A DNA stretch of 64,000 nt. It comes from Moorena producens. Its GTDB lineage: Bacteria; Cyanobacteriota; Cyanobacteriia; Cyanobacteriales; Coleofasciculaceae. Where the stretch lies: NCBI RefSeq assembly GCF_965240435.1, contig NZ_CBDEKO010000003.1. The stretch is one strand, 5' to 3'. Below are positions 1-64,000 of the stretch, in pieces. The position numbers were made by a program, and so were the translations under genes. The notes under the pieces are model-generated. The model searched no databases. It was not told the origin of the DNA and worked only from the letters and a program-made list of their open reading frames with translations. The stretch's first letter is position 1; each line of letters starts with the position of its first letter.

Positions 1-17
1 CGAGGTCTTGATCTCTG

Positions 18-359
18 GTGCTCGCCACAGAGCAACTCTATCGCCACAATTGGTCTGACCTCTTCTTGCCAGATCACATAACTCATTCTGAGCTCTCGTT
101 CCTGGTAGAATCGGGAAATACCTACTACCGCAAACCAATCCGGTCGTTTGTACCAAGCGGTATTTGGGGTCATAATATAAATTTAAGTCACTGGCCACAA
201 ACACCCTTTCCCTGTCATAATTGGGAGGGCGAAATGTTTCACTACACAGTTGTGGTTGCCAACTATGAAATTCGTCAGGTAAACCCGGCTCCTCTGGATC
301 TTCACTGGGTAAATCATACATGGTGGGCAGGGTTTCTTTGGCCGGATGAGGGAGAATAA
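18..359 (+). CDS. hypothetical protein (GTG start), no recognisable motifs
   Basis: 113-aa ORF from the six-frame track. An in-frame stop lies at 9-11, so the ORF is complete. No motif recognised. Confidence 0.2.
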   Translation: MLATEQLYRHNWSDLFLPDHITHSELSFLVESGNTYYRKPIRSFVPSGIWGHNINLSHWPQTPFPCHNWEGEMFHYTVVVANYEIRQVNPAPLDLHWVNHTWWAGFLWPDEGE

Positions 360-456
360 CTTTTTTAAATGAGGGTTTGGCAAGTGACATGGGATGACCT
401 CAATTTTTCCGACTGATGAGTTTGATCTTAGCAACTGGCCAACTGATCGCGAGTGT

Positions 457-577
457 AGGGAGATGGGGAGATGGGGAGATGGGGAGATGGGGAGATTTTG
501 ACCACTGTTCCCGATTCCCAGATCCGCTGTTCCCTACTCCCTACTCCCTGTTCCCTACTCCCTACTCCCTACTCCCT
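457..577. repeat. tandem heptanucleotide repeats (ggagatg xN, then ccctact xN)
   Basis: Directly visible: ggagatggggagatggggagatggggagat followed by tccctactccctgttccctactccctactccctactcc. Confidence 0.9.
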
Positions 578-583
578 TTGCTC

Positions 584-589
584 TATAAT
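584..589 (+). promoter_or_regulatory. candidate -10 box (TATAAT) in the conserved leader upstream of the NACHT paralog N-terminus
   Basis: ctctataatgatagataaaccaaaaaacaactaccaatatcATG at 581-624 is near-identical to 4636-4680 upstream of the second NACHT gene. Confidence 0.35.
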
Positions 590-621
590 GATAGATAAAC
601 CAAAAAACAACTACCAATATC

Positions 622-1047
622 ATGCTGGATTGGTTAGCAGTTTGGGGAATGTATAGTGCTGGTGGCTATCTGGCCAAGGAAGTGATTGGTCTTTTGGCGA
701 AAGAGGCTCTAGAAGACTACACGAAAGATTTTTTCAAAGAGTCTATCAAAGAGTATACCGGACTATCGGATCAAAATACCCAGAAAAAACTTTTTGGTAA
801 AGCCTTAAAAGAATTTATGGCTTTAGTGTAAAAAGAATTGAAAGATGCTGATTTATCTAAGCAAGAATTAAAACAGTATAGTAAACCTCTCAAGCAGTTT
901 ATTAAACATAAATCCATTAAAGCTATCCTGGGCAGTGCGTTCAAGTATGGCTGTGTTCACTTAGCGTGGCCAACGGCCAAGGAATAGATACCGATATATT
1001 AGCGAAGACTTGGATTGAGCTTGACTTATTAGAATTACCGGAAGGAT
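622..1047 (+). pseudogene. disrupted N-terminal domain of NACHT-HEAT paralog 1 (nonsense mutation, insertion, frameshift)
   Basis: The 622-831 ORF (MLDWLAVWGMYSAGGYLAKEVIG...) aligns to residues 1-69 of the 4678 gene. GAA is changed to TAA at 829-831. Homology continues out of frame through 832-1047 (KELKDADLSKQ..., AFKYGC...) with an extra ~30-bp insertion and a 7-bp insertion before 1048. Confidence 0.6.
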
Positions 1048-4000
1048 TTGATTGGCACTATGTACTATATTGGTAAAAGCTATCTCAAGAAAGGAAAAAA
1101 GAATAACAATAATAAAGTAAAAAATATTATTTGGAAATCCGATCAGTTACGGCCTATCCGAGATTCCCAAACCTTGGAAGCGATCGCAGAAAACACTAAA
1201 CCGGGAATTACCCCAGATGTTGACTTAAGGAAATATCAGGAAGCACTCCTAGAGAGCTACGGTAATGTCAAATTGGATAGTTTTGATACTAGTGGCTGTG
1301 CTTATAATGAACTAAAACTCTGGAAGATATTTATTCCCCAAAATGTGCGAGAGGTTCATGACTTGATGCCGGAGGGGATTCATGAACTGCCTAAGGATGA
1401 TTATCGAAAACTGCGAGAGAGTGGTGAACTAGATCAGGAAATTGACCAAAAGGAGTTGCAACGAGCTAAAGAGGTTTATTATCAACAGCCAATTCAATCG
1501 ATATTGGATGTGATCAAGAACTCTCAAGGCTATCGCTATTTGGTGGTTTTAGGAGAGCCAGGCTCTGGTAAATCTACCTTGCTGCACTATTTAGCATTGG
1601 AGTGGGCAAGAACTGATCTAACTACTGAACGTTCTCTGCGGATTCCGTTACTGATTGACTTACCCACTTATATCCGGAATCGCGATAGTGGACAGTGTCA
1701 GAATTTCTTGGAATTCTGCCATCAAAGTAGTGGAGCGATAGGTCATCTGAATCAAAATAAACTTGATGATCAGTTAAAGGCGGGTATTGTCTTCGTGATG
1801 TTTGATGGCTTGGATGAAGTGTTTGAGCCAGGGAAACGAGAGGATGTAATTACTGATATTCATCGCTTTACGAATAAGTATCCTAAGGTAAGAGTAATTG
1901 TGACATCTCGGGTAATTGGTTATAAACCCCAACGGCTACGGGATGCTGAATTTCGTCATGTTATGCTCCAAGACTTGGAGTCGGAACAAATTCAAACGTT
2001 TATCGAGCAGTGGCATGAGTTAACCTATACTGATCAAGTTGATAAAGTTAGGAAACAGGAGCGCTTACAAAAAGCCATTAAGACATGCTCTCGGATTCGA
2101 CAACTGGCGCAAAATCCCCTATTACTAACGATGATGGCAATCCTGAACCACAATCAAGAATTGCCTCGTGACCGCTCTGAACTCTATAACCAATCGTCTC
2201 GCTTACTGCTCCATCAATGGGATGTGGAACCAGCATTACTAGAAGATAATGGTGTTGATCCGAAGACGATTGATTATCAAGATAAGCAACAGATATTGGG
2301 AAAAGTGGCATATTTCATGCAGGGTAATCAAGGGGGATTAGCGGGAAATCTGATTAGTGGGGAAGATTTAGAAAGAATTATCAAAGAGGAGCTGAAGTTA
2401 CGGGAGGTTAATGACCCGAGAACCGTTGCTAAGGTAATGATTAATCAGTTGTGCAGCCGCAATTTTATCTTTTGTTCAATGGGAGCAGATTACTACGCTT
2501 TTGTGCATCGGACATTTTTGGAATATTTCTGTGCTCGGGAATTTGTCAGGAAATTTGAGAAAAAGCAGGATATTTCCCTAGAACAGTTGAAAAATGAGGT
2601 ATTTGGTAAGCACTGGCGGGATGAATATTGGCATGAAGTGCTGCAGTTGATTGTGGGCATGATTGATTCCCACAAAGGTGGAGAGATTATTGAGTATTTG
2701 ATGGCACAAGGTGAAGTAGAGGATGATTTTAATAATTTATTTCTGGCAGGGGATTGTTTATCTGAGGTTAGAAATCGGTATGAGATTAAATCAACGAATA
2801 TTGGATTACTGAATCGCGTCAAAGACTTAATTCATTATGATCTAAATTCTACTGATAACAAGTATAGAGATGAGGCCAACTTAGTCCGTGATCTTCGCAC
2901 TAAAGCTGTTGTAGCAGTAGCCACCCATTGGCAAGACCACCGAGATACCTTAGGGCTACTTAAAAAATTGGCTCGCTCTGATACGGATTTGTGGGTGCGA
3001 GCTACAGCAATTGAACAGTTAGCTAAAAGTTACAAAGACCACCGAGATACCTTAGGGCTACTTAAAAAAATTGCTCGCTCTGATACGGATTTGCGGATGC
3101 GATTTAGAGCAATAGAACAGTTAGTGCAAGGTTACAAAGACCACAAAGATACCTTAGCCGTACTTAAAGACTTGGCTCGCTCTGATACGGATTTGTGGGT
3201 GCGAGTTAGAGCAATAGAACAGTTAGTTCAAAGTTACAAAGACCACAAAGATACCTTAGCCCTACTTAAACAATCGGCTCGCTGTGATACTGATTCGGAG
3301 GTGCGATGTAGAGCAATTGAAGAGTTAGCTCAAGGTTACAAAAACCACCAATATACCTTAGCCATACTTGAACAATCGGCTCGCTGTGATACGGATTCGG
3401 AGGTGCGATGTAGAGCAATTGAAGAGTTAGTTAAAGCTTACAAAGACTACATAGATACCTTAGACATACTTCAAGAATTGGCTCGCTCTGATACTGATTC
3501 GTGGGTGCGAGCTACAGCAATTGAACAGTTAGTTAAAGCTTACAAAGACCACGGAGATACCTTAGCCTTACTTCAAGAATTGGCTCGCTCTGATCAAGAT
3601 TGGCAGGTGCGAGTTAGAGCAATTGAACAGTTAGCTAAAGCTTACAAAGACCACCAAGATACCTTAGCCCTACTTCAACAATGGGCTCGCTGTGATACTG
3701 ATTCGGATGTGCGATGTAAAGCAATAGAACAGTTAGCTAAAGGTTACCAAGACGACCAAGATACCTTAGCCCTACTTCAAGAATTGGCTCGCTCTGATAG
3801 TGATTCGTGGGTACGAATTACAGCAATAGAACAGTTAGCTAAAGGTTACCAAGACGACCAAGATACCTTAGCCCTACTTCAACAATGGGCTCGCTCTGAT
3901 AGTGATTCGTGGGTACGAGTTACAGCAATAGAACAGTTAGCTAAAGGTTACAAAGACCACCGAGATACCTTAGCCCTACTTCAACAATGGGCTCGCTCTG

Positions 4001-4485
4001 ATACTGATTCGAGTGTGCGAGTTACAGCAATTGAACAGTTAGCTCAAGGTTACCAAGACCACCAAGATACCTTAGCCCTACTTCAACAATGGGCTGGCTG
4101 TGATACTGATTGGCAGGTGCGAGTTACAGCAATTGAACAGTTAGCTAAAGGTTACCAAGACCACCGAGATACCTTGGCCCTACTTCAAGAATCGGCTCGC
4201 TGTGATACTGATTCCGATGTGCGATGTACAGCAATTAAACAGTTAGCTCAAGGTTGGAAAGACCAGCCTTGGTTATTTGAATTTTTATGGGATGGCACTT
4301 TCCATGAACCCTTTGAATGTAAGGAAGACTGGGATGACAATCCTCGACAAATAGCTCTTAATGCCATCCTGGAATATTATCCTAACCATTCCGAAACCCG
4401 ATCTTTATTACAGGATAGAGCAAAGCATGACTCGGATCCTGAACTGCGGAAGTTTGCTAAGGAGAATTTAGAATCAAGAATTTAG
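1048..4485 (+). CDS. NACHT-domain NTPase with ~13 C-terminal 34-aa HEAT-like (PBS-lyase type) repeats, N-terminally truncated relative to its paralog
   Basis: Walker A LVVLGEPGSGKSTLL and Walker B VMFDGLDEV in the typical NACHT arrangement. A 102-bp (34-aa) repeat ARSDTDxWVRxTAIEQLAxGYKDHxDTLALLQQW runs from 2937 to ~4260. About 75% identical to the 4678 gene. Confidence 0.8.
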   Translation: MIGTMYYIGKSYLKKGKKNNNNKVKNIIWKSDQLRPIRDSQTLEAIAENTKPGITPDVDLRKYQEALLESYGNVKLDSFDTSGCAYNELKLWKIFIPQNVREVHDLMPEGIHELPKDDYRKLRESGELDQEIDQKELQRAKEVYYQQPIQSILDVIKNSQGYRYLVVLGEPGSGKSTLLHYLALEWARTDLTTERSLRIPLLIDLPTYIRNRDSGQCQNFLEFCHQSSGAIGHLNQNKLDDQLKAGIVFVMFDGLDEVFEPGKREDVITDIHRFTNKYPKVRVIVTSRVIGYKPQRLRDAEFRHVMLQDLESEQIQTFIEQWHELTYTDQVDKVRKQERLQKAIKTCSRIRQLAQNPLLLTMMAILNHNQELPRDRSELYNQSSRLLLHQWDVEPALLEDNGVDPKTIDYQDKQQILGKVAYFMQGNQGGLAGNLISGEDLERIIKEELKLREVNDPRTVAKVMINQLCSRNFIFCSMGADYYAFVHRTFLEYFCAREFVRKFEKKQDISLEQLKNEVFGKHWRDEYWHEVLQLIVGMIDSHKGGEIIEYLMAQGEVEDDFNNLFLAGDCLSEVRNRYEIKSTNIGLLNRVKDLIHYDLNSTDNKYRDEANLVRDLRTKAVVAVATHWQDHRDTLGLLKKLARSDTDLWVRATAIEQLAKSYKDHRDTLGLLKKIARSDTDLRMRFRAIEQLVQGYKDHKDTLAVLKDLARSDTDLWVRVRAIEQLVQSYKDHKDTLALLKQSARCDTDSEVRCRAIEELAQGYKNHQYTLAILEQSARCDTDSEVRCRAIEELVKAYKDYIDTLDILQELARSDTDSWVRATAIEQLVKAYKDHGDTLALLQELARSDQDWQVRVRAIEQLAKAYKDHQDTLALLQQWARCDTDSDVRCKAIEQLAKGYQDDQDTLALLQELARSDSDSWVRITAIEQLAKGYQDDQDTLALLQQWARSDSDSWVRVTAIEQLAKGYKDHRDTLALLQQWARSDTDSSVRVTAIEQLAQGYQDHQDTLALLQQWAGCDTDWQVRVTAIEQLAKGYQDHRDTLALLQESARCDTDSDVRCTAIKQLAQGWKDQPWLFEFLWDGTFHEPFECKEDWDDNPRQIALNAILEYYPNHSETRSLLQDRAKHDSDPELRKFAKENLESRI

Positions 4486-4535
4486 AATCAAGAATTTAGA
4501 ATCAAGAATTTAGAATCAAGAATTTAGAATTAAGG
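4465..4535. repeat. 15-bp tandem repeat (aatttagaatcaaga x ~4.5) overlapping the stop codon of gene 1
   Basis: gaatttagaatcaagaatttagaatcaagaatttagaatcaagaatttagaatcaag; the stop TAG of the NACHT gene lies inside a repeat unit. Confidence 0.9.
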
Positions 4536-4539
4536 CGTA

Positions 4540-4626
4540 GGGTGTGTTAGGGACGGGCTCGCCAAGACGCAAGCCATAGCAAGTGTTGAGATAGTCCGTC
4601 CCGTAACGCACCACCAGGTCAAACTG
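4540..4626. repeat. hairpin element (stem gttagggacgggc / gtccgtcccgtaac); copy 1 of a family also found at 7937-8025 in inverse orientation
   Basis: ggtgtgttagggacgggctcgccaagacgcaagccatagcaagtgttgagatagtccgtcccgtaacgcaccaccaggtcaaactg. The reverse complement of 7937-8025 aligns end to end (cagtttgacc...ggtgcgttacggtgcgggc...gcccctaacgcaccc). Confidence 0.7.
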
Positions 4627-4639
4627 ATTGCCTTTTGTC

Positions 4640-4645
4640 TATAAT
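4640..4645 (+). promoter_or_regulatory. candidate -10 box (TATAAT) upstream of NACHT-HEAT gene 2
   Basis: tgtctataattatagataaagcaaaaaacaactaccaatatcATG; this leader is conserved with 581-624. Confidence 0.35.
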
Positions 4646-4677
4646 TATAGATAAAGCAAAAAACAACTACCAATATC

Positions 4678-7600
4678 ATGCTGGATTGGTTAGCAATTTG
4701 GGGACTTTCGAGTGCTGGTGGCTATCTCGCCAAAGAAGTGATTGGTCCGTTGGCGAAAGAAGCTCTAGAAGACTACACTAAAGAGTTTTTCAAAGAGTCT
4801 ATCAAAGAGTATACCGGACTATCGGATCAGAATATCCAGAAAAAACTCTTCGGTAAAGCGTTAAAAGAATTCGTGGCTTTAGTGGAAGAAGAATTGGAAG
4901 ATGCTGATTTATCTAAGCAAGACGTAAAACAATATACTAAACCGCTCAAGCAGTATATTAAAAACAAATCCATTAAAGTTATCCTGGGAAGTGCCTTCAA
5001 GTATGGCTGTAAACGAATAGATACCGAAAAATTAGATAAGACTTGGATTAAGCTTGACTTATTACCATTACCGGAAGGATTTGATTGGCACTATATTGGT
5101 AAACGGTATGTCAAGGAAGTAAAAACGATTATTCGGGAATCCGATCAGTTACGGCCTATCCGGGATTCCCAAACCTTGGAAGCGATCGCAGAAAATACGA
5201 AAGCAGGAATTACCCCAGATTTTGACTTAAGGGAATATCAAGAAGCACTCCTAGAGAGCTATGGTAATGTCAAATTAGATAGTTTAGATACTAGTGGCTG
5301 TGCTTATAATCAACTAAAACTCTGGAAGATATTTATCCCCCAAAATGTGCGAGAGGTTCATGACTTGATGCCAGAGGCGATTTATGAACTTCCTAAGGAT
5401 TATTATCAAAAACTGCGCGAGAGTGGTCAACTAGAGAACAAAATTGACCAAGAGGAGTTGCAACGAGCTAAAGAGGTTTATTATCAACAGCCGATAAAAT
5501 CCGTATTCGATGTAATTAAGGACTTTCAAGGCTATCGCTATTTGGTGGTTTTAGGAAACCCAGGCTCTGGTAAATCTACCTTGCTGCAATATTTAGCATT
5601 GGAGTGGGCAAGAACCGATCTAACTACTGACAGTTCTCTACTAATTCCCTTACTGATTGAATTACGCACCTATATCCGGAATCGCGATAGTGGACAATGT
5701 AATAACTTCTTGGAATTCTGCCATCAAAGCAGTGGAGCGATATGTCATCTGAATCAACATCACCTTGATCAGGAGTTAAAAGATGGTAAGGCATTAGTGA
5801 TGTTTGATGGCTTGGATGAAGTGTTTGATCCAGGGAAACGAGAAGATGTGATTACGGATATTCATCGCTTTACCAATAAGTATCCTAAGGTACGAGTAAT
5901 TGTTACATCTCGCGTCATTGGTTATAAACCCCAACGGCTACGGGATGCTGAATTTCGTCATGTTATGCTCCAAGACTTGGAGTCGGAACAAATTAAAACC
6001 TTTATTGAGCAGTGGCATGAATTAACCTTTACTGATCAAGCCGATAAAGTTAGGAAAAGGGAGCGTTTACAAAAAGCAATTGAGACATCTTCCCCGATTC
6101 GACAACTGGCGGGAAATCCCCTATTACTAACCATGATGGCAATCCTGAATCGCAATCAAGACTTGCCTCGTGACCGTTCTGAACTCTATAACCAATCCTC
6201 TCGATTACTGCTCCATCAATGGGATGTGGAACGAGCATTACTAGAAGATAATCGTGTTGACCCGAAGACGATTGATTATCAAGATAAGCAACAGATGCTA
6301 GCAAAAGTAGCAGATTTCATGCAGGGCAATCAAGCCGGATTAGCGGGAAATCTGATTAGTGGTGAAGATTTAGAACGGATTATCAAAGAGGAGCTGAAAT
6401 TACGGGAGGTTACTAATCCCAGAGCGGTTGCTAAGGTAATGATTAATCAGTTGCGCACCCGCAATTTTATCTTGTGTTTCATGGGAGCGGATTATTACGC
6501 TTTTGTGCATCGGACATTTTTGGAATATTTCTGTGCTTGGGAATTTGTCAGGAAATTTGAGAAAACCCAGGAGATTGACCTAGAACAGTTACAAACCCAG
6601 GTATTTTGTCAGCACTGGCGGGATGAGTCTTGGCATGAAGTGCTCAGGTTGATTGTAGGCATGGTTGATTCCAAAAAAGCTGGAGAAATTATTGAGTATT
6701 TGATGGCACAAGATGGAGAAGGGGATAAGTTTAATAATTTATTTCTGGCAGCAGATTGTTTGTCTGAGGTTAGGAATCGGTATGAGATTAAATCAACGGA
6801 TAGTGAATTACTGAATCGCGTCAAAGACTTAATTCATTATGATCTAAATTATGATTATAAGAAGTATGGAAATGAGGCAAGGTTAGTATATGATATTCGC
6901 ACTCAAGCTGTGGTAGCAGTAGCAACCGATTGGCAAGACCATCGAGATACCTTAGCCCTACTTCAACAATGGGCTCGTTCTGATACTGATTCGTGGGTGC
7001 GACGTACAGCAATTGAACAGTTAGCTCAAGGTTGGAAAGATCATCGAGATACCTTAGCCCTACTTCAACAATGGGCTCGTTCTGATACTGATTGGGATGT
7101 GCGAGTTACAGCAATTAAACAGTTAGCTCAAGGTTACCAAGACCACCGAGATACTTTATCCCTACTTCAAAAATGGGCTCGCTCTGATACTGATTCGTGG
7201 GTGCGACGTACAGCAATTGAACAGTTAGCTCAAGGTTACAAAGACGATCAAGATACCTTAGCCCTACTTCAAAAATGGGCTCGCTCTGATACTCATTCGA
7301 GGGTGCGAGTTACAGCAATTAAACAGTTAGCTCAAGGTTACAAAGACCACCCAGATACCTTAGCCCTACTTCAACAATCGGCTCGCTCTGATACTGATTC
7401 GGATGTGCGAGCTACAGCAATTGAACAGTTAGCTCAAGGTTACCAAGACCACCCAGATACCTTAGCCCTACTTCAACAATCGGCTCGCTCTGATAGTGAT
7501 TGGAGGGTGCGATGTACAGCAATTGAACAGTTAGCTCAAGGTTACAAAGACCACCCAGATACCTTAGCCCTACTTCAACAATCGGCTCGCTCTGATACTG

Positions 7601-7881
7601 ATTCGGATGTGCGAGCTACAGCAATTGTACAGTTAGCTAAAGGTTGGCACGATCAGCCTTGGTTATTTGAATTTTTATGCGATCGCACTCGCCATGACCC
7701 CTTTGAGCGTAAGGAAGACTGGGAGACAAATCCTCGACAAGTAGCCCTTAATGTCATCCTCAACTATTATCCTAAGCATCCCCACACCCAATCCTTATTG
7801 CAGGATAGAGCAGAGCATGACCCCGATCCTGAACTGCAGGAGTTTGCTCTGTTAAAATTATTAAAATTAGATGCTAATTAG
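4678..7881 (+). CDS. NACHT-domain NTPase with an unrecognised ~145-aa N-terminal domain and ~7 C-terminal HEAT-like repeats (NLR-like STAND protein)
   Basis: Walker A VVLGNPGSGKSTLL and Walker B VMFDGLDEV. 34-aa repeats ARSDTDSWVRRTAIEQLAQGY... The N-terminus MLDWLAIWGLSSAGGYLAKEVIGPLAKEALEDY... has no motif I recognise. Confidence 0.85.
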   Translation: MLDWLAIWGLSSAGGYLAKEVIGPLAKEALEDYTKEFFKESIKEYTGLSDQNIQKKLFGKALKEFVALVEEELEDADLSKQDVKQYTKPLKQYIKNKSIKVILGSAFKYGCKRIDTEKLDKTWIKLDLLPLPEGFDWHYIGKRYVKEVKTIIRESDQLRPIRDSQTLEAIAENTKAGITPDFDLREYQEALLESYGNVKLDSLDTSGCAYNQLKLWKIFIPQNVREVHDLMPEAIYELPKDYYQKLRESGQLENKIDQEELQRAKEVYYQQPIKSVFDVIKDFQGYRYLVVLGNPGSGKSTLLQYLALEWARTDLTTDSSLLIPLLIELRTYIRNRDSGQCNNFLEFCHQSSGAICHLNQHHLDQELKDGKALVMFDGLDEVFDPGKREDVITDIHRFTNKYPKVRVIVTSRVIGYKPQRLRDAEFRHVMLQDLESEQIKTFIEQWHELTFTDQADKVRKRERLQKAIETSSPIRQLAGNPLLLTMMAILNRNQDLPRDRSELYNQSSRLLLHQWDVERALLEDNRVDPKTIDYQDKQQMLAKVADFMQGNQAGLAGNLISGEDLERIIKEELKLREVTNPRAVAKVMINQLRTRNFILCFMGADYYAFVHRTFLEYFCAWEFVRKFEKTQEIDLEQLQTQVFCQHWRDESWHEVLRLIVGMVDSKKAGEIIEYLMAQDGEGDKFNNLFLAADCLSEVRNRYEIKSTDSELLNRVKDLIHYDLNYDYKKYGNEARLVYDIRTQAVVAVATDWQDHRDTLALLQQWARSDTDSWVRRTAIEQLAQGWKDHRDTLALLQQWARSDTDWDVRVTAIKQLAQGYQDHRDTLSLLQKWARSDTDSWVRRTAIEQLAQGYKDDQDTLALLQKWARSDTHSRVRVTAIKQLAQGYKDHPDTLALLQQSARSDTDSDVRATAIEQLAQGYQDHPDTLALLQQSARSDSDWRVRCTAIEQLAQGYKDHPDTLALLQQSARSDTDSDVRATAIVQLAKGWHDQPWLFEFLCDRTRHDPFERKEDWETNPRQVALNVILNYYPKHPHTQSLLQDRAEHDPDPELQEFALLKLLKLDAN

Positions 7882-7889
7882 ATGCTAAA

Positions 7890-7925
7890 GGGAATAGGGA
7901 GTTGGGAGTCGGGAGTCGGGGATAG
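7890..7925. repeat. heptamer tandem repeat (gggagtc family)
   Basis: gggaatagggagttgggagtcgggagtcggggataggg. Confidence 0.85.
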
Positions 7926-7936
7926 GGAAAAGGGAG

Positions 7937-8025
7937 CAGTTTGACCCAGTGGTGCGTTACGGTGCGGGCTGTTCCTCAGAGAGGAACAGGCGGACAATTA
8001 GTTCAAGCCTGCCCCTAACGCACCC
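7937..8025. repeat. hairpin element, inverted copy of 4540-4626
   Basis: cagtttgacccagtggtgcgttacggtgcgggctgttcctcagagaggaacaggcggacaattagttcaagcctgcccctaacgcaccc; it also contains the internal palindrome tgttcctcagagaggaaca. Confidence 0.7.
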
Positions 8026-8028
8026 TAC

Positions 8029-8133
8029 TGGCGTGGCACAGCTAAAATAGTGCAATAGCTTTTTCCGCTAAACCCTTGTTAAAAGTAGATTATGGTATTT
8101 TTCTAAAGCCCCAAATTAGCTGTGCCACGCCAC
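8029..8133. repeat. MITE-like element with 15-bp perfect terminal inverted repeats (tggcgtggcacagct ... agctgtgccacgcca)
   Basis: The arms at 8029-8043 and 8119-8133 are exact reverse complements. The ~75-bp AT-rich interior has no ORF. Confidence 0.6.
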
Positions 8134-8163
8134 TACGCCTGCGGAAGTTTGCTCAGGAGCAAT

Positions 8164-8262
8164 TAGAAGTTAGAAGTTAGAAGTTAGAAGTTAGAAGTTA
8201 GAATTTGGAATTTAGAATTATTCTGTCTTCTCTCTACATTCTTAATTCTTAATTCTTAATTC
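8164..8262. repeat. tandem repeats (agaagttag x6; aattcttaattcttaattc) flanking the Rpn gene
   Basis: gaagttagaagttagaagttagaagttagaagttagaatttggaatttagaatt ... tcttaattcttaattcttaattcaccattctacattc. Confidence 0.9.
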
Positions 8263-8276
8263 ACCATTCTACATTC

Positions 8277-9125
8277 TTACGACAACCGATTAATCTCATC
8301 CACACTCAACCCCGTATATTGAGCAATATCATTCAGAGGTAATCCTGCTGCCTTCATCTGTTTAGCAACCTGTTCTATACCTTGTTGTCTACCTTGTTCG
8401 AGACTTTCCTGAATCAAGGTTTGATTAACACTATACATATCCCGGTAGACCTTGAGGCTATCCTGATACAGGGCTTGCTCTTCAGAAGAAAAGTTGGCAA
8501 TCTCGGCTATTTCAAACAACTGAGCAAACACATCTTCTTGCAAGGGTTCAGGGGGAGCATTACATTGGGCAAGATGCCTGAATAAAAATAACCACTTGTC
8601 AAAATGGGTTTCTAGTTGATCAACAGATTTAGTAAATTTCGGTAGCTCGACATAGATGAATTTCAACTTATCGTAGAACACTTCACACCGCTGATTTTTT
8701 AGCTCTACCACATGCAACAGTTCTGAATCCTGCTTATTAAAAATAAAATCCAGAATACTGATGCTATAGACTGCGGTTAGCTTATAATTCCAATCTCCCT
8801 GTTGCGCCTGTTCTTGGATGGGTAAAGTGGAATAGTAGACACTGCGGTCTTTGAAGAAATTTTGTTTTGCCTTTTGCATTTCCACAATGAAGCGTTCACC
8901 GGTTGTGCTCTGACAATAAATATCAAAAATCGCTCTTCTATCCACTAAAGTGTTACCCAAAAACTCGGGATTCTTAATGGTGACATCCTGAATTTGATGG
9001 TGGGGAGGCAACAGCGTATTCAAGAAATCGATCAACAGTGCTTTGTTGGGCTCAGTGCCAAACACGCGCTTAAAACCGAAATCCGTCAGCAGGTGAATGT
9101 ATTTATCGGGTAATGGGAAAACCAT
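8277..9125 (-). CDS. Rpn-family recombination-promoting nuclease / putative transposase (PD-(D/E)XK, YhgA-like)
   Basis: The N-terminus MVFPLPDKYIHLLTDFGFKRVFGTEPNKALLIDFLNTLLP and the ERFIVEMQKAKQNFFKDRSVYYSTL core are the hallmark of the PDDEXK_7/Rpn (Transposase_31) family. The C-terminal SEEQALYQDSLKVYRD tail is also typical. Confidence 0.75.
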   Translation of the reverse strand: MVFPLPDKYIHLLTDFGFKRVFGTEPNKALLIDFLNTLLPPHHQIQDVTIKNPEFLGNTLVDRRAIFDIYCQSTTGERFIVEMQKAKQNFFKDRSVYYSTLPIQEQAQQGDWNYKLTAVYSISILDFIFNKQDSELLHVVELKNQRCEVFYDKLKFIYVELPKFTKSVDQLETHFDKWLFLFRHLAQCNAPPEPLQEDVFAQLFEIAEIANFSSEEQALYQDSLKVYRDMYSVNQTLIQESLEQGRQQGIEQVAKQMKAAGLPLNDIAQYTGLSVDEINRLS

Positions 9126-9219
9126 AGTTTAGAAGTTAGAAGTTAGAAGTTATAATTGAGAATTAGGAATTGGGAATGGTGAATTTAGAATTTAGAATTC
9201 TAAATTCACCATTCTACGT
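9125..9219. repeat. tandem repeats (agttagaagttag) plus the palindrome gaatttagaattctaaattc and direct-repeat copy caccattctacgttc
   Basis: caccattctac(a/g)ttc occurs at 8262-8279 and 9202-9219, bracketing the Rpn gene. The agaagttag repeats occur on both sides. Confidence 0.7.
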
Positions 9220-9295
9220 TCGGCCTTGCTGAATTAAGGAATGAATGCGCGATTATCTGGTTTTATTAAAGCCCCCGTTGGTCCCCCAACTTTGG

Positions 9296-9400
9296 GGGAC
9301 TTGTCTTGATGCAAAGCGCGAGTGGGGGAAACCACGGCAAAGCGCGAGTGGGGGAGACCCCCAAGACCGCGCTGCCTCCCCAAGACCGCGCTGCATCGCT
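9296..9400. repeat. dispersed GC-rich repeat (gcgcgagtggggga...cccccaagaccgcgctgcatcgc), internally duplicated here
   Basis: caaagcgcgagtggggga occurs twice and cccaagaccgcgctgc occurs twice. Related copies are at 17030-17068 and 39895-39930. Confidence 0.7.
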
Positions 9401-9475
9401 TAAGAGTTTTGTTCCCCCCAGAATTGGGGGGCTAGGGGGGCGAAACCATACCCATAATCAGCAACGCCCTACGTT

Positions 9476-9889
9476 CTACATTCTTAATTCTCCCTTCGAG
9501 CACAATCGCTCCAATAACGGTTTCGGAATTGTCTCAAAATCTTCCAACAAGAAATCCATGATGGCCAGATGGCGCAAGTGACCAGCAGTGGGAGGGTAAC
9601 AGCGACGACTGGTGTTAAACCAGCCATTAACGGTTTGAACGGAACAGGAGCAGATCAAAGCGATATCTTCACGAGTCAAGTCCCACTTCTGGTAGAACCG
9701 TTGCGGTGTCATACCCAATTCCCAGTAACTGTACAGTCGGATTAGGATTTGCTCGCGCTCAGTGATGGGATAGGGATAGGAATTTTCCCCCTGAGACTCC
9801 GTCTGGGCAGGCTGTTGGCCAAGCTGTTCAAGCTGCTCCATCGCTTCGTGGTAATCGATGGGAAGATAAACGAATCGTTTCTTTGGCAT
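9476..9889 (-). CDS. hypothetical protein with a putative helix-turn-helix segment
   Basis: 137-aa ORF. LTREDIALICSCSVQTVNGWF resembles an HTH recognition helix. No firm family assignment. Confidence 0.35.
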   Translation of the reverse strand: MPKKRFVYLPIDYHEAMEQLEQLGQQPAQTESQGENSYPYPITEREQILIRLYSYWELGMTPQRFYQKWDLTREDIALICSCSVQTVNGWFNTSRRCYPPTAGHLRHLAIMDFLLEDFETIPKPLLERLCSKGELRM

Positions 9890-9920
9890 TATTATAGAAT
9901 TACCTCAATTGTAATTGGGT

Positions 9921-9969
9921 AGAAAGCCGCGCTTGGCGCTTGGTCGGCAGAAAGCGCGGCTTTTTTTTC
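9921..9969 (+). terminator. rho-independent terminator-like hairpin (aaagccgcgctt ... aagcgcggcttttttttc)
   Basis: 12-bp GC-rich stem, ~19-nt loop and a T8 run on the + strand. There is no annotated + gene upstream, so it may terminate an unannotated small RNA. Confidence 0.45.
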
Positions 9970-10134
9970 ATGATTATAGTATAACCATTGGGTACTTTTA
10001 TTGTCAACCTAAAACCAAAAAAAGTCAAGGCAATTTTTAAATTTTGTAATAATTAGTTACACTTAAATAGTTAGCATGGTTACTGGTTTAGCTAATAGCT
10101 GGAATTGGGAACATAGAGTTATAAAATGTAAGTA

Positions 10135-10260
10135 GTCAGCGGTCAGTGGTCAGGGGTCAGCCATCAGCCTTTAGCTGAAAGCTGATAGCTGAAAGCTGAT
10201 AGCTGATAGCTGAATCCTTACCCCGATTCCCGATTCCCGACTCCCGATTCCCGATTCCCT
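10135..10260. repeat. heptamer tandem repeats (ggtcagt/ggtcagc, agctgat, ccgattc families)
   Basis: gtcagcggtcagtggtcaggggtcag...gctgaaagctgatagctgaaagctgatagctgatagctga...cccgattcccgattcccgactcccgattcccgattccc. Confidence 0.9.
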
Positions 10261-10262
10261 AG

Positions 10263-12890
10263 TTAATGAAGCGCTTCCCTAACTAAAATCACAGTACTAT
10301 CTACACCCCGTGCGATCGCTTCCGGAATATTGCCATGGATCGCCTGCTCCAATAATCCCTCTCGACTAGCTCCGATCACGACTACATCATACTTTTGAGC
10401 CTTGGCTAAACGAATCAAGGCATCAGAAACAGAATAGGAACGGATTGGAATTGATAGCACATCACACATACCTTTGAGTTGCTGTTTGAGGAAATAGGTA
10501 GCTTTTTCCAAGCTAGTCATTATAGGTTCCCCAGCTTGAGGGTTAAAAACCTGAGTTACTACGATTTGCTCTGCTTTAGCAAGGGTTGCTAGTATCGGAA
10601 TTAATTGTAGGGCACGGCTAGAGTTGGGTCCACCAGCAATGGGGATTAACCAACGCTTCCAGGTCTTAGCTAGTGAACCGTACTTAGCAGATTTAACATC
10701 TTCTGCTACTTCCTTGCCTTGGGGTAATTTCAGCAAGACTAAATCACAGGGAGCTTGTCGAATCAAGGTATCGATAATATTACCAAAAATCTGATTAGGA
10801 CTATTAGATGGTCCTCCCTTCCATCCCATCAAAATCAGATTAATATGTCGTTGTTTAATAGTTTCTAGAATTGCTTGAGCGGTATCGTGGGATATCCGGA
10901 TTTGGGTGTGAACTGGCATTTCCCACCGTCGCCCTAGCCTTTCCGCTTGCCTTAGCAATCTGCGACTTTTGGTAGTATCAACTGCTGTCTGAGCAGGACT
11001 AGTGCTGCGGGAGATAGGTATTACCTGCAAACACTCAAGTTCATAGTCGCGATCGCGGCCAATAGCAGTAGCTATTTCCAACAATACTGGTGCTGATTGG
11101 GGATTAGCTAAGGGAACCAACATCCGTCCACTGCCGGTAGCTGGAGCCCGAGTATAATAGACCCCATAGGAGGGATCAGGACTTGGTCCTAGTTGTTCTT
11201 TTTCCCCACTCAGTTGGTTAGCTTCGGCACGAATAATATCACTAAAGGTAATGATTCCAACTAACTTTCTGCTTTCTAGAACAGGTAACCGATTGAGTTT
11301 ATAACGATTAAGAATGTAGAGAACGTGGCTTAAGGTATCATTGTGTCTAACTGTTATCGGTTGTGGAGTCATCATCTCCTTTATAGGGGTATTTCCAGGC
11401 AGTTGGTCTCGATTCTTGGCAATATCTTCTTGAGTAATTATCCCGACCAATTTCCCCTGAGCAACTACTGGAAAGCCGCGATGACTAGAGTTACTAAAGG
11501 TCTGAATGGCTTGATCTAAGGTCATCTGACTCCCTAGGGTTTCTACCCGGCGCTGCATAATGTCAGATGCTTTCAAACCAACTAAAGTTCTTTTATCCAC
11601 CTTTACTTGAGGCAAGCTGTAGCCTTTCCTCTCCAACAAACGTTGATAGAGAGACCCTTTGGCTAATTGATCGGCAACTAGGTAGGAAACCACACAGGTG
11701 ATCATTAACGGTAGGACTAAATTAAAGTCCGTTGTCATCTCAAACACGATCACAATCGCTGTGATCGGTACCTTGGAAACCGCACTAAAAAATGCTCCCA
11801 TCCCTGCCAAGGCGTAGGTAATCGGATAACCTAATCCGAGCAGGTGATACTCACCGATGCCAACTAAATAGCCTAATGCGGAACCCAATACTAGGGAGGG
11901 ATGAAATAACCCCCCTGGTGCTCCAGAACCATAGGCAATTATGGTCAGTAAGAAATAGACTACAAAAGCGAAACTGGTAAATTCCCAACCTACATCACCA
12001 GTGAGCAACAACTCCCGCAAACCACTGTTGTTATGGAACTGATCCGGTAGCAGTGCTACAATACACCCACCAAGCATCCCAGCTATACCAATCCGCAATG
12101 GTAAGCTGAGCTTGAGGCGGTCGTAAAAATTCAGACTGGCCAGAATTCCCTGATTAAACAAAGCTGCTAGCAATCCAGCCAACACTCCTAACAATAAATA
12201 GAAGGGAATCTCACGAGCGTCAAAGGTGCTGGAAAAGTTGCTTAGTTCCCGATTGAGGTCTAGGGTACCTCCACCCAATAGCCGGGAAACCACCGCACCA
12301 ATAAAGGATGCTATAATAGCACTACCGAGAGTTATACTAGATAAATCTGGTAACAGTTCCTCAAAGATAAAGGCTACACTAGCCAGGGGAGCATTAAACC
12401 CAGCGGCTAATCCAGCCCCAGCCCCAGCAGCAATCATTTGACGTCGGTGATCAGGAGAGGTGGGTACCCAGCGAGTTAATTGAGCCGCCAAAGCTGCTCC
12501 AATATGAACCGTTGGGCCTTGACGTCCCATAGTCATTCCCGCCGCCAGAGATAGGATCGTACTTACCAACTTGACCGCAGCCACCCGTAAATTCATCGCG
12601 ATAGGAAACCGGGCAAGAGCACCTTTGATCTGAGGTACGCCACTACCAGTTGCCTCTGATGCTAGAAACTCAATCAGGAATCCGCACAGTAATCCTAAGC
12701 AGAGTCCAAAAGCAGGTAGGGCAAAGCTAGGGGGTAGGAGCAGAGATGCTTGAAGCCGCCAACTCCCTAACCAGCCAATACTGTGTTTGAGTAATACTGC
12801 TGAAAGTCCTGAGACCAATCCAATCAGACAGGCTTCGGCAAGGGCAAGACTTCTTTTGGGGATCAGCCATTGGGTAATGGGATTGATCAT
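10263..12890 (-). CDS. ClC-family chloride channel fused to a CBS pair and tandem universal stress protein (UspA) domains
   Basis: The N-terminal membrane domain carries ClC motifs GSGVPQIKGAL, GRQGPTVHIGAA and FEELL. It is followed by CBS-type repeats (LVGIITQEDI, LVGIITFSDI) and a C-terminal USP-like alpha/beta region ending VVIGASREG...HGNIPEAI. Confidence 0.85.
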   Translation of the reverse strand: MINPITQWLIPKRSLALAEACLIGLVSGLSAVLLKHSIGWLGSWRLQASLLLPPSFALPAFGLCLGLLCGFLIEFLASEATGSGVPQIKGALARFPIAMNLRVAAVKLVSTILSLAAGMTMGRQGPTVHIGAALAAQLTRWVPTSPDHRRQMIAAGAGAGLAAGFNAPLASVAFIFEELLPDLSSITLGSAIIASFIGAVVSRLLGGGTLDLNRELSNFSSTFDAREIPFYLLLGVLAGLLAALFNQGILASLNFYDRLKLSLPLRIGIAGMLGGCIVALLPDQFHNNSGLRELLLTGDVGWEFTSFAFVVYFLLTIIAYGSGAPGGLFHPSLVLGSALGYLVGIGEYHLLGLGYPITYALAGMGAFFSAVSKVPITAIVIVFEMTTDFNLVLPLMITCVVSYLVADQLAKGSLYQRLLERKGYSLPQVKVDKRTLVGLKASDIMQRRVETLGSQMTLDQAIQTFSNSSHRGFPVVAQGKLVGIITQEDIAKNRDQLPGNTPIKEMMTPQPITVRHNDTLSHVLYILNRYKLNRLPVLESRKLVGIITFSDIIRAEANQLSGEKEQLGPSPDPSYGVYYTRAPATGSGRMLVPLANPQSAPVLLEIATAIGRDRDYELECLQVIPISRSTSPAQTAVDTTKSRRLLRQAERLGRRWEMPVHTQIRISHDTAQAILETIKQRHINLILMGWKGGPSNSPNQIFGNIIDTLIRQAPCDLVLLKLPQGKEVAEDVKSAKYGSLAKTWKRWLIPIAGGPNSSRALQLIPILATLAKAEQIVVTQVFNPQAGEPIMTSLEKATYFLKQQLKGMCDVLSIPIRSYSVSDALIRLAKAQKYDVVVIGASREGLLEQAIHGNIPEAIARGVDSTVILVREALH

Positions 12891-12977
12891 TGATTGATCA
12901 TTAGTTAATTTTCATTAGTGATTATTCCTAGGTACTTTCTAAATACCAGGATAATTTCTCTAGTTACAACTAACCCA

Positions 12978-14312
12978 CTAATGACTAGAGGTTACCGATA
13001 GTCCTTCCACAATTAAAGAAGGTGTGTAGATGCTATCCTGCCAATCAGCATCATCACCAAGTATTACTAATTGCTTAAGGGTGTTGTAGACATTCCCAGC
13101 TACCATAGTGTCTTTGACTCGACCAATAATTTTTCCTTGTTGCACTCGATAGCCTAACTCAACATTGACGGAAAAGTCACCGGAGATGCCAGCACTACCG
13201 CCAAGAATCTGGTCTATGACTAATCCTTCGTCTAATTGCCCAATTAAGTCATTGAGTGACCCTTGGCCTGGTTTAATCAGTAAGTTGACTAGATCAGGGG
13301 TTGGGTAGCTGCCTAGGCTAGGGCGAAATCCATTTCCCGTTGTGCCAGTTCCCAGTAAGCGACCGGTAGTGCGATCGCAAAAAAACTGTTGCAATTGCCC
13401 TTCACTGATAAATACGAGGGATTGGGTAGGGGTGCCTTCATCATCAAAGGGGCAACTGTAGGGAAATTCAGGATTAGGTTCTTGAAACAGGGTCAGGTTT
13501 TTTGAGGTAACCACCTGACCTAGACTATCACTCCAGGGGGTCGCTTTTTCAAGTACCCGTTTTCCATTTAAGGCTGCTTCCACAGTGGCCCATAGCAAAT
13601 CCGCTGCTTTAGAGGTCAACAAAATTGGCACACGACCACTGGGAGTAGAGACATTTTCCGTTGCCCAGTTGAGGCGTTGTAAGATTTGGTCTAGGACTTT
13701 GTTGGTGTTTAGGCTTTCTTTAGTTGACGATGGGCTTAATCGAATTTGTGTGCCATCACCGACACTTAAAAAATCTTCACCCCTGACCCATTCTACCCCC
13801 AGGAAATAACTGAGACTAGTGTCAGTGTAAGAGCAATGTAATCCTTCAGAGTTTATTAAGCTAGTGGTTTCTGACTCCCATTCCGACTCAGCGCTACACA
13901 ATACTTCTGGGTAGGCATCGCGAATTAATGCGATCGCATCCGAGCCGATTGCTACTAGGTCTTCTATCGGTATAGTTTCTGGTGAGTCGGAATAGTTAGC
14001 GCTAGGACCATCAGCCAGTTCTATGGATTCCGGTTCATTGAGTGCAGTCATGGCCATTGCCCGGTCTACTAAATCTTGGGCTGCCACTGCTCCATAGCCT
14101 ACTGCTAGTCCTGGACGTCCGTCTCGCCATAACCGTAGCGCTGTGCCTTCCGATTGACTACTTTCGATTTGTTTGAGCCGATTAGCTTCAAAAAACACAG
14201 GACGAGAAAGGGTCTGCGACTGATAAACCTCTGCACTAGTCGCTCCTGATTTAGCTGCTAAGTCTAACAGTTGTTCGGCTTGCAGCTCTTGCGGTATAGT
14301 TTCAGCACTCAT
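12978..14312 (-). CDS. TldD/PmbA-family metalloprotease
   Basis: 444 aa. Family-typical segments GISGDFSVNVELGYRVQQGKI and VAGNVYNTLKQLVILGDD near the C-terminus. Overall length and composition match PmbA/TldD. Confidence 0.75.
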   Translation of the reverse strand: MSAETIPQELQAEQLLDLAAKSGATSAEVYQSQTLSRPVFFEANRLKQIESSQSEGTALRLWRDGRPGLAVGYGAVAAQDLVDRAMAMTALNEPESIELADGPSANYSDSPETIPIEDLVAIGSDAIALIRDAYPEVLCSAESEWESETTSLINSEGLHCSYTDTSLSYFLGVEWVRGEDFLSVGDGTQIRLSPSSTKESLNTNKVLDQILQRLNWATENVSTPSGRVPILLTSKAADLLWATVEAALNGKRVLEKATPWSDSLGQVVTSKNLTLFQEPNPEFPYSCPFDDEGTPTQSLVFISEGQLQQFFCDRTTGRLLGTGTTGNGFRPSLGSYPTPDLVNLLIKPGQGSLNDLIGQLDEGLVIDQILGGSAGISGDFSVNVELGYRVQQGKIIGRVKDTMVAGNVYNTLKQLVILGDDADWQDSIYTPSLIVEGLSVTSSH

Positions 14313-14320
14313 ATTGCAAA

Positions 14321-14390
14321 GGGAGTAGGGAGTAGGGAATCGGGAGTCGGGAGTCGGGAGTCGGGAGTCGGGAGTCGGGAGTCGAGGGAG
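14321..14390. repeat. heptamer tandem repeat (gggagtc x ~8)
   Basis: gggagtagggagtagggaatcgggagtcgggagtcgggagtcgggagtcgggagtcgggagtcgag. Confidence 0.95.
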
Positions 14391-14539
14391 TTTTTTCTAA
14401 CTGAATAATATCCAACTTAAATGCCCAACAGCTTAGGTAGGTGATCATCTACTACCAATATTGCATTAATTTGCACCCCTCCAAAACGTCGAATAATCTA
14501 TAGATAGATATATATAGTTGAGTTAAGAAAGGAAAAAAC

Positions 14540-14950
14540 ATGAAAAGATTTTCGAGACCCTTAAAAGCGATCTTCGCATTCTTGATGGCAGTGCAACTGT
14601 TTTTGATGATCTCCCCTGCAGCAATGGCCCAAGAGATGCCAGCCGTTATAGCTCCTGATAGCATTTGTACTCAGGATTACAACCGGTGCGGCAATAGTAG
14701 TATCTGCGTGTGCCCGGATGGATATGAATATGATGCAAGTGTCGCGTTGTGCTTGATCGAGGACATTGATGAGGCAACTAGCCGGGGATTAGACGATCGC
14801 TCGGTTAAAAGCTCATGTTCAATTCAAGTAATACCTCTGGGTCCATGTACAAAGGATAGAAATAAGCTTGGTTATCCCAGCATGTGCCGGTGCCCGGCTA
14901 TAAGCGAATACAATCAGTTATTTGGTCAGTGCGTGCTGCCATTGGGTTAA
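14540..14950 (+). CDS. small secreted cysteine-rich protein with two EGF-like Cys repeats
   Basis: Signal peptide MKRFSRPLKAIFAFLMAVQLFLMISPAAMAQ. Two repeats share the Cys pattern C..D.N.CG.SS.CVCP.GYEY and C....GPC....N..G.PSMCRCP.ISEY. Confidence 0.5.
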   Translation: MKRFSRPLKAIFAFLMAVQLFLMISPAAMAQEMPAVIAPDSICTQDYNRCGNSSICVCPDGYEYDASVALCLIEDIDEATSRGLDDRSVKSSCSIQVIPLGPCTKDRNKLGYPSMCRCPAISEYNQLFGQCVLPLG

Positions 14951-15072
14951 TAACACTCCTGCTCGGGGCAGCCTAGTGTAATACGAGTAATGCTGCCGGT
15001 AGCTTTGACTGGGTAGCTGCGCCAGTACTTTCAGGACCCGTAGAACAGGTGATTGTTCTACGGGTTCTTTTG

Positions 15073-15177
15073 TAGGGAGTAGGGAGTCGGGAGTCGGGAA
15101 CACAAATTCTCACAATTTATTTTTGCCTGTTGCCTGTTGCCTGTTGCCTGTTGCCTGTTGCCTATTGCCTATTGCCT
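15073..15177. repeat. heptamer tandem repeats (gggagtc; ttgcctg x7)
   Basis: gggagtagggagtcgggagtcgggaac ... ttgcctgttgcctgttgcctgttgcctgttgcctattgcctattgcctgg. Confidence 0.95.
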
Positions 15178-15181
15178 GGTG

Positions 15182-16045
15182 TTATAACTCCCGGCATAGC
15201 CAAAATCCGGCAAACCGTTCTGAGGTTGGATTCGATTGTACGGCCAGAAAATGGACGAAATTAGCTTTCTGCTTTGCTTCTTCAAAGCTTTTTGCCTCTG
15301 CCAGAATTTGAGATTTGGTCAGGTTAGCGAGAATCCAGCTTTCATTGGCACCAGTTTCCAGTAACAACTTTGGCTTATCATCAGTAGTGTCAAGTTTCAC
15401 AAAGGATAGCTCTAAACCTGACATCCATGCCGCTAGGGGTTTAGCTCGTTGGGAAAATATAATCAGACCGGGAATGGGGGTTTCTGGGGCAATGTCCATG
15501 ATCGAGACCGGGAAGGCTTCACCAAAGTCAATATCCCACTCGTTCATTTCCTCAAAGGCAGCGGCTTGTAGACTTACAACTGCCCACTTCTGTCCCTGCA
15601 AGGCATCGGGTAGTGGTTTAGGGATGGGGGATTGATAACGGACAAATGAGGAAGCAGCGGCGGCGGGGTCATAGCCTGGTTGATTGGGATAAAAGTCCTG
15701 TATCCTTTGTTTTAGCCATCGCTCCAAAGCATAGGTGCGACGGCTGGGTTGAGCTGGAATATTCAGCTCATTACAGGCTTTGGTAATCATATTGTTCATC
15801 TGACGCCGAAAGAAGCGAATCTTGGTTGGTGGCTGTTGAGCTTTTGCGATCGCATCTGACAAAGCCTGCCCCAACCAAATTGAATTCACCTGCTGGTTGG
15901 GACACCAACTAGCGTATTGAAACAGTGTCTCAGGTGAGAGGTTGATGTCCAAAGGACTCTCGCAAATTAAGACTTCCCAAAGTTTCTTCTGATTTTCGTC
16001 CAAAATTGGGCGGGAGTAAAAATCGAGTTCCCAAATTGTTTCCAT
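15182..16045 (-). CDS. Tab2/ATAB2-family RNA-binding protein (DUF1092)
   Basis: N-terminal IWELDFYSRPILDENQKKLWEVLIC matches the conserved start of cyanobacterial Tab2 homologs as I recall it. Length ~287 aa fits. Confidence 0.55.
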   Translation of the reverse strand: METIWELDFYSRPILDENQKKLWEVLICESPLDINLSPETLFQYASWCPNQQVNSIWLGQALSDAIAKAQQPPTKIRFFRRQMNNMITKACNELNIPAQPSRRTYALERWLKQRIQDFYPNQPGYDPAAAASSFVRYQSPIPKPLPDALQGQKWAVVSLQAAAFEEMNEWDIDFGEAFPVSIMDIAPETPIPGLIIFSQRAKPLAAWMSGLELSFVKLDTTDDKPKLLLETGANESWILANLTKSQILAEAKSFEEAKQKANFVHFLAVQSNPTSERFAGFWLCREL

Positions 16046-16084
16046 GCCACCATTAAGATAATCTCACCCATATTTATGATACGG

Positions 16085-16340
16085 CTCTAAGAGCGCAATC
16101 CGTAAGCAATCAGCTATCAGCGGTCAGTTATCAGCTGTCAGCTATCAGTTCTTAGCTATCAGTTCTTAGTTATCAGTTATTAGCTATCAGCTATCAGCTA
16201 TCAGCTTTTAGCTATGAGTTTATGCGCTATGAGCACCTTACTTGAGGTTCCAAAGGCTGACGGCTGACCACTGACCACTGACCACTGACCACTGACCACT
16301 GACTGCTGACTGCTGAGTGCTGACCACTGACTGCTGACCA
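16085..16340. repeat. heptamer tandem repeat blocks (cagctat/cagttat; ccactga/ctgctga)
   Basis: cagctatcagcggtcagttatcagctgtcagctatcag... and ccactgaccactgaccactgaccactgaccactgactgctgactgctgagtgctgaccactgactgctgacc. Confidence 0.95.
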
Positions 16341-16428
16341 CTGACTGCTGAATGCTTAAGATGTGATTAATTTTATTTAACTATATATAATTAAATATAT
16401 TCACAATTGTGAAAGTCAACAAAAAACT

Positions 16429-16818
16429 ATGAGTAGCGATCGCACAGACGTATTAGCCGCCAACACAGCGTTTTATCGAGCTTTTGAGAAAAAGGACATT
16501 GAAGCCATGAGTAAGGTCTGGTCTCAAGGCACTGGTAGTCTTTGTATTCACCCTGGACGTGATGTAATCAAAGGTTGGCGGGACATTCGCTCATCTTGGG
16601 AAATGATATTCAAGAATACCCAATACCTGGAAATTGAACCAGAGATTATTGCTACTGAAGTCAGGGACACTCTTGCCTACGTTGTTGTGCTAGAAAAAGT
16701 GTTGCAAGTTAGCAAGGGTAGAAGGATTGAGGCAGAATCCATAGCAACCAATATGTTTGAGCTTATGGCTGGCTCTTGGTATTTGGTGCATCATCACGGC
16801 AGTCCACTGATGGGCTAA
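16429..16818 (+). CDS. NTF2-like / SnoaL-like (DUF4440-type) small protein
   Basis: 129 aa. The N-terminal VLAANTAFYRAFEKKDIEAMSKVWSQG... followed by CIHPG...GW..I is typical of the NTF2-like ketosteroid-isomerase fold. Confidence 0.5.
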   Translation: MSSDRTDVLAANTAFYRAFEKKDIEAMSKVWSQGTGSLCIHPGRDVIKGWRDIRSSWEMIFKNTQYLEIEPEIIATEVRDTLAYVVVLEKVLQVSKGRRIEAESIATNMFELMAGSWYLVHHHGSPLMG

Positions 16819-16984
16819 ACTTCACCAGTGCGACTTCCCTATTCTCTGTTACGATGATCTGCTGTTACCTGTTCCGATGATCCGCTGTTCCCTTTGCTAT
16901 AGTTGTCGTGGTTTTTGTTTGGTAATGGGTATGGTCGAGGGAGTAATTTCAATTACTAATTACCAATTACTAATTACCAATTAC

Positions 16985-17110
16985 CAAACTGAGATCTTGC
17001 ACCATTGTCATTGTCTTGATGCAGTCGCTCATGGGGGAAACCCCCAAGACCGCGCTGCATCGCTAATCCTAGGGTGGGCAGTGCCTACCAACGGGCTTTG
17101 CAAGCTTCAT
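16985..17110. repeat. dispersed ~100-bp element, copy 1 (ctgagatcttgcaccattgtcat ... gggtgggcagtgcctaccaac ... gggctttgca)
   Basis: Shares the three blocks ctgagatcttgcaccattgtcat, tagggtgggcagtgcctaccaac and gggctttgca with 22349-22445. It also embeds a cccccaagaccgcgctgcatcgc unit. Confidence 0.7.
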
Positions 17111-17288
17111 TATCTGTCTGCTGCACTGCCCAGCCTAAATGAACTAATTACCAATTACTAATTACTAATTACTAATTACCAATTAGCCAAGCAGGAATTT
17201 TGATGAAGTTTTGTGAATTAGCGCCAAAGTGGCGACATCGCCATAACTTATCTAGCTAAATTATTAAAGTTTCCAAAAACACAGATCA

Positions 17289-17445
17289 GATCAAGTCCGG
17301 TTAACTAATCATAAAGATCCCTGATGGTGGGAATTTAAACTTGGGAATTTGTCATTGGTAATTCGTAGTTTAAGATTACCCATCATCCATTACAGTAACC
17401 CCAAAATCCAAGGACTATTTTGGATTTGATTAACCGGACTTGATC
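17289..17445. mobile_element. MITE-like element with 16-bp terminal inverted repeats gatcaagtccggttaa / ttaaccggacttgatc
   Basis: The arms at 17289-17304 and 17430-17445 are exact reverse complements. The interior has no ORF. A partial copy (atcaagtccggttcaa) is at 39462-39477. Confidence 0.55.
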
Positions 17446-17681
17446 TGAATTCACCGGAAAATTGGCATGTAATATCAATTAGCTAAAATAATGCTATAGA
17501 TGCTTAATTGGTAATTGATCATTGGTAATTGATCATTGGTAATTGGTCATTGGTAGTTGGATTAGTATTCTCCATACCCCATTAACTAGTACCTATTAAC
17601 AAAAGGTAGTCGCAGGCAACATAGTAGCTAATTAATAGAAGTGCTTATTTTCCCCAATTGTCTACTATTGGAGTTTGTAAC

Positions 17682-17993
17682 ATGAGTAACTTCTCAATTT
17701 CTGATCTGCCTTCTGCTGGTTCAGCTCTGTTTTCGGAGTCTGAAGGATTCCATGAGTTCATGAACGATCTAACCGAAGATGAACTCAAGGGTATAGAAGG
17801 CGGCGGCAAAAAAAACAAGGGTGGCTTTTTCTTTGGCAGTAAAAGTAGCAAGGGTTTTAAATCCAGCCGGTTCAAACCCAGCCGCTCCAAATCCAGCCGT
17901 TTCAAACCCAGCAAGTTCAAACCCAGCAAAGGGGGCTTTTTCTTTCCACATCCCTATGGCTTCTTTCCACACAATTGTAGACCAGTGCATTAG
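17682..17993 (+). CDS. double-glycine-leader precursor peptide with a cationic Ser/Lys/Phe-rich core (candidate RiPP or bacteriocin precursor)
   Basis: The leader ...MNDLTEDELKGIEGGG fits the LSxxELxxIxGG double-glycine consensus. The core is GKKNKGGFFFGSKSSKGFKSSRFKPSRSKSSRFKPSKFKPSKGGFFFPHPYGFFPHNCRPVH. A GGAG Shine-Dalgarno lies 8 nt upstream of the ATG at 17682. Confidence 0.6.
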   Translation: MSNFSISDLPSAGSALFSESEGFHEFMNDLTEDELKGIEGGGKKNKGGFFFGSKSSKGFKSSRFKPSRSKSSRFKPSKFKPSKGGFFFPHPYGFFPHNCRPVH

Positions 17994-18281
17994 GCCATAT
18001 AGATTTCAGTTTCCCTGAGTAAATGGATAAAGTCCTTTTCATTACTAAGGGATAGGGATTTTAGGAGTCAGATGTTGGGGACATTTTTATCCCACAACTT
18101 ACGCAAAACTGGGCACCAAACTCGATAACTATTAGGGTGTAATAACACACCATATAGGTAGATTTACTGCGTAAGTACTGACTCCCAAAATTTCATAAAA
18201 TAACTGATAATCAGGGTTTTATTCCATCAGTGGTTTCTAAGCAATAGTTGAGGCTATTGCCGGATAGTAAATCCGGTAATA

Positions 18282-19472
18282 TTGATAATTATAATGACAT
18301 TTTTATTAAGCTCTCAAAACGTTTTCGAATATCTAGTTGAACAGGGTATTTGTAAGCCAACAGACCAAGATAAAATCCAGATTAAACCAATATCCTGTAA
18401 AAACTTTAATTTGCTAGTCAGTTTTTCCAATGGTCGCAATCTTTTGGTTAAGCAAGAGCCTCATAATGGAGAAGGAAACACCTTAGGTGAGTTGCATAAC
18501 GAATGGCGAATTCAGGAGTTTTTACAAAACTTTCCTGAACTGATCGCAATTCGTCCCCTAATATCGGAGCCAATTCATTTTGATCACAGTTGCTCTATTA
18601 TTGTTTTTAACTATCTCAATGACTATTGCGACTTAACAGATTTTTATGATCAAAAGGAGGTTTTTCCCACTGGGATCGCAGCCCAGCTCGGAGCTAGTAT
18701 TGCTACAATCCATCGCAGCACTCTAGACCGTCAGGAATATAAAGACTTCTTTGCTTCCAATGGAAAAGAGTTCCTTGAGCAAACCCCTAACTTGCTTTAT
18801 GGGCTAGAAGGAATTGGACCGGAAATTTTTGCAATCTTTTGTGCAGATGGGATTGAATTTTTTAAACTTTATCAGCGCCATGAGAGCATAGGGCAAGCGA
18901 TCGCAGAACTTAACAGAGCTTGGCAGCCTTGCTGTTTGACCCACAATGACCTAAAGCTGAGCAACGTTTTAGTCCACCTTGAGTGGGAGCAAACCCTCTC
19001 AAACCCGGAGTCTGAAGCTACGAATATTCTGCGACTGATTGATTGGGAGAGGTTCACTTGGTCAGATCCAGCATTTGATTTAGCTACGATTATTGCTAAC
19101 TACCTAACCATTTGGCTAAGTAGCTTAACGGTTAACAGAAGTATTGATGTTCAAACTGCTTTACGCTTAGCTAAAATTCCCCTTGAGGTAATTCAACCAA
19201 GCCTTGTTGCTCTCACTAACGCTTATTTTGATTACTTTCCAGAAATACTTCAGCGTAGTCCTGATTTTTTGAAACGAGTTATACAATTTACTGGTTTTAT
19301 CTTGATTGAAAAAATTCAGACAAGGATCGAGTACCGGAAAATTTTTGGTAACACAGGAGTCTGTATGGTTCAGGTGGCTAAACGTTTGTTATGCAATCCG
19401 GACGATTCAATCCCCATTGTTTTTGGGACAACAGCCTCTGAATTAACTGATCTTAGCGCGATTCCCGCCTAA
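18282..19472 (+). CDS. aminoglycoside-phosphotransferase-like (protein-kinase-fold) kinase
   Basis: Catalytic-loop HNDLKLSNVLV (HxDxxxxN) and metal-binding IDWE, as in APH/CotS/LanK-type kinases. N-lobe beta strands NLLVSFSNGRNLLVKQE contain the conserved Lys. Confidence 0.6.
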   Translation: MIIIMTFLLSSQNVFEYLVEQGICKPTDQDKIQIKPISCKNFNLLVSFSNGRNLLVKQEPHNGEGNTLGELHNEWRIQEFLQNFPELIAIRPLISEPIHFDHSCSIIVFNYLNDYCDLTDFYDQKEVFPTGIAAQLGASIATIHRSTLDRQEYKDFFASNGKEFLEQTPNLLYGLEGIGPEIFAIFCADGIEFFKLYQRHESIGQAIAELNRAWQPCCLTHNDLKLSNVLVHLEWEQTLSNPESEATNILRLIDWERFTWSDPAFDLATIIANYLTIWLSSLTVNRSIDVQTALRLAKIPLEVIQPSLVALTNAYFDYFPEILQRSPDFLKRVIQFTGFILIEKIQTRIEYRKIFGNTGVCMVQVAKRLLCNPDDSIPIVFGTTASELTDLSAIPA

Positions 19473-19642
19473 TCCCTTTTCTGTAATTGGATGCAACATC
19501 TTATTTTCGGATCATTAGTAAAAAGAACAATTTGTTGCAGACCGACAGGACAATTGGTCTGAATCAGGACTTACGCGGTTAAGTGGATTGCGCCCCCCTG
19601 CCCCCCAAAATTGGGGGGTAATGATGTCAAAGTCCCCCAGAA

Positions 19643-20848
19643 TTGGGGGATTTAGGGGGCAGTTGCGTAAGTCCTGTGAGTATTTTGAGTGCCAACTGTT
19701 TGATCATGCCATTACTAAATTCTTTGCGAAATCAACTACCTGATTCTTCTCCTGATTCTGCTGTTGCGCGAGAGCTAGATATTCTAGAAGATATCGTTAG
19801 CAACCTTCAGATTCAACCTAACTTCTGTATTAGTCATCCAGATTACAAACCCCTGGAACTTTCTGCTGAGATGCTAGACCGGGTTCAGCAACTACCTGTG
19901 GAGATCCAGAATAAGTATCTGAGCCTGCAACTGCTCAGTTTTCTGTACGACATCTATGACAACGGTTTCGATAAAAGCACAGAATCAGCTCAAGCCAATT
20001 CAACTGATTTACCGCTTCACCCAAATGTAGAAAACAATACTGTGATGGGGCTGAACTTGGAGTTTTACCAGCAGCTGTACGAAAGTAATACTGGGACTGG
20101 TTACTTTGAAGCAAGTTGGTTGGTAATCAGGGAGGAGAGTGATGGCAAGTTGGCTGTACACAAGAATGGTCTGACCTTACACATCAGACCTGAGTATTAC
20201 TTACCACCAGGAGCTCAATCTGCTACTGTCGGTACCTTAGTCGCTATCCGAATGCCTCCTAATCTAGTTGAACACGGATTCTATGTCGCGGTTGGGAATG
20301 CTGGTCCAGTCAATGGTGGTCCAGTCAATCAGAACATTCGAGATCGTGACTACCAGATAGTGAACATCTATTTTAATCTCAGTCCCGAAGGTGCAGTTGC
20401 TCTCATCAGAGCGATCACCGAGCAACTCAATGAAATTACCATTCCCTTTACCTTTAAGGTGGTAGATGACCCCGCTAACTACGACCGCTACGATTCAGGG
20501 GTTCTCTGCTTTGAAAAGAGCAATTATGAGACAGTCCATCCCATCCTTGAGAGTGTTTATGCTCAACACCAATCCCATTTTGAGATGGAAGTACCTCTAT
20601 TTACCAAGCAGCTAGCACCAGGACTGGCTCTATCAGAGGAACCAGTCCATAAATTTACGGCTGAAGAAAGTTTCCGGATGAACCGTTGGCAAATGGTTGC
20701 TAATGGCTTACTAGAAGTTTGGCAAAACGGTAACGATTCTCCAGAAGGTCGGATGAACTCTATACAACAACAGTTCTCCCAGTTTGGGATTGAATTGTGG
20801 CGTCCCTACTTGAATGCTGACTCAGAAGACATTTATCGAAAAATTTGA
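19643..20848 (+). CDS. hypothetical 380-400-aa protein encoded next to the APH-like kinase (possible HopA1-like partner; unverified)
   Basis: ORF with no motif I can assign. The true start is probably the internal ATG near 19706 (MPLLNSLRNQ), because the first ~60 nt overlap a palindromic cccccaaaattgggggg repeat element. Confidence 0.4.
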   Translation: MGDLGGSCVSPVSILSANCLIMPLLNSLRNQLPDSSPDSAVARELDILEDIVSNLQIQPNFCISHPDYKPLELSAEMLDRVQQLPVEIQNKYLSLQLLSFLYDIYDNGFDKSTESAQANSTDLPLHPNVENNTVMGLNLEFYQQLYESNTGTGYFEASWLVIREESDGKLAVHKNGLTLHIRPEYYLPPGAQSATVGTLVAIRMPPNLVEHGFYVAVGNAGPVNGGPVNQNIRDRDYQIVNIYFNLSPEGAVALIRAITEQLNEITIPFTFKVVDDPANYDRYDSGVLCFEKSNYETVHPILESVYAQHQSHFEMEVPLFTKQLAPGLALSEEPVHKFTAEESFRMNRWQMVANGLLEVWQNGNDSPEGRMNSIQQQFSQFGIELWRPYLNADSEDIYRKI

Positions 20849-20911
20849 CACTCCCCGGTCGCCCAACGGTAGTGGGTTAGCAGTCAGTGTCTGCATCAGT
20901 TTGTGCAGAAG

Positions 20912-21469
20912 TCAGACAAAGTGTCGTTCGATCAGGGTGGGAATTTGCTGGGGAGCCACTTCGCTGTAGCGAGCTTTGTCTGGCATCATCACTAGGTTGG
21001 GGCCATGTTTGCACTGTTTGAGGCAGCCAGTTTCTTTAATCTTGACTTGGTCTTCTAAACCATGGTCCTTTAAACTCGATGCGATCGCATTACACACCGC
21101 TTTACCCCCCCGTTTCCGGCAACTGGATTTCTGACAAACTAAAATACTCGCTTTCCGGCTGGGAGTTTTGGGAACCAAAACAGTTGTTGGCTGCTGGTGG
21201 GGGGGAGCAGCAAGGCTCACCTCATAGGCTTTAAGTATAAGTTTTCGAGTTTTGCGCTTTAGTTTGCTGGTGCCACTCACCTCAATCCACGCCCCAGGGA
21301 TAATCGCTGGATCCAAGCTCTTTCTGAGAGGTTTAGATAACTTAATCCAATATTCGATATTTGAAACAGTAATTCTTAAATACTTGATTTTATAGCCATC
21401 CTTAATGACAAAGTCTAATAACTGTCCTACTACACTGAACTCTGAGACTGGCTCTTTCAACTTAGACAT
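20912..21469 (-). CDS. protein with C-terminal thioredoxin-like [2Fe-2S] ferredoxin domain
   Basis: C-terminal Cys pattern VCQKSSCRKRGG...CNAI...GCLKQCKHGPNLVMMPD matches NuoE-like 2Fe-2S ferredoxins. N-terminal domain unassigned. Confidence 0.45.
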   Translation of the reverse strand: MSKLKEPVSEFSVVGQLLDFVIKDGYKIKYLRITVSNIEYWIKLSKPLRKSLDPAIIPGAWIEVSGTSKLKRKTRKLILKAYEVSLAAPPHQQPTTVLVPKTPSRKASILVCQKSSCRKRGGKAVCNAIASSLKDHGLEDQVKIKETGCLKQCKHGPNLVMMPDKARYSEVAPQQIPTLIERHFV

Positions 21470-21771
21470 AGTTATTTACCTCTAGGAAAATTATTTTTCT
21501 TTAATCAACCTTAAAAATTGCCATCCTTATGCACTGAATATTTATAATGTGCTGGATTTAAGCAGATTTTACCAAGACAAATCCCGTTCACGGATTCGTG
21601 ACTAATCAACAATCTCTCTCAACTAATCTATCACAAATAATCGTCAATAGAGCTTCTGAAAAAGTTAAAAATTGTGTTATTAGCGACATTTGGGAGTCTA
21701 GGTTAAATAAGATTAGATGTGTTAGCCTACTTAATAGCTTGGCAATAAGGCACACTTAATGAAAACAAGAG

Positions 21772-22338
21772 GTGAACACTATTATGTCTACAACTCAGGG
21801 TCTACTACGCTCCTTTGGTGAAATTGCTGACAATCCGATTTTGCTGGAAAAAAACGTTACCACCCCAGTTTGTGAAGGATTAAACATAGCTTTAGCCAGC
21901 TTCCAAGGGTTGTACCTGCAATATCAAAAGCACCACTTTGTTGTGGAAGGAGCAGAGTTTTACTCCTTGCATAAATTCTTTGAAGAAAGCTACGACGATG
22001 CTCAAGAGCATGTCCATGACTTAGGAGAGCGTTTGAATGGACTAGGAGGAATTCCAGCTACTAGTTTTGCCAAATTAGCTGAATTGTGCTGCTTCACTCC
22101 TGAATCTGATGGAGTTTACAACTCTCGCCAGATGGTAGAACATGACTTAGCAGCTGAGCAGTCAATCATTCAGTTAGTACGCAGTCAAGCTGCTCAAACA
22201 GAAAGCCTGGGCGATCGCGCCACCCGCTATCTCTATGAGAAAATCTTGCTCAAGACTGAAGAACGGGCTTATCATTTGAGTCATTTCCTGGCTCCAGACA
22301 GCCTAGTAATGGGATTTATCGGCAATGCAGCCAACTAA
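21772..22338 (+). CDS. dps: Dps-family DNA-protection/ferritin-like protein
   Basis: [49 protein letters not shown] matches the Dps ferroxidase-centre region (HW.V.G..F..LH..FEE.Y; GG.P). The real start is probably at 21784. Confidence 0.8.
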
Positions 22339-22348
22339 ACCTACATAA

Positions 22349-22445
22349 ACTGAGATCTTGCACCATTGTCATGAATCGTAGGGTGGGCAGTGCCTACCAA
22401 CTGAACCTACTTAAACCTACCTTCCCTACTCGGGCTTTGCATCAA
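22349..22445. repeat. dispersed ~100-bp element, copy 2 (see 16985-17110)
   Basis: aactgagatcttgcaccattgtcatgaatcgtagggtgggcagtgcctaccaactgaacc...ctactcgggctttgcatcaacgg. Confidence 0.7.
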
Positions 22446-22448
22446 CGG

Positions 22449-22488
22449 AAAAAAGTTGAGGGTTGACGGTCAACCCTCAACTTTTTTC
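22449..22488. terminator. bidirectional rho-independent terminator (perfect 14-bp stem flanked by A6 and T6)
   Basis: aaaaaagttgagggttgacggtcaaccctcaacttttttc, placed between the convergent dps gene and tRNA-Ser. Confidence 0.8.
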
Positions 22489-22505
22489 TGTAAACAAATT
22501 CAAAA

Positions 22506-22590
22506 CGGAGAGGGGGAGATTCGAACTCCCGGAGCCTTTCGGCTCGCTCGATTTCAAGTCGAGTGCAATCGACCACTCTGCCACCTCTCC
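22506..22590 (-). tRNA. tRNA-Ser (anticodon UGA), class II with long variable arm
   Basis: Reverse complement GGAGAGGTGGCAGAGTGGTCGATTGCACTCGACTTGAAATCGAGCGAGCCGAAAGGCTCCGGGAGTTCGAATCTCCCCCTCTCCG. It has a 7-bp acceptor stem GGAGAGG/CCTCTCC, anticodon loop CTTGAAA (TGA), a long variable arm and T-loop GGGAGTTCGAATCTCCC. CCA is not encoded. Confidence 0.85.
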
Positions 22591-22671
22591 AGGCAAATCT
22601 ATATTAACAATCCTTGGCCAGGATGGCGACCATCTATACAAAGTTATAAAACAAAGTTATAAAACTTTGTT

Positions 22672-23643
22672 TTATACCAGTAAAGCCTCAGAAGCCTGGT
22701 ACAGTAATTCTTCAGATACCACCGAGTAATCCTTACCCACCCAGACCAGGGAGACTTGATCCACTATACCGCTTTTGAGAGACACTATCGAAAAATTCCG
22801 CAATCGGTCTGTATCGGTTTCGATAATTCGAGGCACACTGGCTGCATTTAAGTATACAGTCCCTTCCGGACTAGTAACAATCCTGGTTCGTAGTCGGTCT
22901 TTGGTGTGCTTGAGGATGTGGTGCATATGACCAAAGGTGACTAAGGGAATGTTTTTACCCAAGGAATAGGTTTTTGCGATCGCATCTTCCAAATCCGGGT
23001 CCCCATGATCACCACCAGCAGGATACCAGTCTTTACCACAGGGAGCTTCTGCTTGCTCACCTAGTCCCGTCGGACCATTATGACCGATCAAGATTACCGT
23101 TTCGTAAGCCGCACTACGCACTGCTGCTAAAATGCGTTCAACGGATTCAGAAAAGCTATTAATGCCATACTGTTCCCTGTAAAACTTCTTATTGCGCCAA
23201 CTCTGCCCGCCCCAACTGTAAGGGCGAGCGCCAACTACAGAGAGATTTAAATCTGGGAAGTCAAGGTAACCATAACCCACATGGGTTGACCCCAATAGAT
23301 CCAACTGTTGCTGTACCCTATCTTCTACTTCATGGTCATAAGGACACTTTTTCCTTCCCCATTCCGAGGCAGTATACCAAGCATCATGGTTTCCCATAAT
23401 CACTGCCTTGGGTAGGTCAATAGCAGCAATCATCTGGACTATATCCACCGCCTCATTGCCGAAATCCCCGACAAATAAGACCAGATCCACACCCAACTGC
23501 TCAAGAGCTATAGCATCTTCCGCTTCCCACAGTTGATGAATGTCTCCAACAACAGCAATTTGGATTGATTGTTTTTGATGAATGGTCATGCTTATGTTAC
23601 TATCGCCCCTTCTCCAGCATAAAGGCAAAAGGGCAAACAGCAA
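22672..23643 (-). CDS. metallophosphoesterase (calcineurin-like phosphoesterase)
   Basis: IAVVGDIHQLW, LVLFVGDFGNE and GNHDAW motifs correspond to the D-x-H...GD...GNH(D/E) metallophosphatase signature. HMHH is further downstream. Confidence 0.8.
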   Translation of the reverse strand: MLFALLPLCWRRGDSNISMTIHQKQSIQIAVVGDIHQLWEAEDAIALEQLGVDLVLFVGDFGNEAVDIVQMIAAIDLPKAVIMGNHDAWYTASEWGRKKCPYDHEVEDRVQQQLDLLGSTHVGYGYLDFPDLNLSVVGARPYSWGGQSWRNKKFYREQYGINSFSESVERILAAVRSAAYETVILIGHNGPTGLGEQAEAPCGKDWYPAGGDHGDPDLEDAIAKTYSLGKNIPLVTFGHMHHILKHTKDRLRTRIVTSPEGTVYLNAASVPRIIETDTDRLRNFSIVSLKSGIVDQVSLVWVGKDYSVVSEELLYQASEALLV

Positions 23644-24070
23644 TATAACATCGAAAAAAGAATACTACATATCACCCCATTATCCCATTAATCCATTATC
23701 CCATCAGCCCTTTGCACAGAGGTTGTTTCTGAGCATCCGGATCGAGCAGCTGATAGCTGAAGAATACATTAAGTGTGACTTTTCTTGAGGAGTCTCTAAC
23801 GGATCTGAGGCATTCGTGATGGCTGATCTGAAACTCTTGGCAAATTCTACCGTCTCTACTCTGTGTCCCCCCCTAGGGCTGTTTAATCTGCTCAATAGTA
23901 TCTAGTCTGACGGGCAGATACGGGAGATAGCTCAGATCACGGAGATCAGAAATACTTTATTCTTCCATTCTTCCATTCTTCGGCACCTTCGGCCTATTGC
24001 TCTCCTTGCGATGGAAGCAGCATCAACACTTTCACAGGAAACATCAACGTAAGCGGTTAGTAAGAAGCGT

Positions 24071-25972
24071 ATGTCTAGATTAGCGTTTAGCCCAGGAGCA
24101 GGACCAGAACAGTTAATCAATGGACGTTATCAAGTTATTGACATCCTTAACCGTGTGAGCTGGGGTCAAACTTGTATTGCGTTAGACACTTACCGACCCG
24201 GAAATCCCGAATGTATTGTTAGACAATTCCGTCCGGTTACTGATGACCCTGACTCCTGGCAAGCTGCAAAAGATATATTTCATCGTGAAACTAAAATTTT
24301 GGAGATTATCTGTCAGCATGACCAAGTTGCCAAAATTTTAGATTGCCTAGAAATTGACCATAGCTTCTACATAGTTCAAGATTTCATCCCTGGACGACCC
24401 CTGAGTGAGGAACTCAATCAACCCTGGAGTGAAAGCAGAGTAATCAATCTGCTACAAGAGGTTTTAGAGATTTTGGCATTTGTGCATCGCCAAGGGGTGA
24501 TTCATGGTGATATCAAGCCAGACAATCTGATCAGACGATCAGACGATAGCAAATTAGTTTTAACTGACTTTAGCGGTATTAAGCAGGTACGGACACCATT
24601 AGTTGGTGTTCAATTTAGTGCCATAGCGGCTTTGGGCGCATTCGGGTATATACCAACAGAGCAAATTCTCGGTAAACCTCGTCCCTGTAGTGACCTATAT
24701 GCTGTAGGGATGATTGCCATTGAGGCACTCACAGGACTCAAACCCTTACACCTAGAAGAAGACCCATTAACCGGAGAAGCCCTTTGGCAGGACTACGCCA
24801 CAGTCACTAAAGATTTCGCTGGCATTATTCAGCAGATGGTGCGCTATTACTTCAAAGACCGTTACCAGTCTGCTGATCAGGTTTTGGAGGCACTCCATTC
24901 CTTAACTAGTTCTAAACCATCTATAAACTTACCAATGTCTTCAGCACCACCAACATCCCCAAACCCCTACAAACAAAAAACTGACGATAATCTGGGTGAG
25001 CCAATTGAACCAGAGACTCTTGAAACAGAGGAAACAGAGGAAACAGAGGAAACAGAGGAAACAGAGGAAACAGAGGAAACAGAAGACATTTATTATCCCT
25101 CTGTGCCTACTATTCCTACCAGAAGGTCTAGTGGACTTAATCTCACCGCCATGGGAGTTTCCGCATCTGTAGCCTTGTTAGTAGTAGCTGGAGGCTTCTT
25201 GTTCTCATCGGGTGGCAACCAGGCAGAAACTAAGCTAGCACAGGCTGAGGAAAAGTACCAGCAAGGGGATTTAGACGCAGCGCTGAAGCTGGTAAAATCG
25301 ATACCGGAAGATAGTGAAAACTATCAAGATGCTCAAAATGCGATCGCTCAGTGGAAAAGAGATTGGCAAGATGCCAAAGCCCTATTCCCCCAGATCAAAA
25401 CCGCCTTTGAGCAACAGAAATGGGTAGAGGTAGTTGAGCAGGCTAGTCAGATTCCTAATATTGTCTTCTGGCAACGGCAAATACAACCTATGGTCAGCCA
25501 AGCTCAAGCCAGTCTTGAGAAGGAAGCTTACCAGTTACTAGAGCAGGCTTACAAGCAGGCTATCGAGAAAGACTTTACTGGTGCACTCAACACATTTAAA
25601 CAAATCCCAAAGGGAACAAAAGCCTACGCTACAATTCAACAAAAAATTCCGGAGTACACTCAAAAGCGAAACATAAAAGCAAACTTCCTTCTTCAGCAGG
25701 CTTACAATCGAGCTGCTCAGAAAGACTTTACCAGTGCATTGGTATATTTGAAAAAAATTCCTAAAGATACCGATGCCTATCCTAAGGCTCAGTCAAAAAT
25801 TGTTGACTATACCGCTAAGCAAGAAATTCGGGCTAAGTATCTCTCAAAGATGGCTTATAACCAAGCTGTTTTAAAGAACTACACTAAGGCTTTGGATTAT
25901 TTGAAACAAATTCCTAAAGGTACCTCCGTCTATGCCAGTGCTCAAGCCACAATTCAGCAGTATGCTCGATAA
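24071..25972 (+). CDS. Ser/Thr protein kinase with an ETE-repeat linker, one TM helix and C-terminal ~45-aa repeats
   Basis: Kinase subdomains VIHGDIKPDNLI (catalytic loop) and LTDFSGIK (DFG-like). (ETE)x7 is encoded by a 9-bp repeat at 25021-25083. TM segment AMGVSASVALLVVAGGFLF. The C-terminus has three repeats of ...FT.AL..LK.IPK.T.AY...Q.KI..YT.K... Confidence 0.85.
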   Translation: MSRLAFSPGAGPEQLINGRYQVIDILNRVSWGQTCIALDTYRPGNPECIVRQFRPVTDDPDSWQAAKDIFHRETKILEIICQHDQVAKILDCLEIDHSFYIVQDFIPGRPLSEELNQPWSESRVINLLQEVLEILAFVHRQGVIHGDIKPDNLIRRSDDSKLVLTDFSGIKQVRTPLVGVQFSAIAALGAFGYIPTEQILGKPRPCSDLYAVGMIAIEALTGLKPLHLEEDPLTGEALWQDYATVTKDFAGIIQQMVRYYFKDRYQSADQVLEALHSLTSSKPSINLPMSSAPPTSPNPYKQKTDDNLGEPIEPETLETEETEETEETEETEETEETEDIYYPSVPTIPTRRSSGLNLTAMGVSASVALLVVAGGFLFSSGGNQAETKLAQAEEKYQQGDLDAALKLVKSIPEDSENYQDAQNAIAQWKRDWQDAKALFPQIKTAFEQQKWVEVVEQASQIPNIVFWQRQIQPMVSQAQASLEKEAYQLLEQAYKQAIEKDFTGALNTFKQIPKGTKAYATIQQKIPEYTQKRNIKANFLLQQAYNRAAQKDFTSALVYLKKIPKDTDAYPKAQSKIVDYTAKQEIRAKYLSKMAYNQAVLKNYTKALDYLKQIPKGTSVYASAQATIQQYAR

Positions 25973-26077
25973 GCTATTGTGCCGTTAAACTGTCTATTGT
26001 TGAAATCAAATAAAAAAGATATATCCCAGTGCCCTTTTGCCGTAAGCTATCAGCTATTAGCTGATAGCTTACTTGTT

Positions 26078-26404
26078 TTACCCTACAGTAGTTAATTGAT
26101 ATTTACTACTAGCCACTAACCTGGGATTGCGATTCATTGCTACTTCTATAAAAGCAGGACTTTCTTTGTGAACTAATTCGGTAAATTTGCCCGAATTAGC
26201 CATAACTTGTCTACCTGGTGCGTAAGCTTCGATCACATTACCGCTCACAGAACACATTACCATTAAATAGTCACAAACTGGGCATTCAGTTTTGGTGACC
26301 TGATCTCCAGCACAAGCATAATGTGATGCTTGAGAACCGATTAAGTAGTGACGTTGAGCCATATTCCCACAGTTGGGACATCGGACTGATTGAGTTGTCT
26401 CCAT
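26078..26404 (-). CDS. hypothetical zinc-ribbon-like protein
   Basis: CPNCG...CPVC Cys pairs. 108 aa. No family assigned. Confidence 0.3.
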   Translation of the reverse strand: METTQSVRCPNCGNMAQRHYLIGSQASHYACAGDQVTKTECPVCDYLMVMCSVSGNVIEAYAPGRQVMANSGKFTELVHKESPAFIEVAMNRNPRLVASSKYQLTTVG

Positions 26405-26505
26405 TGCCGATTCTCCTCATTTACATGTCATGGCTTGAAGGAAATAAGTCAGACTTAAACTCAGAATTCAGAAAGTTTTTTAAATTTTTATGTTTTTAAT
26501 TAAAC

Positions 26506-26826
26506 CTAAAGTTGCTGTTCAAGTGCGGCAGTAAATTTTTCATAGTCAGCAATTCCTACAATAGTTTCTACCACTTCACCGCCCTTAAAAATCAGCACCG
26601 CAGGAATACTGCGGATACTGTATTTTTTTGCAGTAGCTTTGTCGGCGTCGATATCGATCTTTACTACCTGAGCGCGATCTTTGTACTCTTCAGAAAGTTT
26701 ATCCATTAAAGGACCAATTTTACGACATGGACCACACCAAGGGGCTGTAAAATCAACGACAACTGGAACTTCAGAGTTTAAAAGTGCCTCAAATTCATCG
26801 TCTTTGATGTAAGCAACTGTACTCAT
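26506..26826 (-). CDS. trxA: thioredoxin
   Basis: Active site WCGPC in FTAPWCGPCRKIGP, ~106 aa, classic Trx fold order. Confidence 0.9.
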   Translation of the reverse strand: MSTVAYIKDDEFEALLNSEVPVVVDFTAPWCGPCRKIGPLMDKLSEEYKDRAQVVKIDIDADKATAKKYSIRSIPAVLIFKGGEVVETIVGIADYEKFTAALEQQL

Positions 26827-27035
26827 GATATATTCTTGAAATTTTTTAAAACTACCACAAATTTATAGTCAACGGTAAAGGGTAAAAAGTCAATAACAGT
26901 CAAGATGGTTACCCCTTTTATCTTCCTTTAATAAAGAAGGGCGGTTAATCGGTTTGAATAGCTGTAATAACCAGGATGGCTAAGGCTATAGTTTGGTTTA
27001 CCATAGTTGTATGAAGTTGCTTGATGCATTAAGTT

Positions 27036-27401
27036 ATGGCTGCTGAGGAATTAGAAAGGGATAGCCTGATCGAAAGGCTAAACCAAGGTAGACAAGCGAA
27101 GGCAACTATGGGTGGCTATGCAGGTTATGGTTCACCGGCCTTCGGTCAACGCGCCCTAAATGGTGAGTTGGTGGATGATCCCCAAGAACAGCATGTAATT
27201 GAGTTAATTCGCCGTCACCATAAATCGGGCAAGTCATTACAACAAATCGCTAACTGGCTCAATCAGCATGGCTATACAACCAAGCGTGGTCAGCAGTGGA
27301 AACGAATCTCGGTTAAGCGGGTTTTAGACCGGCTATACGGTAGAACCCCTAGGGTGTCTAGTTTGCCTCAAAACCCCAGTCAAGGGAACTTAAATCAGTA
27401 A
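27036..27401 (+). pseudogene. remnant of a large serine recombinase (recombinase domain only)
   Basis: LIERLNQGRQAKATMGGYAGYGSPAFG...LVDDPQEQHVIELI...KSLQQIANWLNQHGYTTKRGQQW...VKRVLDRLYG matches the PF07508 recombinase domain. No upstream resolvase catalytic domain and no downstream zinc-ribbon. Confidence 0.55.
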
Positions 27402-27419
27402 GTAAATCAGTAAGCTCCA

Positions 27420-27520
27420 AGCTGGTAAAGTAGTTAGAACACCTGAAACAGAACGTTAGATAAGCCAGGGTACCTGATCGGACAATCCCATCGGACAATC
27501 CCATCGGACAATTGCCAAGC
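27420..27520. repeat. 14-bp tandem repeat (atcggacaatccc x3)
   Basis: gatcggacaatcccatcggacaatcccatcggacaattgcc. Confidence 0.85.
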
Positions 27521-27768
27521 TAGGTCAGCAATGCCTAATTATTTGCCCCTAAGCCCAAATGGTGAAAGTCCCAGTATCCCTGGCAACCTATAAAAGCCAA
27601 AAGCTATGTCATATAAGGGTTAAAGATGATTTTGCTGTAACATCTATTTATTATATACCTTTATACAAGTTATGTGCATATTATTTCTGGATTTGCGAGA
27701 TTTGTCCGTAACATCCCTCTAAAAAAACCCAGGCTCAGTAAATACACCAGCGCCATAGTGTGTAGCGG

Positions 27769-29208
27769 TTGGCGGCGGTCGTAGGTCACGGAAGTTCACG
27801 TATCAAATTAATTATGCAACTCAACGATCGACTTATCTGCGCCCCAACCCTAGAAGAGGCAATAGATCATCAGCCTTTGATCGTTGCTCCTGACACCCTC
27901 CTAATCGACGTAATTGCTTTGATGAGTCAGGAGGGAGGCAAAAGTTGTTCATTGCCCAATTTATACTCACCATCAGACCAGCTCAGCATTCGTGAGCCAC
28001 GGTCTAGCTGCGTTTTGGTAATGCACTCAGACAAGTTGCTGGGAATATTTACTGAGCGCGATATTGTCCGGCTAACAGCTAATGGAATTAACTTTGAAGA
28101 GGTAACAGTAGCTGAGGTCATGGCACAGCCGGTAATTACGTTTCCTCAAACTGCGTGTCGGGATATCTTTGCCGCCTTATTTATATTTCGTCGGTATCGG
28201 ATTCGCCACTTACCAATTGTGGATGATCACGGTCAGCTAGTGGGTGTTGTCTCACCAGAGCGAATTCGCCAGGTATTGCGACCAGCCAATCTGCTCAAGT
28301 TACGGCGAGTATCAGAAGTGATGACCCCCCAGGTGGTTCATGCCCTTCCCACTGGCTCAGTATTGAGTTTAGCCCAACTCATGAATAACCACCGAGTTAG
28401 TTGTGTGGTGATTACCTCCGACCATGGAGAGGATATCTGTATGCCAGTGGGGATTGTCACAGAGCGGGATATTGTCCAATTTCAGTCTCTCAAGCTGAAT
28501 TTGTCTAAAGTCCAGGCTCAGGATGTAATGAGTACACCTCTATTTCTCCTGAGTCCTGAGGATTCTCTATGGACAGCTCATCAGGAAATGCAAAAGCGTC
28601 GTGTGCGGCGATTGGTGGTGTCTTGGAATTGGGGTCAAGGAATCGGTATTGTGACCCAAACAACCCTGCTGCGAGTGTTTGACCCAATGGAAATGTATGG
28701 CATTGTGGAGACATTGCAGCAAACTGTTGAGCAATTAGACCCAGCCAAAGAATCCGTTAACAAATCCCACAAAGCCATTACCCCTGGTGAGGAATCTGGG
28801 GAGGTGCCAGAAAATGCGATCGCTTTATCAGGAGATAGTGTTAATCATAAATCAGAGCCACCCAATACAGACCAAAACAGAGACCAAAACAGAGAACTAA
28901 CCGTGATTTTGTCACAACCGATAGAGGGTCAAGGATTAAATACTTCCCAACAGTGTGAGGCTTTCAATTACCCCAATAGTAACTTGGGTACCAGTCAAGA
29001 TTATCAACTGTGTATCCTGCTCAACACTATTCAAGCTATTCTAGAGAACCTACTTAAGCAATCTAACCTATCCTCAGAATTACGTCAAAGCCAGCTTAAT
29101 TCAGCCTTAGATAATGTTGATCAAATGCGAGAGCTAATACAGAAACCCCTTAACCTGTCTTGTCAAGATCAGGTGGTGGTAGATCAGGTAGGTACTTCTA
29201 GCAGTTAA
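27769..29208 (+). CDS. CBS-domain protein (two CBS pairs) with Q/S-rich C-terminal region
   Basis: Repeated h-x-G-h-h-T-x-x-D-h motifs: LLGIFTERDIVRL, LVGVVSPERIRQV, VGIVTERDIVQF, IGIVTQTTLLRV. The start is probably at 27814 (MQLND). Confidence 0.7.
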   Translation: MAAVVGHGSSRIKLIMQLNDRLICAPTLEEAIDHQPLIVAPDTLLIDVIALMSQEGGKSCSLPNLYSPSDQLSIREPRSSCVLVMHSDKLLGIFTERDIVRLTANGINFEEVTVAEVMAQPVITFPQTACRDIFAALFIFRRYRIRHLPIVDDHGQLVGVVSPERIRQVLRPANLLKLRRVSEVMTPQVVHALPTGSVLSLAQLMNNHRVSCVVITSDHGEDICMPVGIVTERDIVQFQSLKLNLSKVQAQDVMSTPLFLLSPEDSLWTAHQEMQKRRVRRLVVSWNWGQGIGIVTQTTLLRVFDPMEMYGIVETLQQTVEQLDPAKESVNKSHKAITPGEESGEVPENAIALSGDSVNHKSEPPNTDQNRDQNRELTVILSQPIEGQGLNTSQQCEAFNYPNSNLGTSQDYQLCILLNTIQAILENLLKQSNLSSELRQSQLNSALDNVDQMRELIQKPLNLSCQDQVVVDQVGTSSS

Positions 29209-29291
29209 GCTAATCCAGATTTAAGGGACATATTTGACTTGGTCTGAGTTTGTTGAACGGTGTTCGCCGTAGGCGTCCCTTGTTGGGTAGG

Positions 29292-29777
29292 TTAACGGTT
29301 AACAAAAACTAATTGGAATTCCTTGAGTGCTGGTAAAAAGTTTTTGTTTTCATGACTAGGGCGCGTCAGTTTAATCAGGGCAAAACGTTGGATAGGAGTT
29401 AGTTCTGCCCACTGTTGAGTAGTTACTACAACTCCCAATTCCATCGCTTTTTCCGCCACGGTAGATGGAATTACCTGAGAATTCATCCAGGGAGCTTGGG
29501 GATCAACAGGTAAATTAGAAGCGGGTTTTCCTGTATAGTTTATAACTAGGTGTTGAACATAGTCTCCATACTTTTGGATTGACTCAGTCGTAGTGCAGGG
29601 TATCTCTACCAGTTGCTGACGCTCGTGTTGATTAAACTGATGCCAGTGGCTCAGTTTAAGTTTGATGCCGCAAGTGTCTAATTTCATCCGCACTTGCATA
29701 GGAATACACCGTAAGGAATCCACAAAATCCGCTTCAAATTGAAAAAAATTAGTCATAGTCTTCTCAAACTTATTCAT
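29292..29777 (-). CDS. nitrate-reductase-associated protein family (TIGR02664-like), tentative
   Basis: N-terminal FQFEADFVDSLRCIPMQVRMKLDTCGIKLKLSHW resembles the conserved start of this cyanobacterial family as I recall it. Confidence 0.4.
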   Translation of the reverse strand: MNKFEKTMTNFFQFEADFVDSLRCIPMQVRMKLDTCGIKLKLSHWHQFNQHERQQLVEIPCTTTESIQKYGDYVQHLVINYTGKPASNLPVDPQAPWMNSQVIPSTVAEKAMELGVVVTTQQWAELTPIQRFALIKLTRPSHENKNFLPALKEFQLVFVNR

Positions 29778-30244
29778 TAATGAAGTTTTCTTGTGCTAGT
29801 ACTGCGGATAATCCAGTAACTAATTGATAGAGATATAATTGCAATTGCTAATCCAATTACCTGGCTTCCAGAAGTAGTTTTAAGGTCAAGAATAATAATT
29901 TTACGGGCAACGGCAATTAAAGACGTAACAACAACTAACTCAAGTTGAATAACATGTTTTCGCAAATAAGCTGTTATATTTTCTAAAATTTCTAGTGCAA
30001 TAAGAATATTTAGAAACAGTCCAAATATTTTGAAAAGTGTTTTGCTCAAAACTATTGCTTCTGGATTAGTTATTTCTTTAAATAGTGAGATAACTAGGCT
30101 CCTAAGTGCAACCAAAATTACCACCACCATCACCAAAGAGAGAACTTTGGAAACAAACCCCTCGAACAGATTTAGCCCGTATAAGAAATTCTCATCTTTG
30201 GCTGCATCTCTAAGTTTTTGGAAGAGTTGTCTTAACCGCCTCAT
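29777..30244 (-). CDS. PsiE-family (phosphate-starvation-inducible) membrane protein, tentative
   Basis: 155 aa with four predicted TM helices. IALEILENITAYL and LIAVARKIIILD resemble PsiE conserved regions. Confidence 0.4.
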   Translation of the reverse strand: MRRLRQLFQKLRDAAKDENFLYGLNLFEGFVSKVLSLVMVVVILVALRSLVISLFKEITNPEAIVLSKTLFKIFGLFLNILIALEILENITAYLRKHVIQLELVVVTSLIAVARKIIILDLKTTSGSQVIGLAIAIISLSISYWIIRSTSTRKLH

Positions 30245-30424
30245 AGGAATAGGTTAGTAAAAAGACAGATGATGGTTGATTTTAACACTTCCACGGGGTA
30301 TTAACCTAACAGATCAGTCAATCTCGTGGTTGCCTTTCCCTGAGGCCACCTCCGATGTTCAACTATCGCAATCTCTATGACTTCATAAAGCCAAGACGAT
30401 CAACAAGAGGGAGGGCGTTGCTGA

Positions 30425-30500
30425 TTCATGCAATGATTGAGGGTAATTGGTAATTGGTAATTGGTAATTGGTAATTGGTAATTGGTAATTGGTAATTGGT
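30425..30500. repeat. heptamer tandem repeat (ggtaatt x ~10)
   Basis: ggtaattggtaattggtaattggtaattggtaattggtaattggtaattggtaattggtcac. Confidence 0.95.
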
Positions 30501-31411
30501 AATTGGTCACTGATCCCACTACACTTGACGAAGTTCCTTAGTTCACTAGCCCCAGAGGGAGAATAGACCGGAATAGGGGTCAGAGGGGAGAGATTAACCA
30601 TGATCTTTGTCACAAAAATTTACAAATTGACATTGGGGGTGGATCAAGTTTTAGTAAACATATAGTAAAGATTTCATTAAAGTTTCCTTTAATTTGATTA
30701 GGGTGACATATATCCCCTAGATTTCCTTGTCAGTTTACTCAAGATTACGTGAAGATTGTGTGAAATTTGCATAAATTTGGGAATTTTGTGAAAAAAGTAT
30801 GAATAAAATGTGAATGTAGAAAAGAAATGTGAGTTTCGCTTGACAACTACCCCTTGAATTTACTAGATTTCCTTTTGTAGATGAACAAAATTTCACGTTC
30901 AAGATCATCAGCGTGAAATATAACTTCATAAACCAAACAGCCAAACCAATCCAACTTTGGATTTGTCTTTCTTGAAAGAATCAAAGAGGGTAACTATGCT
31001 CAAGCTAGTGATTTTATTGTTTCCGCTGACTGAGCCAGTTTTTTGAATAGAACTTGTAACTAGTTCAGGCGCTTACGCCATCGGCTTTATGGCGAATCGG
31101 GCTGAGTAGATATACTCGATATCGTTCAGCTCAGCAGTTAGCCACATAGAAACTCTAGAAAAAAACTCTAGAATATTTTTAAATTCAGGTGCTCATCTGT
31201 TTCGGTGTCTAGGTGTTTGGGGATTTACTTCAGACAACAGAAAAGTTTTCTGTCTAAAGACAGAGGAATTTAAAAAGGGTTTGTATTTGTTGTTGTAACG
31301 GGCCTGAAATAGGATCAATCTTTCACGCTCATCTGCGCTTAGTCTATTTAGGCAAGGCTCTGGTATTGTGAAAAATTAGGTGCAACATTAGGTTTCACAA
31401 CAGCATCAACT

Positions 31412-31966
31412 TTGAAAAAATCATCCGACATACTCATGAACATACCATTAGGAAAGCGGAAGCCATCGCCGCGTTCTCTAATCCAGCTTTTGACTAAGAG
31501 CTTTTCAGGGGTGCTTAGCAAATTGAACCTAAAAGCAGTAGGTTTTCAACCCACTGACGACCCTAGCCATTGCTGGCAGTGCTGTTGGTTAACTATCTCG
31601 AACAGATTGCTGAGGGGTCTTAGATCTGACACCTCCGACACTGGTGTTGGCACTGAAGGCATTGAACAGGATAGCAGCTATTTCCGGAATGATGTGCTAT
31701 CGTCAAACTTATCAGTCTTGGTGGGAGCAAAAAAGGCGGAAATTAGCTTACTGCAAGGGATTTTAAATCGCCTGAAAGTCTTCTGTGACATAACTGCAAT
31801 CACTGATATGCCCGCATTACAAGGGAATCATACGAGGCTGATTGGCAAAATTCTACCCCACTGGCAAGTATTTAGGTTGGTAATTGATATCAAACTCAAT
31901 TCTGTTCTAGTCCAGCAGTTTTTAAATCCATTGTGGCCAATGACCACGGTGGGATCTGTTGAGTAA
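31412..31966 (+). CDS. hypothetical protein
   Basis: 184-aa ORF in an otherwise ORF-poor AT-rich region. No motifs recognised. Confidence 0.2.
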   Translation: MKKSSDILMNIPLGKRKPSPRSLIQLLTKSFSGVLSKLNLKAVGFQPTDDPSHCWQCCWLTISNRLLRGLRSDTSDTGVGTEGIEQDSSYFRNDVLSSNLSVLVGAKKAEISLLQGILNRLKVFCDITAITDMPALQGNHTRLIGKILPHWQVFRLVIDIKLNSVLVQQFLNPLWPMTTVGSVE

Positions 31967-32234
31967 GCGAGTCTCAACAGATCCCACCGATTAATCCTTG
32001 GATTGAGAGTTTGTTATTGTTCCCCATGGTAGTTTGTAGCAGCAAAGCGTGTTTATCCCTTAAGTGTTTAGACAAAGTTTAGACAAATAACTATGAGCGC
32101 AAACTCCATAGCTTACTATGGGTCGCAATTGCAATAATCCTTAACCTGTTCAAGGGTTAATCATTTCCCTGGTGAACTGGCAACTTCCCCTTGCCAGTTG
32201 GGTATAGACCATTACAAGATGTCGTTAATTCTGG

Positions 32235-32549
32235 GTGACTACCATGGCCAAAAAATTACTCTCAATAACTAGTAGATCATCAACTAGTAGAACATCTCAA
32301 GCAACGTCAACCTCTACGAGCTCTGAAAAAGTCATGACTAACGACCAGCTTAACCAAGTCGTAGAAGCTATCATCGCAGGCAAGTATTCTTGGGCTTGTG
32401 TGTTAGTTCTGCGTTTTTCTGGCTACAACCCCCTCCATTACATCCCTTACCGAACCTACAATCGGTTAATCAAAGAAAATAGTCAAGCTGGTAAGCATCC
32501 AGTTGGCAAAACCCCTGTATCACGATCACAGGTTGTTAGTAAGGTCTAG
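32235..32549 (+). CDS. HetP-family protein (paralog 1), immediately upstream of the hetC-like exporter
   Basis: [45 protein letters not shown] matches the conserved HetP N-terminal domain as I recall it from Anabaena ([14 protein letters not shown]...[15 protein letters not shown]). Two further paralogs at 38795 and 59130 share the motif. Confidence 0.6.
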
Positions 32550-32991
32550 TCAGCTAAGCGGGAAATTTGGGAGATTCATCAAGTCTGAACAAAACCCACC
32601 TGCCTAGGTCAGTTTGATGGATTATTGATGGACTATTGATGCAGAGCCTACTTGTCAACGTCTTCGGTGTTTAATATGTTGAACTCCACTCGCATCAACC
32701 GACCTATCTGCTTACATCTAGCTGACTTCTATTATTGGCTTGATGATCCGACTCAGACTTGATCTCCTATCCCCAACCCTTATGGGTTTACTTTACACCA
32801 GATGCCCTAGCGGTAATTTAAAGTTTCGATGAAGTTTACTTAAAGTTTTGGTGAAGTTTTTGTGAATTATTGGTAACTAGTCGGTTAGTGACTTGACAAA
32901 AACTAAGTTATTAGCTAACTAAATGTAGTTAATTGTAAATGGTTAATTGTAAATGGTTAATTGTTAAAAATCAATTTTCAATGTTTAACAT

Positions 32992-35900
32992 ATGAAGAAT
33001 ATAATCAGGGATTCGGCAGAGCATGGGTTACCATCGTCTTCTATCAACCCAGACCCTGCTAGCAATTTATCAGTGGTGCTTCAAAGCTTGACCCTAGACT
33101 CAGTCGATCCAAAGCTCAACTACGAATTTAGTCAATCGTTTGACCTTGATAACTTCCAGCTAGGGGATAAAATCCTCGCCTATAATACACCAGAGCTATC
33201 CAAAGATTCTGTTGAGATTGAACAAGATCACCAATATCTTTACCTAGTTTGTCAGGGGCGGGTACGACTACTAGGCTTTGATGCTGAAAAACAGCGGGAG
33301 GTTTCCATACAGGTACTCGAAGAAGGGGAAACCTTTGGTGCCTATGATCTCTTAGGTAGTCTATCCTATCCTTACAGAGCGATCGCAGGGAGTTCAGGAC
33401 AAGTTGCTCGTATTTCCCTAAATCAACTCTTGCCTTGGTTGGAACGGTTGCCGAAGTGGTCGGAAATCCTGGGGCAACAAGCCCAGCACCGGCAATGCCT
33501 AATTTTCTTCAAGACTTTGACCAAATTGCGTACGCTTAACGGTGTTAGCCTAAATCAACTGTTGCCCTACATCGTAGAAACACGCATTGAGGCTGGGGAG
33601 TCTCTGGTGTCCTCTTCCCAAGCTGGGCATTGCTGGCTACGTAGTGGTCAAATGGCAACGCCAGAAGGAACACAGGCAAATTCCTCTGCTCCATTTCCTA
33701 GCATCGGAGACAGTTGGGGATATCCGATGCCAGTACCAACAGATTGGATTGCCCAAACTGATGTATTGCTTTACCAGCTGCCTCAAGAGCATTGGCAAGC
33801 GGCTTGCGCGATCGCACCAGTTTTGGCTAACTCCACCGACTCACCAGATCAGGAGAACAGGCAAAGTGCTAAAAATGGTGACGGTAAATCTCCATCGGCT
33901 CAAGGCTTAGTTAACAAAACCCATACTCCGTCACCACATCCAAACCAAACTAGAGCACGACCGACTCGGCGAGTTTTAGAACCTCCTAAGCAACAAACGC
34001 CCCTTGAAGCCAGTCAGTCAGAAAGCTTTGATTTTCCTAAACCAGCAAAGCAGGGTTGGAAATTCCTAAGGTTTTGGCAGCGCTATCCTTTTATTGAGCA
34101 GCAAGCTTCCTCGGATTGTGGTGCTGCCTGCTTAGCCATGATTGGGCAGTATTGGGGTAAACGGTTTGCTCTCAACTCCCTGCGGGAACTGGCGGGAGTG
34201 GGCCGTTCTGGTTCATCCCTCAAAGGTTTATCTAAAGCAGCAGAAAGTTTAGGCTTTCAAGCTAGTCCAGTTAGGGCTTCTTTAGGTCGCTTAGCCGATC
34301 GGAGTAATCCTTGGATTGCTCACTGGGAAGGGGATCACTATATTGTTGTCTACCAGGTAAAGGGTAATAAGGTACTTGTTGCCGATCCAGCAGTGGGGAA
34401 GCGATCGCTTGCTCGCAAAGACTTTCTCCAAGGTTGGACTGGGTATGCCATGCTATTGGATCCAACTCCCCAACTAGCAATTACTCCCAGCGACAAACGT
34501 TCTTTAGGGCCGTTTTGGGGGTTGCTATGGCCCCATCGCTCAGTCCTGCTGCAAATTATCTTGGCTACCCTCATCCTTCAGGTTTTTGGTCTGATTACTC
34601 CCTTATTTACCCAGATCATTCTTGACCGGGTGATTATCAACAGAAGCCTTGTCACTCTCAATGTCTTCTCCATTGGTCTAATCATCTTTGGCATTTGGAC
34701 GATTGGGGTTAGTATAACCAGACGCTACTTGCTCGACTACTTTTCCAATCGGCTTAGTCTCACCTTCGTCAGTGGGTTCATAAACCATACCCTGACTTTA
34801 CCTCTGAAGTTTTTTGAATCCCGCCAGGTGGGGGATATCCTGACCCGAATTCAGGAAACTGGAAAAATTCAGGGTTTTATAACTCAGCAAGCGATTGCTA
34901 CTTGGCTAGATGTGATAATGGTGTTTGTCTATATTGGACTGATGCTCTACTACAATTGGCGTCTAACTGTCCTGGTGCTGGCAACGATTTTACCCATCGC
35001 CATCTTGACTGTGATTGCCAGTCCCTTTCTACGCCAGGTGTCCAGGGAAATCTTTAAAGAAGCAGCCCAACAAAATTCTATGTTAGTGGAAATGATGTCA
35101 GGGGTTGCTACTGTGAAAACGGCGGCTTCGGAACAAGAAGTGCGCTGGCGCTGGGAAGATCGCCTCACCAATCAGTTGAATGTACAATTTAAAGGTAGGA
35201 ACCTGGCTAACGGGTTGGGGTCAATTAGTTCTCTAATTAATACTCTCAGCAGCACCGCTTTGCTTTGGTTTGGCGCTAGCTTAGTAATTAGTGAGCAGCT
35301 TACTATCGGTCAGTATGTCGCGTTTAATATGCTCATTGGCCGAGTTACTGGTCCGATTTTGGCTCTCGTGAATCTTTGGGATGAGTTTCAAGAAATCTTG
35401 GTGTCTGTAGAACGGCTTAATGATGTCTTATCTGCTAAACCAGAGGAGAATCCTCAAGAACCGATGCTGGTTCTACCTGAGATTAAGGGTGATGTAATAT
35501 TGGAAGATGTTACCTTCCGATACTCGGAGGATGAGGATCGCAATATCCTACAGAATATTTCCCTACAGATTAAGGCTGGAGAAACCATTGCTCTAGTGGG
35601 GCGCAGTGGCTCGGGCAAGAGTACCTTGGTCAAACTACTGCAAGGTCTCTATCATCCGACTAATGGTCGTATTTTGGTGGATGGACACGATATCCGCCAT
35701 ATTTCCCCCCAATCTTTGCGTTCTCAAATGGGTGTGGTACCCCAAGAATGTTTCTTGTTCTCGGGGACAATTGTCGAAAATATCACTCTCTACCGACCGG
35801 ATTTCAGCCTAGATCAAGCGGTAGAGGTAGCCAAACTAGCAGAAGCTCATGCCTTTATTCAAGGTATGACTTTGGGATATAATACAAAAGTCGGAGAGCG

Positions 35901-36219
35901 AGGTTCTACCCTTTCTGGTGGACAGCGACAAAGGATTGCCATAGCCCGAGCCCTATTGGGCGACCCCAAGATTCTGATTCTGGATGAAGCGACTAGCTCC
36001 CTAGATACAGAATCCGAGCGCCGCTTTCAACAAAACTTAGCTCGCATTAGTCGCGATCGCACTACCTTCATCATCGCCCACCGCCTCTCTACAGTGCGCA
36101 ATGCTGACTGCATCCTTGTCCTAGACCGAGGTATTCTGGTGGAGAAAGGCAACCATGAGGAACTCATGGATCGTCAAGGTCTTTACTATCATCTAGCGCA
36201 GCAGCAGCTAGATCTTTAA
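32992..36219 (+). CDS. HetC-like bacteriocin/peptide exporter: cNMP-binding-like N-domain, C39 peptidase and ABC transporter
   Basis: C39 active-site SSDCGAACLAMIGQYWGK with downstream HYIVVY. Six TM helices. ABC motifs GRSGSGKSTL, LSGGQRQRIAIARAL, ILILDEATS and IIAHRLST. The N-terminal ~330 aa contain a cNMP-binding-like beta-roll (LYLVCQGRVRLL...GETFGAYDLL). Confidence 0.85.
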   Translation: MKNIIRDSAEHGLPSSSINPDPASNLSVVLQSLTLDSVDPKLNYEFSQSFDLDNFQLGDKILAYNTPELSKDSVEIEQDHQYLYLVCQGRVRLLGFDAEKQREVSIQVLEEGETFGAYDLLGSLSYPYRAIAGSSGQVARISLNQLLPWLERLPKWSEILGQQAQHRQCLIFFKTLTKLRTLNGVSLNQLLPYIVETRIEAGESLVSSSQAGHCWLRSGQMATPEGTQANSSAPFPSIGDSWGYPMPVPTDWIAQTDVLLYQLPQEHWQAACAIAPVLANSTDSPDQENRQSAKNGDGKSPSAQGLVNKTHTPSPHPNQTRARPTRRVLEPPKQQTPLEASQSESFDFPKPAKQGWKFLRFWQRYPFIEQQASSDCGAACLAMIGQYWGKRFALNSLRELAGVGRSGSSLKGLSKAAESLGFQASPVRASLGRLADRSNPWIAHWEGDHYIVVYQVKGNKVLVADPAVGKRSLARKDFLQGWTGYAMLLDPTPQLAITPSDKRSLGPFWGLLWPHRSVLLQIILATLILQVFGLITPLFTQIILDRVIINRSLVTLNVFSIGLIIFGIWTIGVSITRRYLLDYFSNRLSLTFVSGFINHTLTLPLKFFESRQVGDILTRIQETGKIQGFITQQAIATWLDVIMVFVYIGLMLYYNWRLTVLVLATILPIAILTVIASPFLRQVSREIFKEAAQQNSMLVEMMSGVATVKTAASEQEVRWRWEDRLTNQLNVQFKGRNLANGLGSISSLINTLSSTALLWFGASLVISEQLTIGQYVAFNMLIGRVTGPILALVNLWDEFQEILVSVERLNDVLSAKPEENPQEPMLVLPEIKGDVILEDVTFRYSEDEDRNILQNISLQIKAGETIALVGRSGSGKSTLVKLLQGLYHPTNGRILVDGHDIRHISPQSLRSQMGVVPQECFLFSGTIVENITLYRPDFSLDQAVEVAKLAEAHAFIQGMTLGYNTKVGERGSTLSGGQRQRIAIARALLGDPKILILDEATSSLDTESERRFQQNLARISRDRTTFIIAHRLSTVRNADCILVLDRGILVEKGNHEELMDRQGLYYHLAQQQLDL

Positions 36220-36239
36220 TAGATCGTTAACAAGTACTC

Positions 36240-36300
36240 ATTAGTCATTAGTTATTAGTTATTAGTTATTTAGTCATTAGTCATTTGTAAATACCAACAG
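36240..36300. repeat. tandem repeat (agttatt/agtcatt)
   Basis: tagtcattagttattagttattagttatttagtcattagtcatttg. Confidence 0.85.
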
Positions 36301-36378
36301 ACCCTGGTGAGTCACAAAGGACTAATGACTAAGAAAATTTGAAGCTACCTATGACTATATCAAACTCTGTAAAAATTT

Positions 36379-36389
36379 GCCAATTTGGC
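36379..36389. promoter_or_regulatory. GCCAA-N-TTGGC palindromic motif instance in the hetC-like/hlyD intergenic region (with a degenerate second copy at ~36487)
   Basis: aaaaatttgccaatttggcaacac sits inside one of two ~90-bp direct repeats at 36316-36400 and 36405-36510. Confidence 0.4.
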
Positions 36390-37020
36390 AACACAGTGAT
36401 CTGAAAAGGACTAATGACTAAGCACAAATGAAATTTGAAGCTAGCTATTGCTATGTCAAGCTTTGTAAAAAGCTGCCAAAAATCTGCCAATTTAGCAACA
36501 TACTCAGATGAAATTGATCTTTTATCAGAAAAGTTGAAAAGCGCTGTTTGAAGAGAAGGGGATTATAAACAGTTGTTCAGATATGGCTCCACACCCATAT
36601 ATAGCGCAACCGTTTAGAATCCCCTGAGAATCCCCCATGAAGCACACTCACAGGAGAGTTTAATTCCAATTCCTTTGTTTAATTGATTCCCATGCACCCC
36701 ACCAAAGGTGAGACGAAGGTAACTTGGAGAGCCTAACCCTAGGGGTCAGGTTGCTCAAGTCCACACCTCACAGCGTGCTCAGCCAATAGGTTTGACCGAC
36801 CGACGGCTACTTAAAGGGGAAGGGTTTAAGTTCTGATCCCGGGGTGCATTTAAGCTATCTGAAAAAGGGGCAAGTAGAGTCAGGTAATGCCAAAGATTTC
36901 GGTCTGCCCAACAATACCAAACTCGCCCCGGGAAGCTCAGGGCAGCACGAGAATTGGTCGCTTTCTTTCCCAAAACATTGGTCATTTCCCTAAAATGTTA
37001 ATTTAGCGTGATCTACCACC

Positions 37021-38622
37021 ATGACACAAGCAAAACCAATAAACTCCCCACCTGAGGCGGCTACGAGTCGTCAGGGTAACGTCGTTTTAATGCCATCAGG
37101 TCGCCTGAGACCTGATTATGACCAAGAGGCAGCCTCACCCAGCACAGAGGTAGGAACCAATACTGCCAATGCTCCTAGTACCTCCAAATGGTCAACCTCC
37201 ATACAAACTACCCTCGACCAGCCTCCGGCGAATCTTCCCCGGCTGCTGATGTTGGGTGGATTAAGCTTCTGTACGATATTTGTGGCTTGGGCAACGTTTG
37301 GACAGATTGATGAAGTCGGTAAAGCTCATGGAAGCTTAGTGCCAAAAGGCGACGTTTATAAAGTTGACCCGATTGAGCCAGGCAAGATTGCTAGTATTAA
37401 TGTCAAAGAAGGGCAAGCGGTTAAAGCTGGGGAAGTCTTGGTGGAACTGGATACAGAGCTTGCCACTCAAGAAGTAGAGCGTTTACAGAAAGTCCTTAAT
37501 GCAGACCGGATTAAGTTAGTTCAGATGCAAGGACTGCTTGAAAGAACCCGTCTGGAAGCAGAAACTCGTGAGCAGATTACCCAAGCAGAAGTTCAAGCAC
37601 AACATGCTTCGATCGCACGAGCACAAGCTAGTGCATCGGCAATTAGACAACAAATCATTCAACATCAGTTAGCTAAAGCTGCTAATCGCGAACGATTACA
37701 ACGGATGAAGCTGGTGCAGGCGACAGCCCAAGAACTGCTCCAGCAACGGCGGGCTAATGTAGTGGCTCTTAAAGAACGACTCGATAATCTTAAGCCTCTG
37801 TTGGCAGAAGGAGCAATCTCCAAAGAACAGGTATTTCAAGCAGAACAAAGCTTTCGTGCTAGCCAAAGTGCTGTTACCGAAAGCAAACTGCAAGAGGGTT
37901 TGAGTACTCGCGAACAAATCTTTCAAGCTCAGCAAAGTATACGCGATCGCGAAGCGGCGACTAGCCAAAGCCAAGGTGAGCTACAACAGACTTTAGCAGA
38001 AATCAAGCGACTAGAAGCAGAATTAGAGCATCGGCAAGCAACAGGACGCACCACTCGCCTAGAAGCACAGCAGAAAATTCAACAGTTGGAAGTGGAACTG
38101 ACCCAAATCAAAGCTAGAATTTCTGAAAATGAAACCCTGGTCAATACTGCTAAAACCAGGCTCAAACAGAAGTTTCTTAAAGCGCCAGTGGATGGGGTAA
38201 TATCTTCCCTCAACATTTCTAATACTGGTCAAGTCGTGCAACCAGGACATAGCATCGCCGAAATCGCTCCTCAAGGTGCCCCCCTAGTGCTATCGGCAAG
38301 TTTGCCTACTCGGGAGGCAGGGTTTATTAACGAAGGAATGCCGGTGCAAGTGAAATTTGATGCCTATCCCTATCAGGATTACGGCATCATCAAAGGCACG
38401 GTGATTTCCATCTCTTCCGATGCTAAAGCCGATCAACTAATGGGTTCAGTCTATAAGGTAAAAGTGTCCCTTGACCGTGACTATGTGATTGAAGATGATG
38501 AAATCATTCGGTTTAAGGCTGGTCAGACCGCCAATGCTGACATCATCATCCGCCGCCGTCGGATTATCGATTTCTTATTGGATCCGATGCGACAGCTGCA
38601 AAAAAGTGGCATCGATCTATAG
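37021..38622 (+). CDS. HlyD-family membrane fusion protein (T1SS periplasmic adaptor)
   Basis: N-terminal TM segment LLMLGGLSFCTIFVAW, a long coiled-coil and C-terminal beta domain ending ADIIIRRRRIIDFLLDP, as in HlyD/CvaA. Confidence 0.85.
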   Translation: MTQAKPINSPPEAATSRQGNVVLMPSGRLRPDYDQEAASPSTEVGTNTANAPSTSKWSTSIQTTLDQPPANLPRLLMLGGLSFCTIFVAWATFGQIDEVGKAHGSLVPKGDVYKVDPIEPGKIASINVKEGQAVKAGEVLVELDTELATQEVERLQKVLNADRIKLVQMQGLLERTRLEAETREQITQAEVQAQHASIARAQASASAIRQQIIQHQLAKAANRERLQRMKLVQATAQELLQQRRANVVALKERLDNLKPLLAEGAISKEQVFQAEQSFRASQSAVTESKLQEGLSTREQIFQAQQSIRDREAATSQSQGELQQTLAEIKRLEAELEHRQATGRTTRLEAQQKIQQLEVELTQIKARISENETLVNTAKTRLKQKFLKAPVDGVISSLNISNTGQVVQPGHSIAEIAPQGAPLVLSASLPTREAGFINEGMPVQVKFDAYPYQDYGIIKGTVISISSDAKADQLMGSVYKVKVSLDRDYVIEDDEIIRFKAGQTANADIIIRRRRIIDFLLDPMRQLQKSGIDL

Positions 38623-38794
38623 TGCTCTGTGCTCAAATCACTTTCATCACTGACTAATCGTTTCCCGTTGACGGTTAACAATTGACCGTTAATTCTTAGT
38701 AGTCAACTTGCTAGTAATTCCTTGGAATCTGCACGTTAACTGCACTTCAGCTTATAAACTATTGACCTTTAGACTTACAGGATCAGAAATAACC

Positions 38795-39229
38795 ATGACC
38801 TATCGTATTCCTTCTGCCAATACCAAACTCGACAAAGTGATGGATACTGATAAGTTTAGCGAGATCGAGGAAGCCATCCTTGATGGCAAGTATTCTTGGG
38901 CTTGTGTGTTAATGCTACGGTTGGCGGGCCATAACCCCCTAGACTACATGCCTTCTAGAACCTACAGCCGCTTGCTCAAACAAAACCGGGACATGATATT
39001 ACAGAAGCAAGCTAGTATGATGAGCAATGGCACTAAAGCCTTGAATGCACGGCAGCGTTTGAGCCAGATCAAAGATCTAGCTTATGTAGAGACGCTTGGC
39101 AAGAAAACCTCACAGGTTCACGGTGGCGATCAAGAACAGCAGTTTATCACTGAACTCGAAGAAGAGGAATCCATGCTCAAGAAGTTAGCCGATTATTTAC
39201 GGCGAGACTGTTTGGCTTCCCTGTGGTGA
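38795..39229 (+). CDS. HetP-family protein (paralog 2)
   Basis: [40 protein letters not shown]. Start placed at the ATG at 38795, which matches the motif-containing N-terminus of the paralogs. Confidence 0.6.
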
Positions 39230-39479
39230 GCAGGTGTAATCATTTTCCTACGCATCCTCCTTGTCATCACCACCACTGCTTACCACGACACCAGATCAGA
39301 CTAAGCCTGTGGTCAAACTAATTCATTAATAACTGCCTTGTCCATTAGGTGCGCTCTTACTTGGCGAATTTAATTTGCCACGGGTCACACCTGTTGATGG
39401 ACGAGGCGTTTTTTTGTCTGATTACAGGCGGAAATGAAACAGTCCTAGTACTCTGTCATATCAAGTCCGGTTCAATACC

Positions 39480-39565
39480 CATCATAAAAGTGTGGGAAGA
39501 GTGGGGCGTGTGGGGCGTATGGGGCGTGTGGGAAGTGTGGGGAGATGGGGAGATGGGGAGATGTT
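39480..39565. repeat. heptamer repeat block (gtggggc/ggagatg); inverted partner at 40075-40200
   Basis: gtgggaagagtggggcgtgtggggcgtatggggcgtgtgggaagtgtggggagatggggagatggggagatg. Confidence 0.9.
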
Positions 39566-39894
39566 TATTGAGGGTAATTATCCGGACATCATATCAATTT
39601 AGTTTTGAGCGGTTTTGGCTAGGTGGCACGGTTAATGGTTAAGGGTGCCTAATCTAACAGTGTAAGCGTGCTTAATCCCTAGTTAAGCTAAGTTCGAGGT
39701 AATCCTGAAAGCCTTAATAAGCGCCTACCTTATATAGCGCTAAGGGCAAGCCAAGAGGAATGCATGCAAGAAGAAAAGGTGAAAGGTGCGCTTTCCACAT
39801 TAGGTGCAGGCCTAAAAGTTTACTACAACAGCTTTTCAGCTTTTCTCAATGTCAAACACGTTAATACGTAGTGCTATATTTCTTACTCTGTCTT

Positions 39895-39930
39895 GATCCC
39901 AAGCGCGAGTGGGGGTTTCCCCCAAGACCG
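39895..39930. repeat. copy of dispersed element (gcgcgagtgggggtttcccccaagaccg)
   Basis: ccaagcgcgagtgggggtttcccccaagaccgtaatgg, compare 9296-9400 and 17030-17068. Confidence 0.6.
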
Positions 39931-40074
39931 TAATGGTGCGTTTTCCGTGATGGCTCCGGATTGCTCGCCATCACGGGTCGCACCTCTGCATCGCTTTCGT
40001 CGAGCGATCGCTTATATCGAACTCAGGTTATACCAATTTTTAGCCTTCACACCGCTACAAATCATTAATTTCAT

Positions 40075-40200
40075 CTCCCCATCTCCCCATCTCCCCATCT
40101 CCCGACACGCCCCCTTTCCCCACACTTCCCACATTTCGCCCTATCCCCATCTTTCCATCTCCCCACACGCCCCACACGCCCCCCTCTCCCCACACAGCCC
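40075..40200. repeat. heptamer repeat block, reverse complement of 39480-39565
   Basis: catctccccatctccccatctccccatctcccgacacgccccctttccccacacttcccaca...ccccacacgccccacacgcccccc. Confidence 0.9.
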
Positions 40201-40270
40201 ACACTCTCTGTTCCGAGATCTGCTGTTCCCTTTGCTATTAACTAATGACTCAACATCCCACGGACTTTAG

Positions 40271-40770
40271 CACCTACTTTAGTTGTGGGATGATTAAAGC
40301 ATCAATATCAAGCCAAAGTGGCGTTAATAGTTTTAATTAGATTAGATATAATAACCGATTATTTACTAATAATTGGCTTCAAGAAAATCCCATCAACTTT
40401 ACCAATATATTTAAACTAATTCAGAATCGGTTACTGGTCACTGTTTAGTTGTGGGATGATTAAAGGATCAATATCAAGCCAAAGTGGCATTAATAGTTTT
40501 AATTAGATTAGATATAATAATCTGCTCATTAGTAGTTCCTTCAATAAAAGTCCATCAAGATTACCAATCTTTTTGAACTCATTCAGAATCAGTTACTGAT
40601 CACTATTTTGTTGTGGTAGGAGTCAAGCATTACTATCAAGCCAAAGTGGCGTTAATAGTTTTAATAGGATTAGATATAATAACCGGTTCTTTACTAATAA
40701 GTGACTTCAATAAAAGTCCATCAAGATTACCAATTTCTTTGAACTAATCCAGAATTGCTTACTGCTGACT
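40271..40770. repeat. three tandem ~165-bp repeat units, each containing caagccaaagtggcgttaatag
   Basis: Units start at ~40271, ~40446 and ~40608 with agttgtgggatgattaaag..atcaatatcaagccaaagtggcgttaatagttttaattagattagatataataac... No ORFs. Confidence 0.8.
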
Positions 40771-40817
40771 ACATACTTTTAGTAAATCCAGTAATTTTCA
40801 AAAAATCAAAGGTTGAA

Positions 40818-40829
40818 GCCAAATTGGCG
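40818..40829. promoter_or_regulatory. GCCAAATTGGCG palindromic motif ~95 bp upstream of GG-peptide gene A1
   Basis: gaagccaaattggcgagacatgcctaggggaatctggatatagttatatcaacagc, followed by strong RBS aaggagaaaatcaATG. Confidence 0.5.
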
Positions 40830-40924
40830 AGACATGCCTAGGGGAATCTGGATATAGTTATATCAACAGCTAAAACCAAGCTGATTCAAACAAATAAAAT
40901 CAACAACAAAGAAGGAGAAAATCA

Positions 40925-41257
40925 ATGCTTATTTCTGACCTAAACCATCTAGAATCCGTTGAAGCTAGCCAAGTTCAAGGTGGTATGACTATTGCTGGAA
41001 TCAAATTCAATAACGTTATCACCACCAACGTTACCACTAACACCAGCATCACCGAAAACGAAGTTTTCAATACTAGCATTGATTCTAGTGCAATCGTTAA
41101 TGGTGTTATTGCTTCAGGTGGTACTACATCTGAAAGTGCTAGCGATAAAGGTCGTAACGTTGCTACTAAGCAAGAAAGCGTCTTTGTTACTCTTGAGCAA
41201 GGTGGCACCACTGCTTCCAAGTCTGTAGGTATTGGCTTCTCTGCTATCGGCATCTAG
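40925..41257 (+). CDS. double-glycine-leader secreted protein A1 (Cys-free, T/S/N/V-rich ~90-aa core)
   Basis: Leader MLISDLNHLESVEASQVQGG is of the ColV type (L.L.EL.SV.GG). Strong SD aaggaga. Core MTIAGIKFNNVITTNVTTNTSITENE... Confidence 0.7.
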   Translation: MLISDLNHLESVEASQVQGGMTIAGIKFNNVITTNVTTNTSITENEVFNTSIDSSAIVNGVIASGGTTSESASDKGRNVATKQESVFVTLEQGGTTASKSVGIGFSAIGI

Positions 41258-41449
41258 TACTTAGTCAAAACAAGTTTCTGAATAAGTAACTTGGAAACCT
41301 GGGTGTACTCATATCCTAATATAATGCATTAAATTATGTTTTATATCAGGATGAGTACACTCAGGTTTACGTTTGATTACTTCAGTTTTATTACTTAAGA
41401 ATAGTAAATCGCCAATTGTTATTTAAAACCAGAACTTAATAGGTTTATT

Positions 41450-41461
41450 GCCAAATTGGCG
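41450..41461. promoter_or_regulatory. GCCAAATTGGCG motif upstream of A2
   Basis: ttattgccaaattggcgagacatgcctagggg. Confidence 0.5.
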
Positions 41462-41556
41462 AGACATGCCTAGGGGAATCTGGATATAGTTATATCAACA
41501 GCTAAAACCAAGCTGATTTAAACAAATAAAATCAACAACAAAGAAGGAGAAAATCA

Positions 41557-41892
41557 ATGCTTATTTCTGACCTAAACCATCTAGAATCCGTTGAAGCTAG
41601 CCAAGTTCAAGGTGGTATGACTATTGCTGGAATCAAATTCAATAACGTTATCAACACCAACGTTACCACTAACACCAGCATCACTGAAAACGAAGTTTTC
41701 AATACTAGCATTAATTCTAGTGCAATCGTTAATGGTGTTATTGCTTCAGGTGGTACTACATCTGAAGGTGCTAGCGATCAAGGTAATAATGTTGCTACTA
41801 AGCAAGAAAGCGTCTTCGTTACTCTTGAGCAAGGTGGCACCACTGCCTCCAAGTCTGTAGGTATTGGCTTCTCTGCTATCGGCATCCACTAG
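41557..41892 (+). CDS. double-glycine-leader secreted protein A2 (tandem duplicate of A1)
   Basis: Leader and upstream region identical to A1. The core differs by a few substitutions (IDSS to INSS, DKGRN to DQGNN). Confidence 0.7.
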   Translation: MLISDLNHLESVEASQVQGGMTIAGIKFNNVINTNVTTNTSITENEVFNTSINSSAIVNGVIASGGTTSEGASDQGNNVATKQESVFVTLEQGGTTASKSVGIGFSAIGIH

Positions 41893-42084
41893 TACTTAGT
41901 CAAAACAAGTTTCTGATTAAGTAACTTGTAAACCTGAGTGTACTCATATCCTAATAGAATGCATTAAATTGAGTTCTATATCAGGATGAGTACACTCAGG
42001 TTTACGTTTGATTGTTTCAGTTTTATTACTTAAAGATAGTAAACAATCAATAGTTATTTCAAACCATAAATTAATAGGTTTATT

Positions 42085-42096
42085 GCCAAATTGGCG
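42085..42096. promoter_or_regulatory. GCCAAATTGGCG motif upstream of A3
   Basis: ttattgccaaattggcgagacatgtttagggg. Confidence 0.5.
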
Positions 42097-42187
42097 AGAC
42101 ATGTTTAGGGGAATATAGCTATAGTTATATCAACAGCTAAAACCAAGCTGATTCAAATAAAATCAACAACCAAGAAGGAGAAAATCA

Positions 42188-42523
42188 ATGCTTATTTCTG
42201 ACCTAAACCATCTAGAATCCGTTGAAGCTAGCCAAGTTCAAGGTGGTACTACTATTGCTGGAATCAAATTCAACAATGTTATCAACACCAACGTTACCAC
42301 TAACACCAGCATCACTGAAAACGAAGTTTTCAATACTAGCATTAATTCTAGTGCAATCGTTAATGGTGTTATTGCTTCAGGTGGTACTACATCTGAAGGT
42401 GCTAGCGATCAAGGTAATAATGTTGCTACTAAGCAAGAAAGCGTCTTCGTTACTCTTGAGCAAGGTGGCACCACTGCCTCCAAGTCTGTAGGTATTGGCT
42501 TCTCTGCTATCGGCATCTACTAG
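42188..42523 (+). CDS. double-glycine-leader secreted protein A3 (tandem duplicate)
   Basis: MLISDLNHLESVEASQVQGG leader. Units are spaced 632 and 631 bp apart. Confidence 0.7.
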   Translation: MLISDLNHLESVEASQVQGGTTIAGIKFNNVINTNVTTNTSITENEVFNTSINSSAIVNGVIASGGTTSEGASDQGNNVATKQESVFVTLEQGGTTASKSVGIGFSAIGIY

Positions 42524-42714
42524 TACTTAGTCAGGACAAGTTCCTGAATAAGTAACTTGTAAACCTGGGTGTTCTCATATTCTAATAGAATGGAGTAAAT
42601 TGAGTTCTATATCAGAATTATAATACTCAGGTTTACATTTAATTGCTTAATTTTATAGCTTCAGGGTATTAAATATCCAATAGTTATCTCAAACCATCAA
42701 TTAATAGGTTAATT

Positions 42715-42726
42715 GCCAATTTGGCG
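42715..42726. promoter_or_regulatory. GCCAATTTGGCG motif upstream of A4
   Basis: ttaattgccaatttggcgagacaaacattt. Confidence 0.45.
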
Positions 42727-42812
42727 AGACAAACATTTTTAAAGTTGTTATTTTAATTAGAGTGTCAACTAACCACAACTATTAAAAAAAAAAAAAAGGA
42801 TAAAAATAAATA

Positions 42813-43085
42813 ATGATTATTTCTGATCTAAATCATTTAGAAACTATTGCTGAAGACCCCAAGGTTGTGGGTGGCTCTCACTACTACCCACCTTACTACA
42901 ACCATTACGGATATAGCGGATCTATCAACGTCCATACCAACATTATAGGGAACGTAGCTACGGTTAACGGCAGCGCAGAGGCCTATGGGGACAATACCTT
43001 CACCAACATCAATGGCTATACTAGCACTACTGATAATAGTTCTCACTCTAGCGTAAGTGGAACCTCTGCTACTTCTTCTCACTAG
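42813..43085 (+). CDS. double-glycine-leader secreted protein A4 (Tyr/Gly/Ser/Asn-rich core)
   Basis: Leader MIISDLNHLETIAEDPKVVGG. Core SHYYPPYYNHYGYSGS...NVATVNGSAEAYGDNTFTNINGYT. Confidence 0.65.
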   Translation: MIISDLNHLETIAEDPKVVGGSHYYPPYYNHYGYSGSINVHTNIIGNVATVNGSAEAYGDNTFTNINGYTSTTDNSSHSSVSGTSATSSH

Positions 43086-43500
43086 TTCTTCTGATAAACA
43101 TTATTAAGAAAACTGCTTAGAGTAGTAGTTTAAAATTAAAGCTATCAATCAATGCTCAAGTCTTTAAATATTGGCTTCTCTACAATAAGCCGTTAGTACT
43201 TAGTCACGAATAGGTTCTGATTAAGTGATTTGTAAAAATGGGTGTAATACTATCCTAATAGACTTCATTCCAATAAAGTCTATGTCAGAAGGAATACACT
43301 CATTTTACCTTCAAAGTCTTCATTGTTCTGGCTTCAAAATATTCAATCGAAAGCTAGTATTTTAAAATAATTAATCACTAGTTTTGTTCACGATTGCTTA
43401 TACACTATTTTGAACTATGCCAGTTTAATTGGAGTTCCAAATGACCAATAGGTCTAACACACTGTCTAACACACTCAAGTACAAAGGAGAAAATTAACCA

Positions 43501-43773
43501 ATGATTATTTCTGATCTAAATCATCTAGAGAATGCTGCTGAACAATCCAACGTTGTAGGTGCCTCCGGTTTCAAGAGTTTTGGATTTAACGGCTTCGTCA
43601 ACGTCGGTGCCAACATTTTTGGTAACACAGCAAGAGTTGATGGCCGTGCTGAAGCCTTTGGTCCAGCTACTTTTACTAACGTCCAGGGTGGTACGTTGAC
43701 TACTCCCGGTAGTTCTCACTCTAGCCTACATGCAGTATCTGCTACTGGTGGTAACCGCTTCTTTTACCACTAA
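43501..43773 (+). CDS. double-glycine-leader secreted protein A5 (GA cleavage variant)
   Basis: Leader MIISDLNHLENAAEQSNVVGA. Core NTARVDGRAEAFGPATFTNVQGGT shares the G.AEAFG..TFTN motif with A4. RBS aaaggagaaaattaaccaATG. Confidence 0.65.
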   Translation: MIISDLNHLENAAEQSNVVGASGFKSFGFNGFVNVGANIFGNTARVDGRAEAFGPATFTNVQGGTLTTPGSSHSSLHAVSATGGNRFFYH

Positions 43774-44065
43774 AAAGACTGATGGCTAAAATGGCCTAGA
43801 GTAGTAAGTTTTAATGATTAAATGCTGCGGAAAGATGCAAGAAATTGTAACATCTTTTCGTAGCATTGATCACAATATTGCCATTAACTTATTGTTGATT
43901 AGTAGCGATTTATTCTGAGAGCTACTTACTAAAAACAATGCTTACAATCTCTATTTTTAGTCACTTTTATGTGTTATCGACTACAAGTAAATAAATGCTC
44001 TTCATAACAATTAAATACTCCCGGGCAAAACTAAGCATTATCTGATTTAATCAGGAGAATCATTC

Positions 44066-44353
44066 ATGAACATTTCTGAATTAGAATATTTCGAGCTGGA
44101 GGCAACAGACGAACCTATTTTAGGTGGTTTTGCTTCTACTTTTGCTCAAGCCTTCGCTGGTCCTGGCTTCGCTACTATTAATGGTGATGCCAATGCGTTT
44201 GGTCAGTATACCAATACTTCAGTAACAGGCTTTACCGATGTAGACCCGTTCTTTTCTCAAGGTAATATAAGAGCTCAGGCGAACTCTAGCGATCCTTTTT
44301 CTTCGCATCGTTCTAGAAGCGACGCCTTTGCTATTTATGGTTACATTGGGTAA
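44066..44353 (+). CDS. double-glycine-leader secreted protein A6
   Basis: Leader MNISELEYFELEATDEPILGG. Core contains INGDANAFGQYTNTSVTGFT, related to the A4/A5 motif. Confidence 0.6.
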   Translation: MNISELEYFELEATDEPILGGFASTFAQAFAGPGFATINGDANAFGQYTNTSVTGFTDVDPFFSQGNIRAQANSSDPFSSHRSRSDAFAIYGYIG

Positions 44354-44615
44354 CTCAATAAATATATAGCAGTTATCAATTCGGTGAGGTACTTTGCTGA
44401 TCCTTTTAAGGTAAAAAGCAAGCTAGCAATAGGCAAACTAGCAATAGTAACGAGGGTTTTAAGTGGTGTATCCCTGTTCTGATACTGTTGTTCTAGATTA
44501 TTGTCCGCTGAGCTGAAGTTCTTTGATCTCGACAACTTCAATAAGTTTAGGGAACTTTTCCCTAAACCAAATTATTTTTTACTTGTTCCATTACTAGCAA
44601 AGGAGTTTAACGATT

Positions 44616-44909
44616 ATGTTGCATAGTTTTAAGTTATGGAGTTTGCCTGGCTCATATAAACCGATGAAGTCTAGTGTTTCTGGAATTCAAGGTGTATCGG
44701 AAATAAGTTCTGAGGGCTCAAGTACTATTAGTAATGCCATCAGCATCGATCCTGATTCCCACCAAGTCATTACGAATTCAGTGAAAGTATCTGTTATTGA
44801 ACCCGTAAATACTGGGGGTATTCTTGGAGCTAGCGGTGGTACTGATGATTTCTCAGCACCTGAGATTCAGGAAACGTTTTTTAGTATGAGCGTTTCTAAA
44901 TACTTCTAA
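44616..44909 (+). CDS. hypothetical small protein (no clear GG leader)
   Basis: 97-aa ORF with RBS aaggag upstream. Ser-rich. It lacks the MIISDLNHLE leader. Confidence 0.3.
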   Translation: MLHSFKLWSLPGSYKPMKSSVSGIQGVSEISSEGSSTISNAISIDPDSHQVITNSVKVSVIEPVNTGGILGASGGTDDFSAPEIQETFFSMSVSKYF

Positions 44910-45150
44910 AGCTATAAGCTTCATAAAATTTAATCTAGTTTCTGTGTGCTGGCTCACAAGTAGGATTGAGGGGTGAGGTATTTGGATTCAGGGATAAGTT
45001 TTAACTCTCGGTTTTACTGGCAAATACTCCTCCCTCAATTCGGCAACTTGGCAGAGGTTAGCAATTGCTTTTTGTATGATGATAATAGTCAGACGGTTGA
45101 CTCAGCTGAATCTGACTAAGACTGTAAGTAGTTCCAGTTATAGTTAATAA

Positions 45151-45918
45151 TTGGGTGTAATGGTTGATCTTTCCAAAGCATCGGTGACTCCAGAGGAAAT
45201 GATGTACTCCTTGAAAAAGGAGATGCATCTCAAAGGCATCTGTCAAAAAGTTTTGTATCAACGAGTTATCAATAAAGCGGCTCAAGAAAGAGGGATAACA
45301 GTCTCACCAGAAGACGTGCAAGCTCAGGCCGATGAGATCCGTTATGCCAATCGTTTGGAAAAAGCAGCAGAAACATTGGCCTGGCTGGCAGATCAGATGG
45401 TGACAGCAGAGGATTGGGAAGCGGGAATTAGCGATCGCTTGCTTGCCCAAAAGCTTGCTGAGTCCTTATTTTCTAAGCATGTCGAAAAAAGCTTTGCTCA
45501 AAATCGACTGGACTTTGAGCAAGTTTTGGTTTATCAAATTCTGGTGGATTCTGAGGAAATTGCTCAGGAGCTTTTCTATCAGATTGAGGAAGGAGAAATC
45601 AGTTTTTATGAAGCTGCTCATTTCTATGATATAGACCCAGAAAGGCAGCGACGGTGTGGCTATGAAGGAAAGTTGCCTCGCTGGAGTTTTAAGCCTGAGA
45701 TAGCTGCCGTTATCTTTAGTGTTCAGCCAGGAGAAGTGACTCATCCCCTGCACACCGAACAAGGATATCATCTTTTTTTAGTTGAAGAATTTATTCGAGC
45801 TGAATTAACCGAAGAAAAGTCTAAAGAAATTTTACAGGGTATGTTTCAAGAGTGGCTCAATACTGAAGTTAACTATATGATCCATAGTGAAATTAGTACC
45901 ATCAATACTGGGGAATAA
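45151..45918 (+). CDS. peptidyl-prolyl cis-trans isomerase, PpiC/parvulin-type with SurA-like N-domain
   Basis: C-terminal rotamase-like region FEQVLVYQILVDSEEIAQELFYQIEEGEISFYEAAHFYDID...PGEVTHPLHTEQGYHLFLVEE follows the parvulin pattern (..A...S........G.LG.F....M...F..A.F.L..G..S.PV.T.FG.H.I). Confidence 0.5.
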   Translation: MGVMVDLSKASVTPEEMMYSLKKEMHLKGICQKVLYQRVINKAAQERGITVSPEDVQAQADEIRYANRLEKAAETLAWLADQMVTAEDWEAGISDRLLAQKLAESLFSKHVEKSFAQNRLDFEQVLVYQILVDSEEIAQELFYQIEEGEISFYEAAHFYDIDPERQRRCGYEGKLPRWSFKPEIAAVIFSVQPGEVTHPLHTEQGYHLFLVEEFIRAELTEEKSKEILQGMFQEWLNTEVNYMIHSEISTINTGE

Positions 45919-45944
45919 TCCCAATGCTATTATTGGTTTTAGGG

Positions 45945-46015
45945 ACTGAGGCCGTGGGCCACGCTTACTGGCAGAGCCAGACGCTGGGCGAACTCGCCCC
46001 GCGTGGCCTACGGCC
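45945..46015. repeat. GC-rich hairpin element (ggccgtgggccacgc ... gcgtggcctacggcc)
   Basis: 15-bp inverted arms at ~45948-45962 and 45998-46012 in an otherwise AT-rich region. Confidence 0.5.
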
Positions 46016-46039
46016 AAACGCGAACGGCTCAGGGAGCAG

Positions 46040-46110
46040 GGGTAAGTAAATTCAATTTACCTCATCACTAAAATAACTAACTAAAATAACTAACTAAAAT
46101 AACTAACTAG
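46040..46110. repeat. 14-bp tandem repeat (ctaaaataactaa x3.5)
   Basis: cactaaaataactaactaaaataactaactaaaataactaactag. Confidence 0.9.
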
Positions 46111-46476
46111 AGTGATGTAACCATGAGACGTTCCCAGGCAATCAGAAAATGGATAGTTTCACCAGATGGTACGGTTGTAGTCCAAGCCGAAAGTACAGCA
46201 AGTGCCTCTGGGGATAAAGTAACCATTATTCAAGAGGTTACTGTCAAAAGAGACTCTAGTGGCAGAATTTATAGCAGAAGTTCATCCTCTTGCCATGCTT
46301 CTTCTAGTAGGTAGTTGAAATAGTAGGTAGTTGACCTACTTTGCTGTTGACAGTTTACCCTTGCTTAACCGACCGTGGATTGGGCTACCACCCTCTTTAC
46401 CCAAAGCCAGATCTGAGCTTTTGATGGAAAGCATTAAGCCCACCACTATTATAAATAACTATCTTCCAAAAGTATC

Positions 46477-46488
46477 GCCATTTTGGCT
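46477..46488. promoter_or_regulatory. GCCAAAATGGCG-type motif instance (read as cgccattttggc on + strand)
   Basis: agtatcgccattttggctgatttt. Confidence 0.35.
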
Positions 46489-46606
46489 GATTTTTTTTGG
46501 GACGAGAAAAGAGGCAATCGCTTCTTTTCATTTATTTATCAGCACTGACGCACGCTCAGCACTGAGTACTGAGCACTCAGCACTGAGCTTTTTCTATAAT
46601 TGGGGG

Positions 46607-48433
46607 TTAGGCAAAGCTAAAGTCAGAGTAGCTGAGATCTACTACACTCACATCTTTAAACAGAACAGTTCCACCATAATCAGAACGGAAAAGAGCACCA
46701 TCTTGAGTATCAATAATCCCACGTTGGGATATTTCATTATTGAACCACCTGGAGGCATTAATATTATTACCCCAGCCTTGGAATTCAAATTTATCGACAC
46801 CCACTTCAAAGTCTTTGATGACATCAAACTCACCGGTTAACAAACTCTCATTCCGTTTGAACACAAATTTATCTGCGCCACTGCCACCGACTAAGGTATC
46901 ACTACCGCGACCACCAGTAATAATGTCATCTCCACCAATTATGGTATCTTTAGTACTGGGCTGATTGATCTCAATCACGCCTCGCAGATTATTATGCCAA
47001 GGATCGCGATCGCTTAAATCATTCCAGGCGCGATCGCCCCAACCCATGACGGCATAGTCTTCACCTTCTGGTTGACTTCCATAGATTGTGGAGTTGTTGG
47101 GTTCTCCTGGAGACCAATTGCGATAAGATGCTGACTCACCACTGACCCACTTCCAATTACCTTCTCTTGAGCTGTCAGTTAAGCCAATCCAAAACAGTTC
47201 CTTAGAACCAAATTTGTTAAACAGCCATGTTTGCTCAGCAGCATCATTAATCGTTACCAGGTTACCACCTAAACGCTTTGCCTCAGCTTGAGCTTCGTCC
47301 CAGGTGCCAGCAACAGAAGTTAGGAGATATTGATGCCCACGGTAAACACTAACATTGTTGTTTTGGTTATCAGCATCCCCAGCTATGAAATCGTTACCCG
47401 AGCCACCCTGGATCGTATCATCATCAATGCCTCCATACATTGTGTCATTACCAGTGCCCCCATACATCATGTCTTGACCAGAGCCACCATACATCATGTC
47501 CTTGCCCGAGCCACCCTTAAGAGTGTCATTACCAAAGCTGCCATGGAGTTTGTCGCTACCAGAGTTCCCATATAGCTTATCATCACCTTGACCAGCTTCT
47601 AAAATGTCATTCCCATCAAATCCATAGAGGGAATCATTACCTAGGCTGCCATAAATTTTGTCATTGCTGTTAGTGCCACGGAGTTCATCATTCCAGATCG
47701 TGCCGTAGCGAACATCATTACCTAAGTTGTCAATTAAAGTATCTCCTAATAATTTAACAGCACTTTGATTAATTTCCACTAACGTCAGATTAGTATTGCG
47801 ACTAAAGGTTTGCTGATAACTGCCTGTAACTGAACCCTTGGCGAAATCTATGCCATTGTTACCATTAATATCAAAGCTTTTTGTGGGAGAGTTCAGTGTG
47901 ATATTACGACTAAAGCCAAAATCGATATCGCCGATTCGACGGGAAGAAATTAAATCACCAGAGATGGCAAACGAATCGATAATCTTGGGCTGATTCATCT
48001 GATCCGTATTCAACAGGAAAAAAAATGTCCCCGACTTAGCCTCAGAATATTCCCGATTGGAATTTTCAATTTCTTTGGCGTTCAGTTCTAAAGCTGCTGA
48101 AAAATTGAAAGAGAATTTTTGATTAGCTCTCACTGAAAAATTACCAACCACTTCAGTGCGGCTATTGGCACTGCCCTGAAAAGCTCCCTCAGTACCAACT
48201 ACAGTACTTTGACTGAAAAGTTGAGAGAAAGCTGGGTCATTGATAAAGCTACTTTTAGCATCAGCAATAGCAGTAGCTATACCACCCTTGACCAAGGTCT
48301 CCACCTGGGCATTAGTCAAGGTACCAGCAGGAGCTTGACTATAGTTGGTAAACTGAGCGTTTCCTGTAGCGTTAGCAAAGTTCGGTTTGGAGTTAGAGGT
48401 TCTAGGGGTTAAGAATAGAGTGTCTGAGGTCAT
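46607..48433 (-). CDS. RTX calcium-binding repeat protein with an inserted C-type lectin domain (EPN motif)
   Basis: About ten nonapeptide repeats GNDKIYGSLGNDSLYGFDGNDILEAGQGDDKLYGNSGSDKLHG... CTLD signature FWIGLTDSSREGNWKWVSGESASYRNWSPGEPNN...EDYAVMG...WNDLSD. N-terminal 230 aa are paralogous to the 48823 and 50700 genes. C-terminus DVSVVDLSYSDFSFA is T1SS-signal-like. Confidence 0.75.
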   Translation of the reverse strand: MTSDTLFLTPRTSNSKPNFANATGNAQFTNYSQAPAGTLTNAQVETLVKGGIATAIADAKSSFINDPAFSQLFSQSTVVGTEGAFQGSANSRTEVVGNFSVRANQKFSFNFSAALELNAKEIENSNREYSEAKSGTFFFLLNTDQMNQPKIIDSFAISGDLISSRRIGDIDFGFSRNITLNSPTKSFDINGNNGIDFAKGSVTGSYQQTFSRNTNLTLVEINQSAVKLLGDTLIDNLGNDVRYGTIWNDELRGTNSNDKIYGSLGNDSLYGFDGNDILEAGQGDDKLYGNSGSDKLHGSFGNDTLKGGSGKDMMYGGSGQDMMYGGTGNDTMYGGIDDDTIQGGSGNDFIAGDADNQNNNVSVYRGHQYLLTSVAGTWDEAQAEAKRLGGNLVTINDAAEQTWLFNKFGSKELFWIGLTDSSREGNWKWVSGESASYRNWSPGEPNNSTIYGSQPEGEDYAVMGWGDRAWNDLSDRDPWHNNLRGVIEINQPSTKDTIIGGDDIITGGRGSDTLVGGSGADKFVFKRNESLLTGEFDVIKDFEVGVDKFEFQGWGNNINASRWFNNEISQRGIIDTQDGALFRSDYGGTVLFKDVSVVDLSYSDFSFA

Positions 48434-48499
48434 TAATTTACTTTTTTTTTGGACAACTATATTAGATTAAAATTATAAAGATAATAACTATATTTAAAA

Positions 48500-48511
48500 C
48501 GCCATTTTGGC
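48500..48511. promoter_or_regulatory. GCCAAAATGGCG motif ~75 bp upstream of the RTX-CTLD gene start (minus strand)
   Basis: + strand aaaacgccattttggctatt; minus strand reads atagccaaaatggcgtttt. Confidence 0.45.
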
Positions 48512-48682
48512 TATTAAATTTACAGTCTTTTTTTCTAAATCTTCTATAATATACTGTCCATTTATCTAATCATAATTTCTGGGAATTTACTTAATTGGTA
48601 CTTGGTAATGGTGGTTTAACTACCGATTACTAATTACCGATTACGGAGACCCCATCACCTGGTAGTAAAAATATTGATATTA

Positions 48683-48721
48683 AAAAAGAGGCGCACGCTA
48701 CGCGAACGCCTCTTTTCTTTA
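48683..48721 (-). terminator. rho-independent terminator downstream of the 48823-50061 gene
   Basis: + strand aaaaaagaggcgcacgctacgcgaacgcctcttttcttt. On the minus strand a 9-bp GC stem is followed by tttttt. Confidence 0.65.
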
Positions 48722-48822
48722 GACCTCTTGCCGAAATACCGATTAGGGGAAGGATTTGGAGCTAAATATCTTCGTTTTTCCAATAAGTCTCTTCCGAAAT
48801 GCTTCGCCCCTAAGACTCGATG

Positions 48823-50061
48823 TTAGGCGAAGTAGAAGTCAGAATGCTTAAGCTGGTTTAGATTCACACCTTCAAACAAGACTTCTCCACCTTTTGCGTC
48901 AGATAAGAGAGCGCCATTACTAGTATTAGTAAGGTAACCCTGATTTATCCCATTGTTGTACCAAGTTTTGGAGTCAATTCGACCAAAACCTTGGAATTGA
49001 ACCTTATCTAAACCAACTTGGAAGTCTTTGATGATATCGAAGTCATTTCCAAGCAAGCTATCGATCCGATTGAACACAAATGTGTCAGCGCCATTGCCAC
49101 CAACCATGGTGTCACTGCCACCGCCACCTACCAAAGTGTCGTCACCAAAACTGCCATGAAGTTTATCATCACCAAATCCTCCATTCAGCTTATCGTTGCC
49201 TTTACCTCCTTCCAGGATGTCATCGCCAGTAAGTCCGTGAATTGAATCATCGCCTAAGCTAGCATAAATTTTGTCATTACCGAAAGTGCCACGAAGCTTA
49301 TCATCCCAAATACTTCCATAGCGGACATTCTTGCCCAGGCTGTTGATTAAGGTATCTCCTAACAAATTAACGCCATTGTTATTAACTTCTACGATCGTGA
49401 TCTTGGTATCACGGTCAAAAGTTTGCTGATAAGTCCCTTTGGCTGAACCCTTGACGAAGTCTACGCCGTTGTTGCCATCAATATCAGTAGTTTTAAAAGG
49501 ACGGTTAAGTTTGACGTTGCCACTAGAGCCAAAATCCAAGTCGCCGATTTGACGGGAAGAGATTAAATCACCAGCAATGCCAAAAAAACCTTTAACCTTA
49601 GCTTTACTGGCATTTTCAGTCTCTAACACCAGAAAACCTATGTTTGACTTGGCCTGAGAATATTCCCGATTAGAATTTTCAATTTCTTTAGCTGTTAGTC
49701 GTAAATCTGCTGAGAAATTGAAAGAGAATTGTTGATGAGCTGCAACAGAAAAACTAGCAACTACTTTAGTGTTACTTTGCGAACGACTCTTAAAAGCACC
49801 ATCAAAACCAGCCGCAGTAGCTTGACTAAATAGTGTAGAGAAGGTTGGGTTATTGACAAAAGTGGCGTCAGCATTAGCAAGGGCAAAACCCACACCATTC
49901 TTGACTAAAGTCCGCGCCTGAATTTGAGTCAAAAACCCCGACGCTGCTTGACTATAGTTGGTGAACTTGGCGCTTCCTGTAGCGTCAGCAAAGTTGGGTT
50001 TGGAGTTAGGGGTTTTAACAATTGGCAAAAATAAAGTATTTGATCCCATGAAAATCTCCAT
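48823..50061 (-). CDS. RTX calcium-binding repeat protein (paralog, no lectin domain)
   Basis: N-terminal domain paralogous to the 46607 gene (NSKPNFADATGSAKFTNYSQA...FSFNFSA...AKEIENSNREYSQAKS). Repeats GNDKIYASLGDDSIHGLTGDDILEGGKGNDKLNGGFGDDKLHGSFGDDTLVGGGGSDTMVGGNGADTFVF. C-terminus KHSDFYFA. Confidence 0.75.
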   Translation of the reverse strand: MEIFMGSNTLFLPIVKTPNSKPNFADATGSAKFTNYSQAASGFLTQIQARTLVKNGVGFALANADATFVNNPTFSTLFSQATAAGFDGAFKSRSQSNTKVVASFSVAAHQQFSFNFSADLRLTAKEIENSNREYSQAKSNIGFLVLETENASKAKVKGFFGIAGDLISSRQIGDLDFGSSGNVKLNRPFKTTDIDGNNGVDFVKGSAKGTYQQTFDRDTKITIVEVNNNGVNLLGDTLINSLGKNVRYGSIWDDKLRGTFGNDKIYASLGDDSIHGLTGDDILEGGKGNDKLNGGFGDDKLHGSFGDDTLVGGGGSDTMVGGNGADTFVFNRIDSLLGNDFDIIKDFQVGLDKVQFQGFGRIDSKTWYNNGINQGYLTNTSNGALLSDAKGGEVLFEGVNLNQLKHSDFYFA

Positions 50062-50115
50062 TTTTATATTGGCTTATTCCGGGAATCATTATAAATAGCA
50101 TTAATCAATAATGAG

Positions 50116-50128
50116 CGCCATTTTGGCG
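50116..50128. promoter_or_regulatory. CGCCAAAATGGCG motif ~65 bp upstream of the RTX gene start at 50061 (minus strand)
   Basis: + strand gagcgccattttggcggctg; a second half-site gccgccaaaatg at 50149-50160. Confidence 0.45.
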
Positions 50129-50254
50129 GCTGATTTTGATGACAATAAGCCGCCAAAATGTTAAGCATTAAGCTATTTATCAGCAGTCAGCTAATGCTCT
50201 AGTAGTGATAATATAGCGTTTTTATTTGAGTCGTGAACACACCTCTTGCCCCAA

Positions 50255-50295
50255 GAGGCAAAAGCCAAGAGGCAAAAGCCAAGAGGCAAAAGAGA
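50255..50295. repeat. 12-bp tandem repeat (ccaagaggcaaaag x3)
   Basis: ccccaagaggcaaaagccaagaggcaaaagccaagaggcaaaagag. Confidence 0.9.
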
Positions 50296-50394
50296 TCCGA
50301 AGTTTTATTGGATAATAAAAAAAGACCTTCTAGGTTTATATCTCATTTAGAAATTTTATAGTAAACATTTAGCTATCAGTAATCATCTCATGAT

Positions 50395-50450
50395 AAAATA
50401 AGCGATCAAGCGTGCGCGTAGCGCAATCGCTTGATCGCCTCTTTGGGTTT
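50395..50450 (-). terminator. rho-independent terminator-like hairpin downstream of the 50700-51983 gene
   Basis: aagcgatcaagcgtgcgcgtagcgcaatcgcttgatcgcctctt. On the minus strand the stem gcgatcaagcg/cgcttgatcgc is followed by a T-rich tail. Confidence 0.5.
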
Positions 50451-50699
50451 GGCTTCAATGAATTAGAGCAAAACTTAGGAAAAACTGGGAACTAAACCTT
50501 ATAAGTACTAGTAGGGTGCCTTATTAACACACTTTACAAGTAATCCCAATTTTTAAAAGTAAGATTAAAGATTTAGATGGGAAGATAGGTAGATAGGGAG
50601 ATGGGGAGATAAAATTTATCTCTAGCCCTATCAGCCTTAAGAATTGCTATAAATTTACGGAGTTAGTCCTGTAGAGTATTCGCCATCTGGAATTAAGTT

Positions 50700-51983
50700 T
50701 TAAGCATCGAAGACGAAGTCAGAGTGACTAAGCTCGTGGGCATTAACCCCTTCAAACAAGACTTTTCCACCATAATTTGAATGGAATAGCGCACCATCAT
50801 GGGTATCGGTGAGCCGACCTTCAGCAATTACTCCACTGAACCAATAGGAAGAATCAATATAACCCCAGCCTGAGAATTCAATGTGATCGACACCAACCTC
50901 AAAGTCTTTGATCACATCATATTCACCGGATAACAAACTCTGATTTAGCTCAAAAACGAATTGGTCAGCGCCACTACCACCAGTCATCACATCGCTACCA
51001 CTACCACCAATCAGGATATCATCATCATGACCACCGAATAACGTATCATTGTGGTAACCACCGACTAAGGTATCCTCGCCAAAACTGCCATGGAGTTTAT
51101 CATAACCATTATCCCCATAGAGTTTATCGTCGCCTTTACCTCCTTCGAGGATATCATTACCACCATAGCCATAGACAATATCATCCCCTAGGCTGCTATA
51201 GATTTTGTCCCCATAATCAGTTCCATGAAGTTTATCATTCCAAATACTTCCATAGTGGACATCATTGCCCAGGTTATAGATTAAGCTATCTCCCAACAAC
51301 TGAATTGTACTGGTATTTACTTCTACTACAGTTAAATTGGTATCACGGTTAAACCAACGCTCATATTCTCCTGTCGTTGAGCCGTTGAGGTAGTCTATGC
51401 CATTGTTACCATTAATATCTGTAGTTTTATAAGGATAATCAACGGTAACATTATAACTTGCTCCAACGTTCAATTTGCCAACTTGACTAGAAGAAATTAA
51501 ATTACCCTTGAAGCCAAAATAATCTAACAGTCTGGTATAACCATTGGTTGTGTCTAATACAAAAAAGTAACTGCCTGACTTTGCGGAAGCATATTCAGTA
51601 TTGGAATTTTCAATTTCTTTTGAGTCAAGTTGTACAGCGGTTGAGAAATCAAACGAGAACTTCTCATAAGCACCAACGGAAAAATTACCAACTACCTTAG
51701 CCTTACTATTAGCAAATACTTCATAAGCGCCCTCAGTACCAACTCCAGCACTTTGAGTGAAGAGTTCAGAAAAAGTTGGGTCATTGATAAAAGCGGCGTC
51801 AGCATTAGCAATCGCCTGACTTAAACCATCGTTGACAAAAGTCTGCGCTTGGGCATCAGTCAAATTCCCTGAAGGACTGTGACTGTATCCTGTAAACTGA
51901 GCGCCTCCGGTCGCATTAGCAAAGTTAGGTTTAGGGTTATAGGTTTGAGATTTAAGGGATAAGAATAGAGTATCTGATGTCAT
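50700..51983 (-). CDS. RTX calcium-binding repeat protein (paralog)
   Basis: N-terminal domain paralogous to the other two. Repeats GDDIVYGYGGNDILEGGKGDDKLYGDNGYDKLHGSFGEDTLVGGYHNDTLFGGHDDDILIGGSGSDVMTGGSGADQFVF. C-terminus SHSDFVFDA. Confidence 0.75.
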   Translation of the reverse strand: MTSDTLFLSLKSQTYNPKPNFANATGGAQFTGYSHSPSGNLTDAQAQTFVNDGLSQAIANADAAFINDPTFSELFTQSAGVGTEGAYEVFANSKAKVVGNFSVGAYEKFSFDFSTAVQLDSKEIENSNTEYASAKSGSYFFVLDTTNGYTRLLDYFGFKGNLISSSQVGKLNVGASYNVTVDYPYKTTDINGNNGIDYLNGSTTGEYERWFNRDTNLTVVEVNTSTIQLLGDSLIYNLGNDVHYGSIWNDKLHGTDYGDKIYSSLGDDIVYGYGGNDILEGGKGDDKLYGDNGYDKLHGSFGEDTLVGGYHNDTLFGGHDDDILIGGSGSDVMTGGSGADQFVFELNQSLLSGEYDVIKDFEVGVDHIEFSGWGYIDSSYWFSGVIAEGRLTDTHDGALFHSNYGGKVLFEGVNAHELSHSDFVFDA

Positions 51984-53443
51984 AAACGTCTAGGTTGTTC
52001 TGTTCACTTAATTAACTTAATTATCAATATTGGGAAGGGATAATGGGAAATAAGCGCGTTTGTATCTGGGTTGTCAACACACTTCTTGCAGGAATTGGCT
52101 TGCATACAAGAGGAACCCACCTCTAACCCCTACCAGGAGGGTAAGTAAGGCAAGATGGTAAAGATATCCGGAGTTTTATTGTTCAATAAAACAAACCTTA
52201 TAGGTTGACAGTTTATACAAAAAACGCTATATTATCCAACGGCTAATTTCACCAATTTATTGATAGTAAAACCATAAAAAAAATCAAAATAATAGATCTG
52301 CCAATTTGTCATTTTTTATTATTTATTTTTGTAACCTTTACGTTTATTAATAGGTAACTATAGGATTGATGAAGTAAATGTAAACCTAGGGATTATTTTT
52401 TTTTAAAATAAAAATAACGATCAAGAAAAATAGGTAAGTTAACTGTTGATTAACTTATAGCAAGTCCGGAGGATGATCGATAATTAACAATATCCGCGTA
52501 TCCCCGTTCTTTCCTCCCCTTACTTCTCCCCCTCTCCCGATCAGTTTTAATGATTAGTATTTAAGGGTCGATGATATTACGACCAAATAGGAAGTATGGT
52601 GCTCTGTAAGCTGGCATTTTTTTGAGGGGTATCACCCCTAGGGTAATTGACAAACCCTATCACACTATTACGGATCACAAAGCTTCTCTAGAAGCTGAGA
52701 CATAGCTGTTCTTGTGAATTTTATTTAAATTTTATAATAAGATTTGATGAAGACTTGGTAAAGTACTTGTGAGACTATTGATAACTACTAAACTGATTAT
52801 ATGAATAATTAGTTTAGTAAAAATGTTATGAAAACTTGACCAATCTATCGACCTGGTTAAGTTCAATCTGACCACTTAACTTCAATGAGATTTGATTAAG
52901 ATTTATTGAAGATGTCTTCAAAACCGTGATTTTATCGTAAAAATAACTTGACAGCGCCGATTTACTTCACATAGGATGATTCCGGAGATTGTCCTTGGGG
53001 TTAGTGGTAAGGAATATTATGTAAAAAAGGAAATATGTAAATTAAGAAATATGTAAAGATATTGAGTTTTCAGGGGAAAAAACTCATAATTGATTTCACA
53101 AGCTTTTCATAAAGTTACCGAAAAAATGGCGATCAGCCTCCCGGAACAAGGGTGACCATCAAATTATTACTTATTTACCTGGATTAGCTGGGATTGCTTA
53201 GGTTGCATCAAACGGCAAACACTTGTTGGATGCCACAGTACTCCTAAGTCAACTCCTAAGTCAACCCCAGGGAACACTACTGGGACTATCGCTAGGGAAA
53301 ATGGGAGAAAAGAGTCTATGTGACTACCCAGAGCACTGTTTGATCAATCAGGACTTGTGCCAATCAAATGGGGTCAAAGACTCAAGCTAACCATGGCGCT
53401 AGTCAAGACATGGCAAAACTCACTAACGAAGGGGTTCTAGCTA

Positions 53444-56400
53444 ATGCATCAGAAAACGGTCGGTTTAGAAGAATCAGGGCAACCACCAGATTCCCTTGGC
53501 CAATACCCGACCCATAAATCTTCCGAGGTTATTGAACACCTAATCGCGAACTGGTTGGATAAGACACTAGTAAATACACTATTACCTGAATTTAGTCAAT
53601 CCTTCCAAATTCATAACTTTGATCTAGGTGATGAAATTATACCCCATCCTAGACGGGATTTAAGCCAAGATTCTGTTCAAAATGAACCAAATAAGTATTT
53701 TTACGTGGTCTGTCGCGGGCGGGTGCGGCTGCTAAGCTTTGATGAGGAAAAACAGCGGGATGTATCCGTACAGGTTCTTGAAGAGGGGGCAAGCTTTGGG
53801 GCTGAGGAACGGTTGTGCAACCTATCTTATTCTTACCAAGCGATCGCTGCGAGTTCAGGACAGATTGCTCGGATGTCCTTAGCTGAACTCGAATCTTGGT
53901 TAGAACAGCTACCGGAGTGGCTTGAACACCTACAGCAACAAGCTCAGCACCGGCAACGCTTGATTTTCTTCAAGACCTTGACAGAATTGCGTACCCTTGA
54001 CAGCATCACCCTACAGCAATTGTTGCCCTACCTGGTAGACACATGGATTTCCGCTGGGGAGTCCTTAGTTGAGTCTGGCCAAGTTGGTCGTTACTGGCTA
54101 CGTAGTGGTCAGATTGAAAGGGGCCCAGTTCAAGAGAATTGCCGACTCACCATTGCAAGGGGCGAAAGTTGGGGCTATCCTCAGCCAGTGCCGGAAGATT
54201 GGATTGCCCAAAGCGATTTATGGGTAACCCATCTACCAAAGGAACATTGGGAAACTGCCCAACTCCTGGCACCAGTGCTGGCAAGGTTGAGTCCACAGAC
54301 GGGTCAAAGCTCTGAAAATGGACACCAGAAATCAGACGCCACTAGCACCATACTTCACCAAGTCCGTACTCAGTCCGGTCACAGAGTACCGCTAATTCCA
54401 TCCAACCTCCCTACCAATGGAAATGCTGAAACAGAAAGTAACTCGACCCAGGCTGAGTCTGAACTGATCCCATTTCCCGTACCGACGAAGCGGCATTTTC
54501 TTCAGGGGTTGTGGCAACGCTATCCCTTAATTGAACAGCAATCGTCTTCCGATTGTGGCGCTGCTTGCTTGGCAATGATTGGACGCTACTGGGGCAAACG
54601 ATTTAGTTTGAATTCCCTACGGAATCTGGCTGGGGTGGGGCGTGCTGGGTCATCCTTGAAAGGGTTAGCCAGAGCATCAGAAACCTTGGGATTTCAAGCT
54701 ACTCCAGTCAGAGCTTCTTTAGCTCGCCTAGCGGATCGGAGTAACCCCTGGATTGCTCACTGGCAAGGTGATCATTATATAGTTGTCTATTGGGTCAAAG
54801 GGGAGAAGGTACTTGTTGCGGATCCAGCTGTAGGAAAGCGATCGCTTTCTCGACAACAATTTCTAGAGGGTTGGACAGGATATGCACTGCTTTTGAATCC
54901 CACTCCCCAGCTAGCAGCGACTCCCAATCAAAAGATTTCTCTGAATCGCTTTTGGGGATTGCTATGGCCCCATCGCATAGTCCTGTTGCAAATTATCCTA
55001 GCTTCCCTACTGCTCCAGGTGTTTGGTCTGATTACCCCCCTGTTTACCCAAATCATTTTGGATCGGGTGGTGGTTAACAAAAGTTTTGTTACCCTCAATG
55101 TCTTTGCCATTGGTCTAGTCATCTTTGGACTTTGGAGCATGGGCTTGAGTGTCACCAGACGCTACTTGCTCGATTACTTTTCCAATCGACTCAGTCTTAC
55201 CTTTGTCAGTGGCTTTATTAAATATACACTCACACTACCCCTGAAGTTTTTTGAATCCCGCCAGGTGGGAGACATCCTAACCAGAGTCCAGGAAACTGGG
55301 AAAATTCAGGCGTTCCTCACTCAGCAAGCCATTGCCACTTGGCTGGATGTGGTAATGATGTTTGTCTATGTGGGGTTGATGCTCTACTACAACTGGCACC
55401 TAACCTTGCTGGTGCTGGCAACGATTGTACCGATTGCGATTTTGACCATAGTTGCCAGTCCATTTCTACGGCAAGTGTCCAGGGAAATCTTTAAAGAAGA
55501 GGCGGCACAAAACTCCCTGTTAGTAGAAATGATATCGGGGGTAGCAACTGTCAAAGCAGCAGCCTCTGAACAAGAGGTGCGCTGGCGCTGGGAAGACCGC
55601 CTCACGGGTCAGTTGAATATGGAATTCAAAGGACAGAACTTGGCCAACGGCTTAGGGTCAGTGAGTGGCTTGATTAATAACCTCAGCGGCACGGCTTTAC
55701 TATGGTTGGGAGCAAGTCTGGTAATTCAGGAACAGCTCACGATTGGTCAGTTTGTGGCATTTAATATGCTCATTGGTCGGGTGATTAGCCCGATTTTGTC
55801 TTTGGTGGGACTTTGGGATGAGTTCCAAGAAATATTGGTATCCGTGGAACGGCTCGATGATGTCTTGACCACCCAGCCAGAAGAGAATACCCAAAAACCC
55901 CTGATGCCATTGCCTGCGATCGCGGGGCATGTTCAGTTTGACAATATCAGCTTTCGCTACAGTGAGGATGATGAACAATACATCCTTCAGAACATTTCCT
56001 TCGAGGTTGCCCCTGGAAAGACCATAGCCATTGTTGGACGCAGTGGCTCGGGCAAAAGTACCTTGGTCAGGCTGCTCCAAGGACTCTATCAGCCAACTAC
56101 AGGCCGTATTTTGATTGATAGCCACGACATCCGACATGTTTCTCCCCAGTCTTTGCGCTCTCAATTAGGTGTAGTACCCCAAGAATGCTTTTTGTTTTCA
56201 GGGACAATCTTAGACAACATCACTTTATACAAACCTGAGTATAGTCTCGAACAAGGGGTAGAAGTGGCCAAATTGGCTGAAGCTCATGTGTTTATTCAAA
56301 ACCTGCCCCTGGGATACAACACCAAGGTTGGGGAGCGAGGGTCTAACCTGTCTGGGGGACAACGGCAACGGATTGCGATCGCCCGAGCCTTGCTGGGTAA

Positions 56401-56656
56401 CCCCAAGATTCTGATTCTCGATGAAGCGACTAGCTCCCTAGATACGGAATCAGAGCGACGTTTTCAACAAAATTTAGCTCGCATTAGTCGCGATCGCACT
56501 ACCTTCATCATTGCCCACCGTCTTTCTACGGTGCGCAATGCCGACTGTATACTCGTCCTCGACCAAGGTCTGATCGCAGAGCGCGGTACCCACTCCGAAC
56601 TCATGGCTGAGAAAGGTCTGTACTACCACCTAGCCCAGCAGCAGCTAGATCTTTAA
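53444..56656 (+). CDS. HetC-like exporter paralog 2 (cNMP-binding-like domain, C39 peptidase and ABC transporter)
   Basis: SSDCGAACLAMIGRYWGK C39 motif and the same ABC motifs as the 32992 gene. Roughly 60-65% identity to it over the full length. Confidence 0.85.
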   Translation: MHQKTVGLEESGQPPDSLGQYPTHKSSEVIEHLIANWLDKTLVNTLLPEFSQSFQIHNFDLGDEIIPHPRRDLSQDSVQNEPNKYFYVVCRGRVRLLSFDEEKQRDVSVQVLEEGASFGAEERLCNLSYSYQAIAASSGQIARMSLAELESWLEQLPEWLEHLQQQAQHRQRLIFFKTLTELRTLDSITLQQLLPYLVDTWISAGESLVESGQVGRYWLRSGQIERGPVQENCRLTIARGESWGYPQPVPEDWIAQSDLWVTHLPKEHWETAQLLAPVLARLSPQTGQSSENGHQKSDATSTILHQVRTQSGHRVPLIPSNLPTNGNAETESNSTQAESELIPFPVPTKRHFLQGLWQRYPLIEQQSSSDCGAACLAMIGRYWGKRFSLNSLRNLAGVGRAGSSLKGLARASETLGFQATPVRASLARLADRSNPWIAHWQGDHYIVVYWVKGEKVLVADPAVGKRSLSRQQFLEGWTGYALLLNPTPQLAATPNQKISLNRFWGLLWPHRIVLLQIILASLLLQVFGLITPLFTQIILDRVVVNKSFVTLNVFAIGLVIFGLWSMGLSVTRRYLLDYFSNRLSLTFVSGFIKYTLTLPLKFFESRQVGDILTRVQETGKIQAFLTQQAIATWLDVVMMFVYVGLMLYYNWHLTLLVLATIVPIAILTIVASPFLRQVSREIFKEEAAQNSLLVEMISGVATVKAAASEQEVRWRWEDRLTGQLNMEFKGQNLANGLGSVSGLINNLSGTALLWLGASLVIQEQLTIGQFVAFNMLIGRVISPILSLVGLWDEFQEILVSVERLDDVLTTQPEENTQKPLMPLPAIAGHVQFDNISFRYSEDDEQYILQNISFEVAPGKTIAIVGRSGSGKSTLVRLLQGLYQPTTGRILIDSHDIRHVSPQSLRSQLGVVPQECFLFSGTILDNITLYKPEYSLEQGVEVAKLAEAHVFIQNLPLGYNTKVGERGSNLSGGQRQRIAIARALLGNPKILILDEATSSLDTESERRFQQNLARISRDRTTFIIAHRLSTVRNADCILVLDQGLIAERGTHSELMAEKGLYYHLAQQQLDL

Positions 56657-56817
56657 CCCTGGCATTTATCAAAGTTTGTAAATGTTTTTCGTAAAAAATC
56701 GCTCTCGGGGTGATTAAGTATATCCCCCACTGTGTTCAAGATTGACTTTCGCGAACGTTCGTGTTCTCAGTTCAAATCAATACACACAACACTACCAGTG
56801 ATTATCGGTGAACTATC

Positions 56818-58452
56818 ATGAACAAACCAGAAGCATCTACCCCGTCTAGAGAGGGACTCCCTAAGGGAGAAACCCCTCACCCTAATCTAACCTCAGCTGA
56901 GATTAGATCGATCTATGGAGGGACAGCGGTATCAGCACCACTAGTCCGAGCATCACCTAATCATGTCCCAAATCCGGTCACAGCAACATCATCACTAGGA
57001 GCTACCAACACTGAAAACTGGTCAACAGCCCTACAAAATTTACTGGATCAGCCACCATCGGTACTCCCCCAGAGACTGCTTTTGGGCGGATTCGCCTTCT
57101 GTATGGTTTGTGGGGTTTGGGCAACCTTTGGGCAAATTGACGAAGTGGGTAAAGCCACAGGCAAGTTAGTGCCAAAAGGAGAAGTGTATAAAATTCACCC
57201 GATTGAATCTGGCAAGGTCGCCAAGATTGCGGTCAAAGAAGGGGAATCGGTTACCGCTGGGCAAGTCTTGGTGGAACTGGATACAAAACTTGGTGCTACG
57301 GAAGTAGAGCGTTTGGAGCAACTGATCAATGCTGACCAAATCAAATTAATTCAGATGCAAGGGCTGATTGAAAACATTCGCCAAGAAGCCCAAACCCGTC
57401 AGCAAATTGCCAAAGCGGACATTGACGGACAACAGGCAGCTATCGATCAGGCACAGACTAAAGTAACTGCCTTACGAGAACAACTGATCCAACATCAGCA
57501 GGCAAAAGTCGCCAGTCAGGACAGACTAGAACGGCTAAAACAGCTCAAGGCTACTACCCAAGCACTGCTCCAGCAACGACAGGATGATGCCTTTGCCCTT
57601 AAGGAACGCCTCGATAATCTCAAACCCCTGTTAGCATCAGGGGCAATCTCAAAAGAACAAGTATTTCAAGCAGAACATAGCCTACGAGCGAGTCAGCGGG
57701 TGATTACCCAAACCCAACTGCAAGAAGCAGCCAGTAACCAAGACCAGATTTATCAAGCCCAGCAGAGTATACGCGATCGCAATAGCTCCATCACCCTCAC
57801 TCAGAGCGATCTCAACCAAACCTTAGCAGAAATCCAACGACTTCAAGCAGGTCTAACTCAGAAGCAAGCGGAAGTCCATCGGACTCAGCTCGAGACCAAG
57901 CAAAAACTTCAGCAGTTGGAGATCGAACTGACTCAACTAAATGCCAAAATTGCTGAAAACCGCAATCTGCTAACTAGTGCGAAAGCCAGGCTCAAACAAA
58001 AGTTTCTCTATGCACCGGTAGATGGAGTAGTTTCCTCCCTCAACGTTGCCAATATTGGTGAAGTCTTTCAATCCGGTCAAACCATTGCCGAAGTAGCGCC
58101 CCAAGATGCGCCCCTGGTGTTATCAGCCAGTTTACCTAATCAGGAGGCAGGCTTTATCAAACAAGGAATGCCGGTGCAAATCAAGCTTGATGCCTATCCC
58201 TATCAGGAATACGGCATCATCAAAGGGAAAGTTACTTCCCTTTCTGCTGATGCCAAAACTGATCAACAACTTGGTTCAGTTTATGAGGTAGAAGTTTCCC
58301 TAAACCGTGACTACGTTAAAGAGGACGATCAAATGATCCGATTCAAAGCTGGTCAGACAGCCAAAGCTGACATCATTATCCGCCGCCGTCGGATTGTGGA
58401 TTTCTTGTTAGATCCGATCCGACAGCTGCAAAAAGGTGGTGTCAATCTATAG
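56818..58452 (+). CDS. HlyD-family membrane fusion protein, paralog 2
   Basis: TM segment LLLGGFAFCMVCGVW, coiled-coil, C-terminal ADIIIRRRRIVDFLLDP. Paralog of the 37021 gene. Confidence 0.85.
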   Translation: MNKPEASTPSREGLPKGETPHPNLTSAEIRSIYGGTAVSAPLVRASPNHVPNPVTATSSLGATNTENWSTALQNLLDQPPSVLPQRLLLGGFAFCMVCGVWATFGQIDEVGKATGKLVPKGEVYKIHPIESGKVAKIAVKEGESVTAGQVLVELDTKLGATEVERLEQLINADQIKLIQMQGLIENIRQEAQTRQQIAKADIDGQQAAIDQAQTKVTALREQLIQHQQAKVASQDRLERLKQLKATTQALLQQRQDDAFALKERLDNLKPLLASGAISKEQVFQAEHSLRASQRVITQTQLQEAASNQDQIYQAQQSIRDRNSSITLTQSDLNQTLAEIQRLQAGLTQKQAEVHRTQLETKQKLQQLEIELTQLNAKIAENRNLLTSAKARLKQKFLYAPVDGVVSSLNVANIGEVFQSGQTIAEVAPQDAPLVLSASLPNQEAGFIKQGMPVQIKLDAYPYQEYGIIKGKVTSLSADAKTDQQLGSVYEVEVSLNRDYVKEDDQMIRFKAGQTAKADIIIRRRRIVDFLLDPIRQLQKGGVNL

Positions 58453-59129
58453 CAGGACTAACGCAATTTAGCCATCGACATACTGCCTATAGCGTAATGG
58501 GAGTGGTACTAAATCCAGGTCGATTAACCCTGGTGGCACAACCAGTCAGGGAAGAGGAGTACAAGGGAGGAAAAGGGATTGACTGACAAGTCGTGGGCAA
58601 TGCCGAGTGAGGGAAATTTATGGTCAGAGGTAGATTGAGCTCGGTCATGGAAAAGCTGCTTGAATTCCCTGTGGATACAGGATTTCACAGTCTTTTCACA
58701 AAATCTGATCAAAATATTCATGAAATCTGATCACAATCTGATCAAAATTTTCATAAAGCTCTGTTCAAAATAGTCTTTACTGAGAGTATTTGAAGTGTTT
58801 GAGATTTGTCAGTCAACTAGAAGGGGGGAATAATCTGGTGTTCTCCAAAATGGGGATGATTGATGGAAATTTAGAAGAAGATAATCCTGAGCTATCAATC
58901 GTTATTGATTGGTAAAAAAGAACAGGTTGTGAGATTCTTCGAGATCAACCGATCAGCCAAACACACCATCTGCGGAGGTTTTACAACTCAAATCAGATTC
59001 TTAGATCAGTACTCTAACTCTTCGGTTAATTGACCAACCAGAATCACTGACTATTTAAACTAGAGGTAGAGTTCAAGCGTAAATCCTGTAAATCCAATTC
59101 GTTGACCTTCAGATCACAGAGAAATAATC

Positions 59130-59546
59130 ATGAGTTACTCCATGCTTCGTCGTTCTAATCGCCCACTGGGCAAAACCCTAGATCCTGAAAAGATTAGTTT
59201 GATTGAAGAAGCAATTCGCGATCGCAAGTATTCCTGGGCTTGTGTTTTGATGCTGCGTTATTTGGGTCTTAACCCCATAGAATACATACCGTCACGAACC
59301 TACTGCCGATTGCGACGGGATAACGAGAAAATGGACTCACTCAATCAAGCTACAACCGACACTTTAAAGCAGGATAGGCAAGATGCTCACAAGTGCTTAA
59401 GGAACATTAAAGATCTCGATTATGCAGAGCCCCTTGACAGGAGAAGCCAACTAGTTCAAGGGGGCTCTCAAGAACAGTGGTTTAACAACAAATTGCAAAA
59501 ATTCTACTCAACTTGCAAAAATTCTACTCAACTACTAGGAATGTAA
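59130..59546 (+). CDS. HetP-family protein (paralog 3)
   Basis: [41 protein letters not shown]. Confidence 0.6.
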   Translation: MSYSMLRRSNRPLGKTLDPEKISLIEEAIRDRKYSWACVLMLRYLGLNPIEYIPSRTYCRLRRDNEKMDSLNQATTDTLKQDRQDAHKCLRNIKDLDYAEPLDRRSQLVQGGSQEQWFNNKLQKFYSTCKNSTQLLGM

Positions 59547-59744
59547 GGTTTTTCTAGTGACTGCTAACCTCACCATTGAGGTGAGGGACTGATAGCTCAA
59601 TGCTGACAGTCCCCCAATCCCTGAATTTATTTTGTTTTTCTTAATTTTTTGATACTGCATAAATTGCCTTAATACTCCCAAGTTAGTTTTCCATAACTTG
59701 GGCATTTTTCATAACAATTTGTAACGTTAAACTATCCCTAAAAC

Positions 59745-60090
59745 TTTACCGCCAAATTGGCGCGACAAGTGAGACAAATTCAAGTAAGAGCGGTAGGATT
59801 AAAGTAACAACAACCAAGGGGTTGTTAGTTACCTACCTAACTGAATCAAGTGTCGAGCTAAAGTTTCCGCCAAATTGGCGTGACAAGTGAGACAAATTCA
59901 AGTAAGAGCGGTAGGATTAAAGTAACAACAACAAAAACCAAGTTGTTGTTAGCTACCTACCTAACTGAATTAACAACTTTCCGCCAAATTGGCGTGACAA
60001 GTGAAACAAATTAAAGTAAGAGCGGTAGGATTAAAGTAACAACAACAAAAACCAAGTTGTTGAGCAACAAAAAAACTAACCAAAGAGCAG
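59745..60090. repeat. three tandem ~110-bp promoter-like units (each with CGCCAAATTGGCG then gacaagtgagacaaattcaagtaagagcggtaggattaaagtaacaacaac); only the last precedes an ORF
   Basis: Motif instances at 59750-59762, 59868-59880 and 59982-59994. The same unit precedes B1-B4 at 60495, 61002 and 61522. Confidence 0.8.
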
Positions 60091-60097
60091 ACCAACC

Positions 60098-60391
60098 ATG
60101 ATTATTTCTGACCTAAATCACATCGAAGTTGTTAACGAAGAAACTAACATCATTGGCGCCGGATTCAGGGGAAGTGTATACTTCAAAGATCGCAAGTTCA
60201 TTAATATCAATAAAAGAGTAAATATCAAAGAGCGCTTTGAGTCAATTGTGAAGGTTAAGGGCAACGCCGCTACTGCTGAAGCTACTGCTGATGCCAAAGG
60301 TAAGGATAGTCTGGCTGAAACCATTACTGACGCTCAAGCCAATTCCTACGGCTCCTCTGCAATTTCTCTTTCTGTGGCTTTTGTCAACTAA
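60098..60391 (+). CDS. double-glycine-leader secreted protein B1
   Basis: Leader MIISDLNHIEVVNEETNIIGAG. Core FRGSVYFKDRKFININKRVNIKERFESIVKVKGNAATAEATADAKGKDSLAETITDAQANSYGSSAISLSVAFVN. Confidence 0.7.
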   Translation: MIISDLNHIEVVNEETNIIGAGFRGSVYFKDRKFININKRVNIKERFESIVKVKGNAATAEATADAKGKDSLAETITDAQANSYGSSAISLSVAFVN

Positions 60392-60494
60392 TCTTAGTAG
60401 GGACTAAATCTTAGTAGGGACTAAATCGTATTTCCTACTAAGATTGCTGGGAGTAAGAATTTTTTTTGCCACCTACCAAACTTAATCAAGTTTC

Positions 60495-60507
60495 CGCCAA
60501 ATTGGCG
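60495..60507. promoter_or_regulatory. CGCCAAATTGGCG motif upstream of B2
   Basis: tttccgccaaattggcgtgacaagtgaaacaaattgacttaagaacggtagaataaaagt. Confidence 0.5.
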
Positions 60508-60604
60508 TGACAAGTGAAACAAATTGACTTAAGAACGGTAGAATAAAAGTAACAACAACCAAGTTGTTAAGTTAAAACAAAACTAACCAAAGAGCAGACC
60601 AACC

Positions 60605-60898
60605 ATGATTATTTCTGACCTAAATCACATCGAAGTTGTTAACGAAGAAACCAACATCGTTGGTGCCGGATTCAGGGGAAGTGTATACTTCAAAGATCGC
60701 AAGTTCATTAATATCAATAAAAGAGTAAATATCAAAGAGCGCTTTGAGTCAATTGTGAAGGTTAAGGGCAACGCCGCTACTGCTGAAGCTACTGCTGATG
60801 CCAAAGGTAAGGATAGTCTGGCTGAAACCATTACTGACGCTCAAGCCAATTCCTACGGCTCCTCTGCAATTTCTCTTTCTGTGGCTTTTGTCAACTAA
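60605..60898 (+). CDS. double-glycine-leader secreted protein B2 (near-identical tandem copy)
   Basis: Differs from B1 by one residue in the leader. The unit is 507 bp. Confidence 0.7.
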   Translation: MIISDLNHIEVVNEETNIVGAGFRGSVYFKDRKFININKRVNIKERFESIVKVKGNAATAEATADAKGKDSLAETITDAQANSYGSSAISLSVAFVN

Positions 60899-61001
60899 TC
60901 TTAGTAGGGACTAAATCTTAGTAGGGACTAAATCGTATTTCCTACTAAGATTGCTGGGAGTAAGAATTTTTTTTGCCACCTACCAAACTTAATCAAGTTT
61001 C

Positions 61002-61014
61002 CGCCAAATTGGCG
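61002..61014. promoter_or_regulatory. CGCCAAATTGGCG motif upstream of B3
   Basis: identical to the 60495 unit. Confidence 0.5.
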
Positions 61015-61111
61015 TGACAAGTGAAACAAATTGACTTAAGAACGGTAGAATAAAAGTAACAACAACCAAGTTGTTAAGTTAAAACAAAACTAACCAAAGA
61101 GCAGACCAACC

Positions 61112-61405
61112 ATGATTATTTCTGACCTAAATCACATCGAAGTTGTTAACGAAGAAACCAACATCGTTGGTGCCGGATTCAGGGGAAGTGTATACTTCAA
61201 AGATCGCAAGTTCATTAATATCAATAAAAGAGTAAATATCAAAGAGCGCTTTGAGTCAATTGTGAAGGTTAAGGGCAACGCCGCTACTGCTGAAGCTACT
61301 GCTGATGCCAAAGGTAAGGATAGTTTGGCTGAAACCATTACTGACGCTCAAGCCAATTCCCACGGCTCTTCCGCAATTTCTCTTTCTGTAGCTTTTGTGA
61401 ACTAA
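61112..61405 (+). CDS. double-glycine-leader secreted protein B3
   Basis: Identical to B2 except Y to H near the C-terminus. Confidence 0.7.
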   Translation: MIISDLNHIEVVNEETNIVGAGFRGSVYFKDRKFININKRVNIKERFESIVKVKGNAATAEATADAKGKDSLAETITDAQANSHGSSAISLSVAFVN

Positions 61406-61521
61406 TCTTAGTAGGAGCTAAATAGTAGTAGGAACTAAACCCTATTCCCTACTAATATTTCTGGGAGTAAGCATTTGTTTAGCCACCTACCTAAGCCAAC
61501 TACCTAACTTAATCAAGTTTC

Positions 61522-61534
61522 CGCCAAATTGGCG
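61522..61534. promoter_or_regulatory. CGCCAAATTGGCG motif upstream of B4
   Basis: tttccgccaaattggcgtgacaagtgaaacaaattgacttaagagcggtag. Confidence 0.5.
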
Positions 61535-61630
61535 TGACAAGTGAAACAAATTGACTTAAGAGCGGTAGACTAAAACTAACAACAACCAAGTTGTTGAGTA
61601 ACACCAAACTAACCAAAGAGCAGACCAACC

Positions 61631-61924
61631 ATGATTATTTCTGACCTAAATCACATCGAAGTTGTTAACGAAGAAACCAACATCGTTGGCGCGGGATTTA
61701 ATACAAGTGTAAGGTTCAAAGATCGCAAGTTCATTAATATCAATAAAAGGGTCAATATCAAAGAGCGCTTTGAGTCTATTGTGAAGGTTAAAGGCAACGC
61801 GGCTACTGCTGAAGCTACCGCTGATGCCAAAGGTAAGGATAGTCTGGCTGAAACCATTACTGACGCTCAAGCTAATTCCTACGGCTCTTCCGCAATTTCT
61901 CTTTCTGTAGCTTTTGTGAACTAA
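61631..61924 (+). CDS. double-glycine-leader secreted protein B4 (diverged copy)
   Basis: GFRGSVYFKD is changed to GFNTSVRFKD; the rest is conserved. Confidence 0.7.
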   Translation: MIISDLNHIEVVNEETNIVGAGFNTSVRFKDRKFININKRVNIKERFESIVKVKGNAATAEATADAKGKDSLAETITDAQANSYGSSAISLSVAFVN

Positions 61925-62313
61925 TCTTAGTAGGGACTAATCGTAGTACCTGATCAAATTGCTGGGGGTAAGCATTTATATCTAGGATAAATTCATCTCT
62001 AGATTTAGTGGCCAATGCTTCCCCCTTAGTTAAGGCCAATAGAAAGACGAAATTTGGGAACAATTCCAATTAACTGGGTGGATACAAGGAAAAGGTAACG
62101 GAGAACCTGGAACACAAAGGAAGGGTTTTTGTAGCGTTAGTTGACTTAAAATTATCAGTTAACAAAAACTAGTCATACCCAGGTAGTTTAAAATTTAGTT
62201 TTAAATTAGATATTTTGGGATAGGAACACCATTTTTATTGAAAAAGGAATGTGATGCTTATCCATCTTTATCATCAATCTAACAGGCAAAGCTATACAGG
62301 TAGAGGTTGATTA

Positions 62314-62616
62314 ATGATTATTAATAACCTAGATTTTTCTCGGGAACATGTTCAGGCAAACTGGATTATAGGCGGTCGAATTGCTCGGGCAAATACCAGA
62401 ACACTTGCTAGAGCTGACGTGGCATTATCCGACGCTGATGCATTCGCTTTTGGCAATCGAGCCTCAGCAGTGACTGATACTGATTCAAGAGTAATAAATA
62501 GCAGGTTTTCTAAGAAGAGCATCGCCAGGGCAAGTGCTGATGCTGAGTCTAGGACTAGGAAAGGGGTTTTCCGAGCTAAGTCTGACAGTATATCTTTGTT
62601 TTTCAGTAGATCATAG
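62314..62616 (+). CDS. double-glycine-leader secreted protein B5 (distinct Arg/Ala/Asp-rich core)
   Basis: Leader MIINNLDFSREHVQANWIIGG. Core ...SDADAFAFGNRASAVTDTDSRV... shares the A.AFG motif with A4-A6. Confidence 0.55.
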   Translation: MIINNLDFSREHVQANWIIGGRIARANTRTLARADVALSDADAFAFGNRASAVTDTDSRVINSRFSKKSIARASADAESRTRKGVFRAKSDSISLFFSRS

Positions 62617-63036
62617 ATAATACCGATTTTGGGAAATCCGGCGATAAATCAATAAAGGATTTCGGTAATTTTCGGTAATAGGTAAGGGAGACTAGGGGAT
62701 GGGCAATGGTAACTAAAGTTTTTTTCGCCTACTACCTAGCCCCTAGCTTGATAATGAGGAGGGAATCGAATTAGGAATGAAGGGGAAAAGATGTTCATTC
62801 CTGTTTTAGGTTGAGCCTAAACTCCCTAAACTCATTGGCATAGTTTTGGAATAGAGGAATTATAGAGGAATTTTTGTTGATAGTTAACAGTTGATGCTTG
62901 GTAGAGATAAGGCGTGTCGGTACGGCAGTAGAACAGTTAACGGTCAACACTCAATACTCAACACTTAACACTCCACAAACCAGGTTCAACAGGTGCAGCT
63001 TAAGGGTAACACACGGCTTATAGCCGATTCAGAACC

Positions 63037-64000
63037 ATGTTTGATTTAAACAAAACTTTCATCAGAACAAGAAGCTATACATTTCCTCGTTTGAGCCGAA
63101 TTGCAGAGAGGCTGAAAGAAAGGTTCACAAAGCCCATCACACAGAGCATCACAGACAGCATCCCAGACAGCATCCCAGACAGCATCACACACAGCATCCC
63201 AGAGAACCGTAGTGTAATTACTAGTTCAACTGCGACTACAAACAATTCTGCCAAAACCATCAGAAACAATAGCCTCACTATCAATGGTAACGATCGTAGT
63301 AGGATAATAACTAACGACTCACAAACAAATAGCAGTTCATGGACTAATCGCTGGAGTTCAAGCAGTAGCGATCGCTTAATCAGTGGTGTGAGGGCAGGTG
63401 TAGGCTCCAACGTGATGAGCATCACTACTATTAATGGCAATAGCACAGTGCGGGGTACTCAAGGCAATGATGAACTAACTGGGGGAGATGGGGATGATGT
63501 CCTGATTGGTGGCTTTGGTACCGATACAGTCACAGGGGGCAACGGTAGCGATACATTTGTGCTGGGATTGGAAACAACTAGTCCTATCACTGACCCCTCT
63601 CTAGCTGATGTAATCACTGATTTCAATGCTGCTGAGGGTGACAAGATTAGTTTAACTGGGGGACTATCTGGGGAGGACATCCTACTAGAGGTATTTGATA
63701 GCAATGGTGATAGCACAGCTGATGGGACTTTAGTAAAGCTAGCATCCTCTCCTGACAACGGTATCCTAGCACTAGTCCAAGGAACAGTTAATGCTCAGGG
63801 TGAGACTACTCTAACCAGTGCTGATTTCATCACGACCTACGACAACACTATCATTGGTACTGAAGGGGATGACGAACTAGTCGGTGACAACAGCAACGAC
63901 CAAATTCAGGGACTGCAAGGCAATGATCAGATTTCCGGAGAAGCAGGGGATGACCTCCTGAAAGGAAACCAAGGTAACGATAGTATTAATGGCAAGGATG
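63037..64000 (+). CDS. RTX calcium-binding repeat protein, 3' partial (runs off window end)
   Basis: My own translation in the frame of the ATG at 63037: MFDLNKTF...ITDSIPDSIPDSITHSIP...GTQGNDELTGGDGDDVLIGGFGTDTVTGGNGSDTFVLG...GTEGDDELVGDNSNDQIQGLQGNDQISGEAGDDLLKGNQGNDSINGKD. No stop before 64000. The minus-strand ORFs listed at 63075-63758 are shadows of this gene. Confidence 0.6.
   Translation, partial: MFDLNKTFIRTRSYTFPRLSRIAERLKERFTKPITQSITDSIPDSIPDSITHSIPENRSVITSSTATTNNSAKTIRNNSLTINGNDRSRIITNDSQTNSSSWTNRWSSSSSDRLISGVRAGVGSNVMSITTINGNSTVRGTQGNDELTGGDGDDVLIGGFGTDTVTGGNGSDTFVLGLETTSPITDPSLADVITDFNAAEGDKISLTGGLSGEDILLEVFDSNGDSTADGTLVKLASSPDNGILALVQGTVNAQGETTLTSADFITTYDNTIIGTEGDDELVGDNSNDQIQGLQGNDQISGEAGDDLLKGNQGNDSINGKD

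Follow-up and report, generated by a model that had tools for sequence, protein, structure and literature searches.

The window, by which we mean the whole 64,000-nucleotide stretch of Moorena DNA analysed (all positions refer to it), contains two NACHT-HEAT genes in tandem on the + strand, designated copy 1 and copy 2. The paralogs reported in the preliminary description are present; outside the repeats, their bodies share about 84% amino acid identity. The features of the locus are as follows:

584-621, +: conserved stretch upstream of copy 1, aligned between the copies and 7 Moorena loci
622-1059, +: decayed NNH2 remnant of copy 1, ancestral codons 1 to about 146, from alignment to copy 2
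955-977, +: 23-bp insertion, copy of a dispersed short Moorena repeat with the core GCGTGGCCAACGGC, from ortholog alignment
1057-1063, +: founding 7-bp tandem duplication ACTATGT, which shifts the frame and makes a new ATG at 1060-1062
1060-4485, +: copy 1, N-truncated NACHT-HEAT protein of 1141 aa, from ORF and Pfam
1090-1113, +: 24-bp in-frame insertion specific to copy 1, from alignment
1534-2019, +: NACHT core of copy 1, from Pfam
2933-4265, +: HEAT-like array of copy 1, 13 units, from array structure
4463-4534, +: 14-bp tandem repeat AGAATTTAGAATCA, five times, overlapping the copy 1 stop codon
about 4547-4607: imperfect inverted repeat 3' of the 14-bp repeat
4678-7881, +: copy 2, intact NNH2-NACHT-HEAT protein of 1067 aa, from ORF and Pfam
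4750-5292, +: NNH2 of copy 2, with an N-terminal region from 4678, from Pfam
5536-6021, +: NACHT core of copy 2, from Pfam
6935-7645, +: HEAT-like array of copy 2, 7 units, from array structure

The stretch at 584-621 carries a perfect TATAAT at 584-589, about 32 nt before the ancestral ATG of copy 1, and its equivalent precedes copy 2 at 4640-4677. It is regarded as a putative promoter only, since a promoter and terminator scan gave counts not above those of shuffled sequence. A search of positions 1-10000 against Rfam, for a structured RNA in the leader or between the genes, gave no match. No defence island was found at the locus, where the neighbours are Uma2, Rpn/PDDEXK_2, ClC channel, PmbA and Tab2-like genes. 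In Nostoc and Coleofasciculus the homologs are likewise located amid housekeeping genes, those of Nostoc adjoining, for example, CO2-uptake and carboxysome genes, and apart from the full-length sibling of copy 1 no neighbour gene is conserved in Nostoc, Coleofasciculus or Moorena. Signalling through an amyloid motif (BASS/Bell type) to an adjoining effector was considered and dropped, because Uma2 is the gene that lies upstream and none of the three genera has a conserved small partner gene.

Copy 2 and the NNH2-NACHT-HEAT family

Both proteins give Pfam matches to NNH2, NACHT and HEAT_2, that of NNH2 being partial in copy 1. The N-terminal domain, which had been described as unrecognised and of about 145 aa, is Pfam PF22734 (NACHT N-terminal Helical domain 2), matched in copy 2 at residues 25-205 (E=3.4e-58; 196.8 bits against a gathering cutoff of 27) over profile positions 1-181 of 181 and N-terminal to the NACHT module; its length is about 160-205 aa. 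The N-terminal sequence MLDWLAxWG...KESIKEYTGLSDQN is indeed common to both copies. NACHT (PF05729) is matched with E=5.8e-16 in copy 2 and 1.9e-13 in copy 1. The Walker A P-loop GxxGxGK[ST] reads GNPGSGKST in copy 2 (residues 293-301) and GEPGSGKST in copy 1, and the Walker B motif FDGLDEV of both copies fits the D[GAS]hDE signature, its columns being invariant over 42 homologs. The full-length AF2 model of copy 2 has a mean pLDDT of 84, and its top Foldseek matches are NLRP3 (E=1.6e-8) and NLRP14, within E=1.6e-8 to 4e-8. On this model, copy 2 is predicted to have the nucleotide-binding domain with helical and winged-helix extension typical of NACHT clade STAND NTPases. The Pfam matches and the model agree with the NLR-like STAND identity proposed earlier.

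In the same model NNH2 forms a separate domain, joined to the NACHT module by a linker at residues 167-178 (pLDDT <50). The domain occurs in 302 clusters at 50% identity, nearly always at residues 1 to about 210, and has a conserved N-terminal tip, M-x-D-W-L-A-V-W-G-V-x-x-A-V-G-F. It contains no invariant residues of catalytic type, and no solved structural relative of it was found. NNH2 is also paired with FGE-sulfatase sensors (Kibby et al., Table S1, bioRxiv 10.1101/2022.07.19.500537). In the same work, the figure legend for the tested bNACHT proteins names NNH1 and does not name NNH2; a published experimental test of an NNH2 protein was not found in the literature. That NNH2 is the effector or output domain is an assumption.

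Copy 2 is an ordinary member of a cyanobacterial family of NLR-like STAND NTPases with this architecture. Its 3586 homologs of like domain content are spread over the filamentous cyanobacteria, with thousands in Moorena, Nostoc, Anabaena, Calothrix, Microcoleus and Coleofasciculus. The NNH2+NACHT+HEAT_2 architecture (PF22734, PF05729 and PF13646) was already listed by Kibby et al. (Table S1), for example in Westiellopsis prolifica TBR56486.1; copy 2 has identical domains in identical order and the whole NNH2 profile, with no material difference, whereas copy 1 lacks NNH2 profile positions 1-121. With the tested antiphage bNACHT and Avs STAND proteins the family shares the NACHT fold, Walker A, the D-G-h-D-E Walker B, a C-terminal repeat sensor and the single-gene organisation. 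It differs from them in having no recognised enzymatic effector, no defence-island context, and PADLOC and NCBIfam matches at the P-loop only. For both proteins, PADLOC returned mad8 alone (38 P-loop residues, E=8.8e-6) and NCBIfam returned EruA at 55.8 bits against a cutoff of 1000, a match at the level of the P-loop.

The HEAT arrays, estimated previously at about 13 and 7 repeats, contain exactly 13 and 7 units, each of 34 aa (102 bp). Relatives of copy 2 have 7, 7, at least 12 and at least 13 units, and positions 13, 18, 20, 21 and 24 within the unit are hypervariable. Between copy-1 orthologs the array has a dN/dS of about 0.81-1.18 with an unbroken frame, which fits relaxed as well as diversifying selection. 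A PDB sequence search gave alphaRep matches to the HEAT units only. Near-identical units with few variable positions are also found in the designed alphaRep binders, which are artificial proteins, and in fungal NLRs of the HET-E/D type, whose internal repeats are highly conserved and whose unit number changes between strains as it does here; the fungal repeats are of the WD, ANK or TPR type, and those described here are HEAT-like. A conserved C-terminal cap, DPF..NPRQ.AL..I...YP, follows the array and is kept in both copies.

Truncation and retention of copy 1

Copy 1 lacks a complete N-terminal domain, as noted before: its NNH2 match is confined to profile positions 122-181 (56 bits). The GAA to TAA change was located at 829-831, where copy 2 reads GAA, and the indels are three insertions, of 23 bp (955-977), 7 bp (1057-1063) and 24 bp in frame (1090-1113). 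The internal ATG had been placed at 1048, but position 1048 is a TTG and the first ATG of the long ORF is 1060-1062. Public gene calls for six orthologs (P0006, P0007, P0009, P0014, P0015 and P0119) begin at this new ATG (MYYIGK). The remnant at 622-1059 is probably now a 5' leader. A 69-aa ORF at 622-831 was considered as a separate small protein and rejected for lack of conservation, since most orthologs end at codon 64, L005 has no ATG and L009 encodes 121 aa. Programmed frameshifting or read-through rebuilding the full-length protein was also rejected, since stops and indels differ among lineages. The window, L002, L003 and L009 carry the 23-bp insertion, and L004, L005 and L010 do not; relatives of this repeat occur at intergenic sites and inside other paralogs.

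The founding 7-bp duplication is present in seven of seven copy-1 loci, the window included, and in none of the copy-2 genes. Over these orthologous loci the 146-codon remnants carry at least 13 different disabling lesions (nonsense mutations, one loss of the start codon, and indels of 1, 2, 4 and 23 bp), and their nucleotide divergence of 0.034-0.085 is near the dS of the body. The body of about 1141 codons shows no stop and no frameshift in any ortholog, and an ORF of about 1140-1190 codons is kept in at least 8 genomes, including M. producens 3L and M. bouillonii. In phylogeny, these truncated proteins group as a single monophyletic clade that spans at least 8 genomes. Among orthologs, dN/dS is 0.36-0.47 for copy 1 and 0.28-0.45 for copy 2. 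Partitioning copy 1 gives 0.76 over codons 1-50 and 0.32-0.33 over codons 51-450, so that constraint sets in at about codon 51, the predicted boundary between linker and NACHT; in the NACHT domain itself it is 0.33, equal to the intact paralog. The motifs GEPGSGKST (Walker A) and FDGLDE (Walker B) are unbroken. Copy 1 has fixed changes at positions of NACHT that are invariant in the family, E328D, R330P and about 7 more, R330P sitting just past the Walker A strand; such changes may have altered or disabled the NTPase switch.

The preliminary description had left the choice between a decaying pseudogene and an effector-less variant. The first is strongly disfavoured and is given very little probability. 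On that view, the long ORF would have stayed open either fortuitously or because copy 2 converted it; the points in its favour are the plainly broken 5' part, the raised dN/dS in the first 50 codons and the HEAT array, and the loss of the gene in the close relative L001. Against it, the truncation is ancestral and the long ORF nevertheless persists; a neutral simulation put the probability of a stop-free ORF at 0.003 for 0.03 substitutions per site per lineage; and lesions occur at neutral density in the remnant but are absent from the body, rather than being spread throughout the gene with a dN/dS near 1 as in a pseudogene. Gene conversion holding copy 1 open was rejected, since the copy-1 proteins form their own clade, at a dS of about 0.2-0.26 from copy 2, which excludes recent conversion. 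The shared truncation, the ORF intact in at least 8 genomes and the NACHT dN/dS of 0.33 thus support the second option, and the comparative evidence clearly favours an effector-less variant.

The arrangement of the pair, whose lack of conservation had been named beforehand as a ground for refuting the proposal, is present throughout: a full-length NNH2-NACHT-HEAT gene lies immediately downstream of copy 1 in 7 of 7 Moorena loci. L001 has copy 2 and no copy 1; the reverse was never seen. High confidence attaches to the family membership, to the truncation being shared, to selection acting on the body and to the adjacency being conserved. What is new is that copy 1 is not decaying and is held by selection; the gene family itself is already catalogued.

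Possible roles of the pair

If copy 2 works as characterised NLRs do, its hypervariable HEAT array would bind a ligand, its NACHT module would oligomerise, and the clustered N-terminal NNH2 domains would give the output. NNH2 is an all-helical domain on a tether, whose hydrophobic N-terminal tip is conserved, and it probably acts without enzymatic activity, for instance by damaging membranes or by recruiting a host factor. Copy 1 was born by tandem duplication in an ancestor of the sampled Moorena strains; the 7-bp duplication then severed NNH2 and created the new ATG, after which the NACHT-HEAT body has stayed under purifying selection while the orphaned 5' remnant decays neutrally. Without an output domain, copy 1 most likely acts through its full-length sibling downstream, as a second sensor that, with its own 13-unit array, co-assembles with copy 2 and borrows its NNH2 domains. 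The immune role, the NNH2 output role and the hetero-assembly of the two copies, taken together as a mechanism, are given slightly less than even odds. PADLOC and NCBIfam matches reaching no further than the P-loop, and the lack of a defence island, speak against this mechanism. Adjacency may be a mere leftover of tandem duplication, L001 does without copy 1, and the changes at invariant positions and a HEAT dN/dS near 1 also count against it.

The likeliest role of copy 1 is that of an effector-less NLR working with or against its full-length neighbour. The boldest form of this reading, at a probability of roughly 0.35, is a prokaryotic paired NLR in which a truncated duplicate would have been selected for hetero-assembly as an effector-less sensor, lending a second array (as in NAIP-NLRC4) or restraining its neighbour (as NRG1C does), and in which NNH2 would be a self-contained, non-enzymatic death or output domain activated by clustering. 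In sensor/helper pairs, recognition falls to one NLR, and a related NLR with which it co-assembles contributes the output domain; a NAIP, however, is not simply a truncated NLRC4. The parallels for such a pair would be plant NRG1C and animal NAIP/NLRC4, the likeness to the latter, as to plant sensor/helper pairs, being a pure analogy of proposed logic. Arabidopsis NRG1C is an N-terminally truncated helper NLR beside full-length NRG1A and NRG1B; it has lost most of its NB domain, keeps WHD-LRR and inhibits by sequestering EDS1-SAG101 (10.1101/2021.01.27.428547; PMC12177489). It resembles copy 1 in the loss of an N-terminal output domain, putative in copy 1, in its place within a cluster of full-length siblings and in its conservation among related species. 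It differs in that copy 1 keeps a whole NACHT under constraint, and in being a plant NB-ARC and LRR protein, whereas copy 1 is a bacterial NACHT and HEAT protein known here from comparative sequence.

That layout, the clade-specific changes at invariant NACHT positions including R330P, the lack of any output domain and the dispensability of copy 1 in L001 would all suit an antagonist or decoy that dampens copy 2 through poisoned mixed oligomers or as a sink for a ligand or cofactor, much as NRG1C dampens NRG1A/B. This role is nevertheless rather unlikely: copy 1, unlike NRG1C, has retained its NACHT in full, with both Walker motifs unbroken and purifying selection acting on it, and the arrays of the two copies differ in length and variable residues, which argues against simple competition for one ligand. 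Copy 1 might also function alone as an NTPase-HEAT switch with output via the C-terminal cap or an unlinked host factor, adjacency being a trace of duplication. The cap is retained in both copies, the family is generally without a partner gene, and some bacterial NACHT proteins have an effector at the C-terminus (Kibby et al., 10.1101/2022.07.19.500537). Autonomy is unlikely all the same, as no copy 1 was found without a full-length neighbour in 7 loci, and the cap is a poor candidate for output because it is short and full-length members have it too.

A further alternative cuts across these, since it concerns the role of the family and not the relation of the two copies: the family may serve filamentous cyanobacteria as a signalling NTPase in housekeeping or development and not in immunity, with the pair as ordinary paralogs. 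The housekeeping contexts, such as the CO2-uptake and carboxysome genes in Nostoc, and the lack of matching defence models favour it. It is considered improbable, because repeat variability (near-identical HEAT units with few hypervariable positions), strain-dependent unit number and common paralog turnover with varying presence and absence are hallmarks of conflict-driven NLR sensors; the occurrence of NNH2 with FGE-sulfatase sensors also counts against it.

The practical weight of the finding is limited, since the evidence is comparative, a single genus has the arrangement and the gene family was already catalogued. To our knowledge, bacterial NLR-like proteins have been described as single-gene systems, with sensor, switch and effector on one polypeptide, and plants and animals are as yet the only groups from which paired NLRs and truncated regulatory NLRs have been described. 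The pair offers a natural experiment on the role of NNH2, with a full-length and an NNH2-less protein that are 84% identical. If the reading as a paired NLR is true, a truncated but retained paralog fixed beside its sibling would mean that NLR networks evolve in multicellular bacteria too.

The tandem pair and its truncation

Two paralogous genes lie in tandem on the plus strand at 622-7881. The downstream gene (copy 2) is intact. The upstream gene (copy 1) has the start context and the first 69 codons (622-831) of copy 2, is then broken, and opens again further on as a long ORF reaching to 4485. A DNA alignment of the 5' parts of both genes, combined with frame-by-frame translation, gives four differences in copy 1:

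829-831 (+): TAA in copy 1, GAA at the equivalent position of copy 2
955-977 (+): 23-bp insertion in copy 1
1057-1063 (+): 7-bp insertion ACTATGT in copy 1
1090-1113 (+): 24-bp in-frame insertion in copy 1
4678-7881 (+): copy 2, intact, 1067 aa

These changes bear out the preliminary description of tandem paralogs in which the N-terminal domain of copy 1 is broken by a GAA to TAA change and indels. The ATG reported there at 1048 is a TTG, and the long ORF has its first ATG at 1060-1062. Excluding the repeats, the two proteins are ~84% identical. A Rfam search of 1-10000 gave no family match.

Homologous loci were obtained from a scan of one genome per species and from exact look-ups:

L001: close metagenomic relative
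L002: Moorena sp. SIO3H5
L003: Moorena MAG
L004: M. producens 3L
L005: M. bouillonii PNG5-198
L009: Moorena sp. SIOASIH
L010: Moorena sp. SIO3B2

In the window and in six of the seven other loci, the exception being L001, the upstream gene has its long ORF opening at the same point, ...NYRKDLIxTMYYIGK. In alignments of the loci the ACTATGT duplication, which shifts the frame and creates the new ATG at 1060, is present in all seven copy 1 genes and in no copy 2 gene; the 24-bp insertion, encoding KKGKKNNN, is likewise found in 7/7 copy 1 genes and is absent from every copy 2 gene. Public gene calls begin with MYYIGK at the new ATG (proteins P0006, P0007, P0009, P0014, P0015 and P0119), P0014 from Moorena sp. 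SIO4G3 being 96% identical to copy 1 of the window. The truncated proteins group as a single clade in a neighbour-joining tree built from the NACHT region, with the copy 2 group as its sister. By the two shared insertions, the common ATG and the single clade, the truncation arose once, before these strains and species diverged.

Decay of the remnant and selection on the body

Besides the founding frameshift, at least 13 different lesions are present in the 146-codon NNH2 remnant across the seven copy 1 loci, including the following:

TAA at codon 28, lost ATG and 1-bp deletion: L005
TAA at codon 64: five loci
TAA at codon 70: window only
TAA at codon 112: L004 and L010
TAG at codon 122: six loci
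TGA at codon 137: L002 and L003
1-bp insertion: L002
2-bp deletion: L003
4-bp deletion: L010
23-bp insertion: four loci

The lesion pattern across the loci is not tree-like, which suggests that alleles have recombined and that the 23-bp element is mobile; the remnant in the window carries the 23-bp insertion and neither of the two commonest stops. Among orthologs the remnant has a nucleotide divergence of 0.034-0.085, close to the value at synonymous sites of the body (dS 0.07-0.09). In L009 (5374-5928) 111 NNH2 codons of the remnant can still be read without a stop, and the frame closes within the 23-bp insertion; gene callers place the start at an upstream GTG there and report a "NNH2" protein of 184 aa, an ORF not conserved in the other six loci.

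The 23-bp insertion is a copy of a short repeat, roughly CGCGTAGCGTGGCCAAMGGCC, which is dispersed in Moorena genomes at intergenic sites and inside coding DNA. It was located at 955-977, 45951-45964 (-) and 46001-46019 (+) in the window, at 294-307 and 15424-15437 in L001, at 4371-4402, 6646-6659 and 6882-6895 in L003, and at 13120-13133 in L004. Several paralogs (P0006, P0014, P0028, P0099 and copy 2 of L004) have the repeat within the C-terminal cap, where it is translated in frame to "RVAWPTAN...". Because its presence and absence depart from the gene tree, the repeat is suggested to be a very small mobile element.

The body of copy 1 (~1141-1190 codons) contains no stop or frameshift in any ortholog. 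When neutral substitutions were simulated on the copy 1 ORF of the window, the probability of its staying open was 0.022 at 0.02 substitutions per site and 0.003 at 0.03, and at 0.045 or more it was open in 0 of 1000 runs. The dN/dS (Nei-Gojobori, 620 non-repeat codons) was 0.36-0.47 among copy 1 orthologs, compared with 0.28-0.45 among copy 2 orthologs. Along copy 1 it was distributed as follows:

codons 1-50: 0.76
codons 51-105: 0.32
codons 106-300: 0.33
codons 301-450: 0.33
codons 451-637: 0.65

The onset of constraint falls near the position of the NNH2/NACHT linker in the AF2 model. The last NNH2 helix, a leftover in copy 1, is thus released from constraint, and the NACHT module is constrained as strongly as in copy 2. 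Both Walker motifs of copy 1 are intact, A as GEPGSGKST and B as FDGLDE. Copy 1 had been described as either a decaying pseudogene or an effector-less variant. The first is therefore rejected as very improbable, given the open bodies, the simulation, the NACHT constraint and the Walker motifs; the second is clearly favoured, and copy 1 encodes a selected NACHT-HEAT protein without NNH2. These comparisons show copy 1 to be an anciently truncated paralog with its NACHT module under purifying selection.

At 238 columns that are at least 90% conserved in 42 family members, copy 1 orthologs deviate 13-18 times and copy 2 three times. Nine changes are clade-wide in copy 1 (copy 2 numbering): F182V, E328D, R330P, F451Y, S471C, R492H, R593C/S, L599F and A692G. 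Neither E328 nor R330 varies among the 42 family members; E328D and R330P, present in all copy 1 orthologs, lie in the "LLIELRTY" strand after Walker A (window ~1600-1610). Such fixed changes at conserved columns are read as signs that copy 1 may have changed function.

Domain architecture of the family

Copy 2 is a standard NNH2-NACHT-HEAT protein. Its N-terminal domain, previously regarded as unrecognised, is the named Pfam family PF22734, "NACHT N-terminal Helical domain 2" (NNH2), which covers residues 25-205 with all 181 profile positions (E=3.4e-58) and is followed by NACHT (PF05729) and HEAT_2. NNH domains were named by Kibby et al. in bacterial NLR-related proteins (10.1101/2022.07.19.500537). 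Table S1 of that paper lists the exact NNH2+NACHT+HEAT_2 architecture in a cyanobacterium, and NNH2+NACHT+FGE-sulfatase in Chloroflexi and Nitrospirae; no function was given to NNH2, and the legend of the tested-protein figure names NNH1 only (10.1101/2022.07.19.500537). The family and its N-terminal domain are thus already known, and the domain is not new.

At E<=1e-10, a homolog search returned 3586 proteins. Moorena species give the best matches (72-96% identity), followed at 50-60% by Nostoc, Anabaena (including the PCC 7120 lineage), Calothrix, Microcoleus and Coleofasciculus, nearly all with the three domains NNH2-NACHT-HEAT. The N-terminal domain alone matched 302 clusters among 1.84 billion cluster representatives, in almost all at residues 1 to ~210 of proteins of 900-1500 aa. 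Among the best 150 of these matches the sole clear non-N-terminal NNH2 is in P0158, an NNH2-NACHT protein with a 570-aa extension N-terminal to NNH2.

The extreme N-terminus is conserved family-wide as M-x-(D/E)-W-L-x-x-W-G-V-x-x-A-V-G-F; with a Kyte-Doolittle value of 0.9 across 19 residues this tip is moderately hydrophobic, and it is not amphipathic. In an AF2 model of residues 1-285, built on a 29-sequence alignment, there is an all-helical core at 50-155 with pLDDT 85-97. The core is unchanged in the full-length model of copy 2 (mean pLDDT 84), where a linker with pLDDT <50 (167-178) precedes the NACHT module and a regular HEAT solenoid; because of this linker NNH2 is predicted to be a separate, tethered domain. 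A Foldseek search of the NNH2 model against the whole PDB gave no match at E<=1e-3; the full-length model matched NLRP3 and NLRP14 best (E=1.6e-8 to 4e-8), then HEAT proteins. Since the invariant columns of the domain are mostly hydrophobic or aromatic (K35, L73, L119, P132, W137, Y144), no catalytic signature is visible among them, and an enzymatic role is unlikely.

Both HEAT arrays are built of 102-bp (34-aa) units, and the earlier estimates of ~13 and ~7 agree with the measured numbers:

2933-4265 (+): copy 1 HEAT array, 13.1 units
6935-7645 (+): copy 2 HEAT array, 7.0 units

Copy 1 has 13-14 units in the four loci where the array is fully read; the counts among copy 2 relatives are 7, 7, at least 12 and at least 13. 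Variability within the unit is concentrated at positions 13, 18, 20, 21 and 24, and the units are matched in the PDB by the designed binder scaffolds alphaRep. The array dN/dS between copy 1 orthologs is 0.81-1.18 with the frame intact, consistent with a binding surface under selection that is either diversifying or relaxed. In copy 1 the HEAT array is distinct and variable, and an N-terminal output domain is lacking.

A 14-bp tandem repeat, AGAATTTAGAATCA x5, spans the copy 1 stop codon (4463-4534), with an imperfect inverted repeat 3' of it (~4547-4607). Repeat slippage seems to vary the C-terminus, since orthologs end differently (ENLESRI, ENLE, ENLEFRMKNLE).

Locus context and possible mode of action

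The paired arrangement is conserved: a full-length NNH2-NACHT-HEAT gene follows copy 1 at ~150-350 bp in 7/7 loci, with qualifications for two. In L003 the downstream gene is frameshifted (13726-14400), possibly through MAG assembly error, and in L005 (M. bouillonii) a C-truncated third fragment (13298-14758) lies between the two genes. This fragment is NNH2 plus half a NACHT (477-486 aa), and the full-length gene there belongs to a different paralog clade. The locus is polymorphic for the presence of copy 1, because the close relative L001 lacks it entirely; there the copy 2 ortholog is 96% identical to that of the window and the flanks are the same, with Uma2 upstream and Rpn-type, 135-aa and ClC-channel genes downstream. 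By this comparison copy 1 can be lost with copy 2 kept; the opposite case was not seen among the loci examined. L001 also differs from window 1-13000 by an additional Uma2 gene downstream.

Two genes lie just downstream of copy 2:

8277-9125 (-): Rpn-family PD-(D/E)XK "transposase-like" gene
9476-9889 (-): 137-aa ORF without family match

This pair also occurs in L001 and L009 and is absent from L002, L004 and L010. The NACHT genes are flanked by tandem repeats (458-496, 505-577, 7890-7928, 8163-8217), including the heptamers or octamers GGGAGATG x4.9, TCCCTAC x6.7 and TTAGAAG x7.9, whose translations (TPYSLLP...) recur at neighbouring ORF ends in all Moorena loci. Elsewhere in the window are adjoining genes for an APH-family phosphotransferase and a HopA1 effector-family domain protein (E=8e-52; 18282-19472 and 19643-20848), and two paralogous export modules (32992-38622 and 53444-58452), each with a cNMP-binding + C39 peptidase + ABC transporter gene and a HlyD gene; a gene for an RTX-repeat / C-type lectin / serralysin-C-terminal protein lies between the modules (46607-48433).

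In Nostoc/Anabaena the ortholog is located between a NifH-fold ATPase gene (Fer4_NifH) and CO2-uptake and carboxysome genes, and in Coleofasciculus the neighbours are unrelated; no conserved partner gene was found in these neighbourhoods. Given a family that lacks a partner gene and an NNH2 that lacks a catalytic signature, the simplest view of this domain is a self-contained output or adaptor module that is not an enzyme. By analogy with characterised NLRs, ligand binding by the repeat array would release the NACHT switch, oligomers would form and the clustered N-terminal domains would act. Action on a membrane is a reasonable guess from the conserved hydrophobic tip at the free N-terminus; the fold search gave no support for it. 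PADLOC and NCBIfam defence models gave matches at the P-loop level only, and the remainder of the window does not form a defence island.

Having a sensor and a switch and no output, copy 1 would act only via something else, and its 84%-identical neighbour is the obvious candidate. Hetero-assembly is favoured for this reason: copy 1 may be an extra sensor that assembles with copy 2 and uses its NNH2. The main rival, which we consider rather unlikely, is that copy 1 inhibits its full-length neighbour, as does Arabidopsis NRG1C, which is N-terminally truncated, lies beside NRG1A/B and inhibits both (10.1101/2021.01.27.428547; PMC12177489). The precedent shares with copy 1 the N-terminal truncation beside full-length siblings; copy 1, unlike NRG1C, retains the entire nucleotide-binding module. 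Autonomous function of copy 1, without copy 2, is somewhat less likely again. A non-immune role of the whole NNH2-NACHT-HEAT family is improbable.

The evidence is comparative and comes from one genus. In the open-access literature nothing comparable was found on truncated or paired bacterial NACHT proteins. What is apparently new is a bacterial truncated NLR paralog kept by selection across a genus and fixed beside its full-length sibling.

Follow-up and report, generated by a model that had tools for sequence, protein, structure and literature searches.

Does the serine-rich peptide encoded at position 17682 of this Moorena producens DNA belong to a pathway in which a kinase and a separate lyase act on its serines, and what would such a pathway make? 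That ribosomal peptides can acquire dehydro-amino acids through a kinase paired with a HopA1-type lyase was recognised recently, and the preliminary description had proposed a split dehydratase cluster of this kind. In the window, by which we mean the whole 64,000-nucleotide stretch that was analysed, we found a real cluster of three genes, for a precursor peptide, a kinase and a lyase partner of the HopA1 type, with all three open reading frames on the plus strand. The proposal holds at the level of homology and gene neighbourhood because of the matches to LxmY and LxmK, the conserved gene pair and the same-leader peptides in 76 of 80 related loci. The partner protein did not lack HopA1 homology, and the trio was found as neighbours in related genomes. 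The cluster contains the following features.

17682-17993, plus strand: precursor peptide gene, 103 aa (open reading frame call and leader-profile match)
17682-17804, plus strand: leader, residues 1-41, with GG end; 17805-17990: core, residues 42-103
17859-17927, plus strand: 15-nt (5-codon) tandem repeat, 4.6 copies, coding for core repeats of the (S/K)RFKPS type
18294-19472, plus strand: APH-fold peptide kinase, LanK-like, 392 aa (Pfam APH, NCBIfam LxmK, fold match)
19565-19676, no strand: small MITE-like element whose terminal inverted repeats, CAGGACTTACGC, are perfect over 12 nt
19706-20848, plus strand: HopA1/LanY-type partner protein, 380 aa (Pfam HopA1, PDB profile match, fold search)

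The precursor ATG is preceded, 12 nt upstream, by GGAG. The double-glycine leader was well supported, as the sequence matched the profile of a 180-member leader family (jackhmmer, E 4e-24) and the C-terminus of the leader reads ...DELKGIEGG. The 62-aa core, GKKNKGGFFFGSKSSKGFKSSRFKPSRSKSSRFKPSKFKPSKGGFFFPHPYGFFPHNCRPVH, contains 11 Ser, 12 Lys, 4 Arg, 12 Phe, no Thr, no acidic residue and one Cys, Cys98, with a computed pI of 11.7 and charge of about +16. The single Cys had been correctly described, as had the enrichment in Ser, although the count was 11 in 62 residues rather than about 13 in 60. The internal FKPS repeats correspond to the 15-nt tandem repeat (period 15, 81% matches, score 89 in Tandem Repeats Finder). 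The computed monoisotopic mass of the unmodified core was 7041.67 Da; 6843.56 Da is predicted with 11 dehydrations and 7921.30 Da with 11 phosphates.

The trio was syntenic in Moorena sp. SIO4G3, on a contig with 97.5% nucleotide identity. In this comparison the precursor gene differed at 1 of 312 nt, and the intergenic DNA on its two sides at 38 of 516 and 12 of 297 nt (4-7%). The core was identical across three Moorena genomes, while the leader was variable. The Moorea producens PAL-8-15-08-1 peptide WP_070396421_4 (Eyles 2021, ESI dataset 2) has the identical core, with 4 different residues in the leader. In the public annotation of the nearest genome, the precursor was missed entirely and an antisense open reading frame was called in its place.

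The kinase reading frame opens at a TTG (18282), and its homologues begin at the ATG at 18294 (MTFLLSS), 300 nt past the precursor stop. Both motifs on which the call of an APH-fold kinase had been based, HNDLKLSN and IDWE, were present, and the protein matched Pfam APH with an E value of 1e-9 (39 bits, cut-off 23.2 bits). The catalytic loop H217-N-D219-L-K-L-S-N224, the Mg-binding D250 of IDWE, K53 and E70 were intact, and the catalytic residues were invariant in an alignment of 34 sequences. Comparison with LanK enzymes gave a divided answer. LxmK was the best PDB match of the kinase model (9dk3_A, TM 0.67/0.75; model pLDDT 82), and the NCBIfam LxmK model matched with 3.6e-19 over positions 22-342 of 347. 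However, the score of 69 bits fell far below the equivalog cut-off of 315 bits, and methylthioribose kinases nearly equalled LxmK as structural matches. Neither phmmer with the kinase nor its family profile recovered LxmK among the PDB sequences; these searches returned weak matches to PsiK and APH-family members only. The link to LxmK comes only from the NCBIfam model and the fold comparison.

The third reading frame opens at a TTG (19643), but its homologues begin at the ATG at 19706 (MPLLNSL), hence the length of 380 aa. The suspicion that this frame, then counted as 401 aa, encodes a HopA1-like protein proved well founded. It matched Pfam HopA1 (PF17914) over all 170 profile positions (E 8e-52, 176 bits, cut-off 22.7), and its family profile matched LxmY (PDB 9DK1 chain B) with an E value of 6e-9. 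The best PDB match of its AlphaFold model was also LxmY (E 7e-13), followed by the HopA1 effector. The lower-ranked fold matches included class III lanthipeptide synthetase chains (weak, E at least 0.04) and SpvC (E about 0.15).

The lyase has the fold and family of class V LanY proteins but not their catalytic set. The CaoY residues Arg187, Lys219, Arg229 and Tyr236 correspond to Asn220, Lys251, Arg261 and Cys268 here, so that two of the four differ, whereas the R-K-R-Y set was present in 110 of the 120 closest database matches. With position 189 included, the site reads E189, N220, K251, R261 and C268, compared with Q189, R220, K251, R261 and Y268 in canonical relatives. When the lyase tree was rooted on a canonical sequence, all nine variant sequences fell into one 10-member clade together with a single further protein (P0035); a midpoint-rooted NJ tree did not resolve this sub-clade. 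Among the 109 columns conserved to at least 97% in canonical relatives, the sub-clade was consistently altered at 189, 220 and 268 only. In the window lyase almost all of these columns are unchanged, and the catalytic residues Lys251 and Arg261 are still in place. General decay of the lyase was rejected, since only 3 of the 109 columns had changed consistently. We also looked in the sub-clade for a new basic residue that could compensate for the lost Arg, and found none.

The E-type configuration (Glu189, non-Arg at 220, Lys kept) occurred in 55 of 143 representative clusters, kinase-HopA1 fusions included. The lyase family splits into two mutually exclusive active-site types, and the E-type site covaries across the family and is widespread. 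No characterised example of an E-type lyase was found in the literature searched. In CaoY, the R187A exchange nearly abolished elimination and left the peptide mostly phosphorylated, with some -H2O species still seen (PMC9486802). As the window lyase is without the equivalents of Arg187 and Tyr236, real dehydration is less certain than homology implies. Whether clusters like this one can safely be annotated by homology as "dehydratase" or "class V lanthipeptide" depends on the active-site split.

The preliminary description had stated that APH-family and HopA1-family genes are often annotated as neighbours in cyanobacteria. The kinase gene lay directly 5' of the HopA1 gene in essentially every related locus with sequence. 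All 80 related genome loci were cyanobacterial, save one metagenome bin labelled "uncultured bacterium". The same-leader peptides found at 76 of them lay on the same strand in 173 of 179 cases, with a median of 2 and a maximum of 7 per locus. Their cores were hypervariable. Ser or Thr occurred in every unique core (n=164, median 21%), and Ser, Thr and Cys were enriched 1.55-, 1.66- and 2.26-fold over the proteins of the loci, with Cys present in 79 of the 164 cores. Related loci with Cys-rich cores carried a second pair, made up of a pseudokinase and a pseudolyase.

These features place the cluster in the HopA1/phosphotransferase RiPP-like clusters of Family 1A, an idea already published by Eyles, Vior, Lacret and Truman (2021, Chem Sci), who defined this cyanobacterial family (PMC8153245). 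We found the HopA1 domain, the adjacent phosphotransferase, the double-glycine leader with a variable core, and the cyanobacterial host. The family as published likewise has the same three components, a conserved leader with a double-glycine end and hypervariable cores, and is restricted to cyanobacteria (PMC8153245). However, typical members have several precursors together with an aldo/keto reductase, a PpiC-like protein, an NHLP-type ABC protein and HlyD, whereas here a single precursor gene stands without any of these genes next to it. The defining paper is silent on active-site variants (PMC8153245), and the window lyase is such a variant. What is new here is the E-type lyase site with its covariation in the family, and the minimal make-up of the cluster. 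The largest predicted group comprises hundreds of cyanobacterial clusters; the literature searched offered only Eyles 2021 and reviews on the subject, and reported no characterised product for any Family 1A cluster or other cyanobacterial HopA1-type RiPP.

Among characterised systems, LxmK/LxmY of lexapeptide (PDB 9DK1-3) and CaoK/CaoY of cacaoidin likewise pair a split APH-fold kinase with a HopA1-fold lyase. CaoK and CaoY phosphorylate and then eliminate, and CaoK depends on CaoY for solubility (PMC9486802). The LxmKY structure, which a review assigns to PDB entry 9DK1, is summarised in PMC12141560. LxmK and LxmY were the best structural matches to both window proteins, although sequence identity was only about 15-17%. 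The equivalents of CaoY K219 and R229 are conserved in the window lyase, whereas Asn and Cys take the places of Arg187 and Tyr236. Unlike these class V systems, the window has neither a LanX cyclase nor a LanD decarboxylase or LanJ reductase, and Cys occurs only once in the core. Lxm and Cao have actinobacterial hosts and the window a cyanobacterial one, and the leader is predicted to be removed at the GG site. In the thioamitide systems TvaC/TvaD and TsaC/TsaD, a kinase and a HopA1-like protein are also needed for Ser/Thr dehydration (PMC8153245), but the YcaO/TfuA pair and other thioamitide tailoring genes were not found among the window reading frames scanned. The class III/IV lanthipeptide synthetases LanKC and LanL and the phosphothreonine lyases OspF/SpvC share the logic of phosphorylation followed by elimination, with lyase domains that were weaker structural matches (ranks 6-15). 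In LanKC and LanL, one multidomain protein also contains a LanC-like cyclase domain, and the catalytic set is Lys/His/Lys/Tyr, unlike that of the window lyase. Class II bacteriocins and the substrates of HetC-type exporters have the GG leader end in common with the precursor, and C39 ABC exporters stand beside the pair in relatives. The window leader nevertheless belongs to a separate conserved family, which is longer and is linked to the kinase-LanY pair.

The cluster is minimal, with no cyclase, reductase or adjacent exporter. No exporter, aldo/keto reductase or PpiC-like gene lay beside the trio, although all are frequent in related loci. Among the scanned window reading frames of at least 110 aa we found no second APH-like protein, LanC, LanX-type pseudo-kinase-fold cyclase or flavoprotein decarboxylase. 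The only other kinase-like gene scanned was that of a eukaryotic-type Ser/Thr protein kinase (24071-25972), and tblastn with the family kinase matched 18300-19448 alone, without a second copy. The peptide had been called an orphan, which is not strictly so because two C39 exporters, 12-33 kb downstream of the trio, share the window.

32992-38622, plus strand: cNMP-binding/C39-peptidase ABC exporter (32992-36219) and HlyD-type adaptor (37021-38622), by Pfam
53444-58452, plus strand: second cNMP/C39 ABC exporter (53444-56656) and HlyD adaptor (56818-58452), by Pfam and comparison with relatives

The first region matched Pfam Peptidase_C39, ABC and HlyD, and TIGR01193 above its cut-off. Its exporter was 33-35% identical to the C39 exporters adjoining the kinase-lyase pair in close relatives, and such an exporter adjoins the pair in the closest relatives of the lyase (P0002, P0004, P0005 and P0023). 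We regard the first region as a candidate leader protease and exporter acting in trans, and the second as an alternative candidate.

It is probable that the locus is a minimal Family 1A cluster in which a kinase of the LanK type works with a HopA1/LanY-type partner in the following way. By analogy with CaoKY and LxmKY, the kinase-LanY heterodimer would recognise the 103-aa precursor through its conserved 41-residue leader, and the intact kinase would phosphorylate some or all of the 11 core serines. By the default of the family, the partner would then remove phosphate by beta-elimination to give dehydroalanines, a reaction shown for such pairs only in the actinobacterial CaoKY, LxmKY and Tva/Tsa systems. 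The leader would be cut after Gly41, and the highly cationic core exported by one of the two downstream C39 ABC exporters in trans. Since the cluster encodes neither a cyclase nor a reductase or decarboxylase, and only one Cys is present in the core, the product would be linear or at most one-ringed rather than a classical polycyclic lanthipeptide, namely a Lys/Phe-rich peptide of about 7 kDa with dehydroalanine and/or phosphoserine. Elimination is the weakest link of this mechanism, as the E-type site replaces the characterised Arg/Lys/Arg/Tyr set. The low LxmK score of the kinase, the missing neighbours that are frequent in related loci, the pN/pS of the kinase and lyase genes and the MITE-like insertion between them also speak against it.

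In this E-type sub-clade, the HopA1-like protein might no longer eliminate and serve only as a structural or leader-binding partner, with a Lys/Arg-rich poly-phosphoserine product being exported; eleven phosphates would shift the charge of the core from about +16 to about -6. The loss of the Arg187 and Tyr236 equivalents (N220, C268) beside a fully intact kinase points in this direction, as do the mostly phosphorylated peptide of CaoY-R187A and the absence of a compensating basic residue in the sub-clade. A non-catalytic role is plausible because CaoK needs CaoY for solubility. The sub-clade cores are also hydrophilic, Ser/Thr-rich and often rich in charged residues, whereas those of canonical loci are hydrophobic. 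On the other hand, the catalytic Lys251 and Arg261 are retained, the changes are limited to three co-varying positions, and a configuration present in 55 of 143 clusters looks like a working alternative site. Some -H2O species remained even with CaoY-R187A. On balance we find such a phosphopeptide rather doubtful.

A class V-type lanthipeptide, in which Cys98 adds to a dehydroalanine to form one lanthionine ring in the C-terminal region, either unaided or with the help of a cyclase whose gene lies elsewhere, would agree with the Cys enrichment of the family cores and with the possible cyclase formed by the pseudokinase and pseudolyase of Cys-rich loci. Such a ring is improbable, however, with one Cys in 62 residues, none of the second APH-like, LanC, LanX or decarboxylase proteins among the frames scanned, and the other NKRC-type precursors (L001, L083) entirely without Cys. 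The core also resembles a cationic aromatic antimicrobial peptide. The leader gave weak matches to Pfam Bacteriocin_IIc (leader end only) and the lactococcin-G leader model, and C39 exporters are at hand in the window, as expected if an unmodified double-glycine bacteriocin were cleaved and exported by a C39 protein, with the kinase and HopA1 genes as mere neighbours. But these matches scored below their cut-offs (14.4 against a gathering cut-off of 27.1 bits, and 16.9 against 37 bits), the trio is syntenic in SIO4G3, and the leader family accompanies kinase-HopA1 pairs on the same strand across many cyanobacterial genera. An unmodified peptide is thus very hard to credit.

A broader proposal is that HopA1-like proteins of the E type, which have Glu189 and keep Lys251 but lack Arg220 and usually also Tyr268, form a functionally distinct branch with absent or incomplete beta-elimination, leading to the export of stable poly-phosphoserine peptides. 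We consider this unlikely. If it were true, retained multi-site O-phosphorylation would be a new outcome of RiPP modification, and the Moorena product would be a Lys/Arg/Phe-rich phosphopeptide that carries KPS(R/K)F repeats in tandem and has a structural or matrix role instead of acting as an antibiotic. Its composition would be akin to that of the phosphoserine/lysine peptides behind silica precipitation or adhesive coacervates. The window is among the simplest test cases because it combines one precursor and two enzymes with a core perfectly conserved between Moorena strains and unambiguous predicted masses.

Counts of promoters and terminators in a scan of 17100-21100 equalled the shuffle level and gave nothing usable. 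Relative to the nearest strain, pN/pS was about 0.5 for the kinase and lyase and 0.1-0.2 for neighbouring housekeeping genes, all from small counts. The MITE-like element, which is no part of the pathway, is inserted between the kinase and lyase genes and widens their gap to 233 nt; most related loci have a gap of tens of nt. It carries internal CCCCCAAAATTGGGGG palindromes, and its terminal repeat had 5 matches in the window compared with 0.11 expected. When the trio was compared with plasmids by megablast, nothing matched beyond one 40-nt repeat element. Part of the MITE-like element matches Pseudanabaena plasmids.

The three open reading frames of the preliminary description (a precursor with a double-glycine leader, an APH-like kinase and a protein of about 400 aa) were all present as described. 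The precursor gene is the following:

17682-17993, + strand, precursor gene, 103 aa

Alignment with relatives placed the leader at residues 1-41, ending in ...DELKGIEGG. The 62-aa core (GKKNKGGFFFGSKSSKGFKSSRFKPSRSKSSRFKPSKFKPSKGGFFFPHPYGFFPHNCRPVH) contains 11 Ser, 12 Lys, 4 Arg, 12 Phe, one Cys, and neither Thr nor acidic residues, giving a charge of about +16 and a pI of 11.7. The FKPS repeats pointed out earlier corresponded to a 15-nt tandem repeat of 4.6 copies (17859-17927). A contig of Moorena sp. SIO4G3 was syntenic with the window at 97.5% identity. The precursor gene differed there at 1 of 312 nt (S11P), and the flanking intergenic DNA at 38 of 516 and 12 of 297 nt. In the public annotation of that genome (locus L081 6095-6316, JAAHIG010000210.1), a 73-aa antisense ORF was called, equivalent to window 17769-17990 on the - strand, and the + strand precursor was left unannotated.

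The kinase most likely starts at ATG 18294, where its homologues begin. It has an APH fold (Pfam, 1e-9), and the NCBIfam model of LxmK, the lexapeptide kinase, covered it nearly end to end (3.6e-19), with a score of 69 bits that is far under the 315-bit equivalog cut-off. LxmK was also the best PDB match of the AlphaFold model (pLDDT 82; TM 0.67/0.75), with methylthioribose kinases and PsiK close behind. The catalytic residues K53, E70, H217, D219, N224 and D250 were intact and invariant across the family.

For the third protein, the start of homologues likewise points to ATG 19706 as the most likely initiation codon. Its suspected similarity to HopA1 was borne out by Pfam PF17914, which matched over the whole profile length (E 8e-52). 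The cyanobacterial family profile matched chain B of PDB 9DK1-3 (E 6e-9), the lyase of the lexapeptide dehydratase LxmK/LxmY (PMC12141560, review). The AlphaFold model (pLDDT 72) matched LxmY first (E 7e-13) and the Pseudomonas HopA1 effector second; weaker matches were to chains of class III lanthipeptide synthetases (E >= 0.04) and to SpvC (E ~0.15).

Relatives of the HopA1 protein were found in more than 570 cyanobacterial loci, scanned at one genome per species, and 80 of these were examined. The kinase gene lay immediately 5' of the HopA1 gene in every examined locus where that sequence was present, and 76 of the 80 had at least one peptide with the same leader. The other four were cut by contig ends or disrupted in the kinase region. 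A profile of the window leader retrieved 180 small ORFs with mutually unrelated cores and the rough leader consensus M-A-x-I-x-I-S-D-L-x-P-x-G-S-x-L-F-x-D-S-E-x-[FY]-[LM]-x-E-L-...-G-G. Nearly all leader peptides (173/179) were on the strand of the enzymes, with a median of 2 and a maximum of 7 per locus. Ser or Thr occurred in all 164 unique cores (median 21%), and relative to the locus proteins the cores were enriched in Ser (1.55-fold), Thr (1.66-fold) and Cys (2.26-fold).

Such peptides have been described before. Family 1A of Eyles et al. 2021 (PMC8153245) groups 570 peptides from 183 clusters, found in Cyanobacteria alone; the peptides are encoded beside HopA1/phosphotransferase pairs, their double-glycine leader is conserved while the cores vary, and the products are uncharacterised. 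The dataset includes a peptide of Moorea producens PAL-8-15-08-1 whose core is identical to that of the window and whose leader differs at four residues. The kinase-plus-lyase hypothesis is thus correct as regards homology and gene neighbourhood, but not new. No characterised cyanobacterial member was found in the literature searched, and the locus belongs to a known kind, the LanK/LanY-type RiPP clusters, among which it is catalogued but uncharacterised.

In the cacaoidin pathway, CaoK is the enzyme that phosphorylates Ser/Thr, and elimination of the phosphate is the task of CaoY; elimination was abolished in CaoY K219A, nearly abolished in R187A and impaired in R229Q, and the Lys base has the conserved Tyr236 as its partner (PMC9486802). 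We used the LxmY alignment to map these residues onto the family; a spacing of Arg-32-Lys-10-Arg-7-Tyr fits both LxmY and CaoY. The R-K-R-Y tetrad was present in 80 of 101 aligned sequences (79 of 100 locus-encoded proteins plus LxmY) and in 110 of the 120 closest database matches. The window lyase has N220-K251-R261-C268 instead, a tetrad shared with proteins of Moorena sp. SIO4G3 and Moorena producens 3L and with the HopA1-family protein P0003. In its nearest relatives the first position is D/E/N and the last is C/H/Q/Y. These variant lyases formed one clade in a tree rooted on a canonical member. Of the 109 columns with at least 97% conservation among canonical relatives, only three were consistently altered in the window sub-clade: 189 (Q to E), 220 (R to N/D/E) and 268 (Y to C/H/Q).

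A wider profile search of 1.84 billion proteins gave 3065 matches at E <= 1e-3, and in 149 more diverse representatives inspected from it Glu/Asp189 and Arg220 were almost mutually exclusive. Arg220 was lacking in 79 of 81 representatives with Glu/Asp189, the Lys being kept in 55 of those 79, and 37 of 39 with Arg220 had a non-acidic residue at 189. We read the E-type site (Glu189 without Arg220) not as decay but as what appears from these sequences to be another active-site configuration of wide occurrence. All named E-type representatives come from cyanobacteria, with one apparent kinase-HopA1 fusion among them.

The locus is not demonstrable as a class V lanthipeptide cluster: no cyclase was found among the window ORFs scanned, the core has one Cys, and two of the four lyase catalytic residues differ. 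The most likely product is a linear peptide that is strongly cationic and contains dehydroalanines; one retaining phosphoserine is a serious alternative. With so simple a trio and the split between two active-site types, the locus is a good starting point for experiments.

Several family representatives were about 800 aa long (790-831 aa) with a C-terminal HopA1 domain, including P0251, P0256, P0288, P0290, P0296, P0306 and P0314, all seven of which had Glu at the Arg187-equivalent position. For one such protein, that of Oculatella sp. LEGE 06141, the annotation reads 'phosphotransferase', pointing to a natural kinase-HopA1 fusion.

Genes for an aldo/keto reductase (just 3' of HopA1), a PpiC-type isomerase-like protein, an NHLP-type ABC exporter, HlyD and an HTH protein recurred in related loci, and none adjoined the window trio. 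Its immediate neighbours are housekeeping genes (CLC channel, TldD/PmbA, Tab2, SnoaL, ferredoxin, Dps-like ferritin, phosphoesterase, Ser/Thr kinase). The reductase-like protein (~338 aa; e.g. L036 9122-10138), directly 3' of HopA1 in 43 of 80 loci, could, speculatively and by analogy with LanJ enzymes, reduce dehydro-amino acids to D-amino acids; the window lacks this gene. Many related loci, unlike the window, carried a second kinase-HopA1 pair ~1.5-3.5 kb 3' of the first HopA1 (L003, L010, L012, L013, L015, L020, L024, L027, L030, L033, L037, L038, L043, L044, L048). Among the examined copies, HNN or YNT replaced the catalytic HND loop of the second kinase, and the second HopA1 lacked the catalytic Lys (tetrads IYRR, VELK, IELK). 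Precursors between the two pairs had Cys-containing cores, such as SIVCVGGSVACSVIIIGNTCSRT and ...SLLLCN. By analogy with LanX, such a pair of pseudokinase and pseudolyase could serve as a cyclase or scaffold. Precursor cores of the window sub-clade (window, L001, L082, L083, L086, L088) were hydrophilic, Ser/Thr-rich and often charged.

No exporter adjoined the window trio. Sub-clade members other than those with NKRC had a canonical C39 ABC exporter directly adjoining. Two exporters lie elsewhere in the window, the first of them in a second, separate double-glycine peptide locus (32992-45918):

32992-38622, cNMP/C39 ABC exporter with HlyD partner
38708-39229, HetP-family protein (NF037966, 94 bits)
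40925-44353, array of at least six peptide genes, 3' of the HetP-family gene
45151-45918, PpiC-type isomerase-like protein, after the peptide array
53444-58452, cNMP/C39 ABC exporter with HlyD partner

The window exporters shared 33-35% identity with those adjoining the pairs of relatives, and it is plausible that they would process the precursor in trans. The array leaders (MLISDLNHLESVEASQVQGG, MIISDLNHLE...VVGG, MNISELEYFELEATDEPILGG) differ from the trio leader. The array cores are Asn/Thr/Ser/Gly-rich, three near-identical peptides of 110-111 aa start at 40925, 41557 and 42188, and no Pfam or NCBIfam model matched the array peptides.

Between the two C39/HlyD pairs (46607-51983) there are three proteins with RTX calcium-binding repeats, one of which also has a C-type lectin domain. 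Two NACHT-HEAT STAND NTPases are encoded in tandem elsewhere in the window (1048-4485 and 4678-7881). A small MITE-like repeat (19565-19676), also noted at 18169-18180 and 58453-59088, is inserted between the kinase and lyase genes. Its 12-nt terminal inverted repeats (CAGGACTTACGC) are perfect, and it has CCCCCAAAATTGGGGG palindromes inside. The terminal repeat occurred five times in the window against 0.11 expected, and a 40-nt part of the element matched Pseudanabaena plasmids.
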